This document shows, piece after piece, positions 1 through 64,000 of a DNA stretch of 64,000 nt. Both the position numbers and the translations under genes were made by a program. A model generated the notes under the pieces. The model had not been told where the DNA came from, ran no database searches, and worked only from the letters and a program-made list of their open reading frames with translations. The DNA lies in the NCBI GenBank assembly GCA_963727625.1, contig CAVSHR010000004.1:1152001-1216000 (forward strand). Reading direction: 5' to 3'. Source of the DNA: an uncultured delta proteobacterium (GTDB lineage: Bacteria; Desulfobacterota; Binatia; UBA9968). Each line of letters starts with the position of its first letter. Position 1 is the first letter of the stretch.

Positions 1-26
1 AGACATCTGCCGGTCAAAATCCCTTG

Positions 27-776
27 TCACGAGCGTCGGCTACGGCCGGCTGTCGCACCGCCATCGAGTACGATCACGGATCCGGTAACGTAGCTTGCGG
101 CTTCGGAGGCTAAGTAGGAAACTAAGTAGGCTACATCGGCTGGCTTGCCGTACCGTCCGATAGGAATGTGAATGGGAACCTCTTCGATTTCCTCACCTTG
201 ACGAACCCGGTGACGGATGGACCCGGGACAAATACAGTTTACTCTCACCCCGTAAGGTCCTGCTTCCAAGGCCATGACCTTGGTCAACATTATGATTGCC
301 GCTTTGGAGGCGGCATAGGCGCTTCCACGAGCGTAGGGGACCAGCCCGCTGATGGAGCCGATATTCACAATTGCTCCCGATTTTTGGCGTTTCATCTGTG
401 GCAGCGCCAGCTTGCTACAGAACATCGTACCGTCGACGTTCACTCGAAATGTCTCGCTCCAGGTCTCGAGCGCATGCTCTTCAACAAGCTCCAGGGGATG
501 CACAGCCGCATTATTGCATAGTAGATCCAACCGACCGTACATTTCGATTGACGTTTCAATCGCCTTCCGCGCGCCATCTAGGGTGCCGATATCACCGGTT
601 ATAATTCGGACCCGGTCTTCTCCCACTGCCAGGGTCCGCTGTGCCTGGGCGCAGGCATCGCTATCCCGATCGACTACCACGACACACATTCCATCTCCGG
701 CAAGATGGCGGACAATTTCCAATCCGATACCCGTGGCACCGCCGGTTACGACCGCTGCGCGCTTCAACTCAGCCAA
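27..776 (-). CDS. Classical SDR family NAD(P)-dependent oxidoreductase (FabG-like)
   Basis: TGGATGIG Rossmann motif, NNA motif, catalytic YAASK, C-terminal VTGSVIVLDGG; 249 aa. Confidence 0.92.
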   Translation of the reverse strand: MAELKRAAVVTGGATGIGLEIVRHLAGDGMCVVVVDRDSDACAQAQRTLAVGEDRVRIITGDIGTLDGARKAIETSIEMYGRLDLLCNNAAVHPLELVEEHALETWSETFRVNVDGTMFCSKLALPQMKRQKSGAIVNIGSISGLVPYARGSAYAASKAAIIMLTKVMALEAGPYGVRVNCICPGSIRHRVRQGEEIEEVPIHIPIGRYGKPADVAYLVSYLASEAASYVTGSVIVLDGGATAGRSRRS

Positions 777-1056
777 CCTAACACCTCAAGCTTTCCCGCG
801 AGATCCGCAAAGACCCACGTGAACGCGTGGAGCAAGGCTACCCTCGTCTTTATCTTCCATACGGATACCGACGGGAAATTGTTAAACGTAGGGATATTCC
901 TAGACTGCGATCCGGGTTGTCTTCAGCTGAAGGAACAGCCCTCAATTGGGTGGCGGTCGAGTCCCGCCCTACCCTTAGAACTGTCGCTCATGACTGCCTC
1001 ATCAATGACGAGAAAAGAGAGGCCCCGCTTTGATGGCTGGGGCCTCTCTTACAGCG

Positions 1057-2733
1057 TTACTTTGCCAGCCATGTCTTCCAGAGGCCGCCCTTGGCGTGAG
1101 TGTATTCCTGCCCCGGACCGCGCTCCCAGTTCTTCACGTTGTCGCGCCAGACGAAGTTTCGGATGTTAGGCCACCCGATCACGTAGTATGCCACGTCATC
1201 GACAAAAACCTTCTGGACCACTTTCTTCCAGATAGCCATGCGTTTGGCCCTGTCAGACTGTTCCAGGTACTGGGTAAGCAACTTTTCCAACTCAGGAGTG
1301 CAGTATTTGGAAACGTTGCTGATCCCCGGCTTACCGCCGGAACAGGAGATGTACTGCAGGTTGGCGACGAGGGGCTCGCCAACTCCACCGCCACCGTACA
1401 CGGAAACGTGAAGCTCGCCGGCGACAGTCTTCTGAATGAGCTCGGCTCCGGCCAGGTTCTGGATCGAGAACTTGATACCCGCTTCGGACGCCTGGCGAAT
1501 GATCGCCTCGGTCCAGGGGTCGCTCTGACCCCGAGTGGCTCCCAAGGTGATCGGTTTGCCTGTATACCCGGCTTCCTTCAGCAGGCGCTTTGCTTCGGCA
1601 ATGTTCCGCTTCCATTTGAAGCCGGAGGAGCTCTCCCAGTCGGTGCCTGCCGCAGCCCAGGTCAGCACAGGAACGCCGAACCCAAAGGTGGCCTCCTTCA
1701 GGATCTCGTCCTGGTCCAAGGACAGGGCGATTGCCTTGCGCACCCGAGGGTCTGACGTCGGAGCCAATTGGGTGTTAAAGACCAATTGCCTGAGTCCGGC
1801 GGTACCGATGGGCATGTAGTGCAAGCCCTTGAGCGCACCGCTTTTTATGCGCTGAACGAAGGTTGGCCCCAAGCGCTCAGTCAAGTCGATGTCCCCTGCC
1901 TGGATGGCGGCGGCCCTGGAAGCGCTCTGGCTGATGACCCGGAACCGGACACCGTCGAGGTAAGGAGCGCCGCCCCAATAGTCGTCATTGCGGACAACAT
2001 CGAATTCCTGCCCGGGGATCCATGCTTTGAATTTGAAGGGGCCGGTACCGGGGGGTGGGGTGCCGCCCTTCATCTTCAGCTGGCCAGGTGCTACGGACTC
2101 CATCGGTGCAATGTGCAAGATGGCCGTGTCGGCAAGAAGCTCAGGTAGCAGACCGCGGGGGCCGCGCAAAGTGAACTTCACAGTATATTTGTCCAAGGCG
2201 ACGACGTCTTTAACATTGCTCGATAACTGGCCCTGACCAGCTGCGCCGTTGGCGGGGTCCATGATGTGCTTGGCGGACCAGACCACGTCACTTGCTGTCA
2301 GTTCCTTACCGTTGTGGAACTTTACTCCCCGGCGAATTTTGAATGTCCACTCGCTCGAGTTTTTGTTCGGTGTCCAGCTTTCCGCGAGCCAAGGATGAAT
2401 ATCGCCCTTCTGGTCGTACATGACCAAAGGTTCATAGACGTTGTCTTTCACGTATTGGGCAATAGAGGTGTAGGAAACGAAAGGGATGGGCGTCCCAATG
2501 CCCTTAACGATTCCAAAATTGAGCGTACCGCCCTTGCGGGGCTTGCCCGCCGCCAAAGGTTGAGAAGTCGCGGCGGCTAAAAGGCGGGTCGCTGGAGCGG
2601 AGGCCGACTGTGCTCCCGCTGCGCGTGCGGTTAGGGTGGTGCCGCTATCATAGGCAGCTACAAGGCCTAAAAACAAAAACGCCGACGCAGCAAATGATCC
2701 GCGTCCGATACCTTTCAAAAACCAGTATTTCAT
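1057..2733 (-). CDS. ABC transporter substrate-binding protein, family 5 (DppA/OppA-like)
   Basis: Signal-like N-terminus; PWLAESW, FKIRRGVKFHNGKELTASDV and PGTGPFKF family motifs; RBS GAGGAGG upstream. Confidence 0.92.
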   Translation of the reverse strand: MKYWFLKGIGRGSFAASAFLFLGLVAAYDSGTTLTARAAGAQSASAPATRLLAAATSQPLAAGKPRKGGTLNFGIVKGIGTPIPFVSYTSIAQYVKDNVYEPLVMYDQKGDIHPWLAESWTPNKNSSEWTFKIRRGVKFHNGKELTASDVVWSAKHIMDPANGAAGQGQLSSNVKDVVALDKYTVKFTLRGPRGLLPELLADTAILHIAPMESVAPGQLKMKGGTPPPGTGPFKFKAWIPGQEFDVVRNDDYWGGAPYLDGVRFRVISQSASRAAAIQAGDIDLTERLGPTFVQRIKSGALKGLHYMPIGTAGLRQLVFNTQLAPTSDPRVRKAIALSLDQDEILKEATFGFGVPVLTWAAAGTDWESSSGFKWKRNIAEAKRLLKEAGYTGKPITLGATRGQSDPWTEAIIRQASEAGIKFSIQNLAGAELIQKTVAGELHVSVYGGGGVGEPLVANLQYISCSGGKPGISNVSKYCTPELEKLLTQYLEQSDRAKRMAIWKKVVQKVFVDDVAYYVIGWPNIRNFVWRDNVKNWERGPGQEYTHAKGGLWKTWLAK

Positions 2734-3532
2734 CGTGCTACGTCCTCCTCTTCTATGACTCTGCTTCTATAATAATTCCGGGCTGCCAGCATCTAGACGC
2801 CGGCGGATACCCGACTGGCAATGACCCTCGACCCAATGGGGCCGACGAGGACATCTCGCGTCGGTAGGCCGATTCCTCCGTTGCCGAGACAACCAACTCA
2901 CTACGCCGACGAGATCTTAGATTTTCACCGTCAAGAAGTGTCAGGACGTTAGCACCGCAGCGAGAAGAGTGTCAAGATCTTTCTCGGGTGCAGCGATTCC
3001 GCGTCGGCAACTGAAAGTATTTGAAAAACTCTGCGCATGAGCATGTGCGAACATAGCTCTCAAGCTCTCCGGAATTTCTTTGCAAAGGTAAGACCTCAGG
3101 GCTGCAGGGCCAGCAGTCCCTGTCCCCCACAGAAGTGGAATGCTTCAACTACAAGCAAAAGAACCAGGTAAGCGTCCTGATCGTGCTCAAGCCGTGGCAC
3201 ACCAGCAATACGATGAGCGGCGAGATCCTGCCAGCCAAAAAAGGTTCTAGAAAAATCGCGACTGGCGGCGACATCGACGAATTGGGAAGAAAAAATATGG
3301 CCCATAAACGAATCAAAAAATGATCTGAAACAAAAACAAAGCAAATAGTAAATCGGGAGCTTGTCATACATCGGGTCTCGTTGTAGCATTCGGCAACCTT
3401 CAGCGGGCAAACTCAAAATGCGCTAATCTTTCCCGGAACGGTCCCCGTGCGCAAGGGGTCCGCCCGGTCGATAGTGCTTGATTTCTGTCACCGCATCGGG
3501 TTCCAGTCGGTATTGGTCAGGAGGATTCGGCG

Positions 3533-4492
3533 ATGCTCGTACGGTACGCCGCGTTGCGGCTCGTGCAATTGGTCCCTATGGTCCTGGTTGTCACGATGGT
3601 CGTCTTTTTCGTCATGATGATTGTCCCTGGGGACCCGGTCATGGTGATGCTGGGCGCGGTGGATGGGGCGCAGATTTCACAAGAAGTCTATGACGCGATG
3701 CGCGTGCGGTTGGGATTGGACCAACCCCTCATCGTCCAATATGCCCACTGGCTGTGGAATATGCTTCAGGGAGACTTGGGCAGCTCGATTACCTACCGGA
3801 CGGCAGCCCTGGACGTCATCCTTCACCGCCTGGTCCCAACCATGTACCTCATGGTTGGGGGCCTGGTAATGGCAGTTGTCATTGCCGTACCCGCAGGCGT
3901 GCTGGCAGCCATTCACAACAACACCAAATGGGACCACCTGGCCACAGGATTTGTGATCTTCGGCATCTCGGTGCCGACCTTTTGGCTGGCCCTGGTAGCG
4001 ATCCTGATTTTTGCGGTGTACCTTGGCTGGCTCCCCTCGATTGGGTATACGCCCCCACAAGTAGACTTCGTGGATTTTTTAAGACATATCACCTTACCAA
4101 TGACCGTGGTGGCCTTGAACATTGCCGCCACGGTTTTACGATTCCAGCGGCAGGACTTCCTTGAACAAATGCATCAGGATTACGTTCGGACCGCAAGGGC
4201 GAAGGGACTGAGCGAGAGGGTGGTCCTGTGGAAGCACGTGCTGGGCAACTCGCTCATAACGACGTTAACGGTGGTGGGCCTGCACATGGCCTACCTCAGC
4301 GGACTGATCACCATTGTTGAGACTGTTTTCAACTATCCCGGCATTGGCTATCTGCTGTTGAATTCCATAAACACCCGGGATTTCGTTGTCGTCCAAGATG
4401 TGGTCCTGTTCATGGTCTTTCTCGTCATCGTGGTCAACCTAGTCGTTGATATTCTCTACGCGGTGCTCGACCCTCGGGTCCGCTACCAATAA
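3533..4492 (+). CDS. Peptide/nickel-type ABC transporter permease (DppB-like)
   Basis: VPGDPV, LGLDQPLIVQY, DYVRTARAKGLSE (EAA loop), YAVLDPRV; RBS AGGAGG. Confidence 0.93.
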   Translation: MLVRYAALRLVQLVPMVLVVTMVVFFVMMIVPGDPVMVMLGAVDGAQISQEVYDAMRVRLGLDQPLIVQYAHWLWNMLQGDLGSSITYRTAALDVILHRLVPTMYLMVGGLVMAVVIAVPAGVLAAIHNNTKWDHLATGFVIFGISVPTFWLALVAILIFAVYLGWLPSIGYTPPQVDFVDFLRHITLPMTVVALNIAATVLRFQRQDFLEQMHQDYVRTARAKGLSERVVLWKHVLGNSLITTLTVVGLHMAYLSGLITIVETVFNYPGIGYLLLNSINTRDFVVVQDVVLFMVFLVIVVNLVVDILYAVLDPRVRYQ

Positions 4493-4508
4493 TGAAAGAT
4501 GGATCGTA

Positions 4509-5426
4509 ATGGAAGCTCGAGCCACCGATGACTCCTCACCTTTCGGACGTTCAGCTGCGCGCTCATTAAGCGTTGCGCGCACCATCATCGCGTTCGCTCG
4601 CAGCGACCGGCGTGCCATGGTGGGCGGCATTATACTCATCCTCTACGTTCTCGTTGCCCTGGTGGGGCCAAGCATCACTCCCTACGATTCGAATTCGCCC
4701 GACCTTGCCGTGCGAATGCAAGCCCCGAGCTGGGCGCGGTGGATGGGAACGGACCGCATCGGCAGAGATGTCCTGACCCGTATCATCGCCGGGTCTCAGG
4801 TCAGCTTGCAGGTGGCGGCCGGAGCAGTCCTCATGGCGCTGATCCTGGGCGTTCCACTGGGTGCTTTGGGCAGCTACTTTGGCGGGACGCTTGATTTGCT
4901 GGTTCAGCGAGTGATGGACGGCATTATGGCCTTCCCATCTCTGGTGCTTGCAATGGCGTTGGTGGCGTTGGCCAAACCCAGCGTCTTTATTCTGTGGTTC
5001 GCCATTGCCTTCAGCTCCGTTCCCCGCTACGCGCGCCTGGTCAGAAGCGGAGTGCTGACGCAGAAAAAGCGGGAGTATGTGGATGCGGCTCGGGCCCTGG
5101 GACAACATCCTATGCGCATCTTGGTAAGGCAGATACTGCCGAACATTATGGCACCCATCGCGGTACAATTGACGCTGGACTTTGCCCGGGCCATCAGCGT
5201 GGAAGCGGCCCTTAGCTACCTCGGCCTTGGACTCTCTACGCCCTATATCAGTTGGGGCACGATGATCAAGGAAGCCCAAGACTTTCTCGTGGTAGCACCT
5301 TGGTTGGCTATTTTCCCTGGACTGGTCTTGGCGGGAGTCATCCTGGCCTTCAGCTTGGTGGGTGACGCCCTGCGGGACCGCATGGACCCGCGCATGCGCA
5401 GAAGCTTGAGTAGACGACCGGTCTAG
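4509..5426 (+). CDS. Peptide/nickel-type ABC transporter permease (DppC-like)
   Basis: WMGTDRIGRDVLTRI, REYVDAARALG, EAALSYLGLG, GDALRDRMDPR; start placed at the first ATG after the dppB-like stop. Confidence 0.92.
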   Translation: MEARATDDSSPFGRSAARSLSVARTIIAFARSDRRAMVGGIILILYVLVALVGPSITPYDSNSPDLAVRMQAPSWARWMGTDRIGRDVLTRIIAGSQVSLQVAAGAVLMALILGVPLGALGSYFGGTLDLLVQRVMDGIMAFPSLVLAMALVALAKPSVFILWFAIAFSSVPRYARLVRSGVLTQKKREYVDAARALGQHPMRILVRQILPNIMAPIAVQLTLDFARAISVEAALSYLGLGLSTPYISWGTMIKEAQDFLVVAPWLAIFPGLVLAGVILAFSLVGDALRDRMDPRMRRSLSRRPV

Positions 5427-5544
5427 GCATCAAAGAGGGCGGCACTTTCAGATCACAGTTGTAGCCACCAGCCTGGAAGCCGAAGAAAGTTGGAGATTCC
5501 CTTAGCCGGTCATAACCGAGGATGATTTTCGACAAGGAGGAACT

Positions 5545-5964
5545 ATGGGCATCGAAGCAATTGATCACTGGGTCCTCGTGGTCAAGGACTTGGAACAGAC
5601 TTTCGCTTTCTACCGAAAGCTCGGCCTTGACGCCGGTTGGCAAGAGCGTCCCGGCGGGCGGGGGATCCGTCCCATCATCCGCATCAGCGAGACGCAGAAA
5701 CTGAACCTTTACGTGGTTGATCGATACGAGATCGAGAGTCCGACCTTCGCCCCTGGCTACGCGACGGGGTCAGCGGATTTTTGCCTGCGGTGGGAAGGAA
5801 CCGTGCAAGAGGCGCAGGACTTCCTCAAGCAGGCCGGAGTTCCGGTACTCCACGAGCCCGCCGCCCGCTCGGGTTCCCAGGGCCCGGCGACCAGTCTGTA
5901 CGTGCGTGACCCCGATGACAACCTGATCGAGCTGATGATCTACGGGGACCCCGCGTACCAATAG
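5545..5964 (+). CDS. VOC (glyoxalase-like) family protein
   Basis: IDHWVLVVKDLEQTFAFY and SLYVRDPDDNLIEL motifs; RBS AAGGAGG. Confidence 0.9.
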   Translation: MGIEAIDHWVLVVKDLEQTFAFYRKLGLDAGWQERPGGRGIRPIIRISETQKLNLYVVDRYEIESPTFAPGYATGSADFCLRWEGTVQEAQDFLKQAGVPVLHEPAARSGSQGPATSLYVRDPDDNLIELMIYGDPAYQ

Positions 5965-6085
5965 CAAGAACAAACATTCCACCATCAATGCGCCCAGTGG
6001 CATTCGGCTAGTTCTGCTAACCAGTGCGGAACCATACAACCCCAAGCGGTGAGTAGCGAGCCCTAGCTAAAATTACTCGCGGGCG

Positions 6086-7300
6086 CTAAGCACCAGGCTT
6101 CGCAGTTTCAGGCTGCGGGCCAACGGTGATAGGACCTGGCTGATACAGCGGCTGGTTGATTTGCGACTTGTCCACATCGAGTTTGTAAAGCCCGATGGCG
6201 TTGTCCATCAGGATCCTTTTACGGTCATCCACCGATACCACGTCCTGAAGTGAGTGAGTCCGGCACCAGACCGACTTGGGCCAAGTGGTCGTGCCGTGTG
6301 GGTAATCGGTGGAGTACATAATCTTGTCGACACCAATCTCATCACGGCTTCTGATCCCATGGCGCTCATGCCAGAAGGTGCTCCACATGTTGGACCGGAA
6401 AGTCTCACTGGGTTTCTTAGTGAGCGTGGTGTTTTTGGCGACCCTGCGCTCGTCAAACTCATGGTCCAGCTCTTCCAGCAGGTACGGCAGCCATCCCACT
6501 CCGCTCTCGACACTGATCGTTTTGAGCTTGGGAAACTTTTCAAACACGCCCGAATAGAGGATGTTGGACACGATCTCCATGTGGCTCACAAAGGTCATGG
6601 AAACCTGCAAAGCGGTCCTCGCGCCTCCCTGCAAGGACTCCCAGGCCGGCAAGGCCGGTAAGGCGGTCGAGTGCAAGCACAGGGGCACATCAAGGTCGCA
6701 GCACGCTTGGAAGACCGGGTACCAATAGGGATCGTTGAAATATTTTAGCCCGAGGACGTGCGGGGCACCGTGCCAGGCCAGCGCTCTGTGGCCGCGCTTA
6801 ACGGCGCGATGGATCTCGGCAACGCATAACTCCACGTCCCACATGGGGGTCACGCACTGAGCGATGAACCTCGGTGAGTAGTCTTGCCACTCTTCGATGA
6901 GCCAGTCGTTGTATGCGCGAATACAGGCCAGACGAAACTCTTCGCTGCCCTCTTTCTGAAAATTCTGATTGGTTATCCCAATGATGTTGGGGAAGAGCAC
7001 CGAAGCATCCACTTCCTCTTGGTCGAGAATTTTCAAACGCTCGCAAGCGACGTACGTGGAAGGGGGCACTTCGTTCCAATTCCGCACCTTTGCTTTCACA
7101 CCGGCGATGCGGGCCAGGCCGCCAAATCCTTGCGCGTTCCGGCCCAAGGCCCAGGTCTGGCTGCCGTCTGGCAGGTCTACGATGTGAGGAATGTCATCGC
7201 CAAACTTGGCTTTGGACATTCTCTTCGTCCAAACATCGGGGGCTTCTTGGACATGATCATCAGCGGAAATGACGCCATACTTCATCATCAGCGTTGCCAT
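6086..7300 (-). CDS. Amidohydrolase_2 family protein (paralog 1)
   Basis: ISADDH N-terminal metal motif, RAYNDWL, VESGVGWLPY, MYSTDYPH; start at ATG 7300 with RBS AGGAGA. Confidence 0.9.
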   Translation of the reverse strand: MATLMMKYGVISADDHVQEAPDVWTKRMSKAKFGDDIPHIVDLPDGSQTWALGRNAQGFGGLARIAGVKAKVRNWNEVPPSTYVACERLKILDQEEVDASVLFPNIIGITNQNFQKEGSEEFRLACIRAYNDWLIEEWQDYSPRFIAQCVTPMWDVELCVAEIHRAVKRGHRALAWHGAPHVLGLKYFNDPYWYPVFQACCDLDVPLCLHSTALPALPAWESLQGGARTALQVSMTFVSHMEIVSNILYSGVFEKFPKLKTISVESGVGWLPYLLEELDHEFDERRVAKNTTLTKKPSETFRSNMWSTFWHERHGIRSRDEIGVDKIMYSTDYPHGTTTWPKSVWCRTHSLQDVVSVDDRKRILMDNAIGLYKLDVDKSQINQPLYQPGPITVGPQPETAKPGA

Positions 7301-7463
7301 AGGATCTCCTTGCGGTCTTGTTGAGCCCAATTTGCCAGGATCGCCATGTCAGCACAACACTTCATAGGTCCAGTTTTTTTCAGTGGGACAAAATCGACGA
7401 ATCAAGTGGGCCGGTTGACGTCGCAGGCAACGTGATGCTAAGGGCTTTCTGGAGGAGTCATTC

Positions 7464-8651
7464 ATGGCACGTCATTACCGATACATTTCGGCCGATAGCC
7501 ACTTTGAGTCGCCGCCGGAGCAATGGACGCACCGGGTCCCCAAACGATATCGCGATCGCGCACCACGGCGGATCAAGCTTGCCAACGGTCACGATGGATT
7601 GTTGCTCGAAGGCTCTCGCCTGATCTATGGGGGAACCAGTCTCTATGGTGGACAAGCGCCCGAAACTTTCGATCCTACGATTATGGATTTCGACCGGACG
7701 CCAGGTTGTGGCTCGGCTGAGCAGCGTTTGCGCGAGCAAGACAAAGACGGGATCGACGCGGAGGTTCTTTTCGCGCTGGATGTGCGAAATTCGGCGATTC
7801 GCGATAAGTCCGCGCTTCTCGCGATCGTCAACGGCTTCAATCAGTACATGGCGGAGGAGTATTGTGCGGTGGATTGCGACCGGCTGATAGGTGTGGCCGT
7901 CTTGCCCAACGTCGGCGCCGAGCAAGATATCGCGGAGATGGAATCCTCCAAGCGAATGGGACTCAAGGCGGCGTGGCTTCGGACCTATCCAAGTGGGAAG
8001 AGTTATCCGACTCCGGAAGACGATCGCTTCTGGGCGGCGGCTCTGGATCTGGACATGCCCCTGGTTGTGCATACTTCGTTTCCGGCTCACGTTGGCTCGC
8101 GAGAAACTCCGCTATTCAAATATCCGCGGGAACCCGAGGGTGAACAGCAGCCACCGACGGACTTCGTGCAGCGGCTTGCGCGCCAGGGTCCGTTCCATAC
8201 CGGTTCCGTCGAAGCGAGTCAATTGGTCGTTGCCGGCGTTTTTGATCGGTTTCCGAAACTCCAAATTTACTGGGCGGAAAACAACGTGGGGTGGATTCCC
8301 TACTTTTACGAGCAGATGGACCATGAATATACCGTCAACCGATTTTGGGCAGAGCGCCACCTTGGCCTTCCCAAACTGAAGCGTCTGCCCAGCGAATATC
8401 TCCGGGAACACGCGTACTGGGGCTTTTTCGAAGACCATGTCGGCGTGCGACTGCGTCATGAAGTGGGCGTCGATCGCATGATGTGGTCTACGGATTTTCC
8501 GCATGTCGTGACCCGATGGCCTCAATCGCTCAAAATCCTGGAGTCGCAGATGCGGGAGGTGCCGGAAGACGAGCAGAAAAAAATGGTCGCCGGCAATGCC
8601 GTCAATTTTTTTCGCCTCGAACATAAACCGGACCCGGCCTGGCATAAATGA
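7464..8651 (+). CDS. Amidohydrolase_2 family protein (paralog 2)
   Basis: ISADSH, QDKDGIDAEVLF, AENNVGWIPY, MWSTDFPH; RBS GGAGGAG. Confidence 0.92.
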   Translation: MARHYRYISADSHFESPPEQWTHRVPKRYRDRAPRRIKLANGHDGLLLEGSRLIYGGTSLYGGQAPETFDPTIMDFDRTPGCGSAEQRLREQDKDGIDAEVLFALDVRNSAIRDKSALLAIVNGFNQYMAEEYCAVDCDRLIGVAVLPNVGAEQDIAEMESSKRMGLKAAWLRTYPSGKSYPTPEDDRFWAAALDLDMPLVVHTSFPAHVGSRETPLFKYPREPEGEQQPPTDFVQRLARQGPFHTGSVEASQLVVAGVFDRFPKLQIYWAENNVGWIPYFYEQMDHEYTVNRFWAERHLGLPKLKRLPSEYLREHAYWGFFEDHVGVRLRHEVGVDRMMWSTDFPHVVTRWPQSLKILESQMREVPEDEQKKMVAGNAVNFFRLEHKPDPAWHK

Positions 8652-8670
8652 CGCGCAGGCGAGTGCGCAG

Positions 8671-8879
8671 ATGAACCGCTTGAATGCCAGATTGCTTTTA
8701 CTTATTGGCGACGGCGCGCTGATGCTGATCGCAAGCGTGGACACCACCTCGGCACAGGGCGCGGCCGAACCAGACGTTCAGTACTTCAATGGTAAGACGA
8801 TGCGCGTGATCGTCAATTACGAACCGGAAGCTGCGCAGATCTGTTCGGAGGGTTGATCGCCACGCACCTCCCTAATGAC
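8671..8879 (+). pseudogene. Truncated, frameshifted N-terminus of a tripartite tricarboxylate transporter binding protein (TctC/Bug-like)
   Basis: Signal peptide then YFNGKTMRVIVNYEP, continuing in another frame as ADLFGGLIATHL, which matches the Bug-family start (GK.I..IV...PGG..D...R..A.HL); ends where the duplicated aldolase block begins. Confidence 0.6.
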
Positions 8880-9928
8880 CGTTTATGACGCCGCTTTCAC
8901 CTTACTTGTTTCCGCCTGCACCAAGGGGCGGTACTTGTCGCAAAGTTTCGTCCATCCCTCAGCCTTCTTCTTAGCCCGCTCAAGAGCACTCTCTGAAAAC
9001 TTTACGATCGGTGTTCGGGCCGGCCCTGGCTTCACGTAGCCGGCAAACTCGATAGGAAGCTTAGCGGTGGCTCCCTCATTTCCGCCAGGCCGTTCCCCAC
9101 CGGCCGCACTCATGATTTCAGTAATCACCTGGAGCGCTTCGTGATCTTTCCCCGCCCGCACCAGATTTCGTAGATGAAGCACCGGCCACGGTCCCATCCA
9201 AGCATCGATCGACCAGCAACCCGACGATCCCATTCTATAATAGGGAAACATCTGGGCTTGATTGGTCATGACGCTGATTTTACCGCGGATGATTCCCATC
9301 AGCCGGACAAACTCCCGTGTGTCGCGGTGGCTGTCCTTCATACCTATGATGTTCGGATATTTCACCAGCCTGGGGAACACCGAGACGGGAATTTTGACCT
9401 TATGATTGACAGGGTTGTGGTAGATCAAAATTCCTAGCTTGGGAAACATTTCGGCGATCTGCGAGTAGAAGTCGGCAATATAGTCCGGAGATTGAGCATC
9501 ATAGTATGGCACGCCAAGCAACGTGCCGTCGCCCCCGATGTCTTGAACGAATTTGAGCCGTTGGACCACTTCCCGGGCGTTGGCACTCGTGCTGCCGATA
9601 AAGACCGGTACGCGTTTCTTGGCAGCCTCCACCGTGGCGGACGCAATCGTCTTATATTCGTCCCAAAACACGTTGTAGCATTCGCCGAAGCTTCCCGTCG
9701 TCGTAATCACATCGACACCGTCTTTAATCATGCGGTCCACCCCGGCCTGCAGATTATCAACGGCAACCGTCGATGTCGCATTGAGATCGCCGGCGTCGTC
9801 CGTTGAGAATGACGGCATCATCGCCATCACCCCTTGCACATCTTTCGCTGTTACCATTGCGCTCCTCCTATAAACTTAAACTTGGTCGACCAGCTCCGAC
9901 TTACCACCGTGTCGTTCAATTGGTCAAC
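8880..9928. repeat. 1049-bp direct repeat, copy 1 (aldolase gene plus ~70 bp upstream)
   Basis: Matches 20329-21377; by eye I find only two differences (8900 C vs 20349 T; 9054 A vs 20503 C). Confidence 0.97.
8883..9857 (-). CDS. Class I aldolase (DHDPS/NAL family), NahE/PhdJ-like hydratase-aldolase, copy 1
   Basis: TTGSFGEC (NahE-type GxFGE), IYHNP, Schiff-base Lys in IIGMKDS; N-terminus resembles NahE; RBS AGGAGGAG. Confidence 0.85.
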   Translation of the reverse strand: MVTAKDVQGVMAMMPSFSTDDAGDLNATSTVAVDNLQAGVDRMIKDGVDVITTTGSFGECYNVFWDEYKTIASATVEAAKKRVPVFIGSTSANAREVVQRLKFVQDIGGDGTLLGVPYYDAQSPDYIADFYSQIAEMFPKLGILIYHNPVNHKVKIPVSVFPRLVKYPNIIGMKDSHRDTREFVRLMGIIRGKISVMTNQAQMFPYYRMGSSGCWSIDAWMGPWPVLHLRNLVRAGKDHEALQVITEIMSAAGGERPGGNEGATAKLPIEFAGYVKPGPARTPIVKFSESALERAKKKAEGWTKLCDKYRPLVQAETSKVKAAS

Positions 9929-10324
9929 CTATGCCTGCTGTTTAAGGCCTCTCAAACTGTCGTGGTCAGCGGCGGTAAGTTTTTAATCAATGGGTAATCA
10001 GAGCTGGCAGCATCGCGCGGCTTGGCCATTCCACGTTCATAACACCCTCGAACAAGCCGGCGAGAATGAGCGCCTTCAGCAACGCGCGAACGGTCGCCCA
10101 TAAATACAGTAATGGCGTTGCGTCGCAACGGACCAGCGCAAACACAAAGCAAAACCGACTGAGACCCCGCGTCGCGAGGATACTTATTTCGACCGGTGAA
10201 TTTGACAAAAACCATCGCACTTGCTAGGTGCAGCGTTAGGATCGCAAACGACCGGATAAAAAGAATCCGTTTTAATCACAACGGCAGCCACGAGGAAATC
10301 AGCTCTCGCGCTGGATCGACACTA

Positions 10325-11344
10325 ATGACAGAATCGGGCAAAGGAGCCGAGCGCTTCAAAACACTCCACGAAAGCTTTTCCCGCCACCATCTTCGTGGAC
10401 TTTGGCAACGCGAAGGTCGTAGCCCATCCCCGTTGCAGGCTCATCTATGGTCTTGGAAAGAAATCTCGCCGGTACTGCAACAATCGCTGAAGACAGTTCG
10501 ACTGCCCGAAGACATCGATCAACGAGTGATCGGACTGAGCAGTCCCGGCCTGTCCGACCGTCCGCTTTCGATGGCGTACCAGATCATCAACCAAGGCGAG
10601 GAAGTCGCCTCTCATCGTCACACGCCTGCGCAGATGAGATTCATCATTCAAGGCACGGGCGCCTATACGGTCTCCGAGGGAGAGCGAATGTTGATGGCGC
10701 CGGGGGATCTTCTCGTTCAGCCGAACTGGACATGGCACGGCACGATCAACATAGGAGAGGGGCCGGTGCTCTGGCTGGACATACAGGATCGCAACCTGAT
10801 CAATTACCTGGGCGCTTTCCTGCGTGACCTTTGGCCGAACGGCCAAGTCCAACCGGGGACACGCCCGCAAGAGTATCATCGAAAGCTGCTCGGCGCGTTT
10901 CGTCCAGCCCAAGCGTCGGGCTCACCGTCGCTCCAGCCCCCCTTTCACTATCGTTGGAACGACGTCCTCATAGCGCTCGACGAGCTGGCCGAAGCTGAAA
11001 AAACGAACCCCCACGACGGCATCTTATTCGAGTACGCCAACCCGCTAACCGGAGGCCATACGACGCCGACCATGAGCGCTCAGATGCAGCTTCTGCCGCC
11101 ATCTGAGAAAACCCGCAGTCATCGCCATACCGGCATGGCATGGTATTACGTGGTACAGGGGCAAGGCGCGTCGACCATCGATGGCGCGACGCTCCGATGG
11201 CAAGAGCACGACTGCTTTTTTGTCCCGCCCTTGCAGTGGCACTCGCACCAAAATACTTCAACGGGCGAGCGCGCGGTTCTCTTTACGGTCAATGATCGAC
11301 CGCTACTCGAAGCACTTGGCCTGTATCATGAAGAGGAGGGGTAA
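10325..11344 (+). CDS. Bicupin ring-cleavage dioxygenase, gentisate 1,2-dioxygenase / 1-hydroxy-2-naphthoate dioxygenase family (paralog 1)
   Basis: SHRHTPAQMRF, PNWTWH, EYANPLTGG, second-domain HRHT...WHSH; start placed at ATG 10325. Confidence 0.88.
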   Translation: MTESGKGAERFKTLHESFSRHHLRGLWQREGRSPSPLQAHLWSWKEISPVLQQSLKTVRLPEDIDQRVIGLSSPGLSDRPLSMAYQIINQGEEVASHRHTPAQMRFIIQGTGAYTVSEGERMLMAPGDLLVQPNWTWHGTINIGEGPVLWLDIQDRNLINYLGAFLRDLWPNGQVQPGTRPQEYHRKLLGAFRPAQASGSPSLQPPFHYRWNDVLIALDELAEAEKTNPHDGILFEYANPLTGGHTTPTMSAQMQLLPPSEKTRSHRHTGMAWYYVVQGQGASTIDGATLRWQEHDCFFVPPLQWHSHQNTSTGERAVLFTVNDRPLLEALGLYHEEEG

Positions 11345-11424
11345 ACTGGTTATGGTTTCAAATTTTTGTTTTCGCGGTACTGTGCTTGATGCTCCAAAAT
11401 GCGCGTAGCGAAAAGGAGGCAACG

Positions 11425-12624
11425 ATGGCTCGCAAGGTTCAAGTGATTTCCGGCGACTCCCACCTCGACATTCCCCCGGAACGTTGGGTGCACCGGGTGC
11501 CGGAAAAATGGCGCGACCGGGCGCCGCGCCGGATCAAGCTCGCCAACGGGGACGATGCCTTCATCATAGAAAATCGTCGCCCGCATTCTCCGACTCTGCA
11601 AATCACAGGTACGGGTCAAGCTTACGATCAGCATGATGCGAAGGGCATAAGCTACGACGGCGTCGGCACGGGCAGCCCCGCACAGCGCCTGCGCGAGCAA
11701 GATCAGGACGGAGTCGACGCCGAGATCCTTTATACCCACCCTTCTTATATCAGCTCCTGGAGAGGTATTACTGATGACGAGCCCTATAAAGCGGTGATCC
11801 GAGCCTACAACGAATGGCTTGCGCAGGAATACAGTTCTTTTGCGCCTGATCGCCTAATCGCCATGGGAGTGATTCCGGACACCGGCGTCAACGATGCCGT
11901 GGCGGAACTGGAGTACTGTGCCCGCGCCGGATTCAAAGGTGTGTGTCTATATAAATTTCCCAACGGAAAAGGCTATGCTTTACCCGAAGATGACCGCTTC
12001 TGGGCCGCTGCGATCGACTTCGGCATACCGATCACTGCGCATACCAACGGCGGCACGACCAGGTTTTCCCGCGAAGGTCCAGTCTATCATTACAGCCAAA
12101 CTCCACACCGGGCTCCACCCGGCCGCGATCCGGTAAACTTGCTCGTACGCTTCACCAGCGATAACGCTTTGGCGCCGATCCAGCTCGCGTTCGCCGGAGT
12201 CTTCGATCGTTTCCCGACACTCCGCGTCTACTGGGCCGAGACGCAGGTCGGCTGGCTTCCCTACTGTCTCTCCCAGATCGACGACAACTACGAGCGCAAT
12301 CGCCACTGGGCCGAGCGCCAATGGGGTATGGCGCCACTCAAGCACAAGCCCAGTGAATATCTGCGCGAGCGCAACCTATGGGGCTTCATGAAGGATCCGC
12401 TCGGCGTCCGGCTTCGCCACGACGTCGGTATTAAAGCGCTCTTGTGGGGAAGTGATTTCGCTCATGCCACCGGCGACTGGCCCGAATCGCGCAGAGTCAT
12501 CGACGAGACTTTTGTCGGAGTACCCGACGACGAGCGTTACCCCATGCTGGCAGGGAATGCCATAGAGTTCTTCGGCCTCAAGGATTCCGTTCCCGACTTG
12601 AGCGATCTCACGCGCGCGGCGTAA
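11425..12624 (+). CDS. Amidohydrolase_2 family protein (paralog 3)
   Basis: ISGDSH, QDQDGVDAEILY, AETQVGWLPY, WGSDFAH; RBS AAGGAGG before ATG 11425. Confidence 0.92.
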   Translation: MARKVQVISGDSHLDIPPERWVHRVPEKWRDRAPRRIKLANGDDAFIIENRRPHSPTLQITGTGQAYDQHDAKGISYDGVGTGSPAQRLREQDQDGVDAEILYTHPSYISSWRGITDDEPYKAVIRAYNEWLAQEYSSFAPDRLIAMGVIPDTGVNDAVAELEYCARAGFKGVCLYKFPNGKGYALPEDDRFWAAAIDFGIPITAHTNGGTTRFSREGPVYHYSQTPHRAPPGRDPVNLLVRFTSDNALAPIQLAFAGVFDRFPTLRVYWAETQVGWLPYCLSQIDDNYERNRHWAERQWGMAPLKHKPSEYLRERNLWGFMKDPLGVRLRHDVGIKALLWGSDFAHATGDWPESRRVIDETFVGVPDDERYPMLAGNAIEFFGLKDSVPDLSDLTRAA

Positions 12625-12679
12625 CAATATCGAGGCGAAGATGCGAAGCAGAACGGCCTACCGCATTGGAGGGGAACGC

Positions 12680-12853
12680 GTGACAGTGAAACCTCTCGTT
12701 GCGATTTCTTTATTGTTGATGATCTCCCGGCTTTTTTCGCCGGTGACGTTCGCCGCCGAAGCCGAGCGTGGCCGCTCGCGTGGATGGGCAACCACCGTCG
12801 AGGCGGCAAAGAAAGAAGGCAAGTATGATCGTCACACCTGGCACCTTCGATAA
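12680..12853 (+). pseudogene. Truncated N-terminus of an ABC extracellular solute-binding protein
   Basis: RBS GGAGGGG plus GTG, signal peptide, then WATTVEAAKKEGK (compare WAKLIAAGQKEGRL in the intact SBP at 14960-16159), followed by an abrupt stop. Confidence 0.65.
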
Positions 12854-12968
12854 TTGGCTTTCGTTTCTCTACGGACTGCCTGCTTCGTTTACACGTAAAA
12901 GAATTGGATCGAACTGACGCACCTCAAGATCTAAAGCGCGGCAGCATTCACAGCATTAATAATTCAAG

Positions 12969-14762
12969 TCACGCTTCATTTACTTTTTGGTTTGCACCGA
13001 TGGCCCGGACTTGCGGCGCGGGGCTCGCACCCGCCGCCATATCGTGTCGCACCGCTAGACGTAAGCCAAGGCTGCGGACCATCAACGCCCCGGCAACCGT
13101 GATACCGATAATGAAGATGCTGATGATACTCGCCGCTTCCCGGTCATTGATCCCCGGCGAGGCGAACTCGAGAGCCAATAGAGACAGCGTCATGGTTTCT
13201 CGGGACGCGAGTAATATGATGGGTGCTGTCGTACCAGCAGCACTGGTGAAGTTCAACACAGACAAGAGAGCGAGCGTGGGCATAAGCAATGGCAGCCATA
13301 TTCGTAAGTAGGTCTTGATCCACCCGGCGCCCGCCACCCTTGCGGCTTCTTCCATATCCGGTCCAATCTGGACAAAAACCGTTTTCATGATGTTGACACC
13401 CGTTGTCTTTCCTTGAATGAGCACCACGAGGAACAGAGCCCAGATGGTGCCATAAAGGAATGAAAGGCCCGGCGTGCTCACGAACAACCACAATAATCCT
13501 AATCCAGATAGAATGCCCGGAATGGCTCCAGTACCCCATACCATCAAGTCCAGCGCCCAGCGACCGGGCATGCGCGTTCGAACAAGGATGTAGGCAAGGA
13601 GCGAAAAAAGGAGTGGGCTTCCGACCGCTGCAAATAGACCGAGGATAAGAGTGGTACCTGCTGCGTCCAAGAACAGTTGGTCCTTCAGGACCAATCTCCA
13701 GTGGTCGAAAGTGAAACCAAGCACGAAATACCCGATTCGCGTCATGAAGCTGCCCAGCACCAACATGAGCGATGGAATGACCGTTAGCAGCATGAGCAGG
13801 GACACGATCACACCGAACAGTACGTGATTCCATCGCCCGAGGTCTATGAGACCGGGTTTGAAATTACCGGTAATCGTGGTGTAGCGACGCCGCTCCAGAA
13901 CCCAGCGCTGCATGGGAATAATCAATGCAATGAGCAGTAAGGTGATGCTTGCTAGCGCAGTCGCCTCGCCATACTGGGGAATATCAGTCCGGATCAGCGC
14001 AAAAATCTTTGTCGAGTACACAAAAAAACCGATTGGCGTTCCCAGCAGAAACTCGATCTCAAACTGTTGGAAGACCCGCAGGAGCTGGAGCGCGAATACC
14101 AGCATGATCGGCGAAATCATCAGGGGAAGCGTTACTCTGAGCGCAGTCAGGACCGTGCTGGCGCCGCTGACCCGCGCCGCCTCTTCCAAAGCTGCGTCCA
14201 TATTCCGAAAGGCCGGCGTTAGAAGTATGACCTTGACAGCAATGCCATTGGCCATCAAGTTAGCCCATACGATACCCGAGATGCTAAAAATGTTGAACGG
14301 TCCGTGATCAATAAAGGGTAGAGCGGTTAAGGCCTTATTGATCAGCCCGAGCTGCGGATCCATCAGACCAATCCATGCGATGGTTGTAGGAAGAGGAGGA
14401 ATCATGTACGCCACCCAGAACATGAACTCTAGCGCGTGACTGAATGGAATCCGTGTCCGCGCGAGAGTCCAGGCGATGGCTATCCCGATGGGTAAGCTAA
14501 TGACGGTTGTCCATCCCCAGATTAGAAGGGAGTTGCCCAACGGGACCAATAACTCACTAGGTTTCTGAAACGCGGCTCGCCAGTGATCAAGGCCCCACCG
14601 ACGAGGTTCAACAAACCAGTCGGCGGCTGCGTTGAAGCTATTAATTAGCACGAGAAGAACCGGCCAGATCATGAAGAAACCAAGCGATATCAGCACAACC
14701 GCCATGATGATATGGCCCTGATACGAGCGCGCCCCTGAAATATTTACCGGCGCTAGCTCCAC
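12969..14762 (-). CDS. Fe3+/polyamine-type ABC transporter permease (FbpB-like, fused double TM module)
   Basis: Two EAA loops (LEEAARVSGAS; MEEAARVAGAG), many TM helices, 597 aa. Confidence 0.9.
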   Translation of the reverse strand: MELAPVNISGARSYQGHIIMAVVLISLGFFMIWPVLLVLINSFNAAADWFVEPRRWGLDHWRAAFQKPSELLVPLGNSLLIWGWTTVISLPIGIAIAWTLARTRIPFSHALEFMFWVAYMIPPLPTTIAWIGLMDPQLGLINKALTALPFIDHGPFNIFSISGIVWANLMANGIAVKVILLTPAFRNMDAALEEAARVSGASTVLTALRVTLPLMISPIMLVFALQLLRVFQQFEIEFLLGTPIGFFVYSTKIFALIRTDIPQYGEATALASITLLLIALIIPMQRWVLERRRYTTITGNFKPGLIDLGRWNHVLFGVIVSLLMLLTVIPSLMLVLGSFMTRIGYFVLGFTFDHWRLVLKDQLFLDAAGTTLILGLFAAVGSPLLFSLLAYILVRTRMPGRWALDLMVWGTGAIPGILSGLGLLWLFVSTPGLSFLYGTIWALFLVVLIQGKTTGVNIMKTVFVQIGPDMEEAARVAGAGWIKTYLRIWLPLLMPTLALLSVLNFTSAAGTTAPIILLASRETMTLSLLALEFASPGINDREAASIISIFIIGITVAGALMVRSLGLRLAVRHDMAAGASPAPQVRAIGANQKVNEA

Positions 14763-14959
14763 TTGACGTTTTGCCTTTGATCTCTAACCGCGAGCTTGAC
14801 AACGTTTGACTGGGGCATCGGTGTAATTTCTCTGCGAGTTCTTCTCAACTCCAGGAGAGTTTGAACGGGTCGCAGAATCACTAACGCTATCTCATTTTCA
14901 ATCCAGTACTCCCCCTATGCATTTCTGCCCCCAACTCATTCCTTGGAATATCCCGCTGC

Positions 14960-16159
14960 CTAATGACGGCTCTCATTCCATGTCTTCACTATGGCGTCGC
15001 GCTGCTCCTTATCTTGAGCTACGAACTTTTTTTCGGCATCCATAAATATATATTTTCTGCCAGCAACTCGACGGTATTTTGCGGCCACATTACCAAACGG
15101 GATATCCTCACGCAGCGACTGTCTTCGGATTCCAGGCTCGACTTGATGTATTGCAGATTGACCTTCTTTCGAAAGAAACCAGTTCAGAAAAAGTTTCGCT
15201 GCATTTGGGTTGGGAGCCCGATCGTATACCTGGATACAACAACCGGAGCCGCCTGCGTTAAGGAAAGGAAGTTTATATGAAATTGACCGCATTGCCACAG
15301 GAATGCCTGCTTTCGATAACTTCCCCAGCGCACGGTCGAGGTCCCCGTCACTAAAAGCAATTGGAACGCTGCCTCCGACGACCCAAGATTCCCGAATCCT
15401 AACGTCATCCGAGAACCTCGCGTCCGCTTTATTAAAAAATGCTTTTATCCAATCTAGCCCTAAATTAGGCTGGAAGTAGATAATCTGCATTTCCCCAACC
15501 CGTCCCCGGTCTCCCCATGTCCGACTCGTGATCTTGCCTCGCCACTTCGGCTCCAACAGGTCCGCTGGAGTCTTAATCTTGGCTATTTCGTCTTTGCTGA
15601 TCGCGTCTGTGTTGTACCAGAAATCAAAGCTCTCGGTCGGATCCGCTGCATAGATAAATGAGAACATCTCTTCCTCTGGGTCGGCATACCAGTGACGGCC
15701 TCCGAACCAGGCGGATTTGTCAAGCACCTCTGGATGGATGAGCAAGGGTGGAATGGGGCTCACCGCCTTCGCCGGTATGAGTCTTGTCCGTGTCGCAGCT
15801 ACGCTGGTCAGACCGATATCGACCGTATATCTGCCGGCGTTTCGCTCCGCCAACACCCGATTTATGGTCGCCGAGCCGCTTCCCGTTGACAGAGAGACCT
15901 TAATGTTGAACTTGCTTTGGAAAGTTCCGATAACGGACCGATATTCGCGAGAAGGCGCTCCACCAGCGGCAATAGCAAGTCGTCCCTCCTTTTGGCCGGC
16001 AGCGATGAGCTTGGCCCATTCCGCGTCAAAACGAGATGTCGGAGAGGCTCCTTCGGCCATGGGTAGAAACAGAAGCAATGCTCCCAGACTGGTTAATAAT
16101 ATTCCTGCAATACGATGGACTGATGCAATCACTCTTTCTTCCTTTCGGACCTGGATCAT
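14960..16159 (-). CDS. ABC transporter extracellular solute-binding protein (Fe3+/polyamine-type)
   Basis: Signal peptide; DLLEPKWRGKI; APNPNAAKLFLNWFLSKEGQ family motif. Confidence 0.88.
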   Translation of the reverse strand: MIQVRKEERVIASVHRIAGILLTSLGALLLFLPMAEGASPTSRFDAEWAKLIAAGQKEGRLAIAAGGAPSREYRSVIGTFQSKFNIKVSLSTGSGSATINRVLAERNAGRYTVDIGLTSVAATRTRLIPAKAVSPIPPLLIHPEVLDKSAWFGGRHWYADPEEEMFSFIYAADPTESFDFWYNTDAISKDEIAKIKTPADLLEPKWRGKITSRTWGDRGRVGEMQIIYFQPNLGLDWIKAFFNKADARFSDDVRIRESWVVGGSVPIAFSDGDLDRALGKLSKAGIPVAMRSISYKLPFLNAGGSGCCIQVYDRAPNPNAAKLFLNWFLSKEGQSAIHQVEPGIRRQSLREDIPFGNVAAKYRRVAGRKYIFMDAEKKFVAQDKEQRDAIVKTWNESRH

Positions 16160-16207
16160 CGCGTATTCCCCCCTTGAGCTTTTTTGGTTCATGTTCGATT
16201 GTCGGCA

Positions 16208-17422
16208 CTAGTGCCGTGGATCACCATGAAACTGGCCAGATGCCCACGCGGTATGGCCGTCCGGTCGTAACTTCAACCAGATCTTATCGCCTTCATTCAC
16301 TGGATCGTGGCGCTCCCCACAAATTAGGATAGGTCCTTGGCCGTCGACCTCAACTTGGTATTCGATTCGCTCTCCGACAAACAACGCCGTCTCCACTGTT
16401 CCGCTGATCATTCCTGAAGGCGCCTTGGCGCCCGCCGGTTGGAGTATTTCGACGTCTTCGGGCCGAACTGCTATATAAGCGGATTGGCCGCTCGCGATGC
16501 CATCGGGACTATAGCTCCGCCCAAAAACGACACAGTCCGGTCCGCCCTTTAGAGCGACGGCTATCAGCCCAGACGGGTGGCAACTTTGCACTTTACCTTC
16601 GAACAAAAGAGTCTTGCCGACAAAATCGCGCACGAACTCGTTGACCGGCTGCTCATACAAAAGCCGTGGGCTGCCGAGTTGCTGCACGACACCGAAGTTC
16701 ATCAGCGCAATCCGATTTGACAAGCTAAGCGCCTCGATCTGATCATGCGTGACGAATAGCACCGCGATGTTCAACCGTTTTTGCAAGAGCTTCACTTGAA
16801 TACGCATTTGCTCGCGGAGCTTAGCGTCCAGGTTGCTGAACGGCTCGTCCAGCAAAAGGACGCGAGGTTCGGTCACCAGTGCTCTTGCAAGCGCTACCCG
16901 CTGTTGTTGTCCGCCGCTCAGCAATGGCCCCGGCCGATCCTCATATCCGACGAGATCGACCAACTCCAGGACTCGCCGAACGCGATCTTTAATCTCGCTC
17001 CGCGGAAAGTTGCGCGCTCGAAGCGGAAAGGCCAAATTTTCCGCCACGGTCATGTGCGGCCAAATAGCGTAGGATTGGAAAACCATGCCCACGTTTCGCC
17101 GATCGGGCGGGACAAATAACCGGCGGGAAGTTATAACCACTGCGCTATCGCCAAAATAGATATCCCCGTCGTCGGGCACTTCGAGACCTGCCGCCATGCG
17201 CAGGGTCGTGGTCTTACCGCATCCGCTAGGACCTAACAAGGTCACGATTTCACCGTCATGCACATCTATGGAGAGATCTTGCACGGCTGGCTGCGCACTT
17301 CCAGGATACCTCTTCCACACTCCCTGAAGCCGCAGGGCAAGCGCCGGCTTAGCGGCCTGTGATATTTTTTTGCAAGTGGTCAAAGATTCAGGGCAATCTA
17401 TAGGTGAATTCAGCTTCGACAT
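16208..17422 (-). CDS. ABC transporter ATP-binding protein (FbpC/PotA-like, TOBE domain)
   Basis: Walker A GPSGCGKT, LSGGQQQR signature, LLLDEP, VTHDQ; exact start uncertain. Confidence 0.93.
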   Translation of the reverse strand: MSKLNSPIDCPESLTTCKKISQAAKPALALRLQGVWKRYPGSAQPAVQDLSIDVHDGEIVTLLGPSGCGKTTTLRMAAGLEVPDDGDIYFGDSAVVITSRRLFVPPDRRNVGMVFQSYAIWPHMTVAENLAFPLRARNFPRSEIKDRVRRVLELVDLVGYEDRPGPLLSGGQQQRVALARALVTEPRVLLLDEPFSNLDAKLREQMRIQVKLLQKRLNIAVLFVTHDQIEALSLSNRIALMNFGVVQQLGSPRLLYEQPVNEFVRDFVGKTLLFEGKVQSCHPSGLIAVALKGGPDCVVFGRSYSPDGIASGQSAYIAVRPEDVEILQPAGAKAPSGMISGTVETALFVGERIEYQVEVDGQGPILICGERHDPVNEGDKIWLKLRPDGHTAWASGQFHGDPRH

Positions 17423-17710
17423 AGCTACACGTTCAAGAGGACGGTCGGCATCACGTGGGACTAAACTCTCATGCTTAACGTAGTTCGAAAATAGGCACGA
17501 CTCATGCGCTAACTGCGCAATCGTCTTCGAAGTATCGCTATTTTTTTGACAGCAGAAAATAACAATAATTCGCCCCCATCTGTCCTCGCTGTTCGTTCGC
17601 CAAAGTCGCAGCTCGTGAGAATGCTTGAGCCCCAAAATCTATTTCTCTCAATGCGTTTAAAGACGCTGTCTCCCTCTCCCCTCGCGGGGCGTCGCGGTTT
17701 CCCAACTGGG

Positions 17711-18874
17711 CTATTTACCGTCTAGATGGAAAAACCCTACCGCATTGCCCGCGAGCATTGCGTGTTTTTCATTTTCCGAGACCCCGCCAAATTGTTCTTC
17801 AACCAATTCGAGCGACTTAGGCCAGCGTGTAACAATATGCGGAAAATCGGTCGACCACATGATCTTGTTGACGCCGACCCGATGGCGCAATTCAATGCCG
17901 ACGGGATCGTCAAACATCCCCCAGTAAGCATGTTCGCGCAGATACTCGCTCGGCAGCTTCTTGAGCTTCGGTAAACCTAAAAGTTTCCCAGCCCAGCCGC
18001 AATTGACCTTGTACGTCTGGTCCATCTGCTCGTAAAAATAAGGTATCCAACCAATATTATTTTCGGCCCAAAAAATTTTAAGCTGCGGGAATCGGTCGAA
18101 CACGCCGGTGAAGATCATCTGCGTCGCTTCCACCGCGCCACAGTGATAGATCCCCTGACGGGCCAACCGCTGCAAGAAATCAAACGGCCGGTCCTCGCCT
18201 TGCGGATCTTTCGGGTATTGCATTAAATAAACGTCGCGCGCGTCCGTACGACGTGGGAACGAGGTGTGGATCGTGATCGGCATTTGCAGGTCCAAAGCAG
18301 CAGCGTAGAAACGGTCATCTTCCGGCGTCGGGTAGCCCTTGCCGCTTGGAAAGGTGTGCAATCGCAGCGCCTTGAAGCCTTTTTCCTTGCAACGCTTCAT
18401 TTCTTTGATGTTTTCATCGGCGCCGATGTCTGGCATCACCGCGACACCAACCAGCCGCGCTGGATCGACCGCGCAATATTCTTCGATGAAGTAATCGTTG
18501 AAGGCACGGATAATTTCGAGAAACGCGTCCTTGTCTTTGATTTTTGTGTTGCGCGCCTCGGTAGCAAACAACAATTCGCCGTCAATGCCGTCGGCATCCT
18601 GCTCTTTGAGCCGCTGCTGGGGTGACCCGGCACCAACGGCATTTTCGAAATCCAAGTGTGTCGGATCAAAGTCCGCCGGTTCCTTCCCGGCGAAGAGATT
18701 GGTGCCGCGGTACTCCAAGGGGTGCCCTTCGTCAGCGATCGCATCGCGGCCGTCAGCCAGTTTGATGCGGCGCGGCGCCCGGTCGCGGTACTTTGCCGGG
18801 ACGCGATGGGTCCAAGTCTCAGGCATGCACTCGAAGTGGCTATCTGCCGAAAAATAGCGATAGGTCTGGGCCAT
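17711..18874 (-). CDS. Amidohydrolase_2 family protein (paralog 4)
   Basis: FSADSH, QDADGIDGELLF, AENNIGWIPY, MWSTDFPH; close paralog of 7464-8651. Confidence 0.92.
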   Translation of the reverse strand: MAQTYRYFSADSHFECMPETWTHRVPAKYRDRAPRRIKLADGRDAIADEGHPLEYRGTNLFAGKEPADFDPTHLDFENAVGAGSPQQRLKEQDADGIDGELLFATEARNTKIKDKDAFLEIIRAFNDYFIEEYCAVDPARLVGVAVMPDIGADENIKEMKRCKEKGFKALRLHTFPSGKGYPTPEDDRFYAAALDLQMPITIHTSFPRRTDARDVYLMQYPKDPQGEDRPFDFLQRLARQGIYHCGAVEATQMIFTGVFDRFPQLKIFWAENNIGWIPYFYEQMDQTYKVNCGWAGKLLGLPKLKKLPSEYLREHAYWGMFDDPVGIELRHRVGVNKIMWSTDFPHIVTRWPKSLELVEEQFGGVSENEKHAMLAGNAVGFFHLDGK

Positions 18875-19048
18875 GGCTTAATCCTCCGTCGTTTCGATTA
18901 CGAGAAGATACCGCAGGCTTATACCCGGGGTCCTCAATACTCAGGAATTTTGATAGATCTTTCAGTCCGACAGCAAAAACCCAACGGCGCGGGTCCGCGC
19001 CGGATGAGTTAGAAATCTGCCGCCGCGAATCATGTTCCGACCCATCCT

Positions 19049-20236
19049 TTAGCGCGGTGTCTGCAGCCAGCGCTCCGGCTCTAATCCTGGCCGGTCTTTG
19101 TACTTCTCAGCAATCTCCCGCACCTTGGGGTGATCGGCGCTGGTGATTCGACCCTCCTTGTACACGTAGTTGTCGCCGATCTTGAGATCGCCGCCGCGCA
19201 ACTCAGCAGAGATATGCATTAAATAAGGAAATGTTTTACTGCGCCTGCTGTTGCCCATGTGAAAATGAAAACTGCTCCAGTGATGATGCTCAATAAAATG
19301 ACGATACGGCGCGTTCGGGCACTGGTGCGGTTCAAGGATTGCGGAAGGATGCACGCCGCCGTGAAAACCGCGTACTTCGTAAGCAGCCTCGCCGAGATAT
19401 TTTGAGATAAATTGATAGAAGCGCGTTAGCGTCTCTGCCTCGGCTCCTCCCTCGAATTTTTTGATGAAACCTTTTTCGATATGGACTTTTACCGGCTGTT
19501 TAAACGGACAAGGTACGCCGATGTGACGCGCCCAAATGACGCCGATCTCGTTGATTATACCGACACCCTCGGCATCGCGGGAGCGAATCGAAGACCAGAC
19601 CCCTTCAGGGAAGGGACAATAGGGTCCGATGTCACGGTAGTGCGCGTAGTCATCCGTGTCCTCAGGTTTAACGACGTAGCCTTCGACGTGGGAGCCGTTG
19701 GGATGAGTCATCACCCACTTAGCGCCGGGTTTTGCCAAGGCGCAGGCCTGGACGCGGATTTCCGAAACCAATTCATAGGGTGTAAGCCCCCAGTTACTTG
19801 TCAAGAGCGATGCTGTCGTCGCCATGTTCCTCGCGTAACGGACGTTTCGTTCCTTCAGAAGGTCTGGAACCTCTCGAAGCTCCTCTTCAAAAGTCAGATC
19901 CACAGCGTGGCTGATAATCACGTCCGCGGCGCGCATGGCGTTGGCAACAATCGGTGGTACGCGCCACGCTTTACCGGGGTCGGCGCCATCACCCCAAAGT
20001 ACCATCGGGCGGTAAGGAATATCGCACCATACCACGGTCGCATCGGCGCCTCGTTCAACAATAGCAGCGTGCACCCACGCTACAGCTTCTTGATCGACGA
20101 TATTAACGCCACCGTGCAAACCATCGTTGGCGGCAACGATCAACACGTTCATACCCGGTTGGACCTTGGCACAGTTGTCGACCAAGTCGGCGACGGCGAC
20201 CGCCGCCTGTGTAGGGATCAATGGTACGGAACTCAT
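19049..20236 (-). CDS. M29 aminopeptidase-fold metalloprotein, NicX (2,5-dihydroxypyridine dioxygenase)-like; function uncertain
   Basis: CAKVQPGMNVLIV, PPIVANAMRAADVII, THPNGS, FPEG, PVKVHIEKGFIKKFEGG, HFHMGNS, YKEGRI follow the M29/NicX pattern. Confidence 0.6.
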   Translation of the reverse strand: MSSVPLIPTQAAVAVADLVDNCAKVQPGMNVLIVAANDGLHGGVNIVDQEAVAWVHAAIVERGADATVVWCDIPYRPMVLWGDGADPGKAWRVPPIVANAMRAADVIISHAVDLTFEEELREVPDLLKERNVRYARNMATTASLLTSNWGLTPYELVSEIRVQACALAKPGAKWVMTHPNGSHVEGYVVKPEDTDDYAHYRDIGPYCPFPEGVWSSIRSRDAEGVGIINEIGVIWARHIGVPCPFKQPVKVHIEKGFIKKFEGGAEAETLTRFYQFISKYLGEAAYEVRGFHGGVHPSAILEPHQCPNAPYRHFIEHHHWSSFHFHMGNSRRSKTFPYLMHISAELRGGDLKIGDNYVYKEGRITSADHPKVREIAEKYKDRPGLEPERWLQTPR

Positions 20237-20328
20237 CCTTTCCTCCAGTCTGCTGGCTCTTCAAGATTCTCGGTTCAAAGCATAATCTTTCGCACTCGGA
20301 AACATTGCACCGCGGACTCAACACAACT

Positions 20329-21377
20329 CGTTTATGACGCCGCTTTCATCTTACTTGTTTCCGCCTGCACCAAGGGGCGGTACTTGTCGCAAAGTTTCGT
20401 CCATCCCTCAGCCTTCTTCTTAGCCCGCTCAAGAGCACTCTCTGAAAACTTTACGATCGGTGTTCGGGCCGGCCCTGGCTTCACGTAGCCGGCAAACTCG
20501 ATCGGAAGCTTAGCGGTGGCTCCCTCATTTCCGCCAGGCCGTTCCCCACCGGCCGCACTCATGATTTCAGTAATCACCTGGAGCGCTTCGTGATCTTTCC
20601 CCGCCCGCACCAGATTTCGTAGATGAAGCACCGGCCACGGTCCCATCCAAGCATCGATCGACCAGCAACCCGACGATCCCATTCTATAATAGGGAAACAT
20701 CTGGGCTTGATTGGTCATGACGCTGATTTTACCGCGGATGATTCCCATCAGCCGGACAAACTCCCGTGTGTCGCGGTGGCTGTCCTTCATACCTATGATG
20801 TTCGGATATTTCACCAGCCTGGGGAACACCGAGACGGGAATTTTGACCTTATGATTGACAGGGTTGTGGTAGATCAAAATTCCTAGCTTGGGAAACATTT
20901 CGGCGATCTGCGAGTAGAAGTCGGCAATATAGTCCGGAGATTGAGCATCATAGTATGGCACGCCAAGCAACGTGCCGTCGCCCCCGATGTCTTGAACGAA
21001 TTTGAGCCGTTGGACCACTTCCCGGGCGTTGGCACTCGTGCTGCCGATAAAGACCGGTACGCGTTTCTTGGCAGCCTCCACCGTGGCGGACGCAATCGTC
21101 TTATATTCGTCCCAAAACACGTTGTAGCATTCGCCGAAGCTTCCCGTCGTCGTAATCACATCGACACCGTCTTTAATCATGCGGTCCACCCCGGCCTGCA
21201 GATTATCAACGGCAACCGTCGATGTCGCATTGAGATCGCCGGCGTCGTCCGTTGAGAATGACGGCATCATCGCCATCACCCCTTGCACATCTTTCGCTGT
21301 TACCATTGCGCTCCTCCTATAAACTTAAACTTGGTCGACCAGCTCCGACTTACCACCGTGTCGTTCAATTGGTCAAC
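20329..21377. repeat. 1049-bp direct repeat, copy 2
   Basis: Offset 11449 bp from copy 1. Confidence 0.97.
20332..21306 (-). CDS. NahE/PhdJ-like hydratase-aldolase, copy 2
   Basis: Identical to 8883-9857 except one V/M change near the C-terminus. Confidence 0.85.
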   Translation of the reverse strand: MVTAKDVQGVMAMMPSFSTDDAGDLNATSTVAVDNLQAGVDRMIKDGVDVITTTGSFGECYNVFWDEYKTIASATVEAAKKRVPVFIGSTSANAREVVQRLKFVQDIGGDGTLLGVPYYDAQSPDYIADFYSQIAEMFPKLGILIYHNPVNHKVKIPVSVFPRLVKYPNIIGMKDSHRDTREFVRLMGIIRGKISVMTNQAQMFPYYRMGSSGCWSIDAWMGPWPVLHLRNLVRAGKDHEALQVITEIMSAAGGERPGGNEGATAKLPIEFAGYVKPGPARTPIVKFSESALERAKKKAEGWTKLCDKYRPLVQAETSKMKAAS

Positions 21378-22017
21378 GAATAGCTAAATAAAATTTTCGA
21401 CCATCCTTGGCACGGAAACAAAAATTTTAATCAATCGGCGGTAGTTTGAGAAACCGATCGAAAACGCCAGAAACGACTATTTGACTTGCTTCGACACAAC
21501 CGGCACGACACGGTCCTTGTCGCACAAGTCATTGCACGAAATCTGCGGGCGTTCTCAACCGACCTTCAAGCTCCCCGGGAATTTAATTCGCGGTGCCTCG
21601 CGGGAACCCACATGAGTTGAAAATTAAGTATGCACGACCACCGTTATGTCAAAAACCATAACTGTTGAATCGAAGGATTCGAGTGCTTGTCCCCCGTAGA
21701 AACTGGTACCGCCATAGACAAGGCATAAATCTTCGAGCAACTAACCGTCGCGCCCATTTACCAAGCTTGATCGGCTTGATGCGCCGTCCCTAACTTTATT
21801 GGAACTCGGAGCGTCTCTCGCACCGGGGTCGACTCAAAGTGACCATCGGCTGAAAACAATCGGTAACAACGTGCCCTGTGTTACGTCTCGAAACTTAGGC
21901 TTAGCACCAGTTTGAGCGTTCCGTCAACCCGTCGTTTGCCGGAAAAAGCGCAAAGTTAGGTTTGTAAGCGACAGCGAAATCGTTGTATAAAAGTAAAAAA
22001 CTTCTCAGGAGGATTTA

Positions 22018-23040
22018 ATGAGCAAACCAGCGAGTAATAACCAAGCTGATCGCGAACGGCTCCACGAGAAGTTTGCTCAATTGGGGCTTCGTGGTTATTG
22101 GCAAAATCGGCGCGAGAGCCAGCGCATGGAGCCTAAGCTATGGCGTTGGAATGAAATATATCCGGTCCTAATGGAAGCAACTGAAGTCATAAGAATCGGT
22201 CCCGATGCCTTTCGTCGCAACGTTGGCCTACAAACTGGCAGCAAGACACTAGCCATGGGATTTCAGATTGTGCTTCCGGGCGAAACCGCCGCGGCTCATC
22301 GCCATGCCAACACGGCTCTGCGCTTTGTTGTAAGTGGCGGTGGAGCCTATACGACCTCCAACGGAGAGCCAATGTTCATGGAACCGGGCGATCTGCTCAT
22401 TCAGCCAAACTGGGTGTGGCACGATCACGTGAACGATTCGAAAAAACCGATTATTTGGATCGACGCGCTTGACGCCGGTGTCGTGAGCTTTCTAGACGCT
22501 TCGGGTTTCCGTGAAGAATGGAGCGAAGGAAAGCAGCAACCGCTGACCAAAGCCAACGGGGCATCACGCCGCCTTTACGGTCCAGCACGCCATCCCCACA
22601 CCGAATACGAGGGCGCTGCCGGGGTCCCCTATCAGTACAAGTGGAGCGAGTCGTGCGAAGCATTAAAGGAGCTTGTCGACCAAGGCTTCAACGATCCCTA
22701 TGATGGTTTTTATCTCGAATACAAGAATCCCATCGACGGCGGGCACACATTTCTGACGATGACCTGTCATTTGCAGATGCTGCAGCCCGGCCAAGAGACT
22801 CGGTTTCATCGCCACACCGGAACCGTGTTGTATCACACGGTTCAGGGTCGCGGCGTAACCATGGTCGATAAGGTTAACACCGCAGAGCTGCAGTGGGATG
22901 AACACGATAGTTTCAGTCTACCGCCCTGGCGCTGGCATGCCCACAAGAACCTCTCGGATAAAGAACCCGCGATTCTCTTTTCGGTCAGCGACAGCCCGTT
23001 ACTGAAAATGACCGGCCTGGAACGGCAAGAGGCTGAGTGA
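22018..23040 (+). CDS. Bicupin ring-cleavage dioxygenase, gentisate 1,2-dioxygenase family (paralog 2)
   Basis: AAAHRHANTALRF, PNWVWHDH, WIDALD, EYKNPIDGG; RBS AGGAGG. Confidence 0.9.
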   Translation: MSKPASNNQADRERLHEKFAQLGLRGYWQNRRESQRMEPKLWRWNEIYPVLMEATEVIRIGPDAFRRNVGLQTGSKTLAMGFQIVLPGETAAAHRHANTALRFVVSGGGAYTTSNGEPMFMEPGDLLIQPNWVWHDHVNDSKKPIIWIDALDAGVVSFLDASGFREEWSEGKQQPLTKANGASRRLYGPARHPHTEYEGAAGVPYQYKWSESCEALKELVDQGFNDPYDGFYLEYKNPIDGGHTFLTMTCHLQMLQPGQETRFHRHTGTVLYHTVQGRGVTMVDKVNTAELQWDEHDSFSLPPWRWHAHKNLSDKEPAILFSVSDSPLLKMTGLERQEAE

Positions 23041-23095
23041 AACCGGTCCTTTTAGAGATGCTGGTTCTGGACTACTCAAAGTAGTATTGACGCAT

Positions 23096-24865
23096 CTAAT
23101 GGGTCACGGTACGGGTAATCCACTTGCGCCCCGCGGCCACAAATATCAGGTTAAAAACAACGAGAAAAACCAACATCGCCGCCGATGCGTTGAAGTGGCC
23201 GCCCACGAAGGTCTCATAAATGATATTAGCGACCACGACGCTTCCGGCAGAAGCCAAGAGTAAAGCAACGGAAAAATCTTTCGCTGCATGAACCAACACC
23301 CAGAGCCAGCCAGTTAAAAATGCAGGGACCAGCAACCTAAGCGTGATGCGAATGAAGGTTTGCAGATTGCCCGCCCCGCTCGTGTGGGATACCTCTTCCA
23401 GCTCGCGGTGGATTTGCAACAGCGCCACATGCATCAATCTCGTGCCAAAAGCAAGATAACGGGCAATAAAAGCGAGGGTCAGCAGCAAAAGCGTACCTTG
23501 GATCGGCGTACCGATAAACATTAAAAATAGTGCCAGAGTGGAAATAATGCCGGGAATAGCCAGCGGCGTGAAAGCAACCGTGTTAATTGTGTCAGATAAT
23601 CGGCCGGGGCTACGTACCACGAGCCATGCTATGAAGCTCACCAACACCATCGTCGCCGTGGCGGCCCCGATCGAGACTATGACTGTGTTTACGAAAAACC
23701 TTCCAAAAAAACGATAGTCAAACAGCTGCTCGTAGTTGTACAGAGTCCAATTCATATCGGCAAAATATTCACGCACCGGCGGCACATAAAAGCGCAAGAA
23801 GCTAGCATAGATCAGTACCGCAAACGGTAACACTACTTTGATAGCGATAAATAGGCAGATAAATGCCAGCGCCACGTACTTCCACCGACCCAGAGGAATA
23901 AGCCGGGGACGGTATCCTTTACCGGTGATTATCGCATAATGGGAAGCCTGGCGTATAAGGCGTAGGTAAAGCATGATGCCAAAAATGCCCATCGCTAGCC
24001 CCAACATACCGAAAGCCGCAGGCACTCCGTAATTCACACCTAGATCTGCGGTGGGGATGAGACTGAAATAAATCCTGGTGGAGAGCAAATCAATTCCGGC
24101 AGTCGGACCAAGCGCTAGGGGAATCTCCAGGGACTCCAGGCCCGTGAGAAAAAAATAAATCGCGACGGCTGCAACTCCCGGTCGCATTAGCGGCGACGTG
24201 ATTGTTCTGAGTACTTGCCAGCGGCTCGCGCCGGAGGCCAAAGCGGCGTCCTCAAGGCCCGGATCCATCTGACGCAACACGGCGGTAAGAAACAGCCACA
24301 TGGTCGGCACGATACCAAGGACATGGACGAAGATAAGCCCTTCCATGCTATAAATATTGAAGGGTCCCTCTGCTGCGTCGCTGCCGAAAAGAAACCTTAG
24401 ATAGACGTTTATGGTACCCCCGCGGGGGCCAAGCAATAATACCCAGCCCAATGCTGTCGCGAAGATCGGCGTGCTCATCGGAATGAACATCAGCACGTAC
24501 ATGGCATTTCTACACGGCATGTCGGTGCGCTCTGTTAGAAATGCAAAGCCGAAAGCAATGGGTAGGGCAAAAACTACACCCAGCCCGGCGTAAAGCAGCG
24601 TGTTGCGAATTATTGCCCAAGAATCCACGCCGCCGTAGGCCTGCACATACGGAGCAAAGGTGTAAGTGCCTTCGGCCATAGGAAGAACTCCCGCAGGCCG
24701 GAAACTGGCAAGAAACATGAAAAGCAAGGGGATAAGAACCAGCACGGACAGTATCACGAGAACGACAAGGGCACCTACCCGGCGGAATTCAAAGACTTGG
24801 GCAAGCGAGATCCATCCTGGATTCCTAGTTGCAGAAGTGCTTACGAAGGTTTCAGAAGAACCCAT
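23096..24865 (-). CDS. Fe3+-type ABC transporter permease (FbpB-like), paralog 2
   Basis: ERTDMP, LEDAALASGAS, ITGKGYRPR, LEEVSHTSGAG. Confidence 0.9.
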   Translation of the reverse strand: MGSSETFVSTSATRNPGWISLAQVFEFRRVGALVVLVILSVLVLIPLLFMFLASFRPAGVLPMAEGTYTFAPYVQAYGGVDSWAIIRNTLLYAGLGVVFALPIAFGFAFLTERTDMPCRNAMYVLMFIPMSTPIFATALGWVLLLGPRGGTINVYLRFLFGSDAAEGPFNIYSMEGLIFVHVLGIVPTMWLFLTAVLRQMDPGLEDAALASGASRWQVLRTITSPLMRPGVAAVAIYFFLTGLESLEIPLALGPTAGIDLLSTRIYFSLIPTADLGVNYGVPAAFGMLGLAMGIFGIMLYLRLIRQASHYAIITGKGYRPRLIPLGRWKYVALAFICLFIAIKVVLPFAVLIYASFLRFYVPPVREYFADMNWTLYNYEQLFDYRFFGRFFVNTVIVSIGAATATMVLVSFIAWLVVRSPGRLSDTINTVAFTPLAIPGIISTLALFLMFIGTPIQGTLLLLTLAFIARYLAFGTRLMHVALLQIHRELEEVSHTSGAGNLQTFIRITLRLLVPAFLTGWLWVLVHAAKDFSVALLLASAGSVVVANIIYETFVGGHFNASAAMLVFLVVFNLIFVAAGRKWITRTVTH

Positions 24866-24979
24866 CGTGCCTCGCTAAATCTCGTTACTGGTAAAATCAA
24901 GAAAATCCCGCAGTGGATAATTCGAACTCACATATTCAAAGGTTGGCGCAGATACCTAGCTATCCGTGGCACCTGCCAG

Positions 24980-25112
24980 CAGACTGCTGAAAAATTTTCT
25001 AAGAGTCCTTCAACGATGCTCAGGAGGAACGGGGGTGTATTAATTCCATGGATGTTTTTCCGTTCATGCTGAGGTCCTCAAAGCATTCCTAACCTTTTTT
25101 TTCAGCAGCCTG
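24980..25112. mobile_element. 133-bp MITE-like element with terminal inverted repeats and a CCAG target duplication
   Basis: CAGACTGCTGAAAAA ... TTTTTCAGCAGCCTG, flanked by CCAG at 24976-24979 and 25113-25116; internal imperfect inverted pair CTCAGGAGGAACGG / CCGTTCATGCTGAG. Confidence 0.75.
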
Positions 25113-25176
25113 CCAGTGCTAAGCCATTTCACGCCTATGCTTTGCATCCCATCCCCTTGGTCCTACAGCACACCCT

Positions 25177-26322
25177 TTAGCGTTTAATCTTCTTCTTGCT
25201 CGTTACTCCCGCCTTCAGGGCCTTAATCGCGATTTTTCGATATCCACTCGCCTTTTTAGATTCTTCCTCCGTCTTTGGTCCAACGACCTGATCCCGCGAC
25301 GTGATACCATTTTCTCTTGCAAGCCGAACCAGCGGAAGATATTTTTCTTCCTCCTCGTAAAACCTAAACACGCCGCCTCCGGTAATCTTGGCTTCGGTAT
25401 AATTGCCGTCAAAAACATCCCATGCCCAGTAAAGCGCGGTCATGTTGGGATCATTAACGGCGGGAGTAACGAGGCATGAAACGGTGAAATTCCCGGTGAC
25501 AAGATCGCCAAAGGCCACATCGACGGGTGCACCCAGCGCCTTCTGTTGCACAACCGTAGTCATAGACGCAACACCAATATCCGCTTCCCCCTGCACCAAT
25601 GCTTGCAGCACTCCTGTGGTTCCGCCGGATACCAGTTTGGCGCCGTTAGCACCCAAATTGTGAGCAAAAACACGCATGCGCTCGACATCCCAGCCGGGAG
25701 CAAAGGGCAATGCGAAAAGCCCCAAAGCGCGCACGTCCCAGACAACCCGATTCCTCCATTTATCAGCGGTTAAATCTTCGAGCTTGATTCCCTTCAAGTC
25801 GGCCTTTTTGACTCTGTGCGTGTTGTAGGCCAACGACCAACTGCCCATGCCCATCTGCATACAGTGATCGCTGAGCACCGCACCGCCCGGGCCACCGCTG
25901 ATGGGCGGCACCGCCTCACGAAGTTTCTTGGCCAGGGGCCAGCCCTGGTAAACCGCCTCCCAGGGCGGTCGCCGTGTGTTGCCCGCTTTGAACATGCCTA
26001 AAATCAGCGGCGTACCCCCGTCCCACATATCCACAATTCCGCGCCCCGTTTTCGCTGATTCTATGATTTTTACGGGAACATCCCGATGATGACCCGGTTG
26101 ATTTTCCAACCTTACGGGAAATCCGAAACGCTTTTCAAAGGCTTTTTCCTTTGCCCTAATAATCTCTGGCGCGACACCTTCCTGGGTCAATGTAATCTTA
26201 TGGTTGGAGGCCTTGGCTTTCGAGATTAAATCTTCCAGCGTTTGGGACATATCCGCGCTCCGCGCTAGTCCTGCAAAGGCAAAAAAGGCCATCACCAAAA
26301 CTAAATTAAATCCGTAAATCAT
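25177..26322 (-). CDS. ABC transporter extracellular solute-binding protein (divergent)
   Basis: Signal peptide, LAYNTHRV, EDLTADKWRNRV, LVQGEADIGV; directly upstream of a permease; RBS GGAGGA. Confidence 0.75.
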   Translation of the reverse strand: MIYGFNLVLVMAFFAFAGLARSADMSQTLEDLISKAKASNHKITLTQEGVAPEIIRAKEKAFEKRFGFPVRLENQPGHHRDVPVKIIESAKTGRGIVDMWDGGTPLILGMFKAGNTRRPPWEAVYQGWPLAKKLREAVPPISGGPGGAVLSDHCMQMGMGSWSLAYNTHRVKKADLKGIKLEDLTADKWRNRVVWDVRALGLFALPFAPGWDVERMRVFAHNLGANGAKLVSGGTTGVLQALVQGEADIGVASMTTVVQQKALGAPVDVAFGDLVTGNFTVSCLVTPAVNDPNMTALYWAWDVFDGNYTEAKITGGGVFRFYEEEEKYLPLVRLARENGITSRDQVVGPKTEEESKKASGYRKIAIKALKAGVTSKKKIKR

Positions 26323-26419
26323 CGTCGTTTTTCCTCCGAATAAAACCTTTAAAAAGTTACTAATCAATCGCCGTCAGACCTTAACGCGTTCAATTCCGTC
26401 GACAAATTCTTCCATTCCT

Positions 26420-27652
26420 CTAAGCCACGACTCTCGACTCGACAGTGGAAGCTTCCCGCCCTTTCATCGCCTGCCCATATTTGTCCAAATCCGCGATGGG
26501 ATCGAGATTAAAAAATCTTATCGCGTTTCCGGCAAGCATTTTCTGGCGCTCCTCTTCGTTGACGCCTCCAAATGTTTCTTTAATCACCTCCTGCGAATGC
26601 GGCCAGTCACCCGTGGCATGAGCGAAGTCACTGCCCCAGAGCAAAATATCCACCCCGATCTCGTTACGGCATTTCACGCCCCATGGGTCGCGCATGAAGC
26701 CCCATTGGCAGTTTTCTTTGAGATACTCACTGGGCTTCCGGGCGGGCGCTTTGAATCCAAAATCGCGTTCGCCCCAATAGCGATTGCGCTCGTGGTTGTC
26801 GTCGATCTGATCGAAACAGTAGGGCAACCAGCCGCATTGGCTTTCCGCCCAATAGATCTCGAGAGTCGGAAAGCGGTCGAAGACGCCCGCCATTGCCATC
26901 TGCAACGCGGCAATAGGTTGATCTCCGGCAAATCGACACATTAGCGAAACAGGATCACGGTCTGTCTTATCTCGTGGAGTTTTAGGGTACACAAAGAGTG
27001 GCCCTTTTGTACCTAACCGCGTTGTTCCGCCGAAAGTATGCGATGAAATCGGCATTTTCATTTCGAGCGCTGCATGCCAAAATTTGTCGTCCTCGGGCGT
27101 GACATAGGACTTACCACTCGGGAAGCGGTGCAGGTTGATGCCTTTCAAACCAATTCTGGCGCAATACTCCATTTCCGCGATCGCGTCGTCGACACCGGTA
27201 TCGGGAATAATCCCCATGCCGATCAAGCGGTAGGGATTATAAGCGCAGTACTCTTCACCGAGCCATTCGTTATACGCACGAATGACTGCTTTGTAGGCGT
27301 CGTCATCGCTGATACCGCGCCAAAATAACGCATAACTACCGTGGGAATAGAGCACCTCGGCGTCAACGCCGTCCTGATCTTGTTCCCACAGCCGTTGCTC
27401 TGGAGTTCCGGTGCCCGGACCCTCGAACCAATATTTTTGCAGTCCGTGTTTCTGATAAGGAATTCCAGTAATTGTTGTCGCGCCTGGACTGCGTGCAGGG
27501 CGGTTCTCAACTATGATGCCTTCGTTGCCATTGGCAAGAATTACAGTGCGGGGTGCGCGGTCGCGCCATCGCTTTGGCACCCGCGCTGTCCAGCGCTCGG
27601 GGCGAATATCGAGGTGCGAATCCCCAGAAATACATTTGTAGTAACGCGGCAT
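26420..27652 (-). CDS. Amidohydrolase_2 family protein (paralog 5)
   Basis: ISGDSH, QDQDGVDAEVLY, WGSDFAHATGDWP; close paralog of 11425-12624. Confidence 0.92.
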   Translation of the reverse strand: MPRYYKCISGDSHLDIRPERWTARVPKRWRDRAPRTVILANGNEGIIVENRPARSPGATTITGIPYQKHGLQKYWFEGPGTGTPEQRLWEQDQDGVDAEVLYSHGSYALFWRGISDDDAYKAVIRAYNEWLGEEYCAYNPYRLIGMGIIPDTGVDDAIAEMEYCARIGLKGINLHRFPSGKSYVTPEDDKFWHAALEMKMPISSHTFGGTTRLGTKGPLFVYPKTPRDKTDRDPVSLMCRFAGDQPIAALQMAMAGVFDRFPTLEIYWAESQCGWLPYCFDQIDDNHERNRYWGERDFGFKAPARKPSEYLKENCQWGFMRDPWGVKCRNEIGVDILLWGSDFAHATGDWPHSQEVIKETFGGVNEEERQKMLAGNAIRFFNLDPIADLDKYGQAMKGREASTVESRVVA

Positions 27653-27857
27653 AAAGGTTTCCTCCTGATCTAGCGAAATCTCGAACGGGCCGATGTTAAA
27701 GTTTTCTTAGCGATATTCTTTTGACCGGGGGCAACCACATCGTCGGTCCAATCCTCTGGACAATTCGATTTTGCACCCCGTTCCTTCGCTAAAAAGGCTA
27801 TGCCACCGCATTGTGGCGCTGGCAGGATCGCATTTCGATGCAATTCGTCGCAGGGAG

Positions 27858-28910
27858 TCATGAGCCCTGCTCCCGGTAAAGCCTCGTGGCCTGTAACAGC
27901 GGCCGATCGCTCACCGAGAACAAAATTGCCGGCGCAGTAGTAGAATCATTCTTGAAACCATGCCACTGCCACGAGGGAACGATGAAGCAATCGCGTTCAC
28001 CCCACCGAAGGGCTTGCTCTTCGCCTTTGTTTTGACCCACTCTGGCCAAGCCAGCACCGCGTACCACGTGATAGATTGTATTGCTGGTATGCCGATGACT
28101 TCGAGTTTCTTCTCCGGGACGAAGCATTTGTATCCGGCAACCGAGCGTTTCTGTGGTGGGCCCGCCGCTTATCGGATTGATGTAATCAAGGATCACGCCG
28201 TCGTAGGGATCGACCTCGTTGGCGACCGCTAAAGTGTTGAGCGTATCTATGGTGTCTTTCCAACAATACTTAACTGGATATCTCCCCTCCCCTTCCGAGG
28301 ACCTCGCGCGCAGCGTAACCATTCGTCTCATGTGGTAGCCGTCGGGCTTTGTGAAAGGCTGCAAAAAGCCATCCGGGTACTTTTCGCGAAAGTAAGCTTC
28401 GAGGAACTCATTGAGCGGCGTGTCCATGGAAGTGAGCCAAATTGCCGGCTCGTTGCCGTTATTTTTCGTCCCGTGCCAGGTCCAGCTTGGCTGAATCAAT
28501 AGATCACCGGGTTCCATGAATTGCTGCTCACCTTCAGCCGTGGTGAAGCAACTCTTTCCTTGAATGACAAAATACAACGACGCAGAGGTATGACGATGCG
28601 ATTCCGTGATTTCGCCACAATTGAGGTGTTGAATGGTTACACCGAATGTTTTTGCTGTGCCGACAGCGACAGGTTGCGACGGGTTCACCAATCGAATCGT
28701 CCGCATCCGCATGACGTCGTCGAGGGGGATCAATTCCCCGGCCTCGAGTAAATTGGAATCAATATCGCGCCAGCGCCATAACCACGGTTTTACAGGTTTC
28801 TCTTTTTCTTTCGGTTCCCTTTGCCACGCGCCCCGCAGGGCGGCGTTTTTTAATCGCGAATTCAACTCATCCCGCCGCTTGTCACCGTCGGCGGGCATAG
28901 CCTTTACCAT
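27858..28910 (-). CDS. Bicupin ring-cleavage dioxygenase, gentisate 1,2-dioxygenase family (paralog 3)
   Basis: RTIRLVNP, ESHRHTSASLYF, SWTWH, DYINPISGG, RSHRHT; RBS AAGGAG. Confidence 0.88.
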   Translation of the reverse strand: MVKAMPADGDKRRDELNSRLKNAALRGAWQREPKEKEKPVKPWLWRWRDIDSNLLEAGELIPLDDVMRMRTIRLVNPSQPVAVGTAKTFGVTIQHLNCGEITESHRHTSASLYFVIQGKSCFTTAEGEQQFMEPGDLLIQPSWTWHGTKNNGNEPAIWLTSMDTPLNEFLEAYFREKYPDGFLQPFTKPDGYHMRRMVTLRARSSEGEGRYPVKYCWKDTIDTLNTLAVANEVDPYDGVILDYINPISGGPTTETLGCRIQMLRPGEETRSHRHTSNTIYHVVRGAGLARVGQNKGEEQALRWGERDCFIVPSWQWHGFKNDSTTAPAILFSVSDRPLLQATRLYREQGS

Positions 28911-29190
28911 AAATAGTCTCCTTAAGCAGGCGCCATCTCATAAACATCACCAAAGAAGAACTTCACCCGAAAATTCAAAGCGTTGTTCCACACTTCCCCC
29001 CTATTTTAAAAGCACACGCCTTGTCAAATAAAAAAGTAAATTTCCACCGCCACCTCGAAGAATTATAAACACCAGCGGACGAGAGCGCGTTGCGGCCTAC
29101 GGGCGAGCTTATCAAAAGAAAATCCGAAGTTTGTAATCGCTGTGAATCCCAATGCGTGAAATCAAGAGTATCACAAGGAGTCGTTCCTAA

Positions 29191-30409
29191 GGAACCTCTG
29201 AATAACCGCATTGGAAGTTTGGTAGTTGGGATAGATTATTTTTTTCGAAACGGGTGACGAGTTTTCGAATTTGCATCAGATTGAATTTTGCTCCCGTGGT
29301 TAATATCGGCCCTTAGTTATACCTCGATTCCAATTGCGGTGCCCGCTGTTCGAATCGCTCGCGCGCTTGTCAGGCTACGCCAACAAGGCGTGGCGGACCT
29401 TGTATAGATTGGCGAGCGCAAACAGCGTAAAAACCTGCGCCGTATTCTTTGTTAACCCTCGGTAGCGGACCTTCACATATCCGAACTGCTGTTTAACCAC
29501 CCGAAACGGATGCTCCACCTTGGCCCGTATGCTCGATAGCTTTCTGTTCCTGCGCTTTTGCTTGTGGCTCAATCGCTTTTTGCTCTTGGCCTTGTCCAAC
29601 ACGCCCTAGAATAATCCCGTCTTTCGCGCTGACCGCGTGTCCTCGTCGCTGAAATACCCGTTGTCGCCAAACACCGCTTTCTCTTCTCCATGAAGGAGCG
29701 CTTCCTTCTCCTGCTTATCATGCACACTGGCCGAGGTCACTTTGACCGTGTGCACCAAGCCGCTCTGACTGTCCGTTCCTGTGTGCACCTTCATGCCAAA
29801 GTGATAGTCATTGCCCTTCTTGGTCGAACTCATTTTCCCGTCACGTTTCTTGTCCTTGTTCTTGGTCGAGGACGGCACAGCAATCAGCGTGGCATCTACG
29901 AGTGCCCCTTGTCTGAGCAAAAGCTTTTTCTCGCTCAAATACTCGTTGACCTCTTCCAACAGCTTTTCGGTCAACTGATGCTTTCCAGCAAGTGGCGAAA
30001 GTTTAATATCCTGGTCTCATCGGGGATCTCTTCTTCTCCCAACTCGATCCCGGCAAATCGCCGCACCGACTTGATGTCATACAACGCTTCTTCCATGCCG
30101 GGATCGGATAACCCGTACCACTGCTGCACAAAGTATATCCGTACCATCCGTTCCAACGGCATCGGTCGTCGTCCGTTGCCGGCTTTGGGATAATGCGGCT
30201 CGATCAAGCCCAGCATTTTATCCCACGGCACTACGCGATCCATCTCGGACAAAAACTTGTCTCGCTTGGTTTGCTTTTTCTTTCTCGCCCACACCAAACT
30301 CGCAAACGTTGTCTGCACCTCCACGCTCTTTCCTCCTCCAACTTTGTTGTCCTGACCGCTTTTCCATATTAGATTAGACGACTATGCGGAGAACTTGTTC
30401 AGAGATTCC
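29191..30409 (-). mobile_element. IS5-family insertion sequence (1219 bp), inactive
   Basis: Terminal IRs GGAACCTCTGAATAAC (29191) and, as reverse complement, GGAATCTCTGAACAAG (ending 30409); flanks CTAA / TTAA fit the YTAR-type target. Confidence 0.9.
29375..30324 (-). pseudogene. IS5-family DDE transposase, disrupted by a frameshift (~29980) and an internal stop (29606)
   Basis: Three fragments carry QQWYGLSDPGMEEALYD, IPDETRILNFRHLLE, VDATLI, HFGMKVH and [25 protein letters not shown]. Confidence 0.93.
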
Positions 30410-30718
30410 TTAAGAACAATCAAGCCTCTGCGTGTCACTGACCAGGATCACGTCTACCTGAATCAGGAAGGGTATTCGATCAACTTTCACACCCGGCGAC
30501 GAAAGAGCCGGTATCCGGCGCTTCGCGTGAAAGAGATCAGGGAGCGAAAGCCCTACACGATGCGCCACAGGTTCATCTCAGTGGGGTTAACGAACGGCTT
30601 CAACATCAAGTGACTCGCAGACTATTGCGGAACATCGGTTGCGATGATCGAAAAGCACTACGGAAAGTACATCCGGAACGATTCAGTGGAGCAGTTGAGC
30701 CGGCTTTTTGGGGGCGAA
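30410..30718 (+). pseudogene. C-terminal remnant of a tyrosine recombinase/integrase
   Basis: RKPYTMRHRFIS ... NIK*LADYCGTSVAMIEKHYGKY matches integrase box II (xxxRH, G[H/T]S, catalytic Tyr); in-frame TGA; 5' part missing at the IS5 end; adjacent to the tRNA 3' end. Confidence 0.8.
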
Positions 30719-30741
30719 AGTGCAACCTTGAGTGCAACCTT
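30719..30741. repeat. Tandem 11-bp direct repeat AGTGCAACCTT x2, candidate integrase arm-type sites
   Basis: AGTGCAACCTT-G-AGTGCAACCTT lies between the integrase remnant and the tRNA 3' end. Confidence 0.55.
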
Positions 30742-30800
30742 CGCGTCTCAAGAGCGGCAGAAAGTGGCGCAAGTAGTAGGAAAAATAAGAGGAAGAGGGT

Positions 30801-30877
30801 TGGTGGGCCCACCTGGACTCGAACCAGGGACCAACCGGTTATGAGCCGGTGGCTCTAACCAACTGAGCTATGGGCCC
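30801..30877 (-). tRNA. tRNA with CAT anticodon, most likely tRNA-Ile2 (lysidine type)
   Basis: GGGCCCA-TAGCTCAGTTGGTTAGAGC-C-ACCGG-CTCATAA-CCGGT-TGGTC-CCTGG-TTCGAGT-CCAGG-TGGGCCC-ACCA; G1-C72 paired (not initiator); C4/C5 acceptor pairs; lies downstream of rpoD as ileX does. Confidence 0.95.
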
Positions 30878-30971
30878 GTAGGGGATTTGAAATTTTGGAT
30901 TTTCGATTGCGGATTCTACGCTGGCAGCTCCACGGCCTTTTTGCAAGGTCGTCGCCACAGCCGCCGCCCAT

Positions 30972-32846
30972 CTAGCTTTCCATAAAGCTCTTGAGCCGCT
31001 TGCTCCGGCTCGGATGGCGCAGCTTGCGCAGCGCCTTGGCTTCGATCTGGCGAATGCGCTCGCGGGTCACGGTAAATTTCTGCCCCACTTCTTCGAGCGT
31101 ATGATCGGACTTTTCGCCAATACCGAAGCGCATGCGCAACACCTGCTCTTCGCGCGGCGTCAAAGTCGCCAGCACTTTGCGGGTTTGCTCCTGCAGGTTG
31201 ATGTTCACCACCGCGTCCGAAGGCGTGATGATGCGTTTGTCTTCGATAAAATCGCCGAGATGGCTGTCTTCCTCCTCGCCCACCGGCGTTTCCAGAGAGA
31301 TCGGCTCCTTGGCGATCTTCAAAACTTTGCGCACCTTGTCGAGCGGAATTTCCATCTTGGTGGCAATCTCTTCGGGGGTCGGCTCGCGGCCGATCTCCTG
31401 AACCAGATAGCGGGACGTCCGGATCAGCTTATTGATGGTCTCGATCATATGCACGGGAATCCGAATCGTCCTGGCTTGGTCGGCGATCGCGCGCGTGATC
31501 GCTTGGCGAATCCACCAAGTCGCGTAGGTGGAAAATTTGTAGCCGCGCTGATATTCGAATTTATCCACCGCCTTCATCAGTCCGATGTTGCCCTCTTGAA
31601 TCAGATCGAGAAATTGCAAGCCGCGATTGGTGTATTTCTTGGCGATGCTCACGACCAGGCGCAGATTGGCTTCGATCAACTCCTTTTTCGCCAAGTTGGC
31701 TTTGGTCTCGCCTTCGATGATGGACCAAACCCGCCGCTTGATTTCTTCGGCGGCCATTTCCAAATCCTTTTCAATATGGCGGATGTCGCGCCGAGCGGAG
31801 CGAATCTCTTCGCCCATCTGGACAACCGCGTCGTGCCCCAGGCGCACCGAGGAAAAGATTTTCTGCCAATTTTTCTTGCGCCCGTCGGCCTCGGACACGA
31901 TCTTTAAAATCTCGCTCGAGGGCTTGCCGACGCGACGTTCGAACTCCTTGGTTCGGCGCTCGAGGGTTTGCACCCGCTCCATCGCTCGTTTGAGACCGTC
32001 GGCGATGGCTTCGGTTTGTTTGCGGTTGAGCTGCAGAGCCTTGAGGCTGTTGACGATTTTGTCGTTGTATTTGGCGATGCTGTCGAGCAGTGCACGGCGC
32101 CGCCGCGCCGAGATCCGTTTGGCGTCCAGCTGGTGGCGGAGCTTTTCCCGGTCGTTGGCGATACGCCGAATCTTGCCGATTTGATCAAGCAGTCGTTTCT
32201 CGTGAACTTCTTCCTCTTCGAAGTCCTCGCTTTCTTCGTCAGTCTCGTCTTTGATGATTTCCCGGACGCGAATTTCATGCTGCTGCAGCTTTTCGCCGAG
32301 ATCTAAAATATAGGTCAACGCCAGCGGACTGGACAGCACCCCATCGATGACCCGCTTCTCGCCTTCTTCGATCTTCTTGGCAATCTCGACTTCGCCTTCG
32401 CGGCTCAACAGCGAGACCGTGCCCATTTCGCGCAAATACATACGCACCGGATCGCCGGTCTTACCGACCACGTCGCTGTCGACATCGCTTTCGGATTCCT
32501 TTTCCTCCTCTTCCTCTTCGACGAGTTCCTCGCCGGTGGCGCCAAGCGTGACCCGCTGATTGGAATCGACCACTTCGATTTCCATTTCACCAAAGATCGT
32601 CATGACATCGTCGATCTGGTCCGGCGACACCACCTCTGCAGGAAGCATGTCGTTAACATCGTCGTAGGTCAGATAGCCCTTCTCCTTGCCCAAGTCGATA
32701 AGCTTCTTGACCTGCTTCATGTTCTTCTTCTCCGCCGGTTGAGCGGAGGCGACAAAGGCGGGCTTCGATTTGGCTACCGGGTGGTTGGTTTCGGCTCGAG
32801 TTTTAGGTGATCTAGCTGGCGTTCTTTTCGCCCGAGGTCTTGCCAT
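30972..32846 (-). CDS. rpoD: RNA polymerase primary sigma factor sigma-70
   Basis: Region 1.1, [61 protein letters not shown]. Confidence 0.99.
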
Positions 32847-34570
32847 TCTAGTATCCTTTCTCTCTTCGCTTTTTCATCGTTCTGTTCTTCCGCGGCGCGA
32901 ATTCCAGAACGCTCATCCCGTTTCCGTGCTTTTATGCGCTTGCGCCTTAAGTGCGCCAAACAATCGGCCGCTATTTTGGCACACTCCGTGTCGGAGAAAT
33001 TATCTCCCTCTAAAGCCAAGGCCGCCATCTCGCCGGCGATTTCCGGCGGCAAGTCTTGGGTCAACCGAGAAACATCGATATTCCCATGTTCTTGCCACTC
33101 GGCAACGAGTCCGTCAACCGCCGGGCGCCACTTCGGAGAAAATCCCTGCCGCGCTTCATCATCGCCCGCCACACGATCAATTACCGCAGACAAGCGGAGC
33201 ATCATACTAACAAGCAGCCGCTCCGCCTTGTCTTCGCGACCCGTGGCCGAGACCGATGTGGGCGGATTGGCGGGCACCACGCGCCGAAGGCCCGGCGTCG
33301 CCGCTTGGCGACGCAACAAATCTTCACGAATCCCCAAGCGATCGACGGCCCGAGCGATCAGCAGATCAACTTCAAAGGCATTGGTCACCTTTCCCAACAC
33401 CCGGCTCAACTCGCCGGCGATTTGAAGCTTTCCCTCGATGGTTTGGCCGTGGCGTTGTGCCAGCCAGGTAAAATAATAATCCGCCATAGGCACCGCTGCA
33501 TCCAGGGCCGCTTCCAATGCCGCTTTGCCGCGCCTTCGAACGAAGCTATCGGGGTCCTCCCCCTTCGGCAAAAACGCCGCGCGTCCGAGCAGCCCGCCTT
33601 CGACGAAGATCTCAAAGCTGCGTGCGGCGGCTTTTTGCCCGGCCTCGTCGCCGTCGAAGAGCGCGATGATGTTTTTTGTGTAGCGTGACAACACGCGCAC
33701 ATGATCGGCGGTCAACGCGGTTCCGAGAGTCGCCACGGCGTAGGAGACCTCATGCTGCGACAAGGCAATGACGTCGAGATAGCCTTCGACGACAACCACC
33801 CGGTCCGCTTTGCGAATGCCTTCCTTCGCCTGATTGAGCCCGTAGAGCGTTGAGCCCTTGTGAAAGAGCGGTGTCTCGCTGGAGTTGAGGTACTTGGGCA
33901 AACCGTGATCCAACACCCGGCCGCCGAAGGCGACGACCTTGCCGGCCGGACTGATGATCGGAAAGATCACTCGGGCAAAGAATTTTTCGTAGAACTTTTG
34001 CGGCGCACGCTGACCGATAAGGCCGAGACGGCAAGCCTCGGTGGTCGAAATATTTTCTTGACTGAAAAGCTTGAAGAGTCCGGAACCGGTTTGCGGCGCG
34101 TATCCCAACATGAATTTTCGTGTCGTCGCATCGTCAACGCCGCGAGATTTTAGGTATTCGAGCGCCTTTTTGCCCTCCGGATGAGTGAAGAGAAGTTTAT
34201 GATAGTTGGCTGCTGCGCTTTCGTTTATGCGGTAAAGCCTTTCTCGTTCGCCGCTCTGCGAAGAATTCGCCGGCTGGCCATCGCGCTCGACCACGATGCC
34301 GTAGCGTTTGGCGACGCGCTCCACCGCCTCGGGAAAGGTCAGGTGATCGTACTGCATGAGAAAATTAAAGACCCCGCCGCCGGACTGGCAGCCGAAACAG
34401 TGATAGATGCCTTTTTCTTCGCTGACCGTAAAAGAAGGGGTTTTCTCGCCGTGAAAAGGACAGAGCCCCATGTAGTTGCGGCCGGACTTCTTTAATGTCA
34501 CGTAGTCCGAGATGACCTCGACAATGGAGGCCCGGTGGCGAATTTCGGCGATCTTGTCCTGGCTAATCAT
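32774..34570 (-). CDS. dnaG: DNA primase
   Basis: CHC2 zinc finger CPFH...[31 protein letters not shown] / FDGDEAG. Confidence 0.98.
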
Positions 34571-34579
34571 TGCCGGTGG

Positions 34580-35089
34580 TTAGAGCCGCCTCGCGCTATC
34601 GCCGGTAAAAATCTTTTCCCTGCCAAAGCGAATCAGGTCATGGCCAAGCTTGGATAAGGGTTGAGCCAGATAGGAACCTTCGAACTTGTCGCGCGTCGGT
34701 TGCGGCAGCAATGAATTTGAATTGAGCAGGAAAACCGCCAAGGCGCATAGCGCGGTGCCCTTGCCCAGGCCGAGGGCGATGCCGCCGGTGCGATTGAGAG
34801 TCTTCAGAAACAATAGTTTTTCCGAGCGATGGAGCAGCCAGCCGATCAGATTGAGCGCAAAATACACAATAAAAAAAATGCTCACGAAAGCCACGCCTTT
34901 TTGCACAAACGGAGAAATGCGCCAATGACTCGGGAAAAGCGCGGCAATTTCTTGGTCATATGCAACCGCTACCATGAAACCCGCAACCAGACCGGCCAGC
35001 GAAAACAGCTCGCGGAAAAAACCGCGAAAGTAGCCCCGCAAGCCAAATAAAGCGAAAAATCCGAGGAGAATCAAATCGACCCAGTTCAC
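34580..35089 (-). CDS. cvpA: CvpA (colicin V production) family membrane protein
   Basis: NWVDLI...GLRGYFRGFFRELFSLAG, LNRTGGIALG; GTG start inferred. Confidence 0.88.
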   Translation of the reverse strand: MNWVDLILLGFFALFGLRGYFRGFFRELFSLAGLVAGFMVAVAYDQEIAALFPSHWRISPFVQKGVAFVSIFFIVYFALNLIGWLLHRSEKLLFLKTLNRTGGIALGLGKGTALCALAVFLLNSNSLLPQPTRDKFEGSYLAQPLSKLGHDLIRFGREKIFTGDSARRL

Positions 35090-35258
35090 CGGAAGAGTCC
35101 AGGAAAGATACCTAAGTCGTATCACGATAAGATGGGCGAATCGAATCAACGAGTCACATGGTTAACGGCAGTTCCGGATCATACCACCGCACTGGCTGCC
35201 TGTGATCCTTCGACCCGTTCCGTTTGGCGACCGGATGATCCCTCGTAGAGTCGGCAGT

Positions 35259-35705
35259 CTATCCTTCGAGAAGCCCCTTCGCCAACTCATTCACCCGCTT
35301 ACCGTCGCTGCGGCCGGAAACCTTGGGCATGACCAGCTTCATGACCTTACCGAGGTCCTGAATGCCCCGGGCGCCGGTTTCGGCGATACAGGCCTGAATG
35401 AGACCCTTAACTTCGTCTTCGGAAAGTTGTTGCGGCAAGAAGCGCTTGAGGACGGCCAATTCGCCATCCTCCTTAACGGCTAAGTCTTCTCGCCCGCCTC
35501 TACGGTACAAGTCAATCGCTTCGTTTCGCTGTTTGCACAGGGTCGCGATCGTTCGCTGTATATCTTCCCTGCTCAGTTCCCCACGGATTCGAATCTCTTC
35601 ATTGTGCAGCGCCGACAGCAGCAGCCGAAGCGTCGAAAGGGTGACCCGATCGCCGCTTTTCATGGCCTGCTTGACGGCTTCTTGAATCTCGGCCTTAAGT
35701 TCCAT
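35259..35705 (-). CDS. GatB/YqeY domain protein
   Basis: KQAMKSGD...LRLL, KQRNEAIDLYRRGGREDL, FLPQQLS, DLGKVMK; follows rpsU. Confidence 0.95.
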   Translation of the reverse strand: MELKAEIQEAVKQAMKSGDRVTLSTLRLLLSALHNEEIRIRGELSREDIQRTIATLCKQRNEAIDLYRRGGREDLAVKEDGELAVLKRFLPQQLSEDEVKGLIQACIAETGARGIQDLGKVMKLVMPKVSGRSDGKRVNELAKGLLEG

Positions 35706-35739
35706 CGCTCAAGATTACGAAAACCTCTGGCGCCGATTT

Positions 35740-35934
35740 TTAGAAAGAGTGTCGTACCCTGCGCATCGCGCGCTTCTTCGCGGCGATCGCCTTCTTTTTC
35801 TTCTTCACGCTGGGTTTTTCGTAATGCTCACGTTTGCGCAGTTCGGCAAGAATACCAGCCTTTTCGCAGAGCTTTTTGAAGCGGCGGATTGCACTCTCGA
35901 TGGATTCATTATCTCGAACTCTGACTCCCGTCAT
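35740..35934 (-). CDS. rpsU: 30S ribosomal protein S21
   Basis: [30 protein letters not shown]. Confidence 0.98.
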
Positions 35935-36150
35935 AAAATCAATCACCCCCGATCCAACCAGATCGTTTTACATCCGCTGATGATTTTAGCGTATTTGCCT
36001 TGCAAGTCAAGTAAATCGCTTGAAAAATGAACACTTTGGAGGCACTTGACGGCTTGCTAAGCAGATTCTTCGCGAGCGGCGAAAGGGCTTCGACACCGGC
36101 GGCACACAAACGACTGAGAAAATTTTGAATTATGCGCGACGGCGGTCCCG

Positions 36151-36912
36151 CTAACGCTTTGGACTCCTTGCGCTCGGTAAATTTGGCCTGAAGCGGAGCT
36201 TGTGCAATTTTTCCGGGAAGTCGGAAATTAATCCTTGCACGCCGAGCGCAACAAAAGCTTCCATCTCGCGCACTTCGTTCACCGTCCAGACATGAACGTC
36301 CAAACCTTCTTCCCAGGCCTGCGTGAGAAAATTTCGCGTCGCCAGGGCCTTTTGAACGTGAATGGATTTCGCTTCCAGCCGTCGCGCCGCCGCAAATGGA
36401 TCTGCTGTGCTCCGCGAACCGCAAAGGATAGCCAGTGTCGCCTCCGGCGCCAGTTCCCGAACCCGGGCCAAACAACGATAGTCGAAAGATGACAGGATCG
36501 TGCGGTCCAAGTAGTCGTAGCGACTTAATATAAACAAGATTTTTATTTCGATGCCCGGTGACGCCGCTGGGTAGGATTTAATTTCCAAGCATAAATCGAC
36601 GCGACCGGCGAAGATCTCCAGCGCCTCCTCCAGCGTGAGGATGCGTTCTCCTTTGAAAGATTTTTTTCGCCATTGGCCGATATCGAGCGCCTTGAGCTGG
36701 TCGAGCCTTTTGCTCTTTAATGCGCCGCGGACGCCCGCCGTTCGCAGCAAGCGTTCGTCGTGAAAAATCACCACATGGCCGTCCTCAGTCAATTGGCAGT
36801 CGAACTCGATCATGTCGACACCCGCTTCGATCGCCTTGACAAAAGCGAGCCGAGTGTTTTCCGGATACTTTCCCGAAGCGCCGCGGTGAGCGATGGTTTT
36901 AATGCCAGGCAT
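36151..36912 (-). CDS. Glycerophosphodiester phosphodiesterase family protein
   Basis: IAHRGAS..YPENT, EFDCQLTEDG...HD, LEIK, WTVN, ISDFP. Confidence 0.95.
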   Translation of the reverse strand: MPGIKTIAHRGASGKYPENTRLAFVKAIEAGVDMIEFDCQLTEDGHVVIFHDERLLRTAGVRGALKSKRLDQLKALDIGQWRKKSFKGERILTLEEALEIFAGRVDLCLEIKSYPAASPGIEIKILFILSRYDYLDRTILSSFDYRCLARVRELAPEATLAILCGSRSTADPFAAARRLEAKSIHVQKALATRNFLTQAWEEGLDVHVWTVNEVREMEAFVALGVQGLISDFPEKLHKLRFRPNLPSARSPKR

Positions 36913-36974
36913 GATTCAGCGAGGGCATGGCGCCGGCGAAGCATTCTCCGCTCGAAAGCCTTTTTTCAGAATTT

Positions 36975-37724
36975 TTATGCGGCATCGTCATCGGCGGCTT
37001 TCAGATATATTAAAAATTCTTTGTTGCCCTTGGGCCCGAGCAGCGGCGATTCGGTGACGCCCAGAACTTGGTAGTGCTGCTCCGCCGCCGCACGTTTGAT
37101 CTCGTCGATCACTCGGGCGTGCTCCTCTGGGACGCGCACCACTCCGCCTTTCCCCACCTTGCCCTTGCCGACCTCAAACTGCGGCTTGATGAGCGCGATC
37201 ACCTCGTGGCGCGCCGTGGCCAGCGCGCGCAACCGGGGCAGGACCAGTTTGAGCGAGATAAACGAGACATCGATTGTTGCAAGATCGGCGGGATAGGGTA
37301 ACGAGCTCGGCTCGAAATAACGAATGTTGGACTTTTCGAATACGACGACGCGCGGATCATTGCGCAGTTTCCAGTCGAGTTGGCCATAACCGACGTCGAC
37401 CGCGAACACTTTGACGGCGCCGTGAGCGAGCAAGCAATCGGTAAAACCGCCGGTGGATGCGCCGATATCGATCGCCGTCTTGCCGCTCAAGTCGATGGCG
37501 AATTCGCCGAGCGCCTTCTCCAACTTGAAACCGCCGCGGCTGACATATCGGGAAGCGGTTTTGAGCCGGACCGGCGCGCTCTGGTCTATTAAGCTGCCGG
37601 CCTTGGTCACCGCTTGATCGTTGACAAGCACTTCGCCCGCCAAGATCCTGCGCCGGCCTTCTTCCCGGCTGTTCACCAGCCGGCGGTCGAGCAGCAATAG
37701 ATCTAAGCGCTGCCTCTTTCCCAT
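36975..37724 (-). CDS. tlyA: TlyA family rRNA 2'-O-methyltransferase
   Basis: S4 domain, YVSRGGFKL, DIGASTGGFTDCLL, DVSFISL, LIKPQFE, GPKGNKEFL. Confidence 0.96.
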   Translation of the reverse strand: MGKRQRLDLLLLDRRLVNSREEGRRRILAGEVLVNDQAVTKAGSLIDQSAPVRLKTASRYVSRGGFKLEKALGEFAIDLSGKTAIDIGASTGGFTDCLLAHGAVKVFAVDVGYGQLDWKLRNDPRVVVFEKSNIRYFEPSSLPYPADLATIDVSFISLKLVLPRLRALATARHEVIALIKPQFEVGKGKVGKGGVVRVPEEHARVIDEIKRAAAEQHYQVLGVTESPLLGPKGNKEFLIYLKAADDDAA

Positions 37725-39631
37725 CCCTCCCTGCCGCGCTTCTTTGCACGCCGGACCATCTGCAACACCGCCTGAGCGATGGCGTCTTTATCGAAACCGC
37801 AAAGTTTCTTGAGCTCATCTTGCGTGCCATGGGGAATAAAACGGTCCGGCACGCCGAGCCGTTTAACTGCAACGCCGCTGAAGCCCTCATCGGCAAGAAA
37901 TTCGATCAAGGCGCTGCCGAAGCCGCCCATGATCACGTGATCTTCGACGGTGATCAACCGCGGCACGCGCGCCAGCAAATCGCGAAACAAATCCCTATCC
38001 AGTGGCTTGACGAAGCGGGTGTTGACCACTGCGGCGTCGATGCCCAGCGGCGCGAGATCGTCGGCGGCTTTCACGGCCGGCATGACCGTATCGCCGATGG
38101 CCGCAATCACAATATCCTTGCCGTCGCGCAATAGCTCGGCTTTACCGATCTCAAGGTTTTTCATTTCCGGGTCCATGTTGACGCCCCAGCCTTCGCCGCG
38201 CGGGTAGCGTAAAGAGATCGGACCGGAATGATCGATGGCGGTCTTGAGCATATGCTGCAGTTCGTTTTCATCCTTTGGCGCCATGATGACGATGTTAGGC
38301 ATCGACCGCATGTAGGCGAAGTCGAAGACGCCATGGTGCGTCGGCCCGTCGGCGCCCACCAGCCCGCCGCGGTCCAGGGCGAAGACCACATGCAGATTCT
38401 GCAGGCAGACATCGTGCAGGATCTCGTCGTAGCCGCGCTGGAGGAATGTCGAATAGATCGCAACGACGGGAATGCATCCCTCGGTGGCCATGCCGGCGGC
38501 AAAGGTCACGGCGTGCTGTTCGGCAATGCCGACGTCATAGGTCCGCGCCGGAAACTCGCGCGCCAGCTTGTCGATGCCGGTGCCGCTGCCCATCGCCGCG
38601 GTGATGCCGACCACCTTGGGATTTTCATTGGCAAGGCGGAGCAAAGACCGGCCAAACGCTTCTGTGTAGGTAGGGATCGGCCCTTTTTCTTTCTTGGCCT
38701 TGCCGGTGAGCACATGAAACGGCGTCACGCCGTGAAATTTAATCGGATCCTGTTCCGCCGGCGCGTAACCCTTGCCTTTTTTCGTCAACACATGGACCAG
38801 CGTCGGACCGTCGATCTTTTTGACGTTCTCCAGCGTCGCGATCATCTCACTCAAGTTATGACCGTTGATCGGCCCGACGTATTGAAACCCCAAACTTTCG
38901 AACAGAAATCCCGGGGTCACTAAACTTAGAAAAGAATCGCGCATTTTGCGCGCCAGATGCTTGAGGTTCTCGCCGCTGGGCAGGCTTTTTAACAAACTGG
39001 AAAGGTTTTTCTGCAAGCGCACGCCGAGATCGGTGGTGAATTGTTTGCTCAAAAACGACGACACCGCGCCGACTCGGGGGTCGATAAAATGCTCGTTATC
39101 GTTTAGTACCACGATCAAATCGCGGTCAAGATGGCCGGCCGAGTTCAAGCCCTCGTAGGTCAAACCCGCGCTCAAGCCGCCGTCGCTGATGACCGCGACA
39201 ACCTTACGATTCGAACCTTCGAGAACATTGGCTTCGACCATTCCGAGCGCAGCCGAGATCGAGGTGCCGGCATGACCGGCGCCGAACACATCGTATTCGC
39301 TCTCTTCGCGGCTCAAAAACCCGCTCAAGCCGCCGAACTGGCGGATCGTCGCCAGGCGATCGCGACGGCCGCAGATTAATTTATGGGCGTAGGCCTGGTG
39401 CCCGGTGTCCCATACAATGCGATCTTCGGGCGTATTGAAAACGTAGTGCAGCGCCAATGTCAGCTCCACCGCGCCGAGCGTCGAAGCGAAATGACCGCCG
39501 ACCTCCGACACCACGGAAATGACTTCTTCGCGGATTTCCACGGCGAGCTGATTCAATTCGTCCACCGACAAACGCCGGATATCGCGCGGATATTCAACTC
39601 CATCCAACAAGCGAGTCATACCTTTGTTCAT
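37703..39631 (-). CDS. dxs: 1-deoxy-D-xylulose-5-phosphate synthase
   Basis: WDTGHQAYAHK, AGHAGTSISAALG, DVGIAEQHAVTFAAG, IYSTFLQRGYD, DGPTHHG. Confidence 0.98.
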   Translation of the reverse strand: MNKGMTRLLDGVEYPRDIRRLSVDELNQLAVEIREEVISVVSEVGGHFASTLGAVELTLALHYVFNTPEDRIVWDTGHQAYAHKLICGRRDRLATIRQFGGLSGFLSREESEYDVFGAGHAGTSISAALGMVEANVLEGSNRKVVAVISDGGLSAGLTYEGLNSAGHLDRDLIVVLNDNEHFIDPRVGAVSSFLSKQFTTDLGVRLQKNLSSLLKSLPSGENLKHLARKMRDSFLSLVTPGFLFESLGFQYVGPINGHNLSEMIATLENVKKIDGPTLVHVLTKKGKGYAPAEQDPIKFHGVTPFHVLTGKAKKEKGPIPTYTEAFGRSLLRLANENPKVVGITAAMGSGTGIDKLAREFPARTYDVGIAEQHAVTFAAGMATEGCIPVVAIYSTFLQRGYDEILHDVCLQNLHVVFALDRGGLVGADGPTHHGVFDFAYMRSMPNIVIMAPKDENELQHMLKTAIDHSGPISLRYPRGEGWGVNMDPEMKNLEIGKAELLRDGKDIVIAAIGDTVMPAVKAADDLAPLGIDAAVVNTRFVKPLDRDLFRDLLARVPRLITVEDHVIMGGFGSALIEFLADEGFSGVAVKRLGVPDRFIPHGTQDELKKLCGFDKDAIAQAVLQMVRRAKKRGREGWERGSA

Positions 39632-39646
39632 CTCCTTGGTGAAAAG

Positions 39647-40585
39647 TTAAGCATTTTTGTGAAGCGCCCGGACGACCACATGCCGCGCGATGGCTGCGAG
39701 CGGCCGCGCGCGCGCGCCAAAGGAGTCGAGCTCTTGCAGGGCCAGTTGCAGCAGCTCTCCGAGGCGCTCGCGCGCCTGCGCGATGCCGAGGATGAGCGGA
39801 TAGGTCGCTTTTTTTTGTTCATTGTGTCCGCTCTCACCCTTTTCGCCCGCCGCAGTTTCACCCTGCGCATCTAAAATATCGTCTGCAATCTGGAAAGCCA
39901 ACCCTAAATATTCGCCGAAGCGCGTGATCTTGGCCAAGTCATCGCCCGCCGCCGACCCTAGCCGGGCACCGATCCGGATCGAAGCCAAAATCAACGCGCC
40001 GGTCTTGCGCACATGGATCGCTTCGACCGTTGCCAGGTTCGCTTCTTTCTCTTCCGCTTCCAGATCAAGGGCCTGGCCGCCCACTAACCCCAGAGTTCCA
40101 GCCGCGTGGGATAACTCGTGGACCAGTTGCAACGCTAAAGCCGGGGCAATCCCGCGTGTCGCATCAGCGTCGGACATCAAGTGAAATGCTTCGGTCAGCA
40201 AACCGTCACCGGCCAGCAGCGCCATGCCTTCGCCGAAAACTTTATGGTTCGCCGGTTCGCCGCGACGTAAATCGTCGTTATCGAGCGCCGGCAGATCATC
40301 GTGAATCAAAGAGTAGGCGTGGATCATTTCCACCGCGCAGGCAAAGGGCAACAAACGATCCTGCGGCGCGCTGAATTGTTCTCCAGCCGCAAGAGTCAGA
40401 ATCGGCCGGATCCGTTTGCCGCCGGGAAACACGCCGTAACGCATGGCACGAAAAATCGTTTGCGCGTCACTCGGATATTTGCTCAGGTAACTTTCGAGGG
40501 CGCGGTCGATGATCGATGTTTGCTTCTCCAGGTAATCGTCCAGGTCGAATTTGCCTGCGGCATTGGAATTCATCGAAATGGCCAA
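39647..40585 (-). CDS. ispA: Farnesyl diphosphate synthase / geranyltranstransferase
   Basis: GGKRIRP, HDDLPALDNDDLRRG (FARM), KTGALI, FQIADDILD (SARM); directly upstream of dxs. Confidence 0.93.
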   Translation of the reverse strand: MAISMNSNAAGKFDLDDYLEKQTSIIDRALESYLSKYPSDAQTIFRAMRYGVFPGGKRIRPILTLAAGEQFSAPQDRLLPFACAVEMIHAYSLIHDDLPALDNDDLRRGEPANHKVFGEGMALLAGDGLLTEAFHLMSDADATRGIAPALALQLVHELSHAAGTLGLVGGQALDLEAEEKEANLATVEAIHVRKTGALILASIRIGARLGSAAGDDLAKITRFGEYLGLAFQIADDILDAQGETAAGEKGESGHNEQKKATYPLILGIAQARERLGELLQLALQELDSFGARARPLAAIARHVVVRALHKNA

Positions 40586-40648
40586 GAAAATATTTCCCCG
40601 AGTTCAGTTTATCACTTCTCTGCCCAACCCTTCAAATTCCGCCCGCGC

Positions 40649-41503
40649 TTACTCGCGCCGCTGCGATAACGCGCCGCTCGTGTGACCGCCGGTCGATCGA
40701 TCATCTGCCCTTTCGAGGGAGAAACTGCCATGATCCCAGAGCCTGCCGAAGATCAGGCAGGCAAGAGCGATGCTCAAGGGCCCGACCAACGCCGCCAGCC
40801 AATATCGGTTGAGCAGGCAGAAACCGAAGGGCAAGGCAAAATTCACCGAATAAACCCACGCCGCGAAACCCACGCTGCCGCGCGGCGCGGGCGCGAGTCG
40901 ATGCAACAACAGCAGGAGAACCAAGCCGGTCACTCCCCAGCCGAGTAAGTTCATCCACGGCATGCCATAATAGGCACCCTTGTCACCCCAGACCCAGTAG
41001 CTGGTAACCCGGCTCATCGCCGGATCGAGCAGCAGATCCCAGGCAACCAGCAACACGGTGCCCAGAAACACCGCGGCCAGACCGCGGGAAACCCGCCGCG
41101 CCAAGATCCAACAAGCCCAACTCATGGTAAACCAGCTGAGCGGGATCAACAGCGGCACGCGATCAAACCATTTGATGCCGAGCAGGGAAGTGTACGAATA
41201 GGCGCCGAAGGGAATGCCATAGGTCGTGCCCATGAGCTCGCTCGAAAGGCTGACAACGTAAACCACCAGAAAAGCCCAGAGTGCCTTTTGCTTGTCTCTG
41301 AGGAGCGCTTCACTGGTTGCCGCCAATCCGCCGAACAGCATATTGCCGACGGCAAAACCATGAAAGGCCCAGGCGAAAAACCGTGCTTGCGGATCGACCT
41401 GAATCAATAAATCCGGGCGCGAGGTAAATACGCCGTAGCCCAGCAAGCTGGCGATCACGATGGCTGCCTGGATCGCGAGAAACAACCAAGGCACGAAATT
41501 CAT
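40649..41503 (-). CDS. cruF: Carotenoid biosynthesis membrane protein, CruF (1,2-hydratase) family
   Basis: ELMGTTYGIPFGAYSYT..LG, VPLLIPLSWF, AWDLLLDPAM, YYGMPWMNLLGW; follows crtB. Confidence 0.8.
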   Translation of the reverse strand: MNFVPWLFLAIQAAIVIASLLGYGVFTSRPDLLIQVDPQARFFAWAFHGFAVGNMLFGGLAATSEALLRDKQKALWAFLVVYVVSLSSELMGTTYGIPFGAYSYTSLLGIKWFDRVPLLIPLSWFTMSWACWILARRVSRGLAAVFLGTVLLVAWDLLLDPAMSRVTSYWVWGDKGAYYGMPWMNLLGWGVTGLVLLLLLHRLAPAPRGSVGFAAWVYSVNFALPFGFCLLNRYWLAALVGPLSIALACLIFGRLWDHGSFSLERADDRSTGGHTSGALSQRRE

Positions 41504-41515
41504 GAATCTTCCTCC

Positions 41516-42472
41516 CTAACCGTTTATGTTGGAAGCCTTCCAGATCGCGCGCAACGGCGCGGGCGACCAGGGTTGGACAAGCCGCGCCGGCAGCGAGCGA
41601 ATCAAACCGAGAATGCCGACGAGCACGACGCGAAGCTTGCGCGCGCCGGTCACATAGGTGCGCTCGTCCCAAGCATGGGCGCCCTTGCGCAGCAGCAAGG
41701 CGCCGATCTCGGAGTAGACGTTGCGCGCTGCCGCCACCGCGCAGGCGGAGCGAAACGAAAGATGCCACAATCCCGCATCACCGGATCGGTAGTAGCGCTC
41801 GGCTTCGCGCAACAGGCGCTGGGTTAAGAGAGCCAATTTTTCTCGATTGGCGGGAGCGGCGATTTCATCCGGCTTGATCTCGGCCTCGTCGAGCCAGCTG
41901 AGCGGCAGATAAATCCGCCCCAGAGCGGCATCTTCGATGATGTCGCGGGCGATGTTGGTGAGCTGCATGGCAATACCGAGATCCGCTGCATGCTTGAGCG
42001 CGCGCTCGTCGCGGAGTCCCATCACATGGGCCATCATCAAGCCGACCGTACCGGCGACACGGTAGCAATAGAGCAACAGCTCTTTGAGCGTCGTGTAATG
42101 AGTGCCGCGCACATCCATCGCCATCCCTTCGATGAGCTCCAAAGCATAGTGGGAAGGAATACCGTAGCGATGGACTATATATTGTAGGGCGACGAAAACC
42201 GGCTGGCGCTGCGGCGTGAAGGAAAAAGCCGCGGCGGTGTTTTCTTTAAGCGCTTTGAGCCGCGTGGCAAGCTCAGCTGGGTCGGTGCCGTTGCCGACTT
42301 GATCCACCTGGTCATCGCAGTAGCGGCACCAGCCGTACAAAAAAAACGCCGCGTCACGGGTGTCCGGATCGAACAACCGCGCCGCCAACGAGAAGCTCTT
42401 CGAGCCCTTTTGAATCATCCAGCGGCATTCATCCAATGCCCCTCTGACCTGCTCCGGCATCGCTTCACGCAT
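41516..42472 (-). CDS. crtB: Phytoene synthase
   Basis: GSKSFSLAARLF, WCRYCDDQVD, YCYRVAGTVGLMM, LGIAMQLTNIARDIIEDA..GRIYLP. Confidence 0.95.
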   Translation of the reverse strand: MREAMPEQVRGALDECRWMIQKGSKSFSLAARLFDPDTRDAAFFLYGWCRYCDDQVDQVGNGTDPAELATRLKALKENTAAAFSFTPQRQPVFVALQYIVHRYGIPSHYALELIEGMAMDVRGTHYTTLKELLLYCYRVAGTVGLMMAHVMGLRDERALKHAADLGIAMQLTNIARDIIEDAALGRIYLPLSWLDEAEIKPDEIAAPANREKLALLTQRLLREAERYYRSGDAGLWHLSFRSACAVAAARNVYSEIGALLLRKGAHAWDERTYVTGARKLRVVLVGILGLIRSLPARLVQPWSPAPLRAIWKASNING

Positions 42473-43997
42473 AGGACAACCTCGCCGCGCCCGCGTTCTC
42501 CCGAGCCAGCGCCGCCTTGTAATCTTCGGTGATCACTCCGGCCGTCGCCTTAGCCGAGTTCACCACGCCCGGGATGCCGGCGCCGGGGTGCGTGCCCGCG
42601 CCGACGAAGTAAAGCCCGTTAATGTCTTTGTCACGGTTATGCACCCGGAAGTAAGCGCTCTGGGTCAAACGCGGCTCGAGCGAAAACGCCGAACCCAAAT
42701 GGGAATTGAGCTCGACTTTGAAATCCTCGGGAGTAAAGATTCTTTGCGTAACGATTTGGCCGCGCAGCTCCGGCATGTAGTTCCGCTCGAGATAGTCGAG
42801 AATGCGCTCGGCATAATCCGGCCCGGCGGTTTTCCAGTCGATATCGAGCTTGCCCAGGTGCGGCACCGGCGAAAGCACGTAGAATGCTTCGCAGCCGGGC
42901 GGCGCCAAGGACGGATCCGATCGGGTCGGCGCGTGCAGATAGAGTGAAAAATCGTCCGACAATCGGCCGCGGGCAAAGATATCCTTTAACAGCTCGCGGT
43001 AGCGCGGTCCGAAGATGATGTTGTGATGCAGCAGGTTCGGATAGCGCCGCCGCGTGCCGAAGTAGATCAGGAACAGCGACATGCTGTAGGCCGAGCGGGA
43101 CAGGCGCTTGCGCATGCGCTCGGCGCGCCGCTCGCGGCGTAACAGGGCGTCGTAGGTGTGGAACACGTCGGCGTTGCTCGCGACCAGGTCGAACTCCTCT
43201 CTCTGGCCGCTCTTGCTGATCACCGCCTGCACCTGACCGGCCTTGGTAACGATCTCGCCGATCTCCGCGTTCAGACGCAACTCGCCGCCTAGGTCGGTGA
43301 AGAGCTTGACCAGCGCTTGGACCAAAGCCGCAGTCCCGCCCTTCGGAAAAAACACACCCCACTTGCGCTCGAGGCAGTGAATCAGAGTGTAAATCGAGGT
43401 CGTGGTAAACGGATTGCCGCCCACCAGCAGGGAGTGAAAGCTGAAGAGCTGGCGCAAATGCGGGTCGCGAATATGCTTGGCGACCATGCTGTAGACGGAG
43501 CGATAGGCCTCCAACCGAACTAACTGCGGCGCCACCGCGACCATGCTCGCCCAGCTCAGAAACGGCACATGCGCGAGTTTTTCATAGCCCTCGCGGAAAA
43601 CCTCTTCCGAGTATTTGAGAAACTTTTTGTAGCCGGCCAGATCCTCCGGCGATTTTTTTGCGATCTGCGCTTCGAGCAGCGCCGCGTCATCGGAATAGTC
43701 GAATCGGTAGCCATCCTGCCAAAATAAACGATAGAAAGGATCCACCGCCAGCAACTCGACGTAATCGTCCATCGACTTGCCCGCCAAGGTGAACAGCTCT
43801 CGCAGACATTGCGGCGCGGTGATCACCGTCGGCCCGGCGTCGAAGCTAAAGCCGTTGTCGCGGTAGACATAGGCCCTGCCGCCGGCCAGATCGCGTTTCT
43901 CGAATATGACCGTGCGGAAGCCGGCGGCCTGCAGGCGAATGGCCAACGCCAGCCCGCCGAAACCGCTGCCGATCACCGCGGCGCGCAGCTTATCCAT
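42465..43997 (-). CDS. crtI: Phytoene desaturase (bacterial CrtI type)
   Basis: VIGSGFGGLALAIRLQAAG, FDAGPTVIT, FHSLLVGGNPF, LYFVGAGTHPGAGIPGV. Confidence 0.96.
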   Translation of the reverse strand: MDKLRAAVIGSGFGGLALAIRLQAAGFRTVIFEKRDLAGGRAYVYRDNGFSFDAGPTVITAPQCLRELFTLAGKSMDDYVELLAVDPFYRLFWQDGYRFDYSDDAALLEAQIAKKSPEDLAGYKKFLKYSEEVFREGYEKLAHVPFLSWASMVAVAPQLVRLEAYRSVYSMVAKHIRDPHLRQLFSFHSLLVGGNPFTTTSIYTLIHCLERKWGVFFPKGGTAALVQALVKLFTDLGGELRLNAEIGEIVTKAGQVQAVISKSGQREEFDLVASNADVFHTYDALLRRERRAERMRKRLSRSAYSMSLFLIYFGTRRRYPNLLHHNIIFGPRYRELLKDIFARGRLSDDFSLYLHAPTRSDPSLAPPGCEAFYVLSPVPHLGKLDIDWKTAGPDYAERILDYLERNYMPELRGQIVTQRIFTPEDFKVELNSHLGSAFSLEPRLTQSAYFRVHNRDKDINGLYFVGAGTHPGAGIPGVVNSAKATAGVITEDYKAALARENAGAARLSYA

Positions 43998-45117
43998 AGG
44001 CCAGCGCAATCTCTTCGCCCAAAGCTCGCAGTTCCTCGAAAGCGCGCTTGGACCAGGATACTCCGGTTTCATCGAGGCGAGCTTCGAGCAATTCGAACGC
44101 ATGGTCGAGACAGCTCTGAGCGCAATTGCGCGTCACAGGAACCAATTTATTCGCCCCGATCCACGATTCCAAATGCGCTGCGTCGGGCAGCTCGCTGACC
44201 GCGGCGAGGAATTCTTCGTAGTCACGCGCCGTGCTCTGATTTGCGGCGCAGGCCCAGACCCAGGAGGGCCGCGACAGGATCAAATCCTCATAGCGCTTGG
44301 AGGGCTCGCATTTACCGATCGTGTTGCCGAGATCATCGAACATTTGCAACGCGACGCCCAGATCCCGGCCGAAATCGTCGACGATTGAGATCAGCTTTTC
44401 CGAGCCGCCGGCGAGCACCGCGCCAAGCATGGCGGCAAACCCCATCAGCGCGCCGGTTTTAAGCCGCATCGAGGCGGTGCAAACTTCGGCCACCTCGCCA
44501 CGCGGCAGCCTGTGGACCTGAGCGCCCAAGTCGATCGCTTGGCCGAAATGGGCGCGCAACAAGGTGCGGTGGCAACGATCATAAATGAGCAGCATTTGAT
44601 CCTTTGCAACGCCCATCTCTTTAAGCAGTTCAAAGGGCCAGAAATAGAGCCAATTGCCGGCATTGAGAGCGATCGGCAGGCCATGGCGGACATGGAGCGC
44701 CGGACGCCCCCGGCGCATCGGACTGCCGTCTTCGATATCGTCGACGATGAGCGAGCCGGCATGGATGAATTCCACGGCTTCAGCGGCAATTCGACAGCGT
44801 TTCGCCGCGACTATGGAATGGGCCGCCTCGGAGTTAATCAAGCGGTAGCTGAAGCCCAGCAGTTGCCCGCGAATACGCTTGCCGCGGTTTGCGGTCAAGT
44901 CAACGATCGGATCCAACAACGCGCGACTCAACACACCGGACACCGCGCCCACATCATCGAGTCCCAGCAATTCAGCCAGCTGCGCGCCGTCGGGGAGGGT
45001 CCCGTCGGCAATTTCTTTGAGGCTGCCCGGGCGATCGTATTTCTCGGGACGCTCCTCGAAGCGCCGTCTAAACGGCGCCGGCGCCGACCGGCTCAGATCC
45101 AGAATTGAATTCTTCAT
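43990..45117 (-). CDS. crtE: Polyprenyl diphosphate synthase, probable GGPP synthase
   Basis: GKRIR, HAGSLIVDDIEDGSPMRRG, GQAIDL, KTGALM, LQMFDDL; overlaps the crtI start. Confidence 0.8.
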   Translation of the reverse strand: MKNSILDLSRSAPAPFRRRFEERPEKYDRPGSLKEIADGTLPDGAQLAELLGLDDVGAVSGVLSRALLDPIVDLTANRGKRIRGQLLGFSYRLINSEAAHSIVAAKRCRIAAEAVEFIHAGSLIVDDIEDGSPMRRGRPALHVRHGLPIALNAGNWLYFWPFELLKEMGVAKDQMLLIYDRCHRTLLRAHFGQAIDLGAQVHRLPRGEVAEVCTASMRLKTGALMGFAAMLGAVLAGGSEKLISIVDDFGRDLGVALQMFDDLGNTIGKCEPSKRYEDLILSRPSWVWACAANQSTARDYEEFLAAVSELPDAAHLESWIGANKLVPVTRNCAQSCLDHAFELLEARLDETGVSWSKRAFEELRALGEEIALAYG

Positions 45118-46088
45118 TCATTCCTCCCCAAAATTTGAAACGACTCGCTATCACCGGCCAAGAGATTTTCCGGAGTCACGCTCAAGGCGTTAGAAAGCCG
45201 GATGACGATATCCATGGATACGTTTTGCTTACCGCCTTCGACCGCGACGATACAGACTCGCGTCACGCGCGTCACTTTGGCTAGCTGCTCTTGGGTCCAA
45301 GCCTTCTTTAATCGCAAATCCCTCACCTGCCGCCCCAGCGCCAGCAGGTATTCTTTCAAGATCACCTTGGGACGGTTGGCACGCAAATTTTTAAGCGCCA
45401 AATCGATGCCGTCGTCGAGATCGCGCGCGATCTGGCAACGTCCGGTCAAAACGTTTCGCAAGGCATCGTTCGCAAGCGCCTGTCCGCCCAGGATGATGCG
45501 CGGCGCAGGCGCAAGGGCCACTGATTGTCCGATAAAATCGCGCGCGTGCTCGACGCCTTCGGGCAACGTCGCGGACAGCGCGACCAACTGCGGCCGGCGC
45601 TTCTGGGCTAGTTCGACGAGGGCTTCAGCGGGCACATCGGGACCGAGAAAGTCGGCGGTCCAGCCGCGGCTCCGACAGAGATCGGCAAACATCCGCGCGC
45701 CGATGTAGTGACGCTCGCCCTGAACGCAGGCAACCAGCACGCGATAGGACGAGCGCCGTTCGCGCCAAGCGAACATGGAGCTCAAACGATCCAGATGGCT
45801 CAGAACAATCTGAGTCGCCAAATGCTCCTCAGCGACACCGATATCGCCGCGACACCACAGGTTGCCAAGAGTAACCAGCGACGGCGCGATCACCTGACTG
45901 TAGATTTTGTCAAGCGAAAATCGCTGGGACAAAACATCATCGAGAACCCGGTGCGACGCTTCAGCGTCCCCCGCCATGAGCGCTGCGCTATATGCGCCGC
46001 GGCTTTGATCGAAGTGGTTACTATGATCGGCTTGGTTTTTTATCGGACGGTAATACGTCATCTTAATAAATCTTTGTATAGCGACCAT
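45114..46088 (-). CDS. Cobalamin-binding (CarH-type sensor) protein with C-terminal XRE/Cro HTH; putative light-responsive regulator
   Basis: WCRGDIGVAEEH = Wx9EH; GERHYIG = ExHxxG; FLGPDVP, VALSAT, IILGGQA Rossmann motifs; C-terminal LGRQVRDLRLKKAWTQEQLA...VEGGKQNVSMDIVIRLSNAL = HTH_3; start at 46088 inferred. Confidence 0.88.
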   Translation of the reverse strand: MVAIQRFIKMTYYRPIKNQADHSNHFDQSRGAYSAALMAGDAEASHRVLDDVLSQRFSLDKIYSQVIAPSLVTLGNLWCRGDIGVAEEHLATQIVLSHLDRLSSMFAWRERRSSYRVLVACVQGERHYIGARMFADLCRSRGWTADFLGPDVPAEALVELAQKRRPQLVALSATLPEGVEHARDFIGQSVALAPAPRIILGGQALANDALRNVLTGRCQIARDLDDGIDLALKNLRANRPKVILKEYLLALGRQVRDLRLKKAWTQEQLAKVTRVTRVCIVAVEGGKQNVSMDIVIRLSNALSVTPENLLAGDSESFQILGRNE

Positions 46089-46105
46089 TTCCCCCGATCG
46101 CTCCG

Positions 46106-47009
46106 TTACAGCCGCAGGGATCGCAACGCCGCCGCAATCGTAGGGTATTTGAAGCCATAGCCTAACTTCAACGCCGCTTCGGGCATTGCTTTCTGACCGG
46201 CTAATAACATATCGGCCATCTCGCCGGTGAGCAGCGTCAAGGCGGAAGGCGGCACGGACACCCACGACGGCCGGTTCAAAACAGCGCCCAGGGCCTTGGA
46301 AAATTCCGCCATGGTCACCGGATTGGGCGCGGTGCCGTTGAAAGCGCCCCGCGCGTTATCGTTTTCCATAAGAAACATCAGCAAGCCGATCTCGTCTTCA
46401 ATATGAATCCACGGCATCCACTGGTGGCCGAGCCCAGCGGCCCGCCCATAAACATCTTGAACGGCGGCACCATCTTTTTGAGCGCGCCCTGGCCGCGGTC
46501 GAGCACGATGCCGGTGCGCAACAGCACGACGCGAACCCCATGGGCTTCGGCCTTTTTCGCTTCGGATTCCCAGTCGATACAGAGCTGCGCCAAAAAATCA
46601 CTCCCGGGCGCGCTGTTCTCGGTAATCGCCTCGTCCCCATGCGGGCCGTAATAGCCCACCGCCGAGGCGCTCAGCAAAAGTTCGGCTTGTTTTTCGCCTT
46701 GGCCATGGCGTTGACCAGGGCGCGCGTCGATTCGATCCGGCTCGAGCGGATTAGCGTTTTCTGCGCCGCGCTCCAGCGCTTGCCGCCGATCGGTTCGCCG
46801 GCCAAATTGATCACACCGTCGGCGCTGTCAATCGCCTTTTCCCGTTCGCCGGTTGCACCGGGAGTCCACGCGAACCACTCCTTCTTGGTAACACCTAGTT
46901 CTGCCGGCGGTCGCCGGCTAAGCAGCGCCAGCGTGTGGAGTTGATTCCATAGCCGGTCAGCCAAAATCGAGCCGACAAACCCCGTAGCACCCGCGATAAC
47001 GACCTTCAT
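46106..47009 (-). pseudogene. TIGR01777 (YfcH-like) NAD-dependent epimerase family gene with two frameshifts
   Basis: GATGFVG, INLAGEPI, SRIEST | SASAVGYYG, LRTGIVL, GGPLGS | QWMPWIH, NGTAPNPVT lie in three frames; single-base losses near 46680 and 46428. Confidence 0.85.
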
Positions 47010-47052
47010 CGAGCTTGCCTGAAAATTTCCTTGTGCTCCTGAAATGACATTC

Positions 47053-47076
47053 TGAAGTCAAATATATTTGACTTCA
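47053..47076. promoter_or_regulatory. Perfect 24-bp palindrome in the divergent promoter of the carotenoid/light-stress cluster; candidate operator
   Basis: TGAAGTCAAATATATTTGACTTCA; contains TTGACT (-35-like) on both strands. Confidence 0.7.
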
Positions 47077-47109
47077 ATAGCACTAATGTCTTAATTAGTA
47101 AACATAGCG

Positions 47110-48069
47110 ATGGAACAAAATTTACTCCAACGCCCGCGCCTGGGCATCAGCGCTTGTTTGCTCGGGCAAACCGTGCGCTACGACGGGGGCCACAAGCATG
47201 ACGCGTTTTTGACCGATACCTTCGGCCGCTTCGTCGATTGGGTGCCGGTTTGTCCGGAGCTGGAAGTAGGCATGGGCGTGCCGCGCGAAAGCGTGCGGCT
47301 GATCGGTTCGTTGAATCAGCCGCGCATGATCGCCGAGCGTTCCGGCAAGGATTGGACCGACGCGATGACTGCCTTCGCCGCCAAACGGAGCGACTCTCTC
47401 GCCGCCCTCGATCTCTCCGGCTACGTGTTTAAAAAGGATTCGCCGAGCTGCGGCATGGAACGGGTCCGGGTGTACGAAGCAAAAACCCAGCCGACGCGCC
47501 GCGGCCGCGGTTTGTTTGCCGCCGCGTTGATGAAAAAGCTGCCGCTCCTTCCCGTCGAAGAAGAGGGGCGCTTGAACGATCCGGCGCTGCGCGAAAACTT
47601 CATCGAGCGGGTCTTCGCTTACCACCGTTGGCGCGCCGCAGAAGTCAAGAAGTCACGGGGCAGCCTGGTCGCCTTTCACACCCGGCATAAATATTTATTG
47701 CTGGCGCACAGCGAGCGTCACTATCGCAATCTCGGCCGAGTGGTCGCCGGCGCCAAGGAAAAGCCGCTGCGCGAAGTTTATGATGAATACGGCCTCGGCT
47801 TCATGGAAGGGCTGGCCGTCCAAGCCAGCGCCAAAAAACACGCCAACGTGCTCGACCACATGATGGGGTATTTTTCCAAGCAGCTCGACCCCGCCGAGCG
47901 CCAGGAGTTGGTCGAATTGATCGCCGACTACCGGCGCGAATTAGTTCCGCTCATCGTGCCGGTGACCCTGGTCCGCCACTACGTCAAGAAATACGCTGTG
48001 GCGTACCTCAACGACCAGGTTTATTTGGCGCCGAGCCCGAAGGAGCTGATGCTGCGCAATCACGTTTAG
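47110..48069 (+). CDS. DUF523 and DUF1722 domain protein (YbgA-like)
   Basis: GISACLLGQTVRYDGGHK, VCPELEVGMGVPRE, KKDSPSCG, PVEEEGRL, FHTRHKYLLLAHS, ELMLRNHV. Confidence 0.93.
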   Translation: MEQNLLQRPRLGISACLLGQTVRYDGGHKHDAFLTDTFGRFVDWVPVCPELEVGMGVPRESVRLIGSLNQPRMIAERSGKDWTDAMTAFAAKRSDSLAALDLSGYVFKKDSPSCGMERVRVYEAKTQPTRRGRGLFAAALMKKLPLLPVEEEGRLNDPALRENFIERVFAYHRWRAAEVKKSRGSLVAFHTRHKYLLLAHSERHYRNLGRVVAGAKEKPLREVYDEYGLGFMEGLAVQASAKKHANVLDHMMGYFSKQLDPAERQELVELIADYRRELVPLIVPVTLVRHYVKKYAVAYLNDQVYLAPSPKELMLRNHV

Positions 48070-48091
48070 CGTCGCTCTGAGCACTGGAACG

Positions 48092-48580
48092 ATGAAGACT
48101 TTTAATTTTGCCAGCGAAACTTGGTTACCTGCGCCGCGCCATCGAGTGTTTGAGTTTTTCGCCGACCCGGGCAACTTAGAACGGCTGACGCCGCCCTGGC
48201 TACACTTTGAGATCATCACGCCGCCGGACACCGCCATCACGCAAGGCAGCTTGCTCGACTACCGCCTGCGCCTGCGCGGCATCCCGCTGCGCTGGCAGAG
48301 TGAAATTTCCCTCTGGGAGCCGCCGCGCCGTTTCGTCGACCGGCAGACCAAAGGTCCCTACTCGCTCTGGGTGCACGAACACACCTTCGTCGACCATGAC
48401 GGCGGGACCATGGTCGGCGATCGCGTCGAATACGCCGTGCCCGGCGGCCGGCTCGTGCAAACATTTATTGTCGCTCCCGACCTCGAACGGATTTTTCAAT
48501 TCCGCCGCCGAGTCCTCGAAGAGATCTTCGCCGCCCGGGGGGCGCCTGCCCGCAGCATCGACCGGCGTTTAGTCCAGTGA
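48092..48580 (+). CDS. SRPBCC family ligand-binding protein
   Basis: VFEFFADPGNLERLTPPWL, WQSEI, FVDRQTKGPYSLWVHEHTF, DRVEY. Confidence 0.9.
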   Translation: MKTFNFASETWLPAPRHRVFEFFADPGNLERLTPPWLHFEIITPPDTAITQGSLLDYRLRLRGIPLRWQSEISLWEPPRRFVDRQTKGPYSLWVHEHTFVDHDGGTMVGDRVEYAVPGGRLVQTFIVAPDLERIFQFRRRVLEEIFAARGAPARSIDRRLVQ

Positions 48581-49966
48581 GCGGCCCTTTTCCAGCGCCG
48601 CGATGCGCTCGATGTAAGCCTTCGAATTGAACTTGCGCGAGGTGCTCTCGTAGGACATGTAGCGGATCTTGCCGTACACCGGCCGCTCCGGTCCCCAGGC
48701 GCGGTCATGCTTGCCGACGATCGCCCAGGCGATGCCGGCGTAGCCGTTGGGATCGCGGCCGTCGAGCTCGTAGCGGTCATTGAGCCAAACCGCGATCCGG
48801 TAGGCCGCCTGCGGCGACTCGGTCCATTCGAGAATTTTTTTCGCCCAGTACATGCGCAGGTAGCCGTGCATCCAGCCCGTCAGCACCATTTGCTTTTGTG
48901 CCGCGTTCCACAGCGGATCGTGGGTTTCAGCGTTTTCCAACTGCCGCTCCGTGTAAACACAGCGCCGACGATCCTGGGCGTGTTTGCGGTGGGTGAGTTC
49001 GGCCCAGGGCTCGCAGGCTTCGAAGTTCTCATAGTCGCGGTTGAAGCGCACGAAATTAATCGCCAGCTCCCGGCGCACGATCAGTTCCTCTAAGTAGGCT
49101 TTGCGGTCTTCCGCCGGCGCGCCAGCCTGTTGCACGGCAAGCGCCACGGTGTGCGCACCGATCTGGCCGAAGTGGAGATAAGCTGACAATTGGCTCGTGC
49201 CATCGATATCGGGTTGGTTGCGCAGCGTCGCATAGCCTTTGAGCCGGTGGCGCAGAAATCTTTCGAGGCAACACCGCGCTTCAGCGCTGCCGCCCGAGAA
49301 GTGTCGCGACGGCACGACCGAGCAGTCGATGGGAAATTCATCGAGCAGCGCCAAGTCCGAGGATAATGAAGCGACCTGCGCGGGCATGCGCCAGGCGAAC
49401 TTCGCCGCCGGGTTTCCTACCGGTTGCAAAAATTGCGGCAAGAGAGCTTGAATTTTCGGTCGGATCGTTCGCGCCGCGTAATGCTCTCTGGCAAGCAGCT
49501 TGGACGGCACGATCACGTCGGTGTCCACCGTCCAGAGCGGCAAATTGATTTGCTGCGCGATCTTGGCCTTGGTCAGCTCCGCCTGCTTCATCGGATTCTC
49601 GTCGCCGATCACCAAACAAGGCCGCACCTCGGAACAAAATCGCAAAAGCCCGTGTCGCGGATAACGGCGGAGAACCCATCCCACACCTCTTTTTTTTAGC
49701 TCCGCAGCAATGTCTCTCAGCCCTTCAACGAGAAATTGATAGTGCCGGAGATTCCCGTGATGAGAACGAGGAACGAGTTGAAAGAACACCACAACCGGCT
49801 TGCCCAGACGGTTGCCGGCTTCGACCGCGGCCGTGAGCGCGGCGTTATCCGCCGCTCTTTGAGCGCGCTGCATCCAGTAAACCACGCATCGCCCGTCGGG
49901 GTCCGGCGTGCCGGACCGCCGTACGGTCAGCCGTGGATCATCGCGCAAACAATCCAGGGCGGTCAT
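48569..49966 (-). CDS. phr: Class II CPD DNA photolyase
   Basis: VVYWMQRAQR..DN.AL, SQLSAYLHFGQI, GWMHGYLRMYWAKKILEW, LDGRDPNGY, HDRAW..ERPVYGKIRYM; ATGA overlap with the upstream gene. Confidence 0.95.
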   Translation of the reverse strand: MTALDCLRDDPRLTVRRSGTPDPDGRCVVYWMQRAQRAADNAALTAAVEAGNRLGKPVVVFFQLVPRSHHGNLRHYQFLVEGLRDIAAELKKRGVGWVLRRYPRHGLLRFCSEVRPCLVIGDENPMKQAELTKAKIAQQINLPLWTVDTDVIVPSKLLAREHYAARTIRPKIQALLPQFLQPVGNPAAKFAWRMPAQVASLSSDLALLDEFPIDCSVVPSRHFSGGSAEARCCLERFLRHRLKGYATLRNQPDIDGTSQLSAYLHFGQIGAHTVALAVQQAGAPAEDRKAYLEELIVRRELAINFVRFNRDYENFEACEPWAELTHRKHAQDRRRCVYTERQLENAETHDPLWNAAQKQMVLTGWMHGYLRMYWAKKILEWTESPQAAYRIAVWLNDRYELDGRDPNGYAGIAWAIVGKHDRAWGPERPVYGKIRYMSYESTSRKFNSKAYIERIAALEKGRSLD

Positions 49967-51414
49967 TGGGCCACGGCCCTCTCGTCGCGGCATCTCGCCG
50001 CGATCGCTTGCAACATTTTCGCGAACATCAACTTGTGGACCGGGTAAAGCAGGTACCAATACAATAAACCGGCGACGCCGATCGGATCGAAGATCGCGGT
50101 TTGGCGGATCACCGATCCGCTCCCTCGATCTTCCACTTCGAACTCGAGCCAAGCCCGCCCCGGCAGCTTCATTTCGGCGGCGAGACGAAGTCGTTGACCG
50201 TCCTGGAAAGCCTCAACCCGCCAGAAATCGAGGGTATCACCGACCTGAAGCATTTCCGGATCGCGCCGGCCCCGTCGAACCCCAACACCGCCCATCAAGA
50301 GATCGACAAAGCCCCGCACTTGCCACAACCAATCGCCGTAATACCAGCCGGTCTTCCCACCGATGCGGCGGATCGGCAGAAAGGCGCCTTTCGCAGAAAC
50401 ATTGACTGAGACTTCTCGATAATCAACGATCCGGTTGCCAAACCGCACCCCACCCCAATTGGACTGCTCTCCCCGCGACGATAAAGCATCGGACCACTTG
50501 GTGGCGGCAAATTCACGATCTTCATTGACGATGGCGCGGGCAATCATTTCCCGAACTCCTTTCGGCCGGACCGAAAATAGTTTGAGAGCATTAGGATCGC
50601 GCACCACCGTCGGGTTTCTGATGCTGTCAATTAACTTGCGGCCGACGCGCGCGTAGACCGGCGTTACCAATCCCAGCCAGAGACTCGATAGGCGCGGCGT
50701 CAACACCGGAACCGAGATCAGGAAACGGCGCAAATTGCGCTGCCGGGCATACTCGCGCATGATATGCTCGTAGGAAACCTGATCGGCGCCGCCAATCTCG
50801 AGGATGCGATTGCCTGTGAGAGGAAGATCCAAGGCTTGGACGAGGTATTCAACCAGGTCTTCAATCCCTATGGGTTGCGCCGCAATCGATACCCAAGCCG
50901 GGCAGATCATGACCGGCAGGCGCTCGACCAGCGCCCGAATAATCTCAAACGAAAGACTTCCCGAGCCGATGACGATCGAAGCGCGAAACTCGATGACCTC
51001 GAGGCCAAGCGTACGGAGCGCTTCGCCGACTTCCTGACGACTTCGCAAATGCGGCGACAACGCGCCCTCGCCTAAGCCACCAAGGTAAATGATGCGCCGA
51101 ATATTGGCCGCATGAGCCGCTTTTGCAAAATTGCTTGCGGCTTGACGATCTTTTTCCTCAAACGACCCGGCGGTGCCCATGGAGTGCACCAGATAATAAG
51201 CGGTGTGCACTCCCGCCGATGCGGCGGCGAGCGATGAGGTATCGAAACAGTCGCCAGAAACCACTTGGGTATTTTTGCCAATCCGTCCTCGCAGCGCTTC
51301 CGGTCGCCGTGCCATGCAGCGCAACCGATAGCCGCCCGCCTCCAAGGCTTGCAGCAACCTTCCGCCGACATATCCGGTGCCGCCGGTTAACAAGATGAGA
51401 TTCTGACGATCCAT
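49963..51414 (-). CDS. YbjT-like atypical SDR with C-terminal DUF2867 domain
   Basis: TGGTGYVGGRL, YYLVHSM, HLRSRQEV, IGSGSLSFE, IGGKTGWYY, DFWRVE, AEMKLPGRAWLEF. Confidence 0.92.
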   Translation of the reverse strand: MDRQNLILLTGGTGYVGGRLLQALEAGGYRLRCMARRPEALRGRIGKNTQVVSGDCFDTSSLAAASAGVHTAYYLVHSMGTAGSFEEKDRQAASNFAKAAHAANIRRIIYLGGLGEGALSPHLRSRQEVGEALRTLGLEVIEFRASIVIGSGSLSFEIIRALVERLPVMICPAWVSIAAQPIGIEDLVEYLVQALDLPLTGNRILEIGGADQVSYEHIMREYARQRNLRRFLISVPVLTPRLSSLWLGLVTPVYARVGRKLIDSIRNPTVVRDPNALKLFSVRPKGVREMIARAIVNEDREFAATKWSDALSSRGEQSNWGGVRFGNRIVDYREVSVNVSAKGAFLPIRRIGGKTGWYYGDWLWQVRGFVDLLMGGVGVRRGRRDPEMLQVGDTLDFWRVEAFQDGQRLRLAAEMKLPGRAWLEFEVEDRGSGSVIRQTAIFDPIGVAGLLYWYLLYPVHKLMFAKMLQAIAARCRDERAVAQ

Positions 51415-51591
51415 GGGTACGCTAATCGCTCGGTTCCGACTCTCTTTGAAAGAGGCTTCGCGCCGCTCCGCCAGGTCATTTATATAGCCAAAACGAGGCT
51501 AAACCTAATCTCGTGCAGATCTGCGCGCTTGCCTCGCCGAGAGTTTCCTGAAAGAAAATCTAAAACTGGTAAGATTGGGAGTCATCGCATC

Positions 51592-52419
51592 ATGCCCCAA
51601 GCTATTCTGCCAAAGCCTTTCGAAGGCGACGAACACCGATCTTTTCTTTGGCAAGGGAGCGATGGCGCGGCGCTGCTGGTTCACGGCTTTCCCGGGACTC
51701 CGGCAGAGATGCGGCCGCTCGGAACCGTTCTCAAGGACGCCGGCTGGACCGTGCATGGCTTGATGCTCCCCGGACTGGGCGCGGACATTGGGAGCTTGGA
51801 CCAATGCACCGCGCGGGATTGGTCGGACGCGGTAAAACAAGCCGTGCAACTGTTGAAGCCGCGCCATTCGCCGATTCTGTTGGTCGGCTATTCCATGGGA
51901 GCTGCCTTGGCCTTAAACGCGGCCCTCGAACAGCGGCCCAGCGGACTGGTTCTGCTCGCGCCCTTTTGGAGTTTCGGCGAGGGCTGGCCGAGTCGGTTGT
52001 GGCCGGTGGTCAAGCTGCTCATGCGCCGGGTGAAACCATTGAAACGCGCCGATTTCACCGCGCCGGAGGTTCGCCACGGGATCGAGCGTATGTTTAAGAA
52101 CATCGATCTGGAAAATCCGCAAATCCGCCACGCCCTGCGCCAACTCACGGTCTCGTTACGCCCGATCGAGCAGATCCGCCAGCTGGGACAGAGGGCATTT
52201 GCCCAGGCATCGAAGATCGATGTTCCGACCTTGGTCATGCAGGGCAACCGGGACAAGGTCGTTCCGCCGATCCGCACCAAGCGTCTGATAAACGCTTTTG
52301 TCAACCGGGTCGAATACCATGAACTGGAGGGGGGCCATGACCTGGTTGACCCTGAGAGCGGGGCTTGGAATCCGGTCAAGGAATCCTTACTGCGGTTTGC
52401 TGCATCGCTGCGAACGTAG
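51592..52419 (+). CDS. Alpha/beta-hydrolase (carboxylesterase/lipase-like)
   Basis: LLVHGFPG, nucleophile elbow GYSMG, QGNRDKVVP, GGH. Confidence 0.9.
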   Translation: MPQAILPKPFEGDEHRSFLWQGSDGAALLVHGFPGTPAEMRPLGTVLKDAGWTVHGLMLPGLGADIGSLDQCTARDWSDAVKQAVQLLKPRHSPILLVGYSMGAALALNAALEQRPSGLVLLAPFWSFGEGWPSRLWPVVKLLMRRVKPLKRADFTAPEVRHGIERMFKNIDLENPQIRHALRQLTVSLRPIEQIRQLGQRAFAQASKIDVPTLVMQGNRDKVVPPIRTKRLINAFVNRVEYHELEGGHDLVDPESGAWNPVKESLLRFAASLRT

Positions 52420-52517
52420 GCCGTCGGAAAGCCGCGCTCATTCCGCTGCAATAGTGTAACCGGCAGAAACCTGTTAAAGAAAACAAGCTAGAGACGAATT
52501 CCTCTTGGTCGACTCTT

Positions 52518-53321
52518 ATGCAAAATCGCGCTGCTGGCCTCGTCGAAGTCTATCACTCTCAGCCGGTCAATATTCGCTCGCTCTTGCTCGCGGCGCTGGC
52601 GCTCTATTGCGGCTTGTATGCGAGGGTCACCGCTGCCCAGGAAGAAGCGCCGCTCTCGCCCGGCGCTTATAAATTGGAAATGATCATGGCCTCGACCACG
52701 CGGGTGCCTTTTTTTGGCAGCTCGAAATCCGCCTCCAAGTCCGTATCCCTGGTGGAGATCCACCGCGACGGCAACAGTCTTAGTCAAAGCCACAAGGTCT
52801 GCGACTTTCGCGTCCTTGAAGATTCCAAGCTGATCAAGATGATTTTTCCGGAGAAATTTGTCGCCGCTCTAGCCAATCACAGCTATCCCATTCAACTTGA
52901 AAAAGGCGCCCAAGGATGGCATTACCGCGCCGATCTCGGCATCGAACGCATCGGTTATCGAAATAGCGGCGCGGAAGACAAGCTGCCAGCCAAAGTCGAC
53001 GATCCGGCGGTTTTCGATTGGGACGGCGACGGCCATCCCGGCGCCACGCTGAAAATCTCCGTGCCCTTGTTGCCGGATGGCGAACTCTATGTCGTCCAGC
53101 GAGGCCAATCGATCCTCACCGGCCGACTGGTTCAGCCGGGCAGGATCGAAGGTCATATCGACGTACGCACCTTCGACCAGCGGGTTATCGACGCCTGGCC
53201 CAGTTTCCTCGCCACATCGCCGGAAATTGTGCCGGATCCAAAGGAAAGCCGCTTTATCCTGACCGCGATTCCCGCCGGCACGAGCTGCGCCACGCTGCGC
53301 GCCGCGGCGCAAAAACCGTGA
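52518..53321 (+). CDS. Hypothetical exported protein with a DxDxDG motif
   Basis: Signal-like LLLAALALYC...AAQ; DWDGDGHPG; beta-rich appearance; true start uncertain. Confidence 0.7.
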   Translation: MQNRAAGLVEVYHSQPVNIRSLLLAALALYCGLYARVTAAQEEAPLSPGAYKLEMIMASTTRVPFFGSSKSASKSVSLVEIHRDGNSLSQSHKVCDFRVLEDSKLIKMIFPEKFVAALANHSYPIQLEKGAQGWHYRADLGIERIGYRNSGAEDKLPAKVDDPAVFDWDGDGHPGATLKISVPLLPDGELYVVQRGQSILTGRLVQPGRIEGHIDVRTFDQRVIDAWPSFLATSPEIVPDPKESRFILTAIPAGTSCATLRAAAQKP

Positions 53322-53355
53322 TTCAACTGGTCGGCGTCCGACTGAGGTTAAAAAA

Positions 53356-54471
53356 TTGTTCGGCGCGAAAAGACACAGAAGATTAAGGCTCATTCAAGCC
53401 GGCGCGTCGCCGAGCGCGGACCGCATCAGCATTATCTTGCCGGTGCTAAACGAAGCGCCGCGCATCGACGCCTGTCTCGACGCGCTGATTGCGCAGAGTG
53501 AAGAAGTCGACGAGATTCTGGTCGTCGACGGCGGTTCGACGGACGGCACTCGGTCGATCGTCGCGCGCTACCGGGACAGAGACGGCCGGGTGCGTTTACT
53601 CGACGCCAGCCCCATCGACGTGCATTGGACCGGCAAGGTTTGGGGGCTCAATTTCGGCCTGCAGCGCTCCGCGCCGAGCTGCCAATGGATTCTCTGCATC
53701 GATGCGGACGTGCGCGTTGCGCCGCTGCTCTCGCGCTCGCTCCTGGCCCATGCCAATCGAATGGGCGTATCGACGTTCTCCATCGCAGCCCAACAAAAGC
53801 TCTCGGGCAAGCTCGAAGCTTTAATCCACCCGCCGATGCTGACCACGCTGATTTACCGCTTCGGCTCGCCCGGTAACGCTACGCGCAGCGTTCACAAGGT
53901 CAAGGCCAACGGCCAGTGCTTTTTCAGCCGGCGCGATATTTTGTTGCGCACCGAGGCTTTCAATGCCGCGCGCGCCTCGCTCTGTGAAGATATCACCATC
54001 GTGCGTCGTCTCGCCGAATGCGGCGAGTGGGTCGGCTTTTACGAGGCCGAGCCGGGTTTGATCGATGTGCGCATGTACGGTAGCTGTCGCGAGACCTGGG
54101 CCAACTGGCCGCGCTCCCTGCCCATGCGCGATCAATATTTCGGCTGGCGCGAAGCCATGGGGTTCCCGGGCATCCTGCTGGTTCAGGCGTTGCCGCTGCC
54201 GGCATTCCTGCTCGGCATTGGGTTCGGCGCGCCGCTGTGGTTTCTCCTGCTCGTCGGACTCTTGTTGGCCATTCGCATCGGCGTTTTGATCGGTGTCGCC
54301 CGCGCCTACCCGGCGCGGCCGTGGACGTTTTGGCTATCGCCGCTTTGCGATCTGCCCGTGGTTTTGCGGATCATCCAGTTCGCCCTTCGCCGCCGCCATA
54401 GCTGGCGCGGCCGCACCTATGTGCGCCAACCCGGTGGCCGGTTTGAGCCGGCGAGCAATCCCGACTCTTAG
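53356..54471 (+). CDS. GT2 glycosyltransferase, CruG/CruC-like carotenoid glycosyltransferase
   Basis: ISIILPVLNE, VVDGGSTDGT, WTGK, IDADV, ANGQCF, CEDI, VRMY, TWANWPRSL, SWRGR; start uncertain. Confidence 0.82.
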   Translation: MFGAKRHRRLRLIQAGASPSADRISIILPVLNEAPRIDACLDALIAQSEEVDEILVVDGGSTDGTRSIVARYRDRDGRVRLLDASPIDVHWTGKVWGLNFGLQRSAPSCQWILCIDADVRVAPLLSRSLLAHANRMGVSTFSIAAQQKLSGKLEALIHPPMLTTLIYRFGSPGNATRSVHKVKANGQCFFSRRDILLRTEAFNAARASLCEDITIVRRLAECGEWVGFYEAEPGLIDVRMYGSCRETWANWPRSLPMRDQYFGWREAMGFPGILLVQALPLPAFLLGIGFGAPLWFLLLVGLLLAIRIGVLIGVARAYPARPWTFWLSPLCDLPVVLRIIQFALRRRHSWRGRTYVRQPGGRFEPASNPDS

Positions 54472-54495
54472 GCGAATTTTCTTGGGAGCGTTTCG

Positions 54496-55230
54496 GTGGC
54501 CTCGCTCACGGAATTGATCATCGATAAAGCCATGCGCGCCATCGCCGCCGCGCTCGCCGCCGGCCGTCTGAAAACGGCCGCGAACGGCGTGGAAAATATC
54601 CCGGCGCGCGGCCCGGCGCTGATCGTCGCGCGCCATTACCATCATCTGTTTGACGGACTCGCTCTGTTCGCCGCCATGCCGCGGCCGTTCCACATCGTGG
54701 TCACGGTGGACTGGGCAAAAAACCGCCGTACGAAATTTTTCATGGAAGCGATGACCCGCGCCGCGCGCTGGCCGGTGCTGCTGCGCGCCGACGCGCTGGC
54801 GCGCGGCGGTCATAACCCCGGTCGACTCTTTTCCCCGAACGACGTCACGCACTACCAACGCAAAGCGCTGCGCCAAGCCGTCGAGTTGCTCGTCCAGGGA
54901 AGGATCGTCGTGGTTTTTCCGGAGGGCTACCCCAACATCGACCCGACCTACACGCCCAAGACCGAGCCCGAAGCGTTCCTGCCTTTCAAACCGGGCTTCG
55001 TCCACATTCTAAGCGCGGCGGAGAAACGCGTGAAACAAAAAATTCCGATTATCCCCGCGGGCCTATGCTACACGCCCGGCAAGCCGTGGGTTGGACAGTT
55101 GAAGTTCGGCAAGATCAACTATCGTGCAGATTTTGCCGATTCGAAGGAAATGATCTTTTTTTTAGAGGGCAAGGTAAAATCACTTTCCAGATCCATAGAA
55201 TCCCGTGGACTTGAGCAGAGCGGTGAATAG
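54496..55230 (+). CDS. PlsC-family acyltransferase (CruD-like by context)
   Basis: GVENIPARGPALIVARHYHHLFDG (Hx4D), VVFPEG, IPIIPAG. Confidence 0.82.
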   Translation: MASLTELIIDKAMRAIAAALAAGRLKTAANGVENIPARGPALIVARHYHHLFDGLALFAAMPRPFHIVVTVDWAKNRRTKFFMEAMTRAARWPVLLRADALARGGHNPGRLFSPNDVTHYQRKALRQAVELLVQGRIVVVFPEGYPNIDPTYTPKTEPEAFLPFKPGFVHILSAAEKRVKQKIPIIPAGLCYTPGKPWVGQLKFGKINYRADFADSKEMIFFLEGKVKSLSRSIESRGLEQSGE

Positions 55231-55345
55231 CGTGTCTCTGCGATCGGAGCCCGCTCACAGCGGCCCTCAGCGCCTCACGCTCATTCCAAGATGGACAAAA
55301 TTGTTGTCGCAGACCCCGACCACGATGACAGCCACACCGCCGGCG

Positions 55346-55729
55346 CTACTTTTTGACTTTTCTTAAGGATTTAAGATCAGCGAAAGCTTTATAGGTCGAA
55401 GGTGCGTCCGCCTCGTCCCCCGCTGTCGGTTCGCCGTAGGCGGCCTGGTCCAGCGAGCGCGAGTGCTCGCTGTCGTGACAATAGAGACATAGCAGTTCCC
55501 AGTTGCTGCCGTCGGGCGGATTATTGTTATGATTGCGGTCTTTGTGATGGACCGTCAGCTCACGCAGTTTCTTCCCGGAAAACTCCCGACCGCACCACGC
55601 GCAAATCCACGGCAAGATCTTCAGCGCTTGATCCCGATAAACATTGCCGCGCCGCTCACGATCATGCCGCGCTTCGGCCAAGATCTGATCCAGCGCGTCA
55701 ATTCCACGACGATTTGTCTTCTCTGGCAT
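55346..55729 (-). CDS. yajD: YajD-family HNH nuclease
   Basis: YRDQALKILPWICAWCGREF..LRELTVHHKDRNHNNNPPDGSNWELLCLYCHD. Confidence 0.92.
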   Translation of the reverse strand: MPEKTNRRGIDALDQILAEARHDRERRGNVYRDQALKILPWICAWCGREFSGKKLRELTVHHKDRNHNNNPPDGSNWELLCLYCHDSEHSRSLDQAAYGEPTAGDEADAPSTYKAFADLKSLRKVKK

Positions 55730-55951
55730 ACGAGATCTCGATTGACTGAGAGCGCAACGATCCCCCTGGCAGTACGCCAATTTCACCGTGAATTCTATAA
55801 TCCAACCCATCAATCCGCAAAGTCAGAAAGGCAAAAGACGACCTTTTTTTCCGGTTTGCGGCCGGCCGCGCCGACCCGCAGTGGTTGTGTCAATGCAGAA
55901 GCAGCCTGCTTCCTTCTTCCAGTCCGGCAAAACCGTTCGGAACGATTCGTC

Positions 55952-56443
55952 TCACGGCGGCCCGGCCGACTGCGAATCGCTGCGGGCCATCATGTCACGA
56001 AGTTTAGCGCGATGCCTTTTGCCGTCGTCGTCAATGCGTTCGAGAAGCTCCGTGATCTCCGAAAACTCACCACTGAGCGCCGGCAAATCGTCTTTCAACT
56101 CCCCCGAGCAGTGGCGCTCCTCCTCAAGATCGGTTCGCAGGTAAAGCCAGCTGTTCTGTTCCCTGGCGACGTGGATCGGAATGACGTCAGGAAGCTTTTT
56201 CCCCAGACCTTTTATTTTCGCGCCAAGCGATTCAGCGTGTTCCTCCTCTTCCGCAGCGATGCTGAGAAGCGCCTCGCGAAACTGCGGGTAATGGATTCGT
56301 TCGGCATCCTGGCGATAGCGCGTGGCCTGCTGTTTATCCCTGACATAGCGATGGCGCAAGACGTCCAGAACGGCCGCGCGCGCTCCTTCGCTGGAGCCTA
56401 ACAACGTTCCCCGCCCATCCGACCAGTTCATTCGTAGCGCCAT
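55952..56443 (-). CDS. Ferritin-like (rubrerythrin/bacterioferritin-fold) protein
   Basis: IAAEEEEHAESL (ExxH), DLEEE, DDDGKRH; RBS AAGGAGGT. Confidence 0.75.
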   Translation of the reverse strand: MALRMNWSDGRGTLLGSSEGARAAVLDVLRHRYVRDKQQATRYRQDAERIHYPQFREALLSIAAEEEEHAESLGAKIKGLGKKLPDVIPIHVAREQNSWLYLRTDLEEERHCSGELKDDLPALSGEFSEITELLERIDDDGKRHRAKLRDMMARSDSQSAGPP

Positions 56444-56485
56444 TGTGACCTCCTTTCACAAGGATCAATCTCTACAATCATGATG

Positions 56486-56501
56486 AGCAAAGCTCGGACC
56501 A
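56486..56501 (-). promoter_or_regulatory. Candidate sigma-54 (-24/-12) promoter for the ferritin-like gene
   Basis: Minus strand reads TGGTCCGAGCTTTGCT = GG-N10-GC, ~45 bp upstream of the ATG. Confidence 0.5.
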
Positions 56502-57167
56502 GTCAAGAACCACCCTGGATTGAGCCATAGGGGGCCAAAAAGTGGATAAATGCCCAGGGCATTGTCATTCTGAAGAATCGGCCTACGGAACGATCGCAGC
56601 AATGACAACTCGGCCTCGCCGCTCCTCGTCCTTAACTCCTCCGCGGTGAATTCACCGATGTTTTAATTAAACATTTCGACGTTTAGCGAATTCCCGAAAA
56701 CGTGAAAGTCCCCGATTCGATCGAGCCCTGATCGTCTTCAACGTCTGGAACGGAGCCGTGGAACGGGGGAACCACATGAACAGGCTTCGGTATTATGTCG
56801 AATGTTGAACTCTTGCGCGAGCGTTAATCTTAACCGTTATCAACGGAGCACCCTGAATTCTTCCGAGTGGCGAGCACGTTGACCTAACCGCTGTTTAGTC
56901 GGATACGAAAGTGTTAGTCGGTGAATTGTTCATTTGACCACGCCAGACTCCGCACCCACCCAAACTATCAATCCCAAGCGGGTCTCAGCGATGCGAGCAA
57001 TCCGCGCTTTATTCTAAGATATCTATCAGGTTTCCTTCCGGGTCCGGCAGCTGATGTTTGCCGTACCGGCAAGTCTGGAGCAATCCGAGCACGACGTCGT
57101 ACTCCTATTGTAAATTCGGCGATTTCGGCGCCAGGCATTCGGGGTCGGCCCGGAAAACAGCACGGTT

Positions 57168-57722
57168 TTGCATCGCAAGAACCCTGTTCTCTTGGGCGCA
57201 CCACCGGGGAAACCGCCGCACGATTACTCCTACATGAAGGCGGTCATGAAATCCGCGATGATTCACGATGCTCTGGTCAAATCCGGTATACGCGACGTGC
57301 GCGGGGTGTGGGCGCCGGAATGCGGCGGGGGCCGTTCCTTGATCGTGGTTTCTATCAAGCAAGGTTTTTGCGGTCATTCGCGACAAGTCGCCGGGATCGC
57401 CGCTCTTTGTCCGGAAGCCTCCGATATGAATCGCTATGTGGCCGTCGTCGACGAAGACATCGAATATATGAACCTCGAAGAGGTCGTGTGGGCGTTATGC
57501 ACGCGAGTGGACCCGGCGACAGACATCGAGATCCTAAGGAAGACGCAGGGAAACAAGGTCGATCCTATGCGAAGAGAACCCGGCCCGACGTATAACTCGT
57601 GCGACTTCATCGATGCCTGCAAGCCGTTCGATTGGATCGACGATTTCCCCGAGGTCACCGAATCGAGCCCGGAATTCATGGCCGGAATCGCAAACAAATG
57701 GCGACATCTATTTCCGAATTAA
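57168..57722 (+). pseudogene. C-terminal fragment of a UbiD-family decarboxylase
   Basis: HRKNPVLLGAPPGKPP, VVSIKQ, VVDEDI, VVWALCTRVDP, IDACKPF; the N-terminal prFMN-binding portion is absent. Confidence 0.8.
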
Positions 57723-57852
57723 TCCAACTGCAGTTACGCTATGTTACAAGCCCCGAGAACTTCACGGAGTAAAACGGTTGAACGATTGAAACGGTTCCAT
57801 TCCGACTGTTGTCTGGTACCTGTTGCCTCGCACCTTACCTCTCCTCTTATCC

Positions 57853-58752
57853 TCATTCCCCCCGTACAACCAAAACTGGATCGTCGGCGTGACGCACGAC
57901 TTTTTCGGTTACGCTACCGAGCATCCAGCGCCGTACGCCAGAGCGACCATGGGTGGACATGGCGATCACCGCGCGCGGCGCCGTCTGTGCGTAGCTGATA
58001 ATTTCGTCGGCGGCAGGGCCTTCTATCGTGCGAGTCGACACCGTCCGGACGCCCGTCCCAACCAGAGAGTCCGCTTGTTCTTTGAGATAGCCGCCCGCTT
58101 CTTTACGCGCTTCCTCCCGAAACGCGTCGTAGTCGGGCATATAATCTTCACTGCCATAGTATGCTGAAGCGGAAAAGTCGAAAGCGCGAACCAACGTCAC
58201 CTCAACGTCAAGCGCTTGCGCCCAATTTGACACGGTCGGGAGTATCTTCTCCGCAAGCGATGAACCGTCCAAGGGGACAACGATCGAATCGATGATCCGC
58301 TGAGGAGACGCCTTCGCCGCCGCCGCCCGCACCAGGAACAAGGGATTGGTTGTGCCGCGCAGCACCTTCTCCGCCACACTACCCAACAACCACCGCTTCG
58401 CGCCGGAGCGACCGTGAGTCGCCATGGCAATCAGCGTATCGCGGTCCTTGCTGGTTGTTTCAAGAATGGCCTCCGCCGGTTGGCCTCGCACAACCCGGCA
58501 CTCAATGGGAAAACGAGAAAAGCTTTTGGCGACATTCTCCAGGTAGCTTGCGCTATTTTTTTCCTCAGCAGCGATAATTGAGTCCAAATGGTGAACTTTA
58601 TCCGCTGACAAATGGGTCGTCATCGCGCCAATATCGATTGCCGACACCAGCTCAACCGAGGTCTTGAATCCGGCGGCAAAGGCCTCGGCGTAGGGCAGCA
58701 CCGCTTCCGCCGTTGCAGAACCGTCCAACGGAACCAAAATTCTTTTATACAT
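57853..58752 (-). CDS. Universal stress protein (two tandem Usp domains)
   Basis: ILVPLDGS x2, MATHGRSG / MSTHGRSG, LGSVAEKV / LGSVTEKV. Confidence 0.96.
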   Translation of the reverse strand: MYKRILVPLDGSATAEAVLPYAEAFAAGFKTSVELVSAIDIGAMTTHLSADKVHHLDSIIAAEEKNSASYLENVAKSFSRFPIECRVVRGQPAEAILETTSKDRDTLIAMATHGRSGAKRWLLGSVAEKVLRGTTNPLFLVRAAAAKASPQRIIDSIVVPLDGSSLAEKILPTVSNWAQALDVEVTLVRAFDFSASAYYGSEDYMPDYDAFREEARKEAGGYLKEQADSLVGTGVRTVSTRTIEGPAADEIISYAQTAPRAVIAMSTHGRSGVRRWMLGSVTEKVVRHADDPVLVVRGE

Positions 58753-59127
58753 CCTCGCCTCCTTAGGAACGCAGGGACTGGTTTTTCGCCATGGCTACGC
58801 CATACCACAAGAATCTTATCAGCTTATTTTGCAAATATCGCGAGCTTTTTGCGCCCAGCGCTTGCCGATTGCGGCCAAGCGATACCGGAACGAGTGCAAA
58901 GGGCTTCGGTTTGCGTGAGAGCGTGTGCTTCAACTCAAAAATTGCAGCTAAGCCTCTGGGCTACTCCTGTTCTGCAATCTTTTATTTATCGCTGAATCAA
59001 TATCTTCCGCAGCTCCGACCTGGACTTCGCAACGCTAAACGCTTTGAACGTAGCGAAGCGGTCGAACTGCTGGAAGAATTAGAACCATCCGATTGTTCCT
59101 GTTGCCTACCGCCTTGCCTATTCCAAC

Positions 59128-60318
59128 TCAATTTTTGTATTCGATGACGTCGAGGCCGCGCTCCTTGTCGGTCACCCACAGAAGACCGCGGTGGTCCTTG
59201 AAGATGTCGTTGGTCAGCGGCGCCGCCACCCCGTCCCCCGGTTTCGGAATGAAGTAGCCCTGCTCCTTGGGGTTCGCCGGATCGTTGATGTCGATGATGC
59301 GCAGCCCACCGGCGAACCAGGTGACGTAAAGCAGATTATCCTCATCCACCTTCTCGCGCAGCTGATGCGTGCCAAAGCGGACCTTGTCGGCGGGATAAGG
59401 TGTTGCGGATTCGAGCAGGTAGTACGAGTGGAGCAACCTCGGCTGCCCAGGATCGCTGACGTCCCAGGTGCGCAACGGCGCGTGCGGCTTGCCGGCGTCG
59501 GCGCCCCGATGCGCGCGCTCCTCCTCCGTCGATACCGCGATCTGCCTGCCGCCGATCGGGTGCGGCACCTTGAGGAAGGTGTGGGTCGGCTCGGGGCAGG
59601 GCGGGTCATACTCGTAGCGCGACAAAGTGCGCGGTGCTTTGATCTGGCTTACGTCGATGATCGAGATCCCCGACATCCAGCAACCGGCATACATCTCGGT
59701 GCCGCAGCGCATCGCATGGTGCAGGCGGTGCTCGGCGCGCTTCGGATGCGGCACGTCGCCGCCCGCCACGTTCTGCCCTTCCATCGACCAGCGCGCGAGC
59801 TCCACCGGCTTGGATGGATTGCGGATATCGTAGATGACCAGGATGTTGCCGACGTAACCCTCCATTTCGGTCGATATATAGGCGAAGTTCTCGTCCATGT
59901 CGAAACGATGCACGCCCTTGCCGTGGGTTTTTACGAAGCTCACGAGCTTGGGGCTGGCCCTGTCTTTGACGTCGTAGATACGAAAACCGCCGTCGGGATA
60001 GTCCTCGAGGCGGGCGCCATGACCGCGCTCGAATTCGGAATTGACGATCATGAGATCGCCGACGCAGCGCGCCTTGTGCGAGTGTGACCAGGGGTGGTTG
60101 GGCGCGAGCTTGCTGAGAACCTTCGGCCTGCGCGGGTCGGATATGTCGAGGATCGTCGTTCCGTGCGGCCGGTGTTGGTGGCCGACGTAGGCAAACTTTC
60201 CGTCGATGACGATCTGTCCTCCGCCCTCGAGCTCCATTCGGCAGAGATGGCGAATGTTCGACGACCCGCGCGGCGCCGTGCCGCTGCCGCTTTCCGCTGC
60301 AAGCAAACCTTCGGTCAT
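59128..60318 (-). CDS. LVIVD repeat (beta-propeller) protein
   Basis: Repeated ILDISDP / IYDVKD / IYDIRNP / IIDVSQ / TWDVSDP / IIDINDP; several His residues; RBS GGGAGG before ATG 60318. Confidence 0.88.
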   Translation of the reverse strand: MTEGLLAAESGSGTAPRGSSNIRHLCRMELEGGGQIVIDGKFAYVGHQHRPHGTTILDISDPRRPKVLSKLAPNHPWSHSHKARCVGDLMIVNSEFERGHGARLEDYPDGGFRIYDVKDRASPKLVSFVKTHGKGVHRFDMDENFAYISTEMEGYVGNILVIYDIRNPSKPVELARWSMEGQNVAGGDVPHPKRAEHRLHHAMRCGTEMYAGCWMSGISIIDVSQIKAPRTLSRYEYDPPCPEPTHTFLKVPHPIGGRQIAVSTEEERAHRGADAGKPHAPLRTWDVSDPGQPRLLHSYYLLESATPYPADKVRFGTHQLREKVDEDNLLYVTWFAGGLRIIDINDPANPKEQGYFIPKPGDGVAAPLTNDIFKDHRGLLWVTDKERGLDVIEYKN

Positions 60319-60805
60319 GTTGTACCTCCCATCAAAACCTGCCGGCGATTGCGGCCGGCGGCGATCCATCACCGTAAAATAATCGGGATTTCTCTTTTTG
60401 GCAAAGGCCCTCGTGTCCTTACCATTTGACAAAAGGATCAGCTCACGCAGGCGGCGTGAATAACCGTACATTTCAACGTTTCGAGAATTCCCTAAACATT
60501 GAAGTTCCGCATACGAATCTGACCTTGAACTATTGAACGCTTGAACCTTGAACTCGCGTAAGCCTTTTGAACGAAGTGAAGCGCTGGAAAGCTTGGAACG
60601 CTCGGTTTCTTACTGTTGCCTATTGCCTTGCGCCCGGTGCCTGTTCGAGAAACGTTTTGAACCGAGCACAGCGGTTGAACGGCTGGAACGATTAGAGCGG
60701 CCCGGTCCCCTGGTGAACGCAGAGAAATAGTTGAACAGCTTGAACGATCTGAAGGTTTGGCTATTAAATACGATTTGCATCGGCCAGGCTGGCGATCCCG
60801 ACTCA

Positions 60806-61717
60806 ATGAAGCGATTCTTCCACTTTTCACTCATCTTTCTCAGCATTTTTCTTGCGGGAAATTCTTATGGTGACTTTACCGGGAAAGGCCATGTTCACAT
60901 GCTCTCAGAAACCAAACAGGTCTTTTTGAATCCAGACTGCCGTTCCACCGGCACTTGCGATCTCAAGAAATTCGCGCTCACCCAGCTCGTTTACGAAGTC
61001 TGGTTCAGCGACGACTCCAACTATCCCACCTACGGCAACGGCGCGATCATGGAATATGAGACCGATTCCGTCGCTACGATCGAGAAATACGCCGTGGTTC
61101 AATTCAAAAAAGGCTGCGTTTTTTACAGTTCACAAAATCGCCAAGGCCAGATCCTTAGGAACGTCAGCGACACCGTGCCGAGTTTCGGGGGAAATGCTCC
61201 TTTTTGTTTTCCGAAGTGGGTGATCGATTCGCAGGACACCGATCCCGCATACAACAGCGATCCTGAATACGGCAGGTTTTATTTATTAAGGTGGAATAGA
61301 CCCGGCTCCTACGACAACCGGACACAAAAATTCTACGGCGCTGAAAAGCCGAAGAATCCAGTGGTTTACATGGCCGATTATCCCGCCGGCGCGTTCGTTA
61401 CCGCAACCGGCGTAAGAAACGTCGCGCTGGAGTTCAATAGCTGCATCTACAAGGCGAGCGAGGTTCCCCCCGACACAAGACGCGACAACATTAACTTCGC
61501 CAAGCCCATCAACTGCTTCCAGTGGCAAAGCGTCTATGTCTACGATTTTGATCAGAGTAGGTTTCTGACCCGAATGGCGGGCGCTCCGTGGTGGGAAGAG
61601 CCGGAAAGGCCCGTGAACGTGCAGCGAGCCGTAATATTCGTCACCCTGCTTATCGCACTCGCACTCGTTACTCTTGCACTCTTCGGCAACCTTCTCTGGC
61701 GAAAAGGTCGCTGGTAA
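60806..61717 (+). CDS. Hypothetical exported, Cys-containing protein with a C-terminal membrane anchor
   Basis: Signal peptide MKRFFHFSLIFLSIFLAG; C-terminal TM followed by WRKGRW; no family recognised. Confidence 0.7.
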   Translation: MKRFFHFSLIFLSIFLAGNSYGDFTGKGHVHMLSETKQVFLNPDCRSTGTCDLKKFALTQLVYEVWFSDDSNYPTYGNGAIMEYETDSVATIEKYAVVQFKKGCVFYSSQNRQGQILRNVSDTVPSFGGNAPFCFPKWVIDSQDTDPAYNSDPEYGRFYLLRWNRPGSYDNRTQKFYGAEKPKNPVVYMADYPAGAFVTATGVRNVALEFNSCIYKASEVPPDTRRDNINFAKPINCFQWQSVYVYDFDQSRFLTRMAGAPWWEEPERPVNVQRAVIFVTLLIALALVTLALFGNLLWRKGRW

Positions 61718-61782
61718 CCAATAAGACGCTGTATTAAACCCGGGCCGGCTCAGCCTATGCCCCTTTCTCTTCCACCTCAAAA

Positions 61783-62870
61783 CTAGCCGGCGAGACCGAA
61801 GAGCCGAAGCGCATTTTGACCGAGGACTCCTTCTTTCGCCAGCGCCGATAAACCTTCGCGCGCGCGAATCGCCGGCACGGTATTCGGCCAGCTCCCCATG
61901 GTATCCGCATGGGGGTAATCGGTACCGACGACCCAGCTTTGATGACCGTATCACTCGACCAAAACGCCCAGCAACGCCTCTGTCGTTCGTACGGAGAAAT
62001 ACAAGCGGTCAAGGTAGTCGAGAGGTTCTCGTTTGGGCTTGGACGTCAATCTACTGTAATCGCCCTCGCCGGAATAGACCGCGACGAGACCTTCCGTTAA
62101 ATGGGGAATCTGCGTGCCGCCGCACTCGAGAAAACAGAAGTTCAGCTTAGGGAACGCGTCGAGCACGCCGCCGAACATGCGATTGGCGATAGTGATGGAA
62201 TTCTCCATTGAGTTGCCGAGCGTGCTCCAGAAGCCATAGCCTCGCGTCGCATAGTGGCGAGCCATGCGCCAGCCGCCGACAATCGGACCGGTGTTCACCG
62301 GATGGAAAATAATCGGGACACCGGGCTCTTCGGCTTTGGCGTAAAATGGCCAGAACTCTTCCGCGTCAAGATCCTTGTCGCCGACCGTCGTATAGCAAAC
62401 CGCTCCCTTGAGCCCGAGTTCGCCTACGGAGCGATTCAACCCATCGGTGGCCAGGTGGCGGCGCTTGCATCGGCACCGTTGCCAGACCGAGAAACTAGCC
62501 GGGAGAACTATTTGCGATCCGGCCGACGGCGTTGTTATAGGAGCGGCAAACCGCCGCGCCGAGTTCGGCCTCGACATCGTAATAGAACGAACCGTTGCTT
62601 GGCACGAGGACTTGAATATCGATCATGGCCTTCGCCATATCCGCGATGCGAACTTCCGGCTTATTGCCGGAGGAGCGCGGCCTCGGGTTAAAAAAGATTT
62701 GGAATTGCGCGGACGTAATCGGGGATGTTGCGTTGGCGCGACGGATAAGCCACCCAGGAATTACCCTTCGCGTCCGTCTCAATGCGCGGACCCTGCTGGC
62801 GGAATGCAGCCGATACCTCTGCGAAGGCATCCTCAGGTAAGATATGCGAGTCGCAATCAACGTAAGCCAT
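61783..62870 (-). pseudogene. Degraded amidohydrolase_2 (ACMSD-like) gene
   Basis: VDCDSH, VCRSYNN, LATVPMQ, FWPFYAKAEE, IIFHP, FLECGG and VGTDYPH are spread over frames, with two frameshifts and stops at 62495 and 61951. Confidence 0.85.
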
Positions 62871-63946
62871 CTTGTAATCTCCTCTCCAATTGAAAACGCC
62901 GTGCTTGTTTAATTGCGTATTCCGAGCCTCGCCTCATAAAAGGGACAGTCTACGTTTTCTTTCGGCCCGCGGCCGACCACGGGACGCAACCTGCTGCCGA
63001 GTCCGAAGATCGACATCTCCTCTTGCGAGAACGCTTTCCCTAACGCTCTTTGCCGGTTTCCCTTTTTGCTTTTTAGCTAGAGCGAGCAGTTCATAAGGTC
63101 CAGTCGTTTCGCGGTCTGTTTCTTGATGGCGTTAAACGCCTTGAACGTAGCAAAGCGGTTGAACAACTTGAACGTTTTGAACGACCAGAGTGTCGCTCTC
63201 GCCGCACGCCTCACGTCTCACGCTTTTTTGAATCTTGAACCCTTGAAAAGCTACCTTCCAATTATCGCCTCTGGCCATTCATGACGAACAGGTCCCTAAC
63301 CTTGCCGATCTCGCCACGACCCAGCTTCTATCACGCGCGACAGCGGCCGTTCAATGAAAAAACAATTCGTCCCCGCTTGTCCCTTCGACGTTTTGAGAAT
63401 TCTCAATACCTGAACGTTCTCTCCGAGTTCTAATTGTCTTGAACGGGTCGCCTCTTATTTTTGCCTATTGCCCGCCGCCTCGAGCTGCAAGCCCATACGA
63501 CCGCACCGATTGAAAGATTGGGACCCGGCCTCCCCGTCGGCAAAGGGCAAATATATCTCATGGACCGGCTTGACTTAGGTTCTGTCTTTGAGACCCTATA
63601 ATCAGCGACCTGTCCCGGCCGCTTCGGTTTTGATTGAACTTCGTACCCTTGAACGCGCCGCGACCACGAGCGTTTTGAACGGAGCGCAGCGGTTGAACGG
63701 CTTAAACGTTTTGAACGAGCCTCGGTATCCATTCGTCTCGACGGTTTCTAGAGCAAATTAGCACCAACGAAAAAATCCCTGGCAACTCCTTCAAGGAGTA
63801 TGATGAAAAGAAAAAAGCGAGTCTGCAAAAGCTGGGAGTGAAAACAAAAAAGACCCATTAGCGGCGTGGGAAGGTCGTCGACCGAAGCGCGGCGCCGCAA
63901 CCGCAATTCGGAATATCGCGCGCAAAGCGGCAAAGGCCGCCTAGGA

Positions 63947-63973
63947 TGTCATTTCGACCGAAGTGGAGAAATC
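63947..63973 (+). repeat. REP-like element start (TGTCATTTCGACCGAAGTGGAGAAATC), possibly running past the window end
   Basis: Resembles the GTCATT[T/C]CGA...GAAATC class of palindromic repeats; a degraded relative TTGTCATT...AATGACAA lies at 56562-56608. Confidence 0.45.
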
Positions 63974-64000
63974 CATCTTGGATCTGTCGCTTTACTCCAA

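What the first reader, a model, noticed from the sequence alone, without database searches (positions are those of the whole stretch)
45114..46088. CarH-type B12 photosensor with a rearranged architecture: C-terminal XRE/Cro HTH instead of N-terminal MerR
Seen: the protein has the adenosylcobalamin-photoreceptor signature Wx9EH (WCRGDIGVAEEH), the base-off His motif ExHxxG (ERHYIG) and a full Rossmann B12 domain, followed by a ~65-aa XRE HTH. There is no MerR domain. Its stop overlaps the crtE start (ATGA). Established: CarH/LitR of Thermus, Myxococcus and Bacillus put a MerR-type winged helix N-terminal to this sensor and repress crt and photolyase genes in the dark; AerR/PpaA have no DNA-binding domain. 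Inference: this is an independently assembled light-dependent regulator with a different DNA-binding output controlling the same kind of regulon. I cannot confirm from sequence alone that the architecture is undescribed.
Basis: partly seen in the sequence, partly recalled or inferred. Interest (0 to 1): 0.88.

Follow-up and report, generated by a model that had tools for sequence, protein, structure and literature searches.

The report
B12 light-sensor repressor with XRE domain
This gene most likely encodes a switch that uses vitamin B12 to sense light and turn on pigment and UV-protection genes. It has a different DNA-binding part from the known CarH switch, and the type is common in sequence databases but has never been tested.

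Summary
Window 45114-46061(-) encodes a protein of about 315 aa. It has a CarH-type cobalamin-binding module, a 39-residue helix and a C-terminal XRE helix-turn-helix, and no MerR domain. Both motifs that define CarH homologues are present, as are all four 'light-responsive' signature elements of Yu et al. 2024. Its stop overlaps the crtE start.

In 22 of 22 related loci the gene sits directly upstream of crtE, with crtI and crtB beyond it where the contig reaches. In 20 of 20 assessable loci it is divergent from rudS, a gene known from light-responsive operons. A 16-bp dyad lies in the divergent promoter region of all 21 loci and is the top genome-wide hit.

Best reading (about 0.55): an AdoCbl-loaded repressor that binds this dyad in the dark and is released by light.

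The architecture is not rare. There are 121 clusters at E<=1e-30, and similar clusters in Chloroflexota, Myxococcota and Bacillota. Annotation pipelines already label it, and a 2024 paper notes HTH outputs on either end of such domains. I found no functional study.

In this clade a Cys replaces the His that forms CarH's bis-His light state. Verdict: a new variant of a known kind, of moderate interest.

The parts
45114..46061 (-). Regulator gene, 315 aa: cobalamin-binding domain plus C-terminal XRE HTH. An alternative in-frame ATG lies at 46088.
   Evidence: ORF and translation. Pfam domains. Homologue N-termini.
45786..45992 (-). Four-helix-bundle subdomain (Pfam B12-binding_2, residues 33-101 counted from 46088). 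Contains GxxW (G75, W78) and E88-H89.
   Evidence: helices 13-106, pLDDT above 90; alignment to TtCarH.
45822..45857 (-). Wx9EH motif (W78...E88-H89). Cys79 (45852-45854) takes the place of TtCarH His132.
   Evidence: Cys follows the Trp in 115 of 116 close homologues.
45471..45743 (-). Rossmann B12-binding subdomain (residues 116-206). His127 (45708-45710), the predicted lower axial ligand, lies in ExHxxG. GxxxP is at G149-P153.
45303..45419 (-). Long connecting helix (residues 224-262) between the Rossmann fold and the HTH.
   Evidence: AlphaFold2 model.
45165..45341 (-). XRE/Cro-C1 type HTH (residues 250-308), nearly invariant within the clade.
   Evidence: Nearest solved HTH is C.AhdI, 1y7y, E 8e-6.
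47053..47076 (.). Perfect 24-bp palindrome. Its 16-bp core, 47057-47072 (GTCAAATATATTTGAC), is the predicted operator.
   Evidence: 1 match, 0 in 100 shuffles. De novo motif in 21 of 21 loci. Dyad statistics. Top genome-wide PWM hit.
47068..47095 (+). Proposed rudS promoter, read by eye: -35 TTGACT (47068-47073), 16-nt spacer, TG at 47087-47088, -10-like CTTAAT (47090-47095).
   Evidence: Both boxes conserved at fixed spacing in the 21 intergenic sequences. This is inference: the consensus scan did not list it.
47097..47104 (+). Second conserved box (AGTAAACA here, AGTCAACA in relatives), just upstream of the rudS ATG. It could be the transcription start region or an extra half-site.
   Evidence: Sequences printed. 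Role not tested.
47110..48069 (+). rudS: 2-thiouracil desulfurase plus DUF1722, a tRNA 4-thiouridine desulfidase. Divergent from the regulator operon.
   Evidence: Pfam. RudS paper PMC11417400, passages read.
48092..48580 (+). SRPBCC / polyketide-cyclase-like protein, downstream of rudS.
   Evidence: Conserved position.
46106..47009 (-). NAD-dependent epimerase plus DUF1731 gene, first gene of the leftward unit. In this window it reads in three frames (two frameshifts).
   Evidence: A single open frame in 9 relatives tested.
43990..45117 (-). crtE-like polyprenyl (GGPP) synthase. Its start overlaps the regulator's stop.
42465..44102 (-). crtI, phytoene desaturase-like.
41516..42472 (-). crtB, phytoene synthase.
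40649..41503 (-). Carotenoid biosynthesis protein (PF04240).
48569..51414 (-). DUF2867/NAD-binding gene (49963-51414) followed by a photolyase (48569-50152). They are nearby, but no operator-like site lies upstream of them.
   Evidence: no PWM hit above 14 bits in the window other than 47056-47073.

Best explanation
The gene encodes a one-component photoreceptor repressor.

Shown from sequence and model: it has a CarH-type cobalamin-binding module (four-helix bundle capping a Rossmann fold) with every residue class known to hold adenosylcobalamin. These are Trp78, Glu88 and His89 over the adenosyl group, and His127 as the lower axial ligand. It also has a long helix and a C-terminal XRE helix-turn-helix.

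Inferred mechanism:
- In the dark, AdoCbl-loaded protein oligomerises through its B12 domains, as CarH does.
- This places pairs of HTH domains on the 16-bp dyad GTCAAATATATTTGAC (47057-47072).
- The dyad overlaps the -35 box of the rudS-SRPBCC promoter. It lies about 55 nt upstream of the start codon of the epimerase-regulator-crtE-crtI-crtB unit. Both divergent units are repressed.
- Near-UV to green light cleaves the Co-C bond, the oligomer loosens, and the HTH domains leave the DNA.
- Carotenoid synthesis and tRNA s4U removal are then induced.
- The regulator sits inside the operon it controls, so it is also autoregulated.

Cys79 replaces the His that becomes the upper ligand in light-state TtCarH. 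The light state must therefore differ in detail from CarH.
For: Sensor.
- Pfam finds B12-binding_2, B12-binding and HTH_3.
- Wx9EH and ExHx2Gx41SxTx26GG are both present. A review states that the presence of both defines CarH homologues (PMC8156234, passages read).
- GxxW, EH, GxxH and GxxxP are all present (invariants; signature from PMC11796333, section 8).
- Residue-by-residue alignment to TtCarH.
- AF2 model with mean pLDDT 80.4. Foldseek top hits are photocobilin 8j2w, CtMerR 8jbs and TtCarH 5c8d/8c31, with target-normalised TM 0.8-0.84 for the CBD-only chains.
- The genome has a PduO-type adenosyltransferase.
- This is the only B12-binding_2 protein in the genome other than a 1240-aa frame, probably MetH.

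Regulon.
- The regulator lies directly upstream of crtE in 12 of 12 loci and 13 of 13 loci. Three loci appear in both sets, so this is 22 distinct relatives.
- rudS is divergent in 20 of the 20 loci whose contig reaches that far.
- RudS genes are reported in light-responsive operons with LitR and photolyase.

Operator.
- The window has a perfect 24-bp palindrome: 1 match against 0 in 100 shuffles.
- A Gibbs sampler with no prior placed the same 16-bp element in 21 of 21 intergenic regions.
- Symmetric columns G2/C17 and T3/A16 are complementary in 21 of 21 sites, T8/A11 and A9/T10 in 20 of 21, and A5/T14 in 17 of 21.
- The mean is 5.8 of 8 complementary pairs, against 2.1 for 2328 other 16-mers of the same regions.
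- In a PWM scan of the whole 6.6-Mb genome this site is the top hit at 27.8 bits. Only one other site reaches the training range of 21.6 bits or more.
- The HTH is almost invariant across the clade, which fits a conserved operator.
Against: - Nothing here is experimental. AdoCbl binding, photolysis, oligomer change and DNA binding are all inferred.
- The dyad's right arm is a -35-like TTGAC and its centre, TATAnT, resembles a -10 box. Part of the conservation may reflect promoter elements rather than a protein site.
- Symmetric pair 4/15 is complementary in only 6 of 21 sites and pair 7/12 in 4 of 21.
- The consensus promoter scan did not report my proposed rudS promoter. It reported only a weak CTGAAA-18-TATATT candidate.
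- I found no convincing leftward promoter for the crt unit.
- The site is fixed relative to rudS. In 4 of 21 loci it is 123-267 nt from the leftward gene's start.
- The His next to the Trp is a Cys. Yu et al. report that TtCarH H132A 'is unable to monomerise', and that CtMerR (Arg at that position) showed no monomerisation in anaerobically illuminated crystals. Light-driven release is therefore not guaranteed.
- No operator-like site precedes the photolyase/DUF2867 unit.
- The gene was not found in 10 of 24 genomes of the genus, some of them 98-100% complete.
- More distant family members are not next to crt genes (0 of 80).
Confidence: 0.55

Rival explanations
1. The protein and sensor are as described, but it is a transcriptional activator, or a dual regulator. 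It would bind the dyad centred about 38 nt upstream of the likely rudS start and recruit RNA polymerase in one light state. Some XRE-family proteins do this from sites overlapping the -35 box.
For: The dyad centre lies about 45 nt from the rudS ATG and overlaps the -35 region. That position is compatible with class II activation. No strong leftward promoter was found, which would fit an activator-dependent promoter.
Against: All characterised AdoCbl photoreceptor transcription factors repress in the dark (CarH/LitR). The rudS -35 and extended -10 boxes look self-sufficient. A site covering the -35 hexamer itself more often occludes it.
Confidence: 0.12
2. The protein senses cobalamin supply or redox state rather than light. 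B12 would act as a chemical co-repressor, or Cys79 as a redox switch, and the link to light-protection genes would be indirect.
For: B12-binding domains also serve non-photic roles. The invariant Cys beside the cofactor (115 of 116) could respond to oxidants. The bis-His residue of CarH is missing.
Against: Wx9EH caps the adenosyl group and is absent from MetH-type domains. It is conserved in 108 of 116 close homologues and 113 of 126 distant ones. The partner genes (crt, rudS, DUF2867 SDR, SRPBCC) are those of known light regulons. There are no B12 transport or biosynthesis genes beside it.
Confidence: 0.1
3. The conserved 16-bp element is only a pair of overlapping promoter boxes for the two divergent units. 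The regulator's true operator is elsewhere or is not conserved.
For: The right arm reads TTGAC and the centre TATAnT. The rc of the left arm is TTnAC-like. Position 4 of the left arm is not symmetric (6 of 21).
Against: G2 and T3 of the left arm are invariant (21 of 21) at exact mirror positions of A16 and C17. Neither position is part of a standard promoter hexamer for either direction. The spacing never varies. In the window and in L037 the dyad is perfect (8 of 8 pairs).
Confidence: 0.15
4. A B12-independent regulator like Myxococcus CarA, which keeps the fold but works through a partner protein.
For: The CarA precedent.
Against: CarA lacks Wx9EH, which is said to account for its B12 independence. 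Here both motifs are intact.
Confidence: 0.04

Closest known systems
CarH / class I LitR (Thermus thermophilus, Myxococcus xanthus, Bacillus megaterium, Streptomyces)
   Same: AdoCbl-type cobalamin-binding module with Wx9EH and the ExHxxG...SxT...GG motif. It sits next to, and probably represses, carotenoid genes. Predicted dark-state repression relieved by light.
   Different: The DNA-binding domain is an XRE HTH at the C-terminus behind a 39-residue helix, not an N-terminal MerR winged helix. The predicted operator is a 16-bp palindrome, not tandem 11-bp direct repeats. Cys replaces His132, so the bis-His light state cannot form.
CtMerR of Chloracidobacterium thermophilum (PDB 8jbs/8jbt; Yu et al. 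2024)
   Same: Best sequence match among solved structures (E 1.6e-19). It has the same four signature elements. It also lacks the His next to the Trp (Arg there).
   Different: CtMerR has an N-terminal MerR domain. This protein has a C-terminal XRE HTH.
Photocobilins (SasPcob 8j2w, AbDPcob 8j2y)
   Same: The B12 domain is equally similar (E about 5e-19; Foldseek rank 1). The extra domain is also C-terminal to the B12 domain.
   Different: Photocobilins carry a biliverdin-binding globin-like domain and control enzymes. Here the C-terminal part is an HTH.
AerR / PpaA and AppA SCHIC domains
   Same: Related B12-binding fold used in light or redox regulation.
   Different: As recalled, those have no DNA-binding domain and act through partners. 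The SCHIC hit here is below Pfam's cut-off (18.3 against 28.6 bits).
XRE-family controller and repressor proteins (C.AhdI 1y7y, P22 C2, DdrO)
   Same: The same HTH fold. Dimer-on-palindrome binding is the family norm (general knowledge).
   Different: None of them is fused to a cobalamin photoreceptor module.

Membership tests
CarH/LitR family (MerR-type AdoCbl photoreceptor repressors) | N-terminal MerR-type winged-helix DNA-binding domain | tested here: not met
   No MerR Pfam hit. The region N-terminal to the helix bundle is about 20 residues of low pLDDT.
CarH/LitR family (MerR-type AdoCbl photoreceptor repressors) | [quoted passage not shown] | tested here: met
   Residues 78-89, aligned to W131...E141-H142 of TtCarH.
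CarH/LitR family (MerR-type AdoCbl photoreceptor repressors) | Classic B12 motif ExHx2Gx41SxV/Tx22-27GG | tested here: met
   Residues 125-202, with spacing 41 and 26. Motif as quoted in PMC8156234.
CarH/LitR family (MerR-type AdoCbl photoreceptor repressors) | AdoCbl-dependent oligomer in the dark that dissociates in light | not testable with these tools
   No AdoCbl ligand is offered for folding. The homodimer job gave no verdict (see Tried and rejected).
CarH/LitR family (MerR-type AdoCbl photoreceptor repressors) | His next to the Trp, forming the bis-His light state (a TtCarH feature, not universal) | tested here: not met
   Cys79 at that position. Cys in 115 of 116 close homologues.
Light-responsive cobalamin-binding domains (SignatureFinder signature, Yu et al. 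2024) | GxxW, EH, GxxH and GxxxP elements | tested here: met
   G75-W78, E88-H89, G124-H127 and G149-P153. Invariant or nearly so in A1. Signature.
XRE / Cro-C1 HTH transcription factors (PF01381, PF13560) | Profile match above Pfam's gathering score | tested here: met
   HTH_31 38.5 bits (cut-off 27). HTH_3 33.1 bits (cut-off 23).
XRE / Cro-C1 HTH transcription factors (PF01381, PF13560) | Binding to a dyad-symmetric operator as a dimer | tested here: inconclusive
   A conserved dyad is present. Binding is not shown.
Photocobilins | Biliverdin-binding globin-like domain next to the B12 domain | tested here: not met
   The C-terminal region is one long helix plus a five-helix HTH.
AerR/PpaA-type antirepressors | B12 domain without a DNA-binding domain | tested here: not met
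   An HTH is present.

The most novel reading that the evidence does not exclude
The family is a second, independently built class of B12 photoreceptor transcription factor with a different DNA-reading geometry. A dark-state oligomer would present XRE HTH pairs to a palindrome, instead of MerR domains to direct repeats. In the Binatia-type clade the invariant Cys next to the capping Trp would become the upper cobalt ligand after photolysis, giving a thiolate-Co light state, or would couple light sensing to oxidation. Either would give a photocycle not seen in CarH, CtMerR or photocobilins, and a new compact optogenetic part.
Probability: 0.2. Interest if true: 0.75.

Novelty: new variant of a known kind. 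Interest (0 to 1): 0.55.

Why it matters
All B12 photoreceptor transcription factors studied so far use a MerR domain. A widespread family uses an XRE HTH on the other end of the sensor: 121 clusters at 50% identity with E<=1e-30, with similar clusters in at least four phyla. It would show how the same light-triggered oligomer switch can be wired to a different DNA-binding geometry.

It also gives a concrete, testable operator and regulon for light-induced pigmentation in the uncultured Binatia. The published genome survey of that group mentions no regulator.

The Cys-for-His change bears on an open question in the field: how the light state is stabilised when the bis-His ligand is absent. A small dimer-on-palindrome B12 switch could also be useful for optogenetics.

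Tried and rejected
- Homodimer prediction of the full-length protein with alignment A1: 'no answer', score 0.04 against a mark of 0.42. This says nothing either way.
- Sequencing runs: no RNA holder listed, so there is no expression evidence. Contigs of four DNA runs were laid. One contig of X2 covers 46629-46941 with no difference from the window. The second frameshift region was not covered.
- The search for related loci with the diverse alignment A2 failed for lack of a conserved stretch. It was repeated with the narrower A3.
- Literature. Five searches combined CarH, B12, cobalamin or adenosylcobalamin with XRE, HTH_3, Xre-type or XRE family. None returned a study of this architecture. The only relevant statement is in Yu et al. 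2024. Its Fig. 9 and Fig. S9 and its supplements could not be seen and may show this very architecture. Subscription-only reviews of B12 photoreceptors were not searchable.
- The Binatota genome paper mentions no CarH, regulator, cobalamin or photolyase. A sponge diel-transcriptome paper gives nothing on Binatota crt genes.
- Consensus promoter scan: it did not find my proposed rudS promoter.
- A second PWM site (23.1 bits) lies at the start codon of an MscS-like gene on another contig. I did not test whether it is conserved and do not count it in the regulon.
- Photocobilin and AerR readings were rejected on domain content.
The sites were then derived from stored files by a sampler.
Full report
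**Observation**

The minus strand carries an ORF that ends at 45114. Homologues start at the equivalent of the next ATG, 46061, which gives 315 aa. Residue numbers below count from 46088.

Pfam finds B12-binding_2 (33-101), B12-binding (116-206) and HTH_31/HTH_3 (250-308), and no MerR domain. A regex finds Wx9EH at 78-89 and the complete classic motif ExHx2Gx41SxTx26GG at 125-202. A review by the CarH discoverers states that the presence of both motifs defines CarH homologues, and that CarA, which lacks Wx9EH, is B12-independent (PMC8156234, passages read).

HMMER alignment to TtCarH maps W78, E88-H89 and H127 onto W131, E141-H142 and H177. It maps Cys79 onto His132. The four-element signature that Yu et al. 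2024 validated for light-responsive domains is GxxW, EH, GxxH and GxxxP (PMC11796333, sections 8, 11 and 12 read). It is fully present, and invariant or nearly so in 22 aligned clade members.

The regulator's TGA overlaps the ATG of a crtE-like gene, as ATGA.

**Structure**

An AlphaFold2 model built on the 22-row alignment has mean pLDDT 80.4. It shows a helical bundle (13-106), a Rossmann fold (116-220), one long helix (224-262) and a five-helix HTH (266-311).

The Foldseek rows shown for the PDB search are all B12 photoreceptor domains: photocobilins, CtMerR and TtCarH/LitR. The target-normalised TM-score is about 0.8 for the domain-only chains. By sequence the nearest solved chains are CtMerR (1.6e-19), photocobilin (4.5e-19) and TtCarH (about 1e-17). 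The HTH is nearest to the controller protein C.AhdI (8e-6).

**Context in relatives**

The window lies in a 6.6-Mb, 15-contig genome. In that genome this is the only B12-binding_2 protein besides a 1240-aa frame, probably methionine synthase. A PduO-type adenosyltransferase is present and a CobA type was not found. AdoCbl can therefore plausibly be made from cobalamin.

Full-length relatives occur in 14 of 24 sampled genomes of the genus. Only weak partial matches (E no better than 1.6e-7, each covering one domain) turned up in 16 genomes of two other families of the order. None occurred at E<=1e-30 in 300 other genomes drawn from the phylum. Thirteen species-representative MAGs, mostly titled Candidatus Binatia or 'delta proteobacterium', hold it.

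Across the 22 distinct related loci (12, 13, with three shared) the gene is always followed by crtE. Where the contig reaches, crtI and crtB follow, and often a PF04240 carotenoid gene, a second polyprenyl synthase and DXS. Upstream there is usually an epimerase/DUF1731 gene.

In all 20 loci whose contig extends far enough, a divergent rudS gene follows, then an SRPBCC gene. A photolyase and a DUF2867 SDR are often nearby. RudS is a tRNA 4-thiouridine desulfidase, reported to sit in light-responsive operons with LitR and photolyase (PMC11417400, passages read).

**Operator**

The 100-bp divergent region 47010-47109 contains a perfect 24-bp palindrome at 47053-47076. It matches once in the window and never in 100 shuffles.

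I extracted the corresponding region from the window and 20 relatives. A Gibbs sampler given no prior placed one 22-mer at the same element in all 21. Its core is a 16-bp dyad, consensus GTNAANTATANTTGAC.

| Mirror columns | Complementary sites (of 21) |
|---|---|
| 2/17 | 21 |
| 3/16 | 21 |
| 8/11 | 20 |
| 9/10 | 20 |
| 5/14 | 17 |
| 6/13 | 12 |
| 4/15 | 6 |
| 7/12 | 4 |

The mean is 5.8 of 8 complementary pairs, against 2.1 for 2328 other 16-mers from the same regions. The centre lies about 45 nt from the rudS start. In most loci it lies 51-56 nt from the start of the leftward gene, and in four loci 123-267 nt.

A PWM scan of the whole genome puts this site first, at 27.8 bits. One further site reaches the training range. 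It scores 23.1 bits and sits at the start codon of an MscS-like gene on another contig. Everything else is below 20 bits. No site precedes the DUF2867-photolyase unit.

**Promoter reading (inference)**

The right arm is a -35-like TTGAC. It is followed, at a conserved 16-nt spacing, by a TG-extended -10-like box, and then by a conserved AGT(C/A)AACA box just before the rudS ATG. A repressor on the dyad would therefore occlude the rudS promoter.

The tool's consensus scan did not list this promoter. It found only a weak alternative. I could not identify a convincing leftward promoter. The dyad's centre also resembles a -10 box on both strands. Part of the conservation may therefore be promoter signal. 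The invariant outer G-T/A-C pairs at exact mirror positions are what argue for a protein-binding dyad.

**Mechanism**

The best-supported model is a CarH-like switch with a different output.

- Dark-state AdoCbl-loaded protein oligomerises through its B12 domains.
- XRE HTH pairs then sit on the dyad and repress rudS-SRPBCC. Probably they also repress the epimerase-regulator-crtEIB unit, which would include the regulator itself.
- Light cleaves the Co-C bond and releases the repressor.

The shown steps are the domain content, the motifs, the fold, the synteny and the conserved dyad. The inferred steps are cofactor binding, photolysis, oligomer change, DNA binding and the sign of regulation.

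One real uncertainty is Cys79. In TtCarH the His at this place becomes the upper ligand in the light state. The H132A variant is reported as unable to monomerise, and CtMerR, with Arg there, did not monomerise in anaerobically lit crystals. In this clade Cys follows the Trp in 115 of 116 full-length homologues. In more distant family members the residue varies: His in 45, Glu in 18, Ala in 12 and Cys in 6 of the 117 with a Trp-anchored match, out of 126 full-length proteins.

**How widespread and how new**

A word-indexed search found 409 homologues. The 120 best all carry the same four Pfam domains. They are named by JGI 'methanogenic corrinoid protein MtbC1/DNA-binding XRE family transcriptional regulator' or, wrongly, 'MerR family ... 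light-induced transcriptional regulator'.

An exhaustive HMMER search of 1.84 billion cluster representatives found 121 at E<=1e-30. Of the 149 listed proteins other than P0021, 126 are 280 aa or longer, and 113 of those 126 keep Wx9EH. Twenty-four picked across the range, plus the window's protein, all have B12-binding_2, B12-binding and HTH_3 (25 of 25). One cluster is labelled SAR202/Chloroflexota. Atlas clusters with this Pfam set are commonest in Binatota, Chloroflexota, Myxococcota and Bacillota.

For 80 more distant metagenomic loci, out of at least 352 found, the neighbours detected with the window's proteins were as follows.

| Neighbour | Loci (of 80) |
|---|---|
| DUF2867 SDR | 21 |
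| RudS | 16 |
| SRPBCC | 12 |
| Epimerase | 8-10 |
| Photolyase | 2 |
| crt genes | 0 |

A Pfam tally of 96 immediate neighbour ORFs gave the same leaders: Epimerase 12, RudS domains 11, DUF2867 11. Unrelated families followed, such as DAHP synthase 7 and Methyltransf_9 6. The family as a whole is thus tied to light-protection genes, while the crt link is specific to the Binatia-type clade.

**Literature**

Five full-text searches combined the B12 photoreceptor terms with XRE, HTH_3, Xre-type or XRE family. They found no study of this architecture.

Yu et al. [quoted passage not shown] Their figure and supplements, which I could not see, may depict this family. The photocobilin paper says more complex putative B12 photoreceptors 'lack functional characterisation'. 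[quoted passage not shown] The Binatota genome paper discusses carotenoids but no regulator.

**Verdict**

This is a new, uncharacterised variant of a known kind of system. It is not a unique rearrangement. Its value lies in a concrete operator and regulon prediction, a different DNA-binding geometry, and the Cys-for-His substitution.

Noticed in passing
window 46106-47009 (-): The epimerase/DUF1731 gene upstream of the regulator reads in three different frames, with switches near 46674-46704 and 46321-46435. It is one open frame of about 301 aa in the 9 relatives tested. One contig of run X2 covers 46629-46941 and agrees with the window without a gap. The first shift may therefore be real rather than an assembly error. 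The second was not covered.
   Followed up: partly
G000 contig C11:18287-18304 (L052 4288-4305): This is the only other genome site scoring in the operator's training range (23.1 bits). It sits on the start codon of a 472-aa MscS-like channel gene. Conservation in relatives was not checked.
   Followed up: partly
L059, L061, L064, L065, L071, L074 (metagenome loci), about 45-60 nt upstream of the regulator start: A marine clade has the gene order DUF2867 SDR, regulator, rudS, epimerase, SRPBCC. Upstream of the regulator it carries a different AT-rich dyad, with arms of 6-7 bases and 3-5 bases between them. This may be that clade's operator.
   Followed up: partly
window 47097-47104 and the same place in 20 related loci: A conserved AGT(C/A)AACA box lies between the -10-like element and the rudS ATG, leaving a very short or absent leader. 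It resembles one arm of the dyad and could be an auxiliary half-site or the transcription start region.
   Followed up: no
window 48569-50152 and 49963-51414 (-): As listed, the photolyase ORF overlaps the DUF2867 ORF by about 190 nt. The true photolyase start is probably a downstream codon. Several relatives show these and other genes in pieces, which suggests indel errors in some assemblies.
   Followed up: no
L027 (G004:C6), 2247-3717 and 7872-8687: One relative has two copies of the rudS-SRPBCC pair near the cluster. The copy beside the regulator is truncated.
   Followed up: no
L034 record title: Public MAG titles for this clade disagree: Chloroflexota, Eisenbacteria, Syntrophobacteraceae, Thermodesulfobacteriota, Binatia. 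Yet genome search places several of them in one genus. Taxon labels on these records are unreliable.
   Followed up: no
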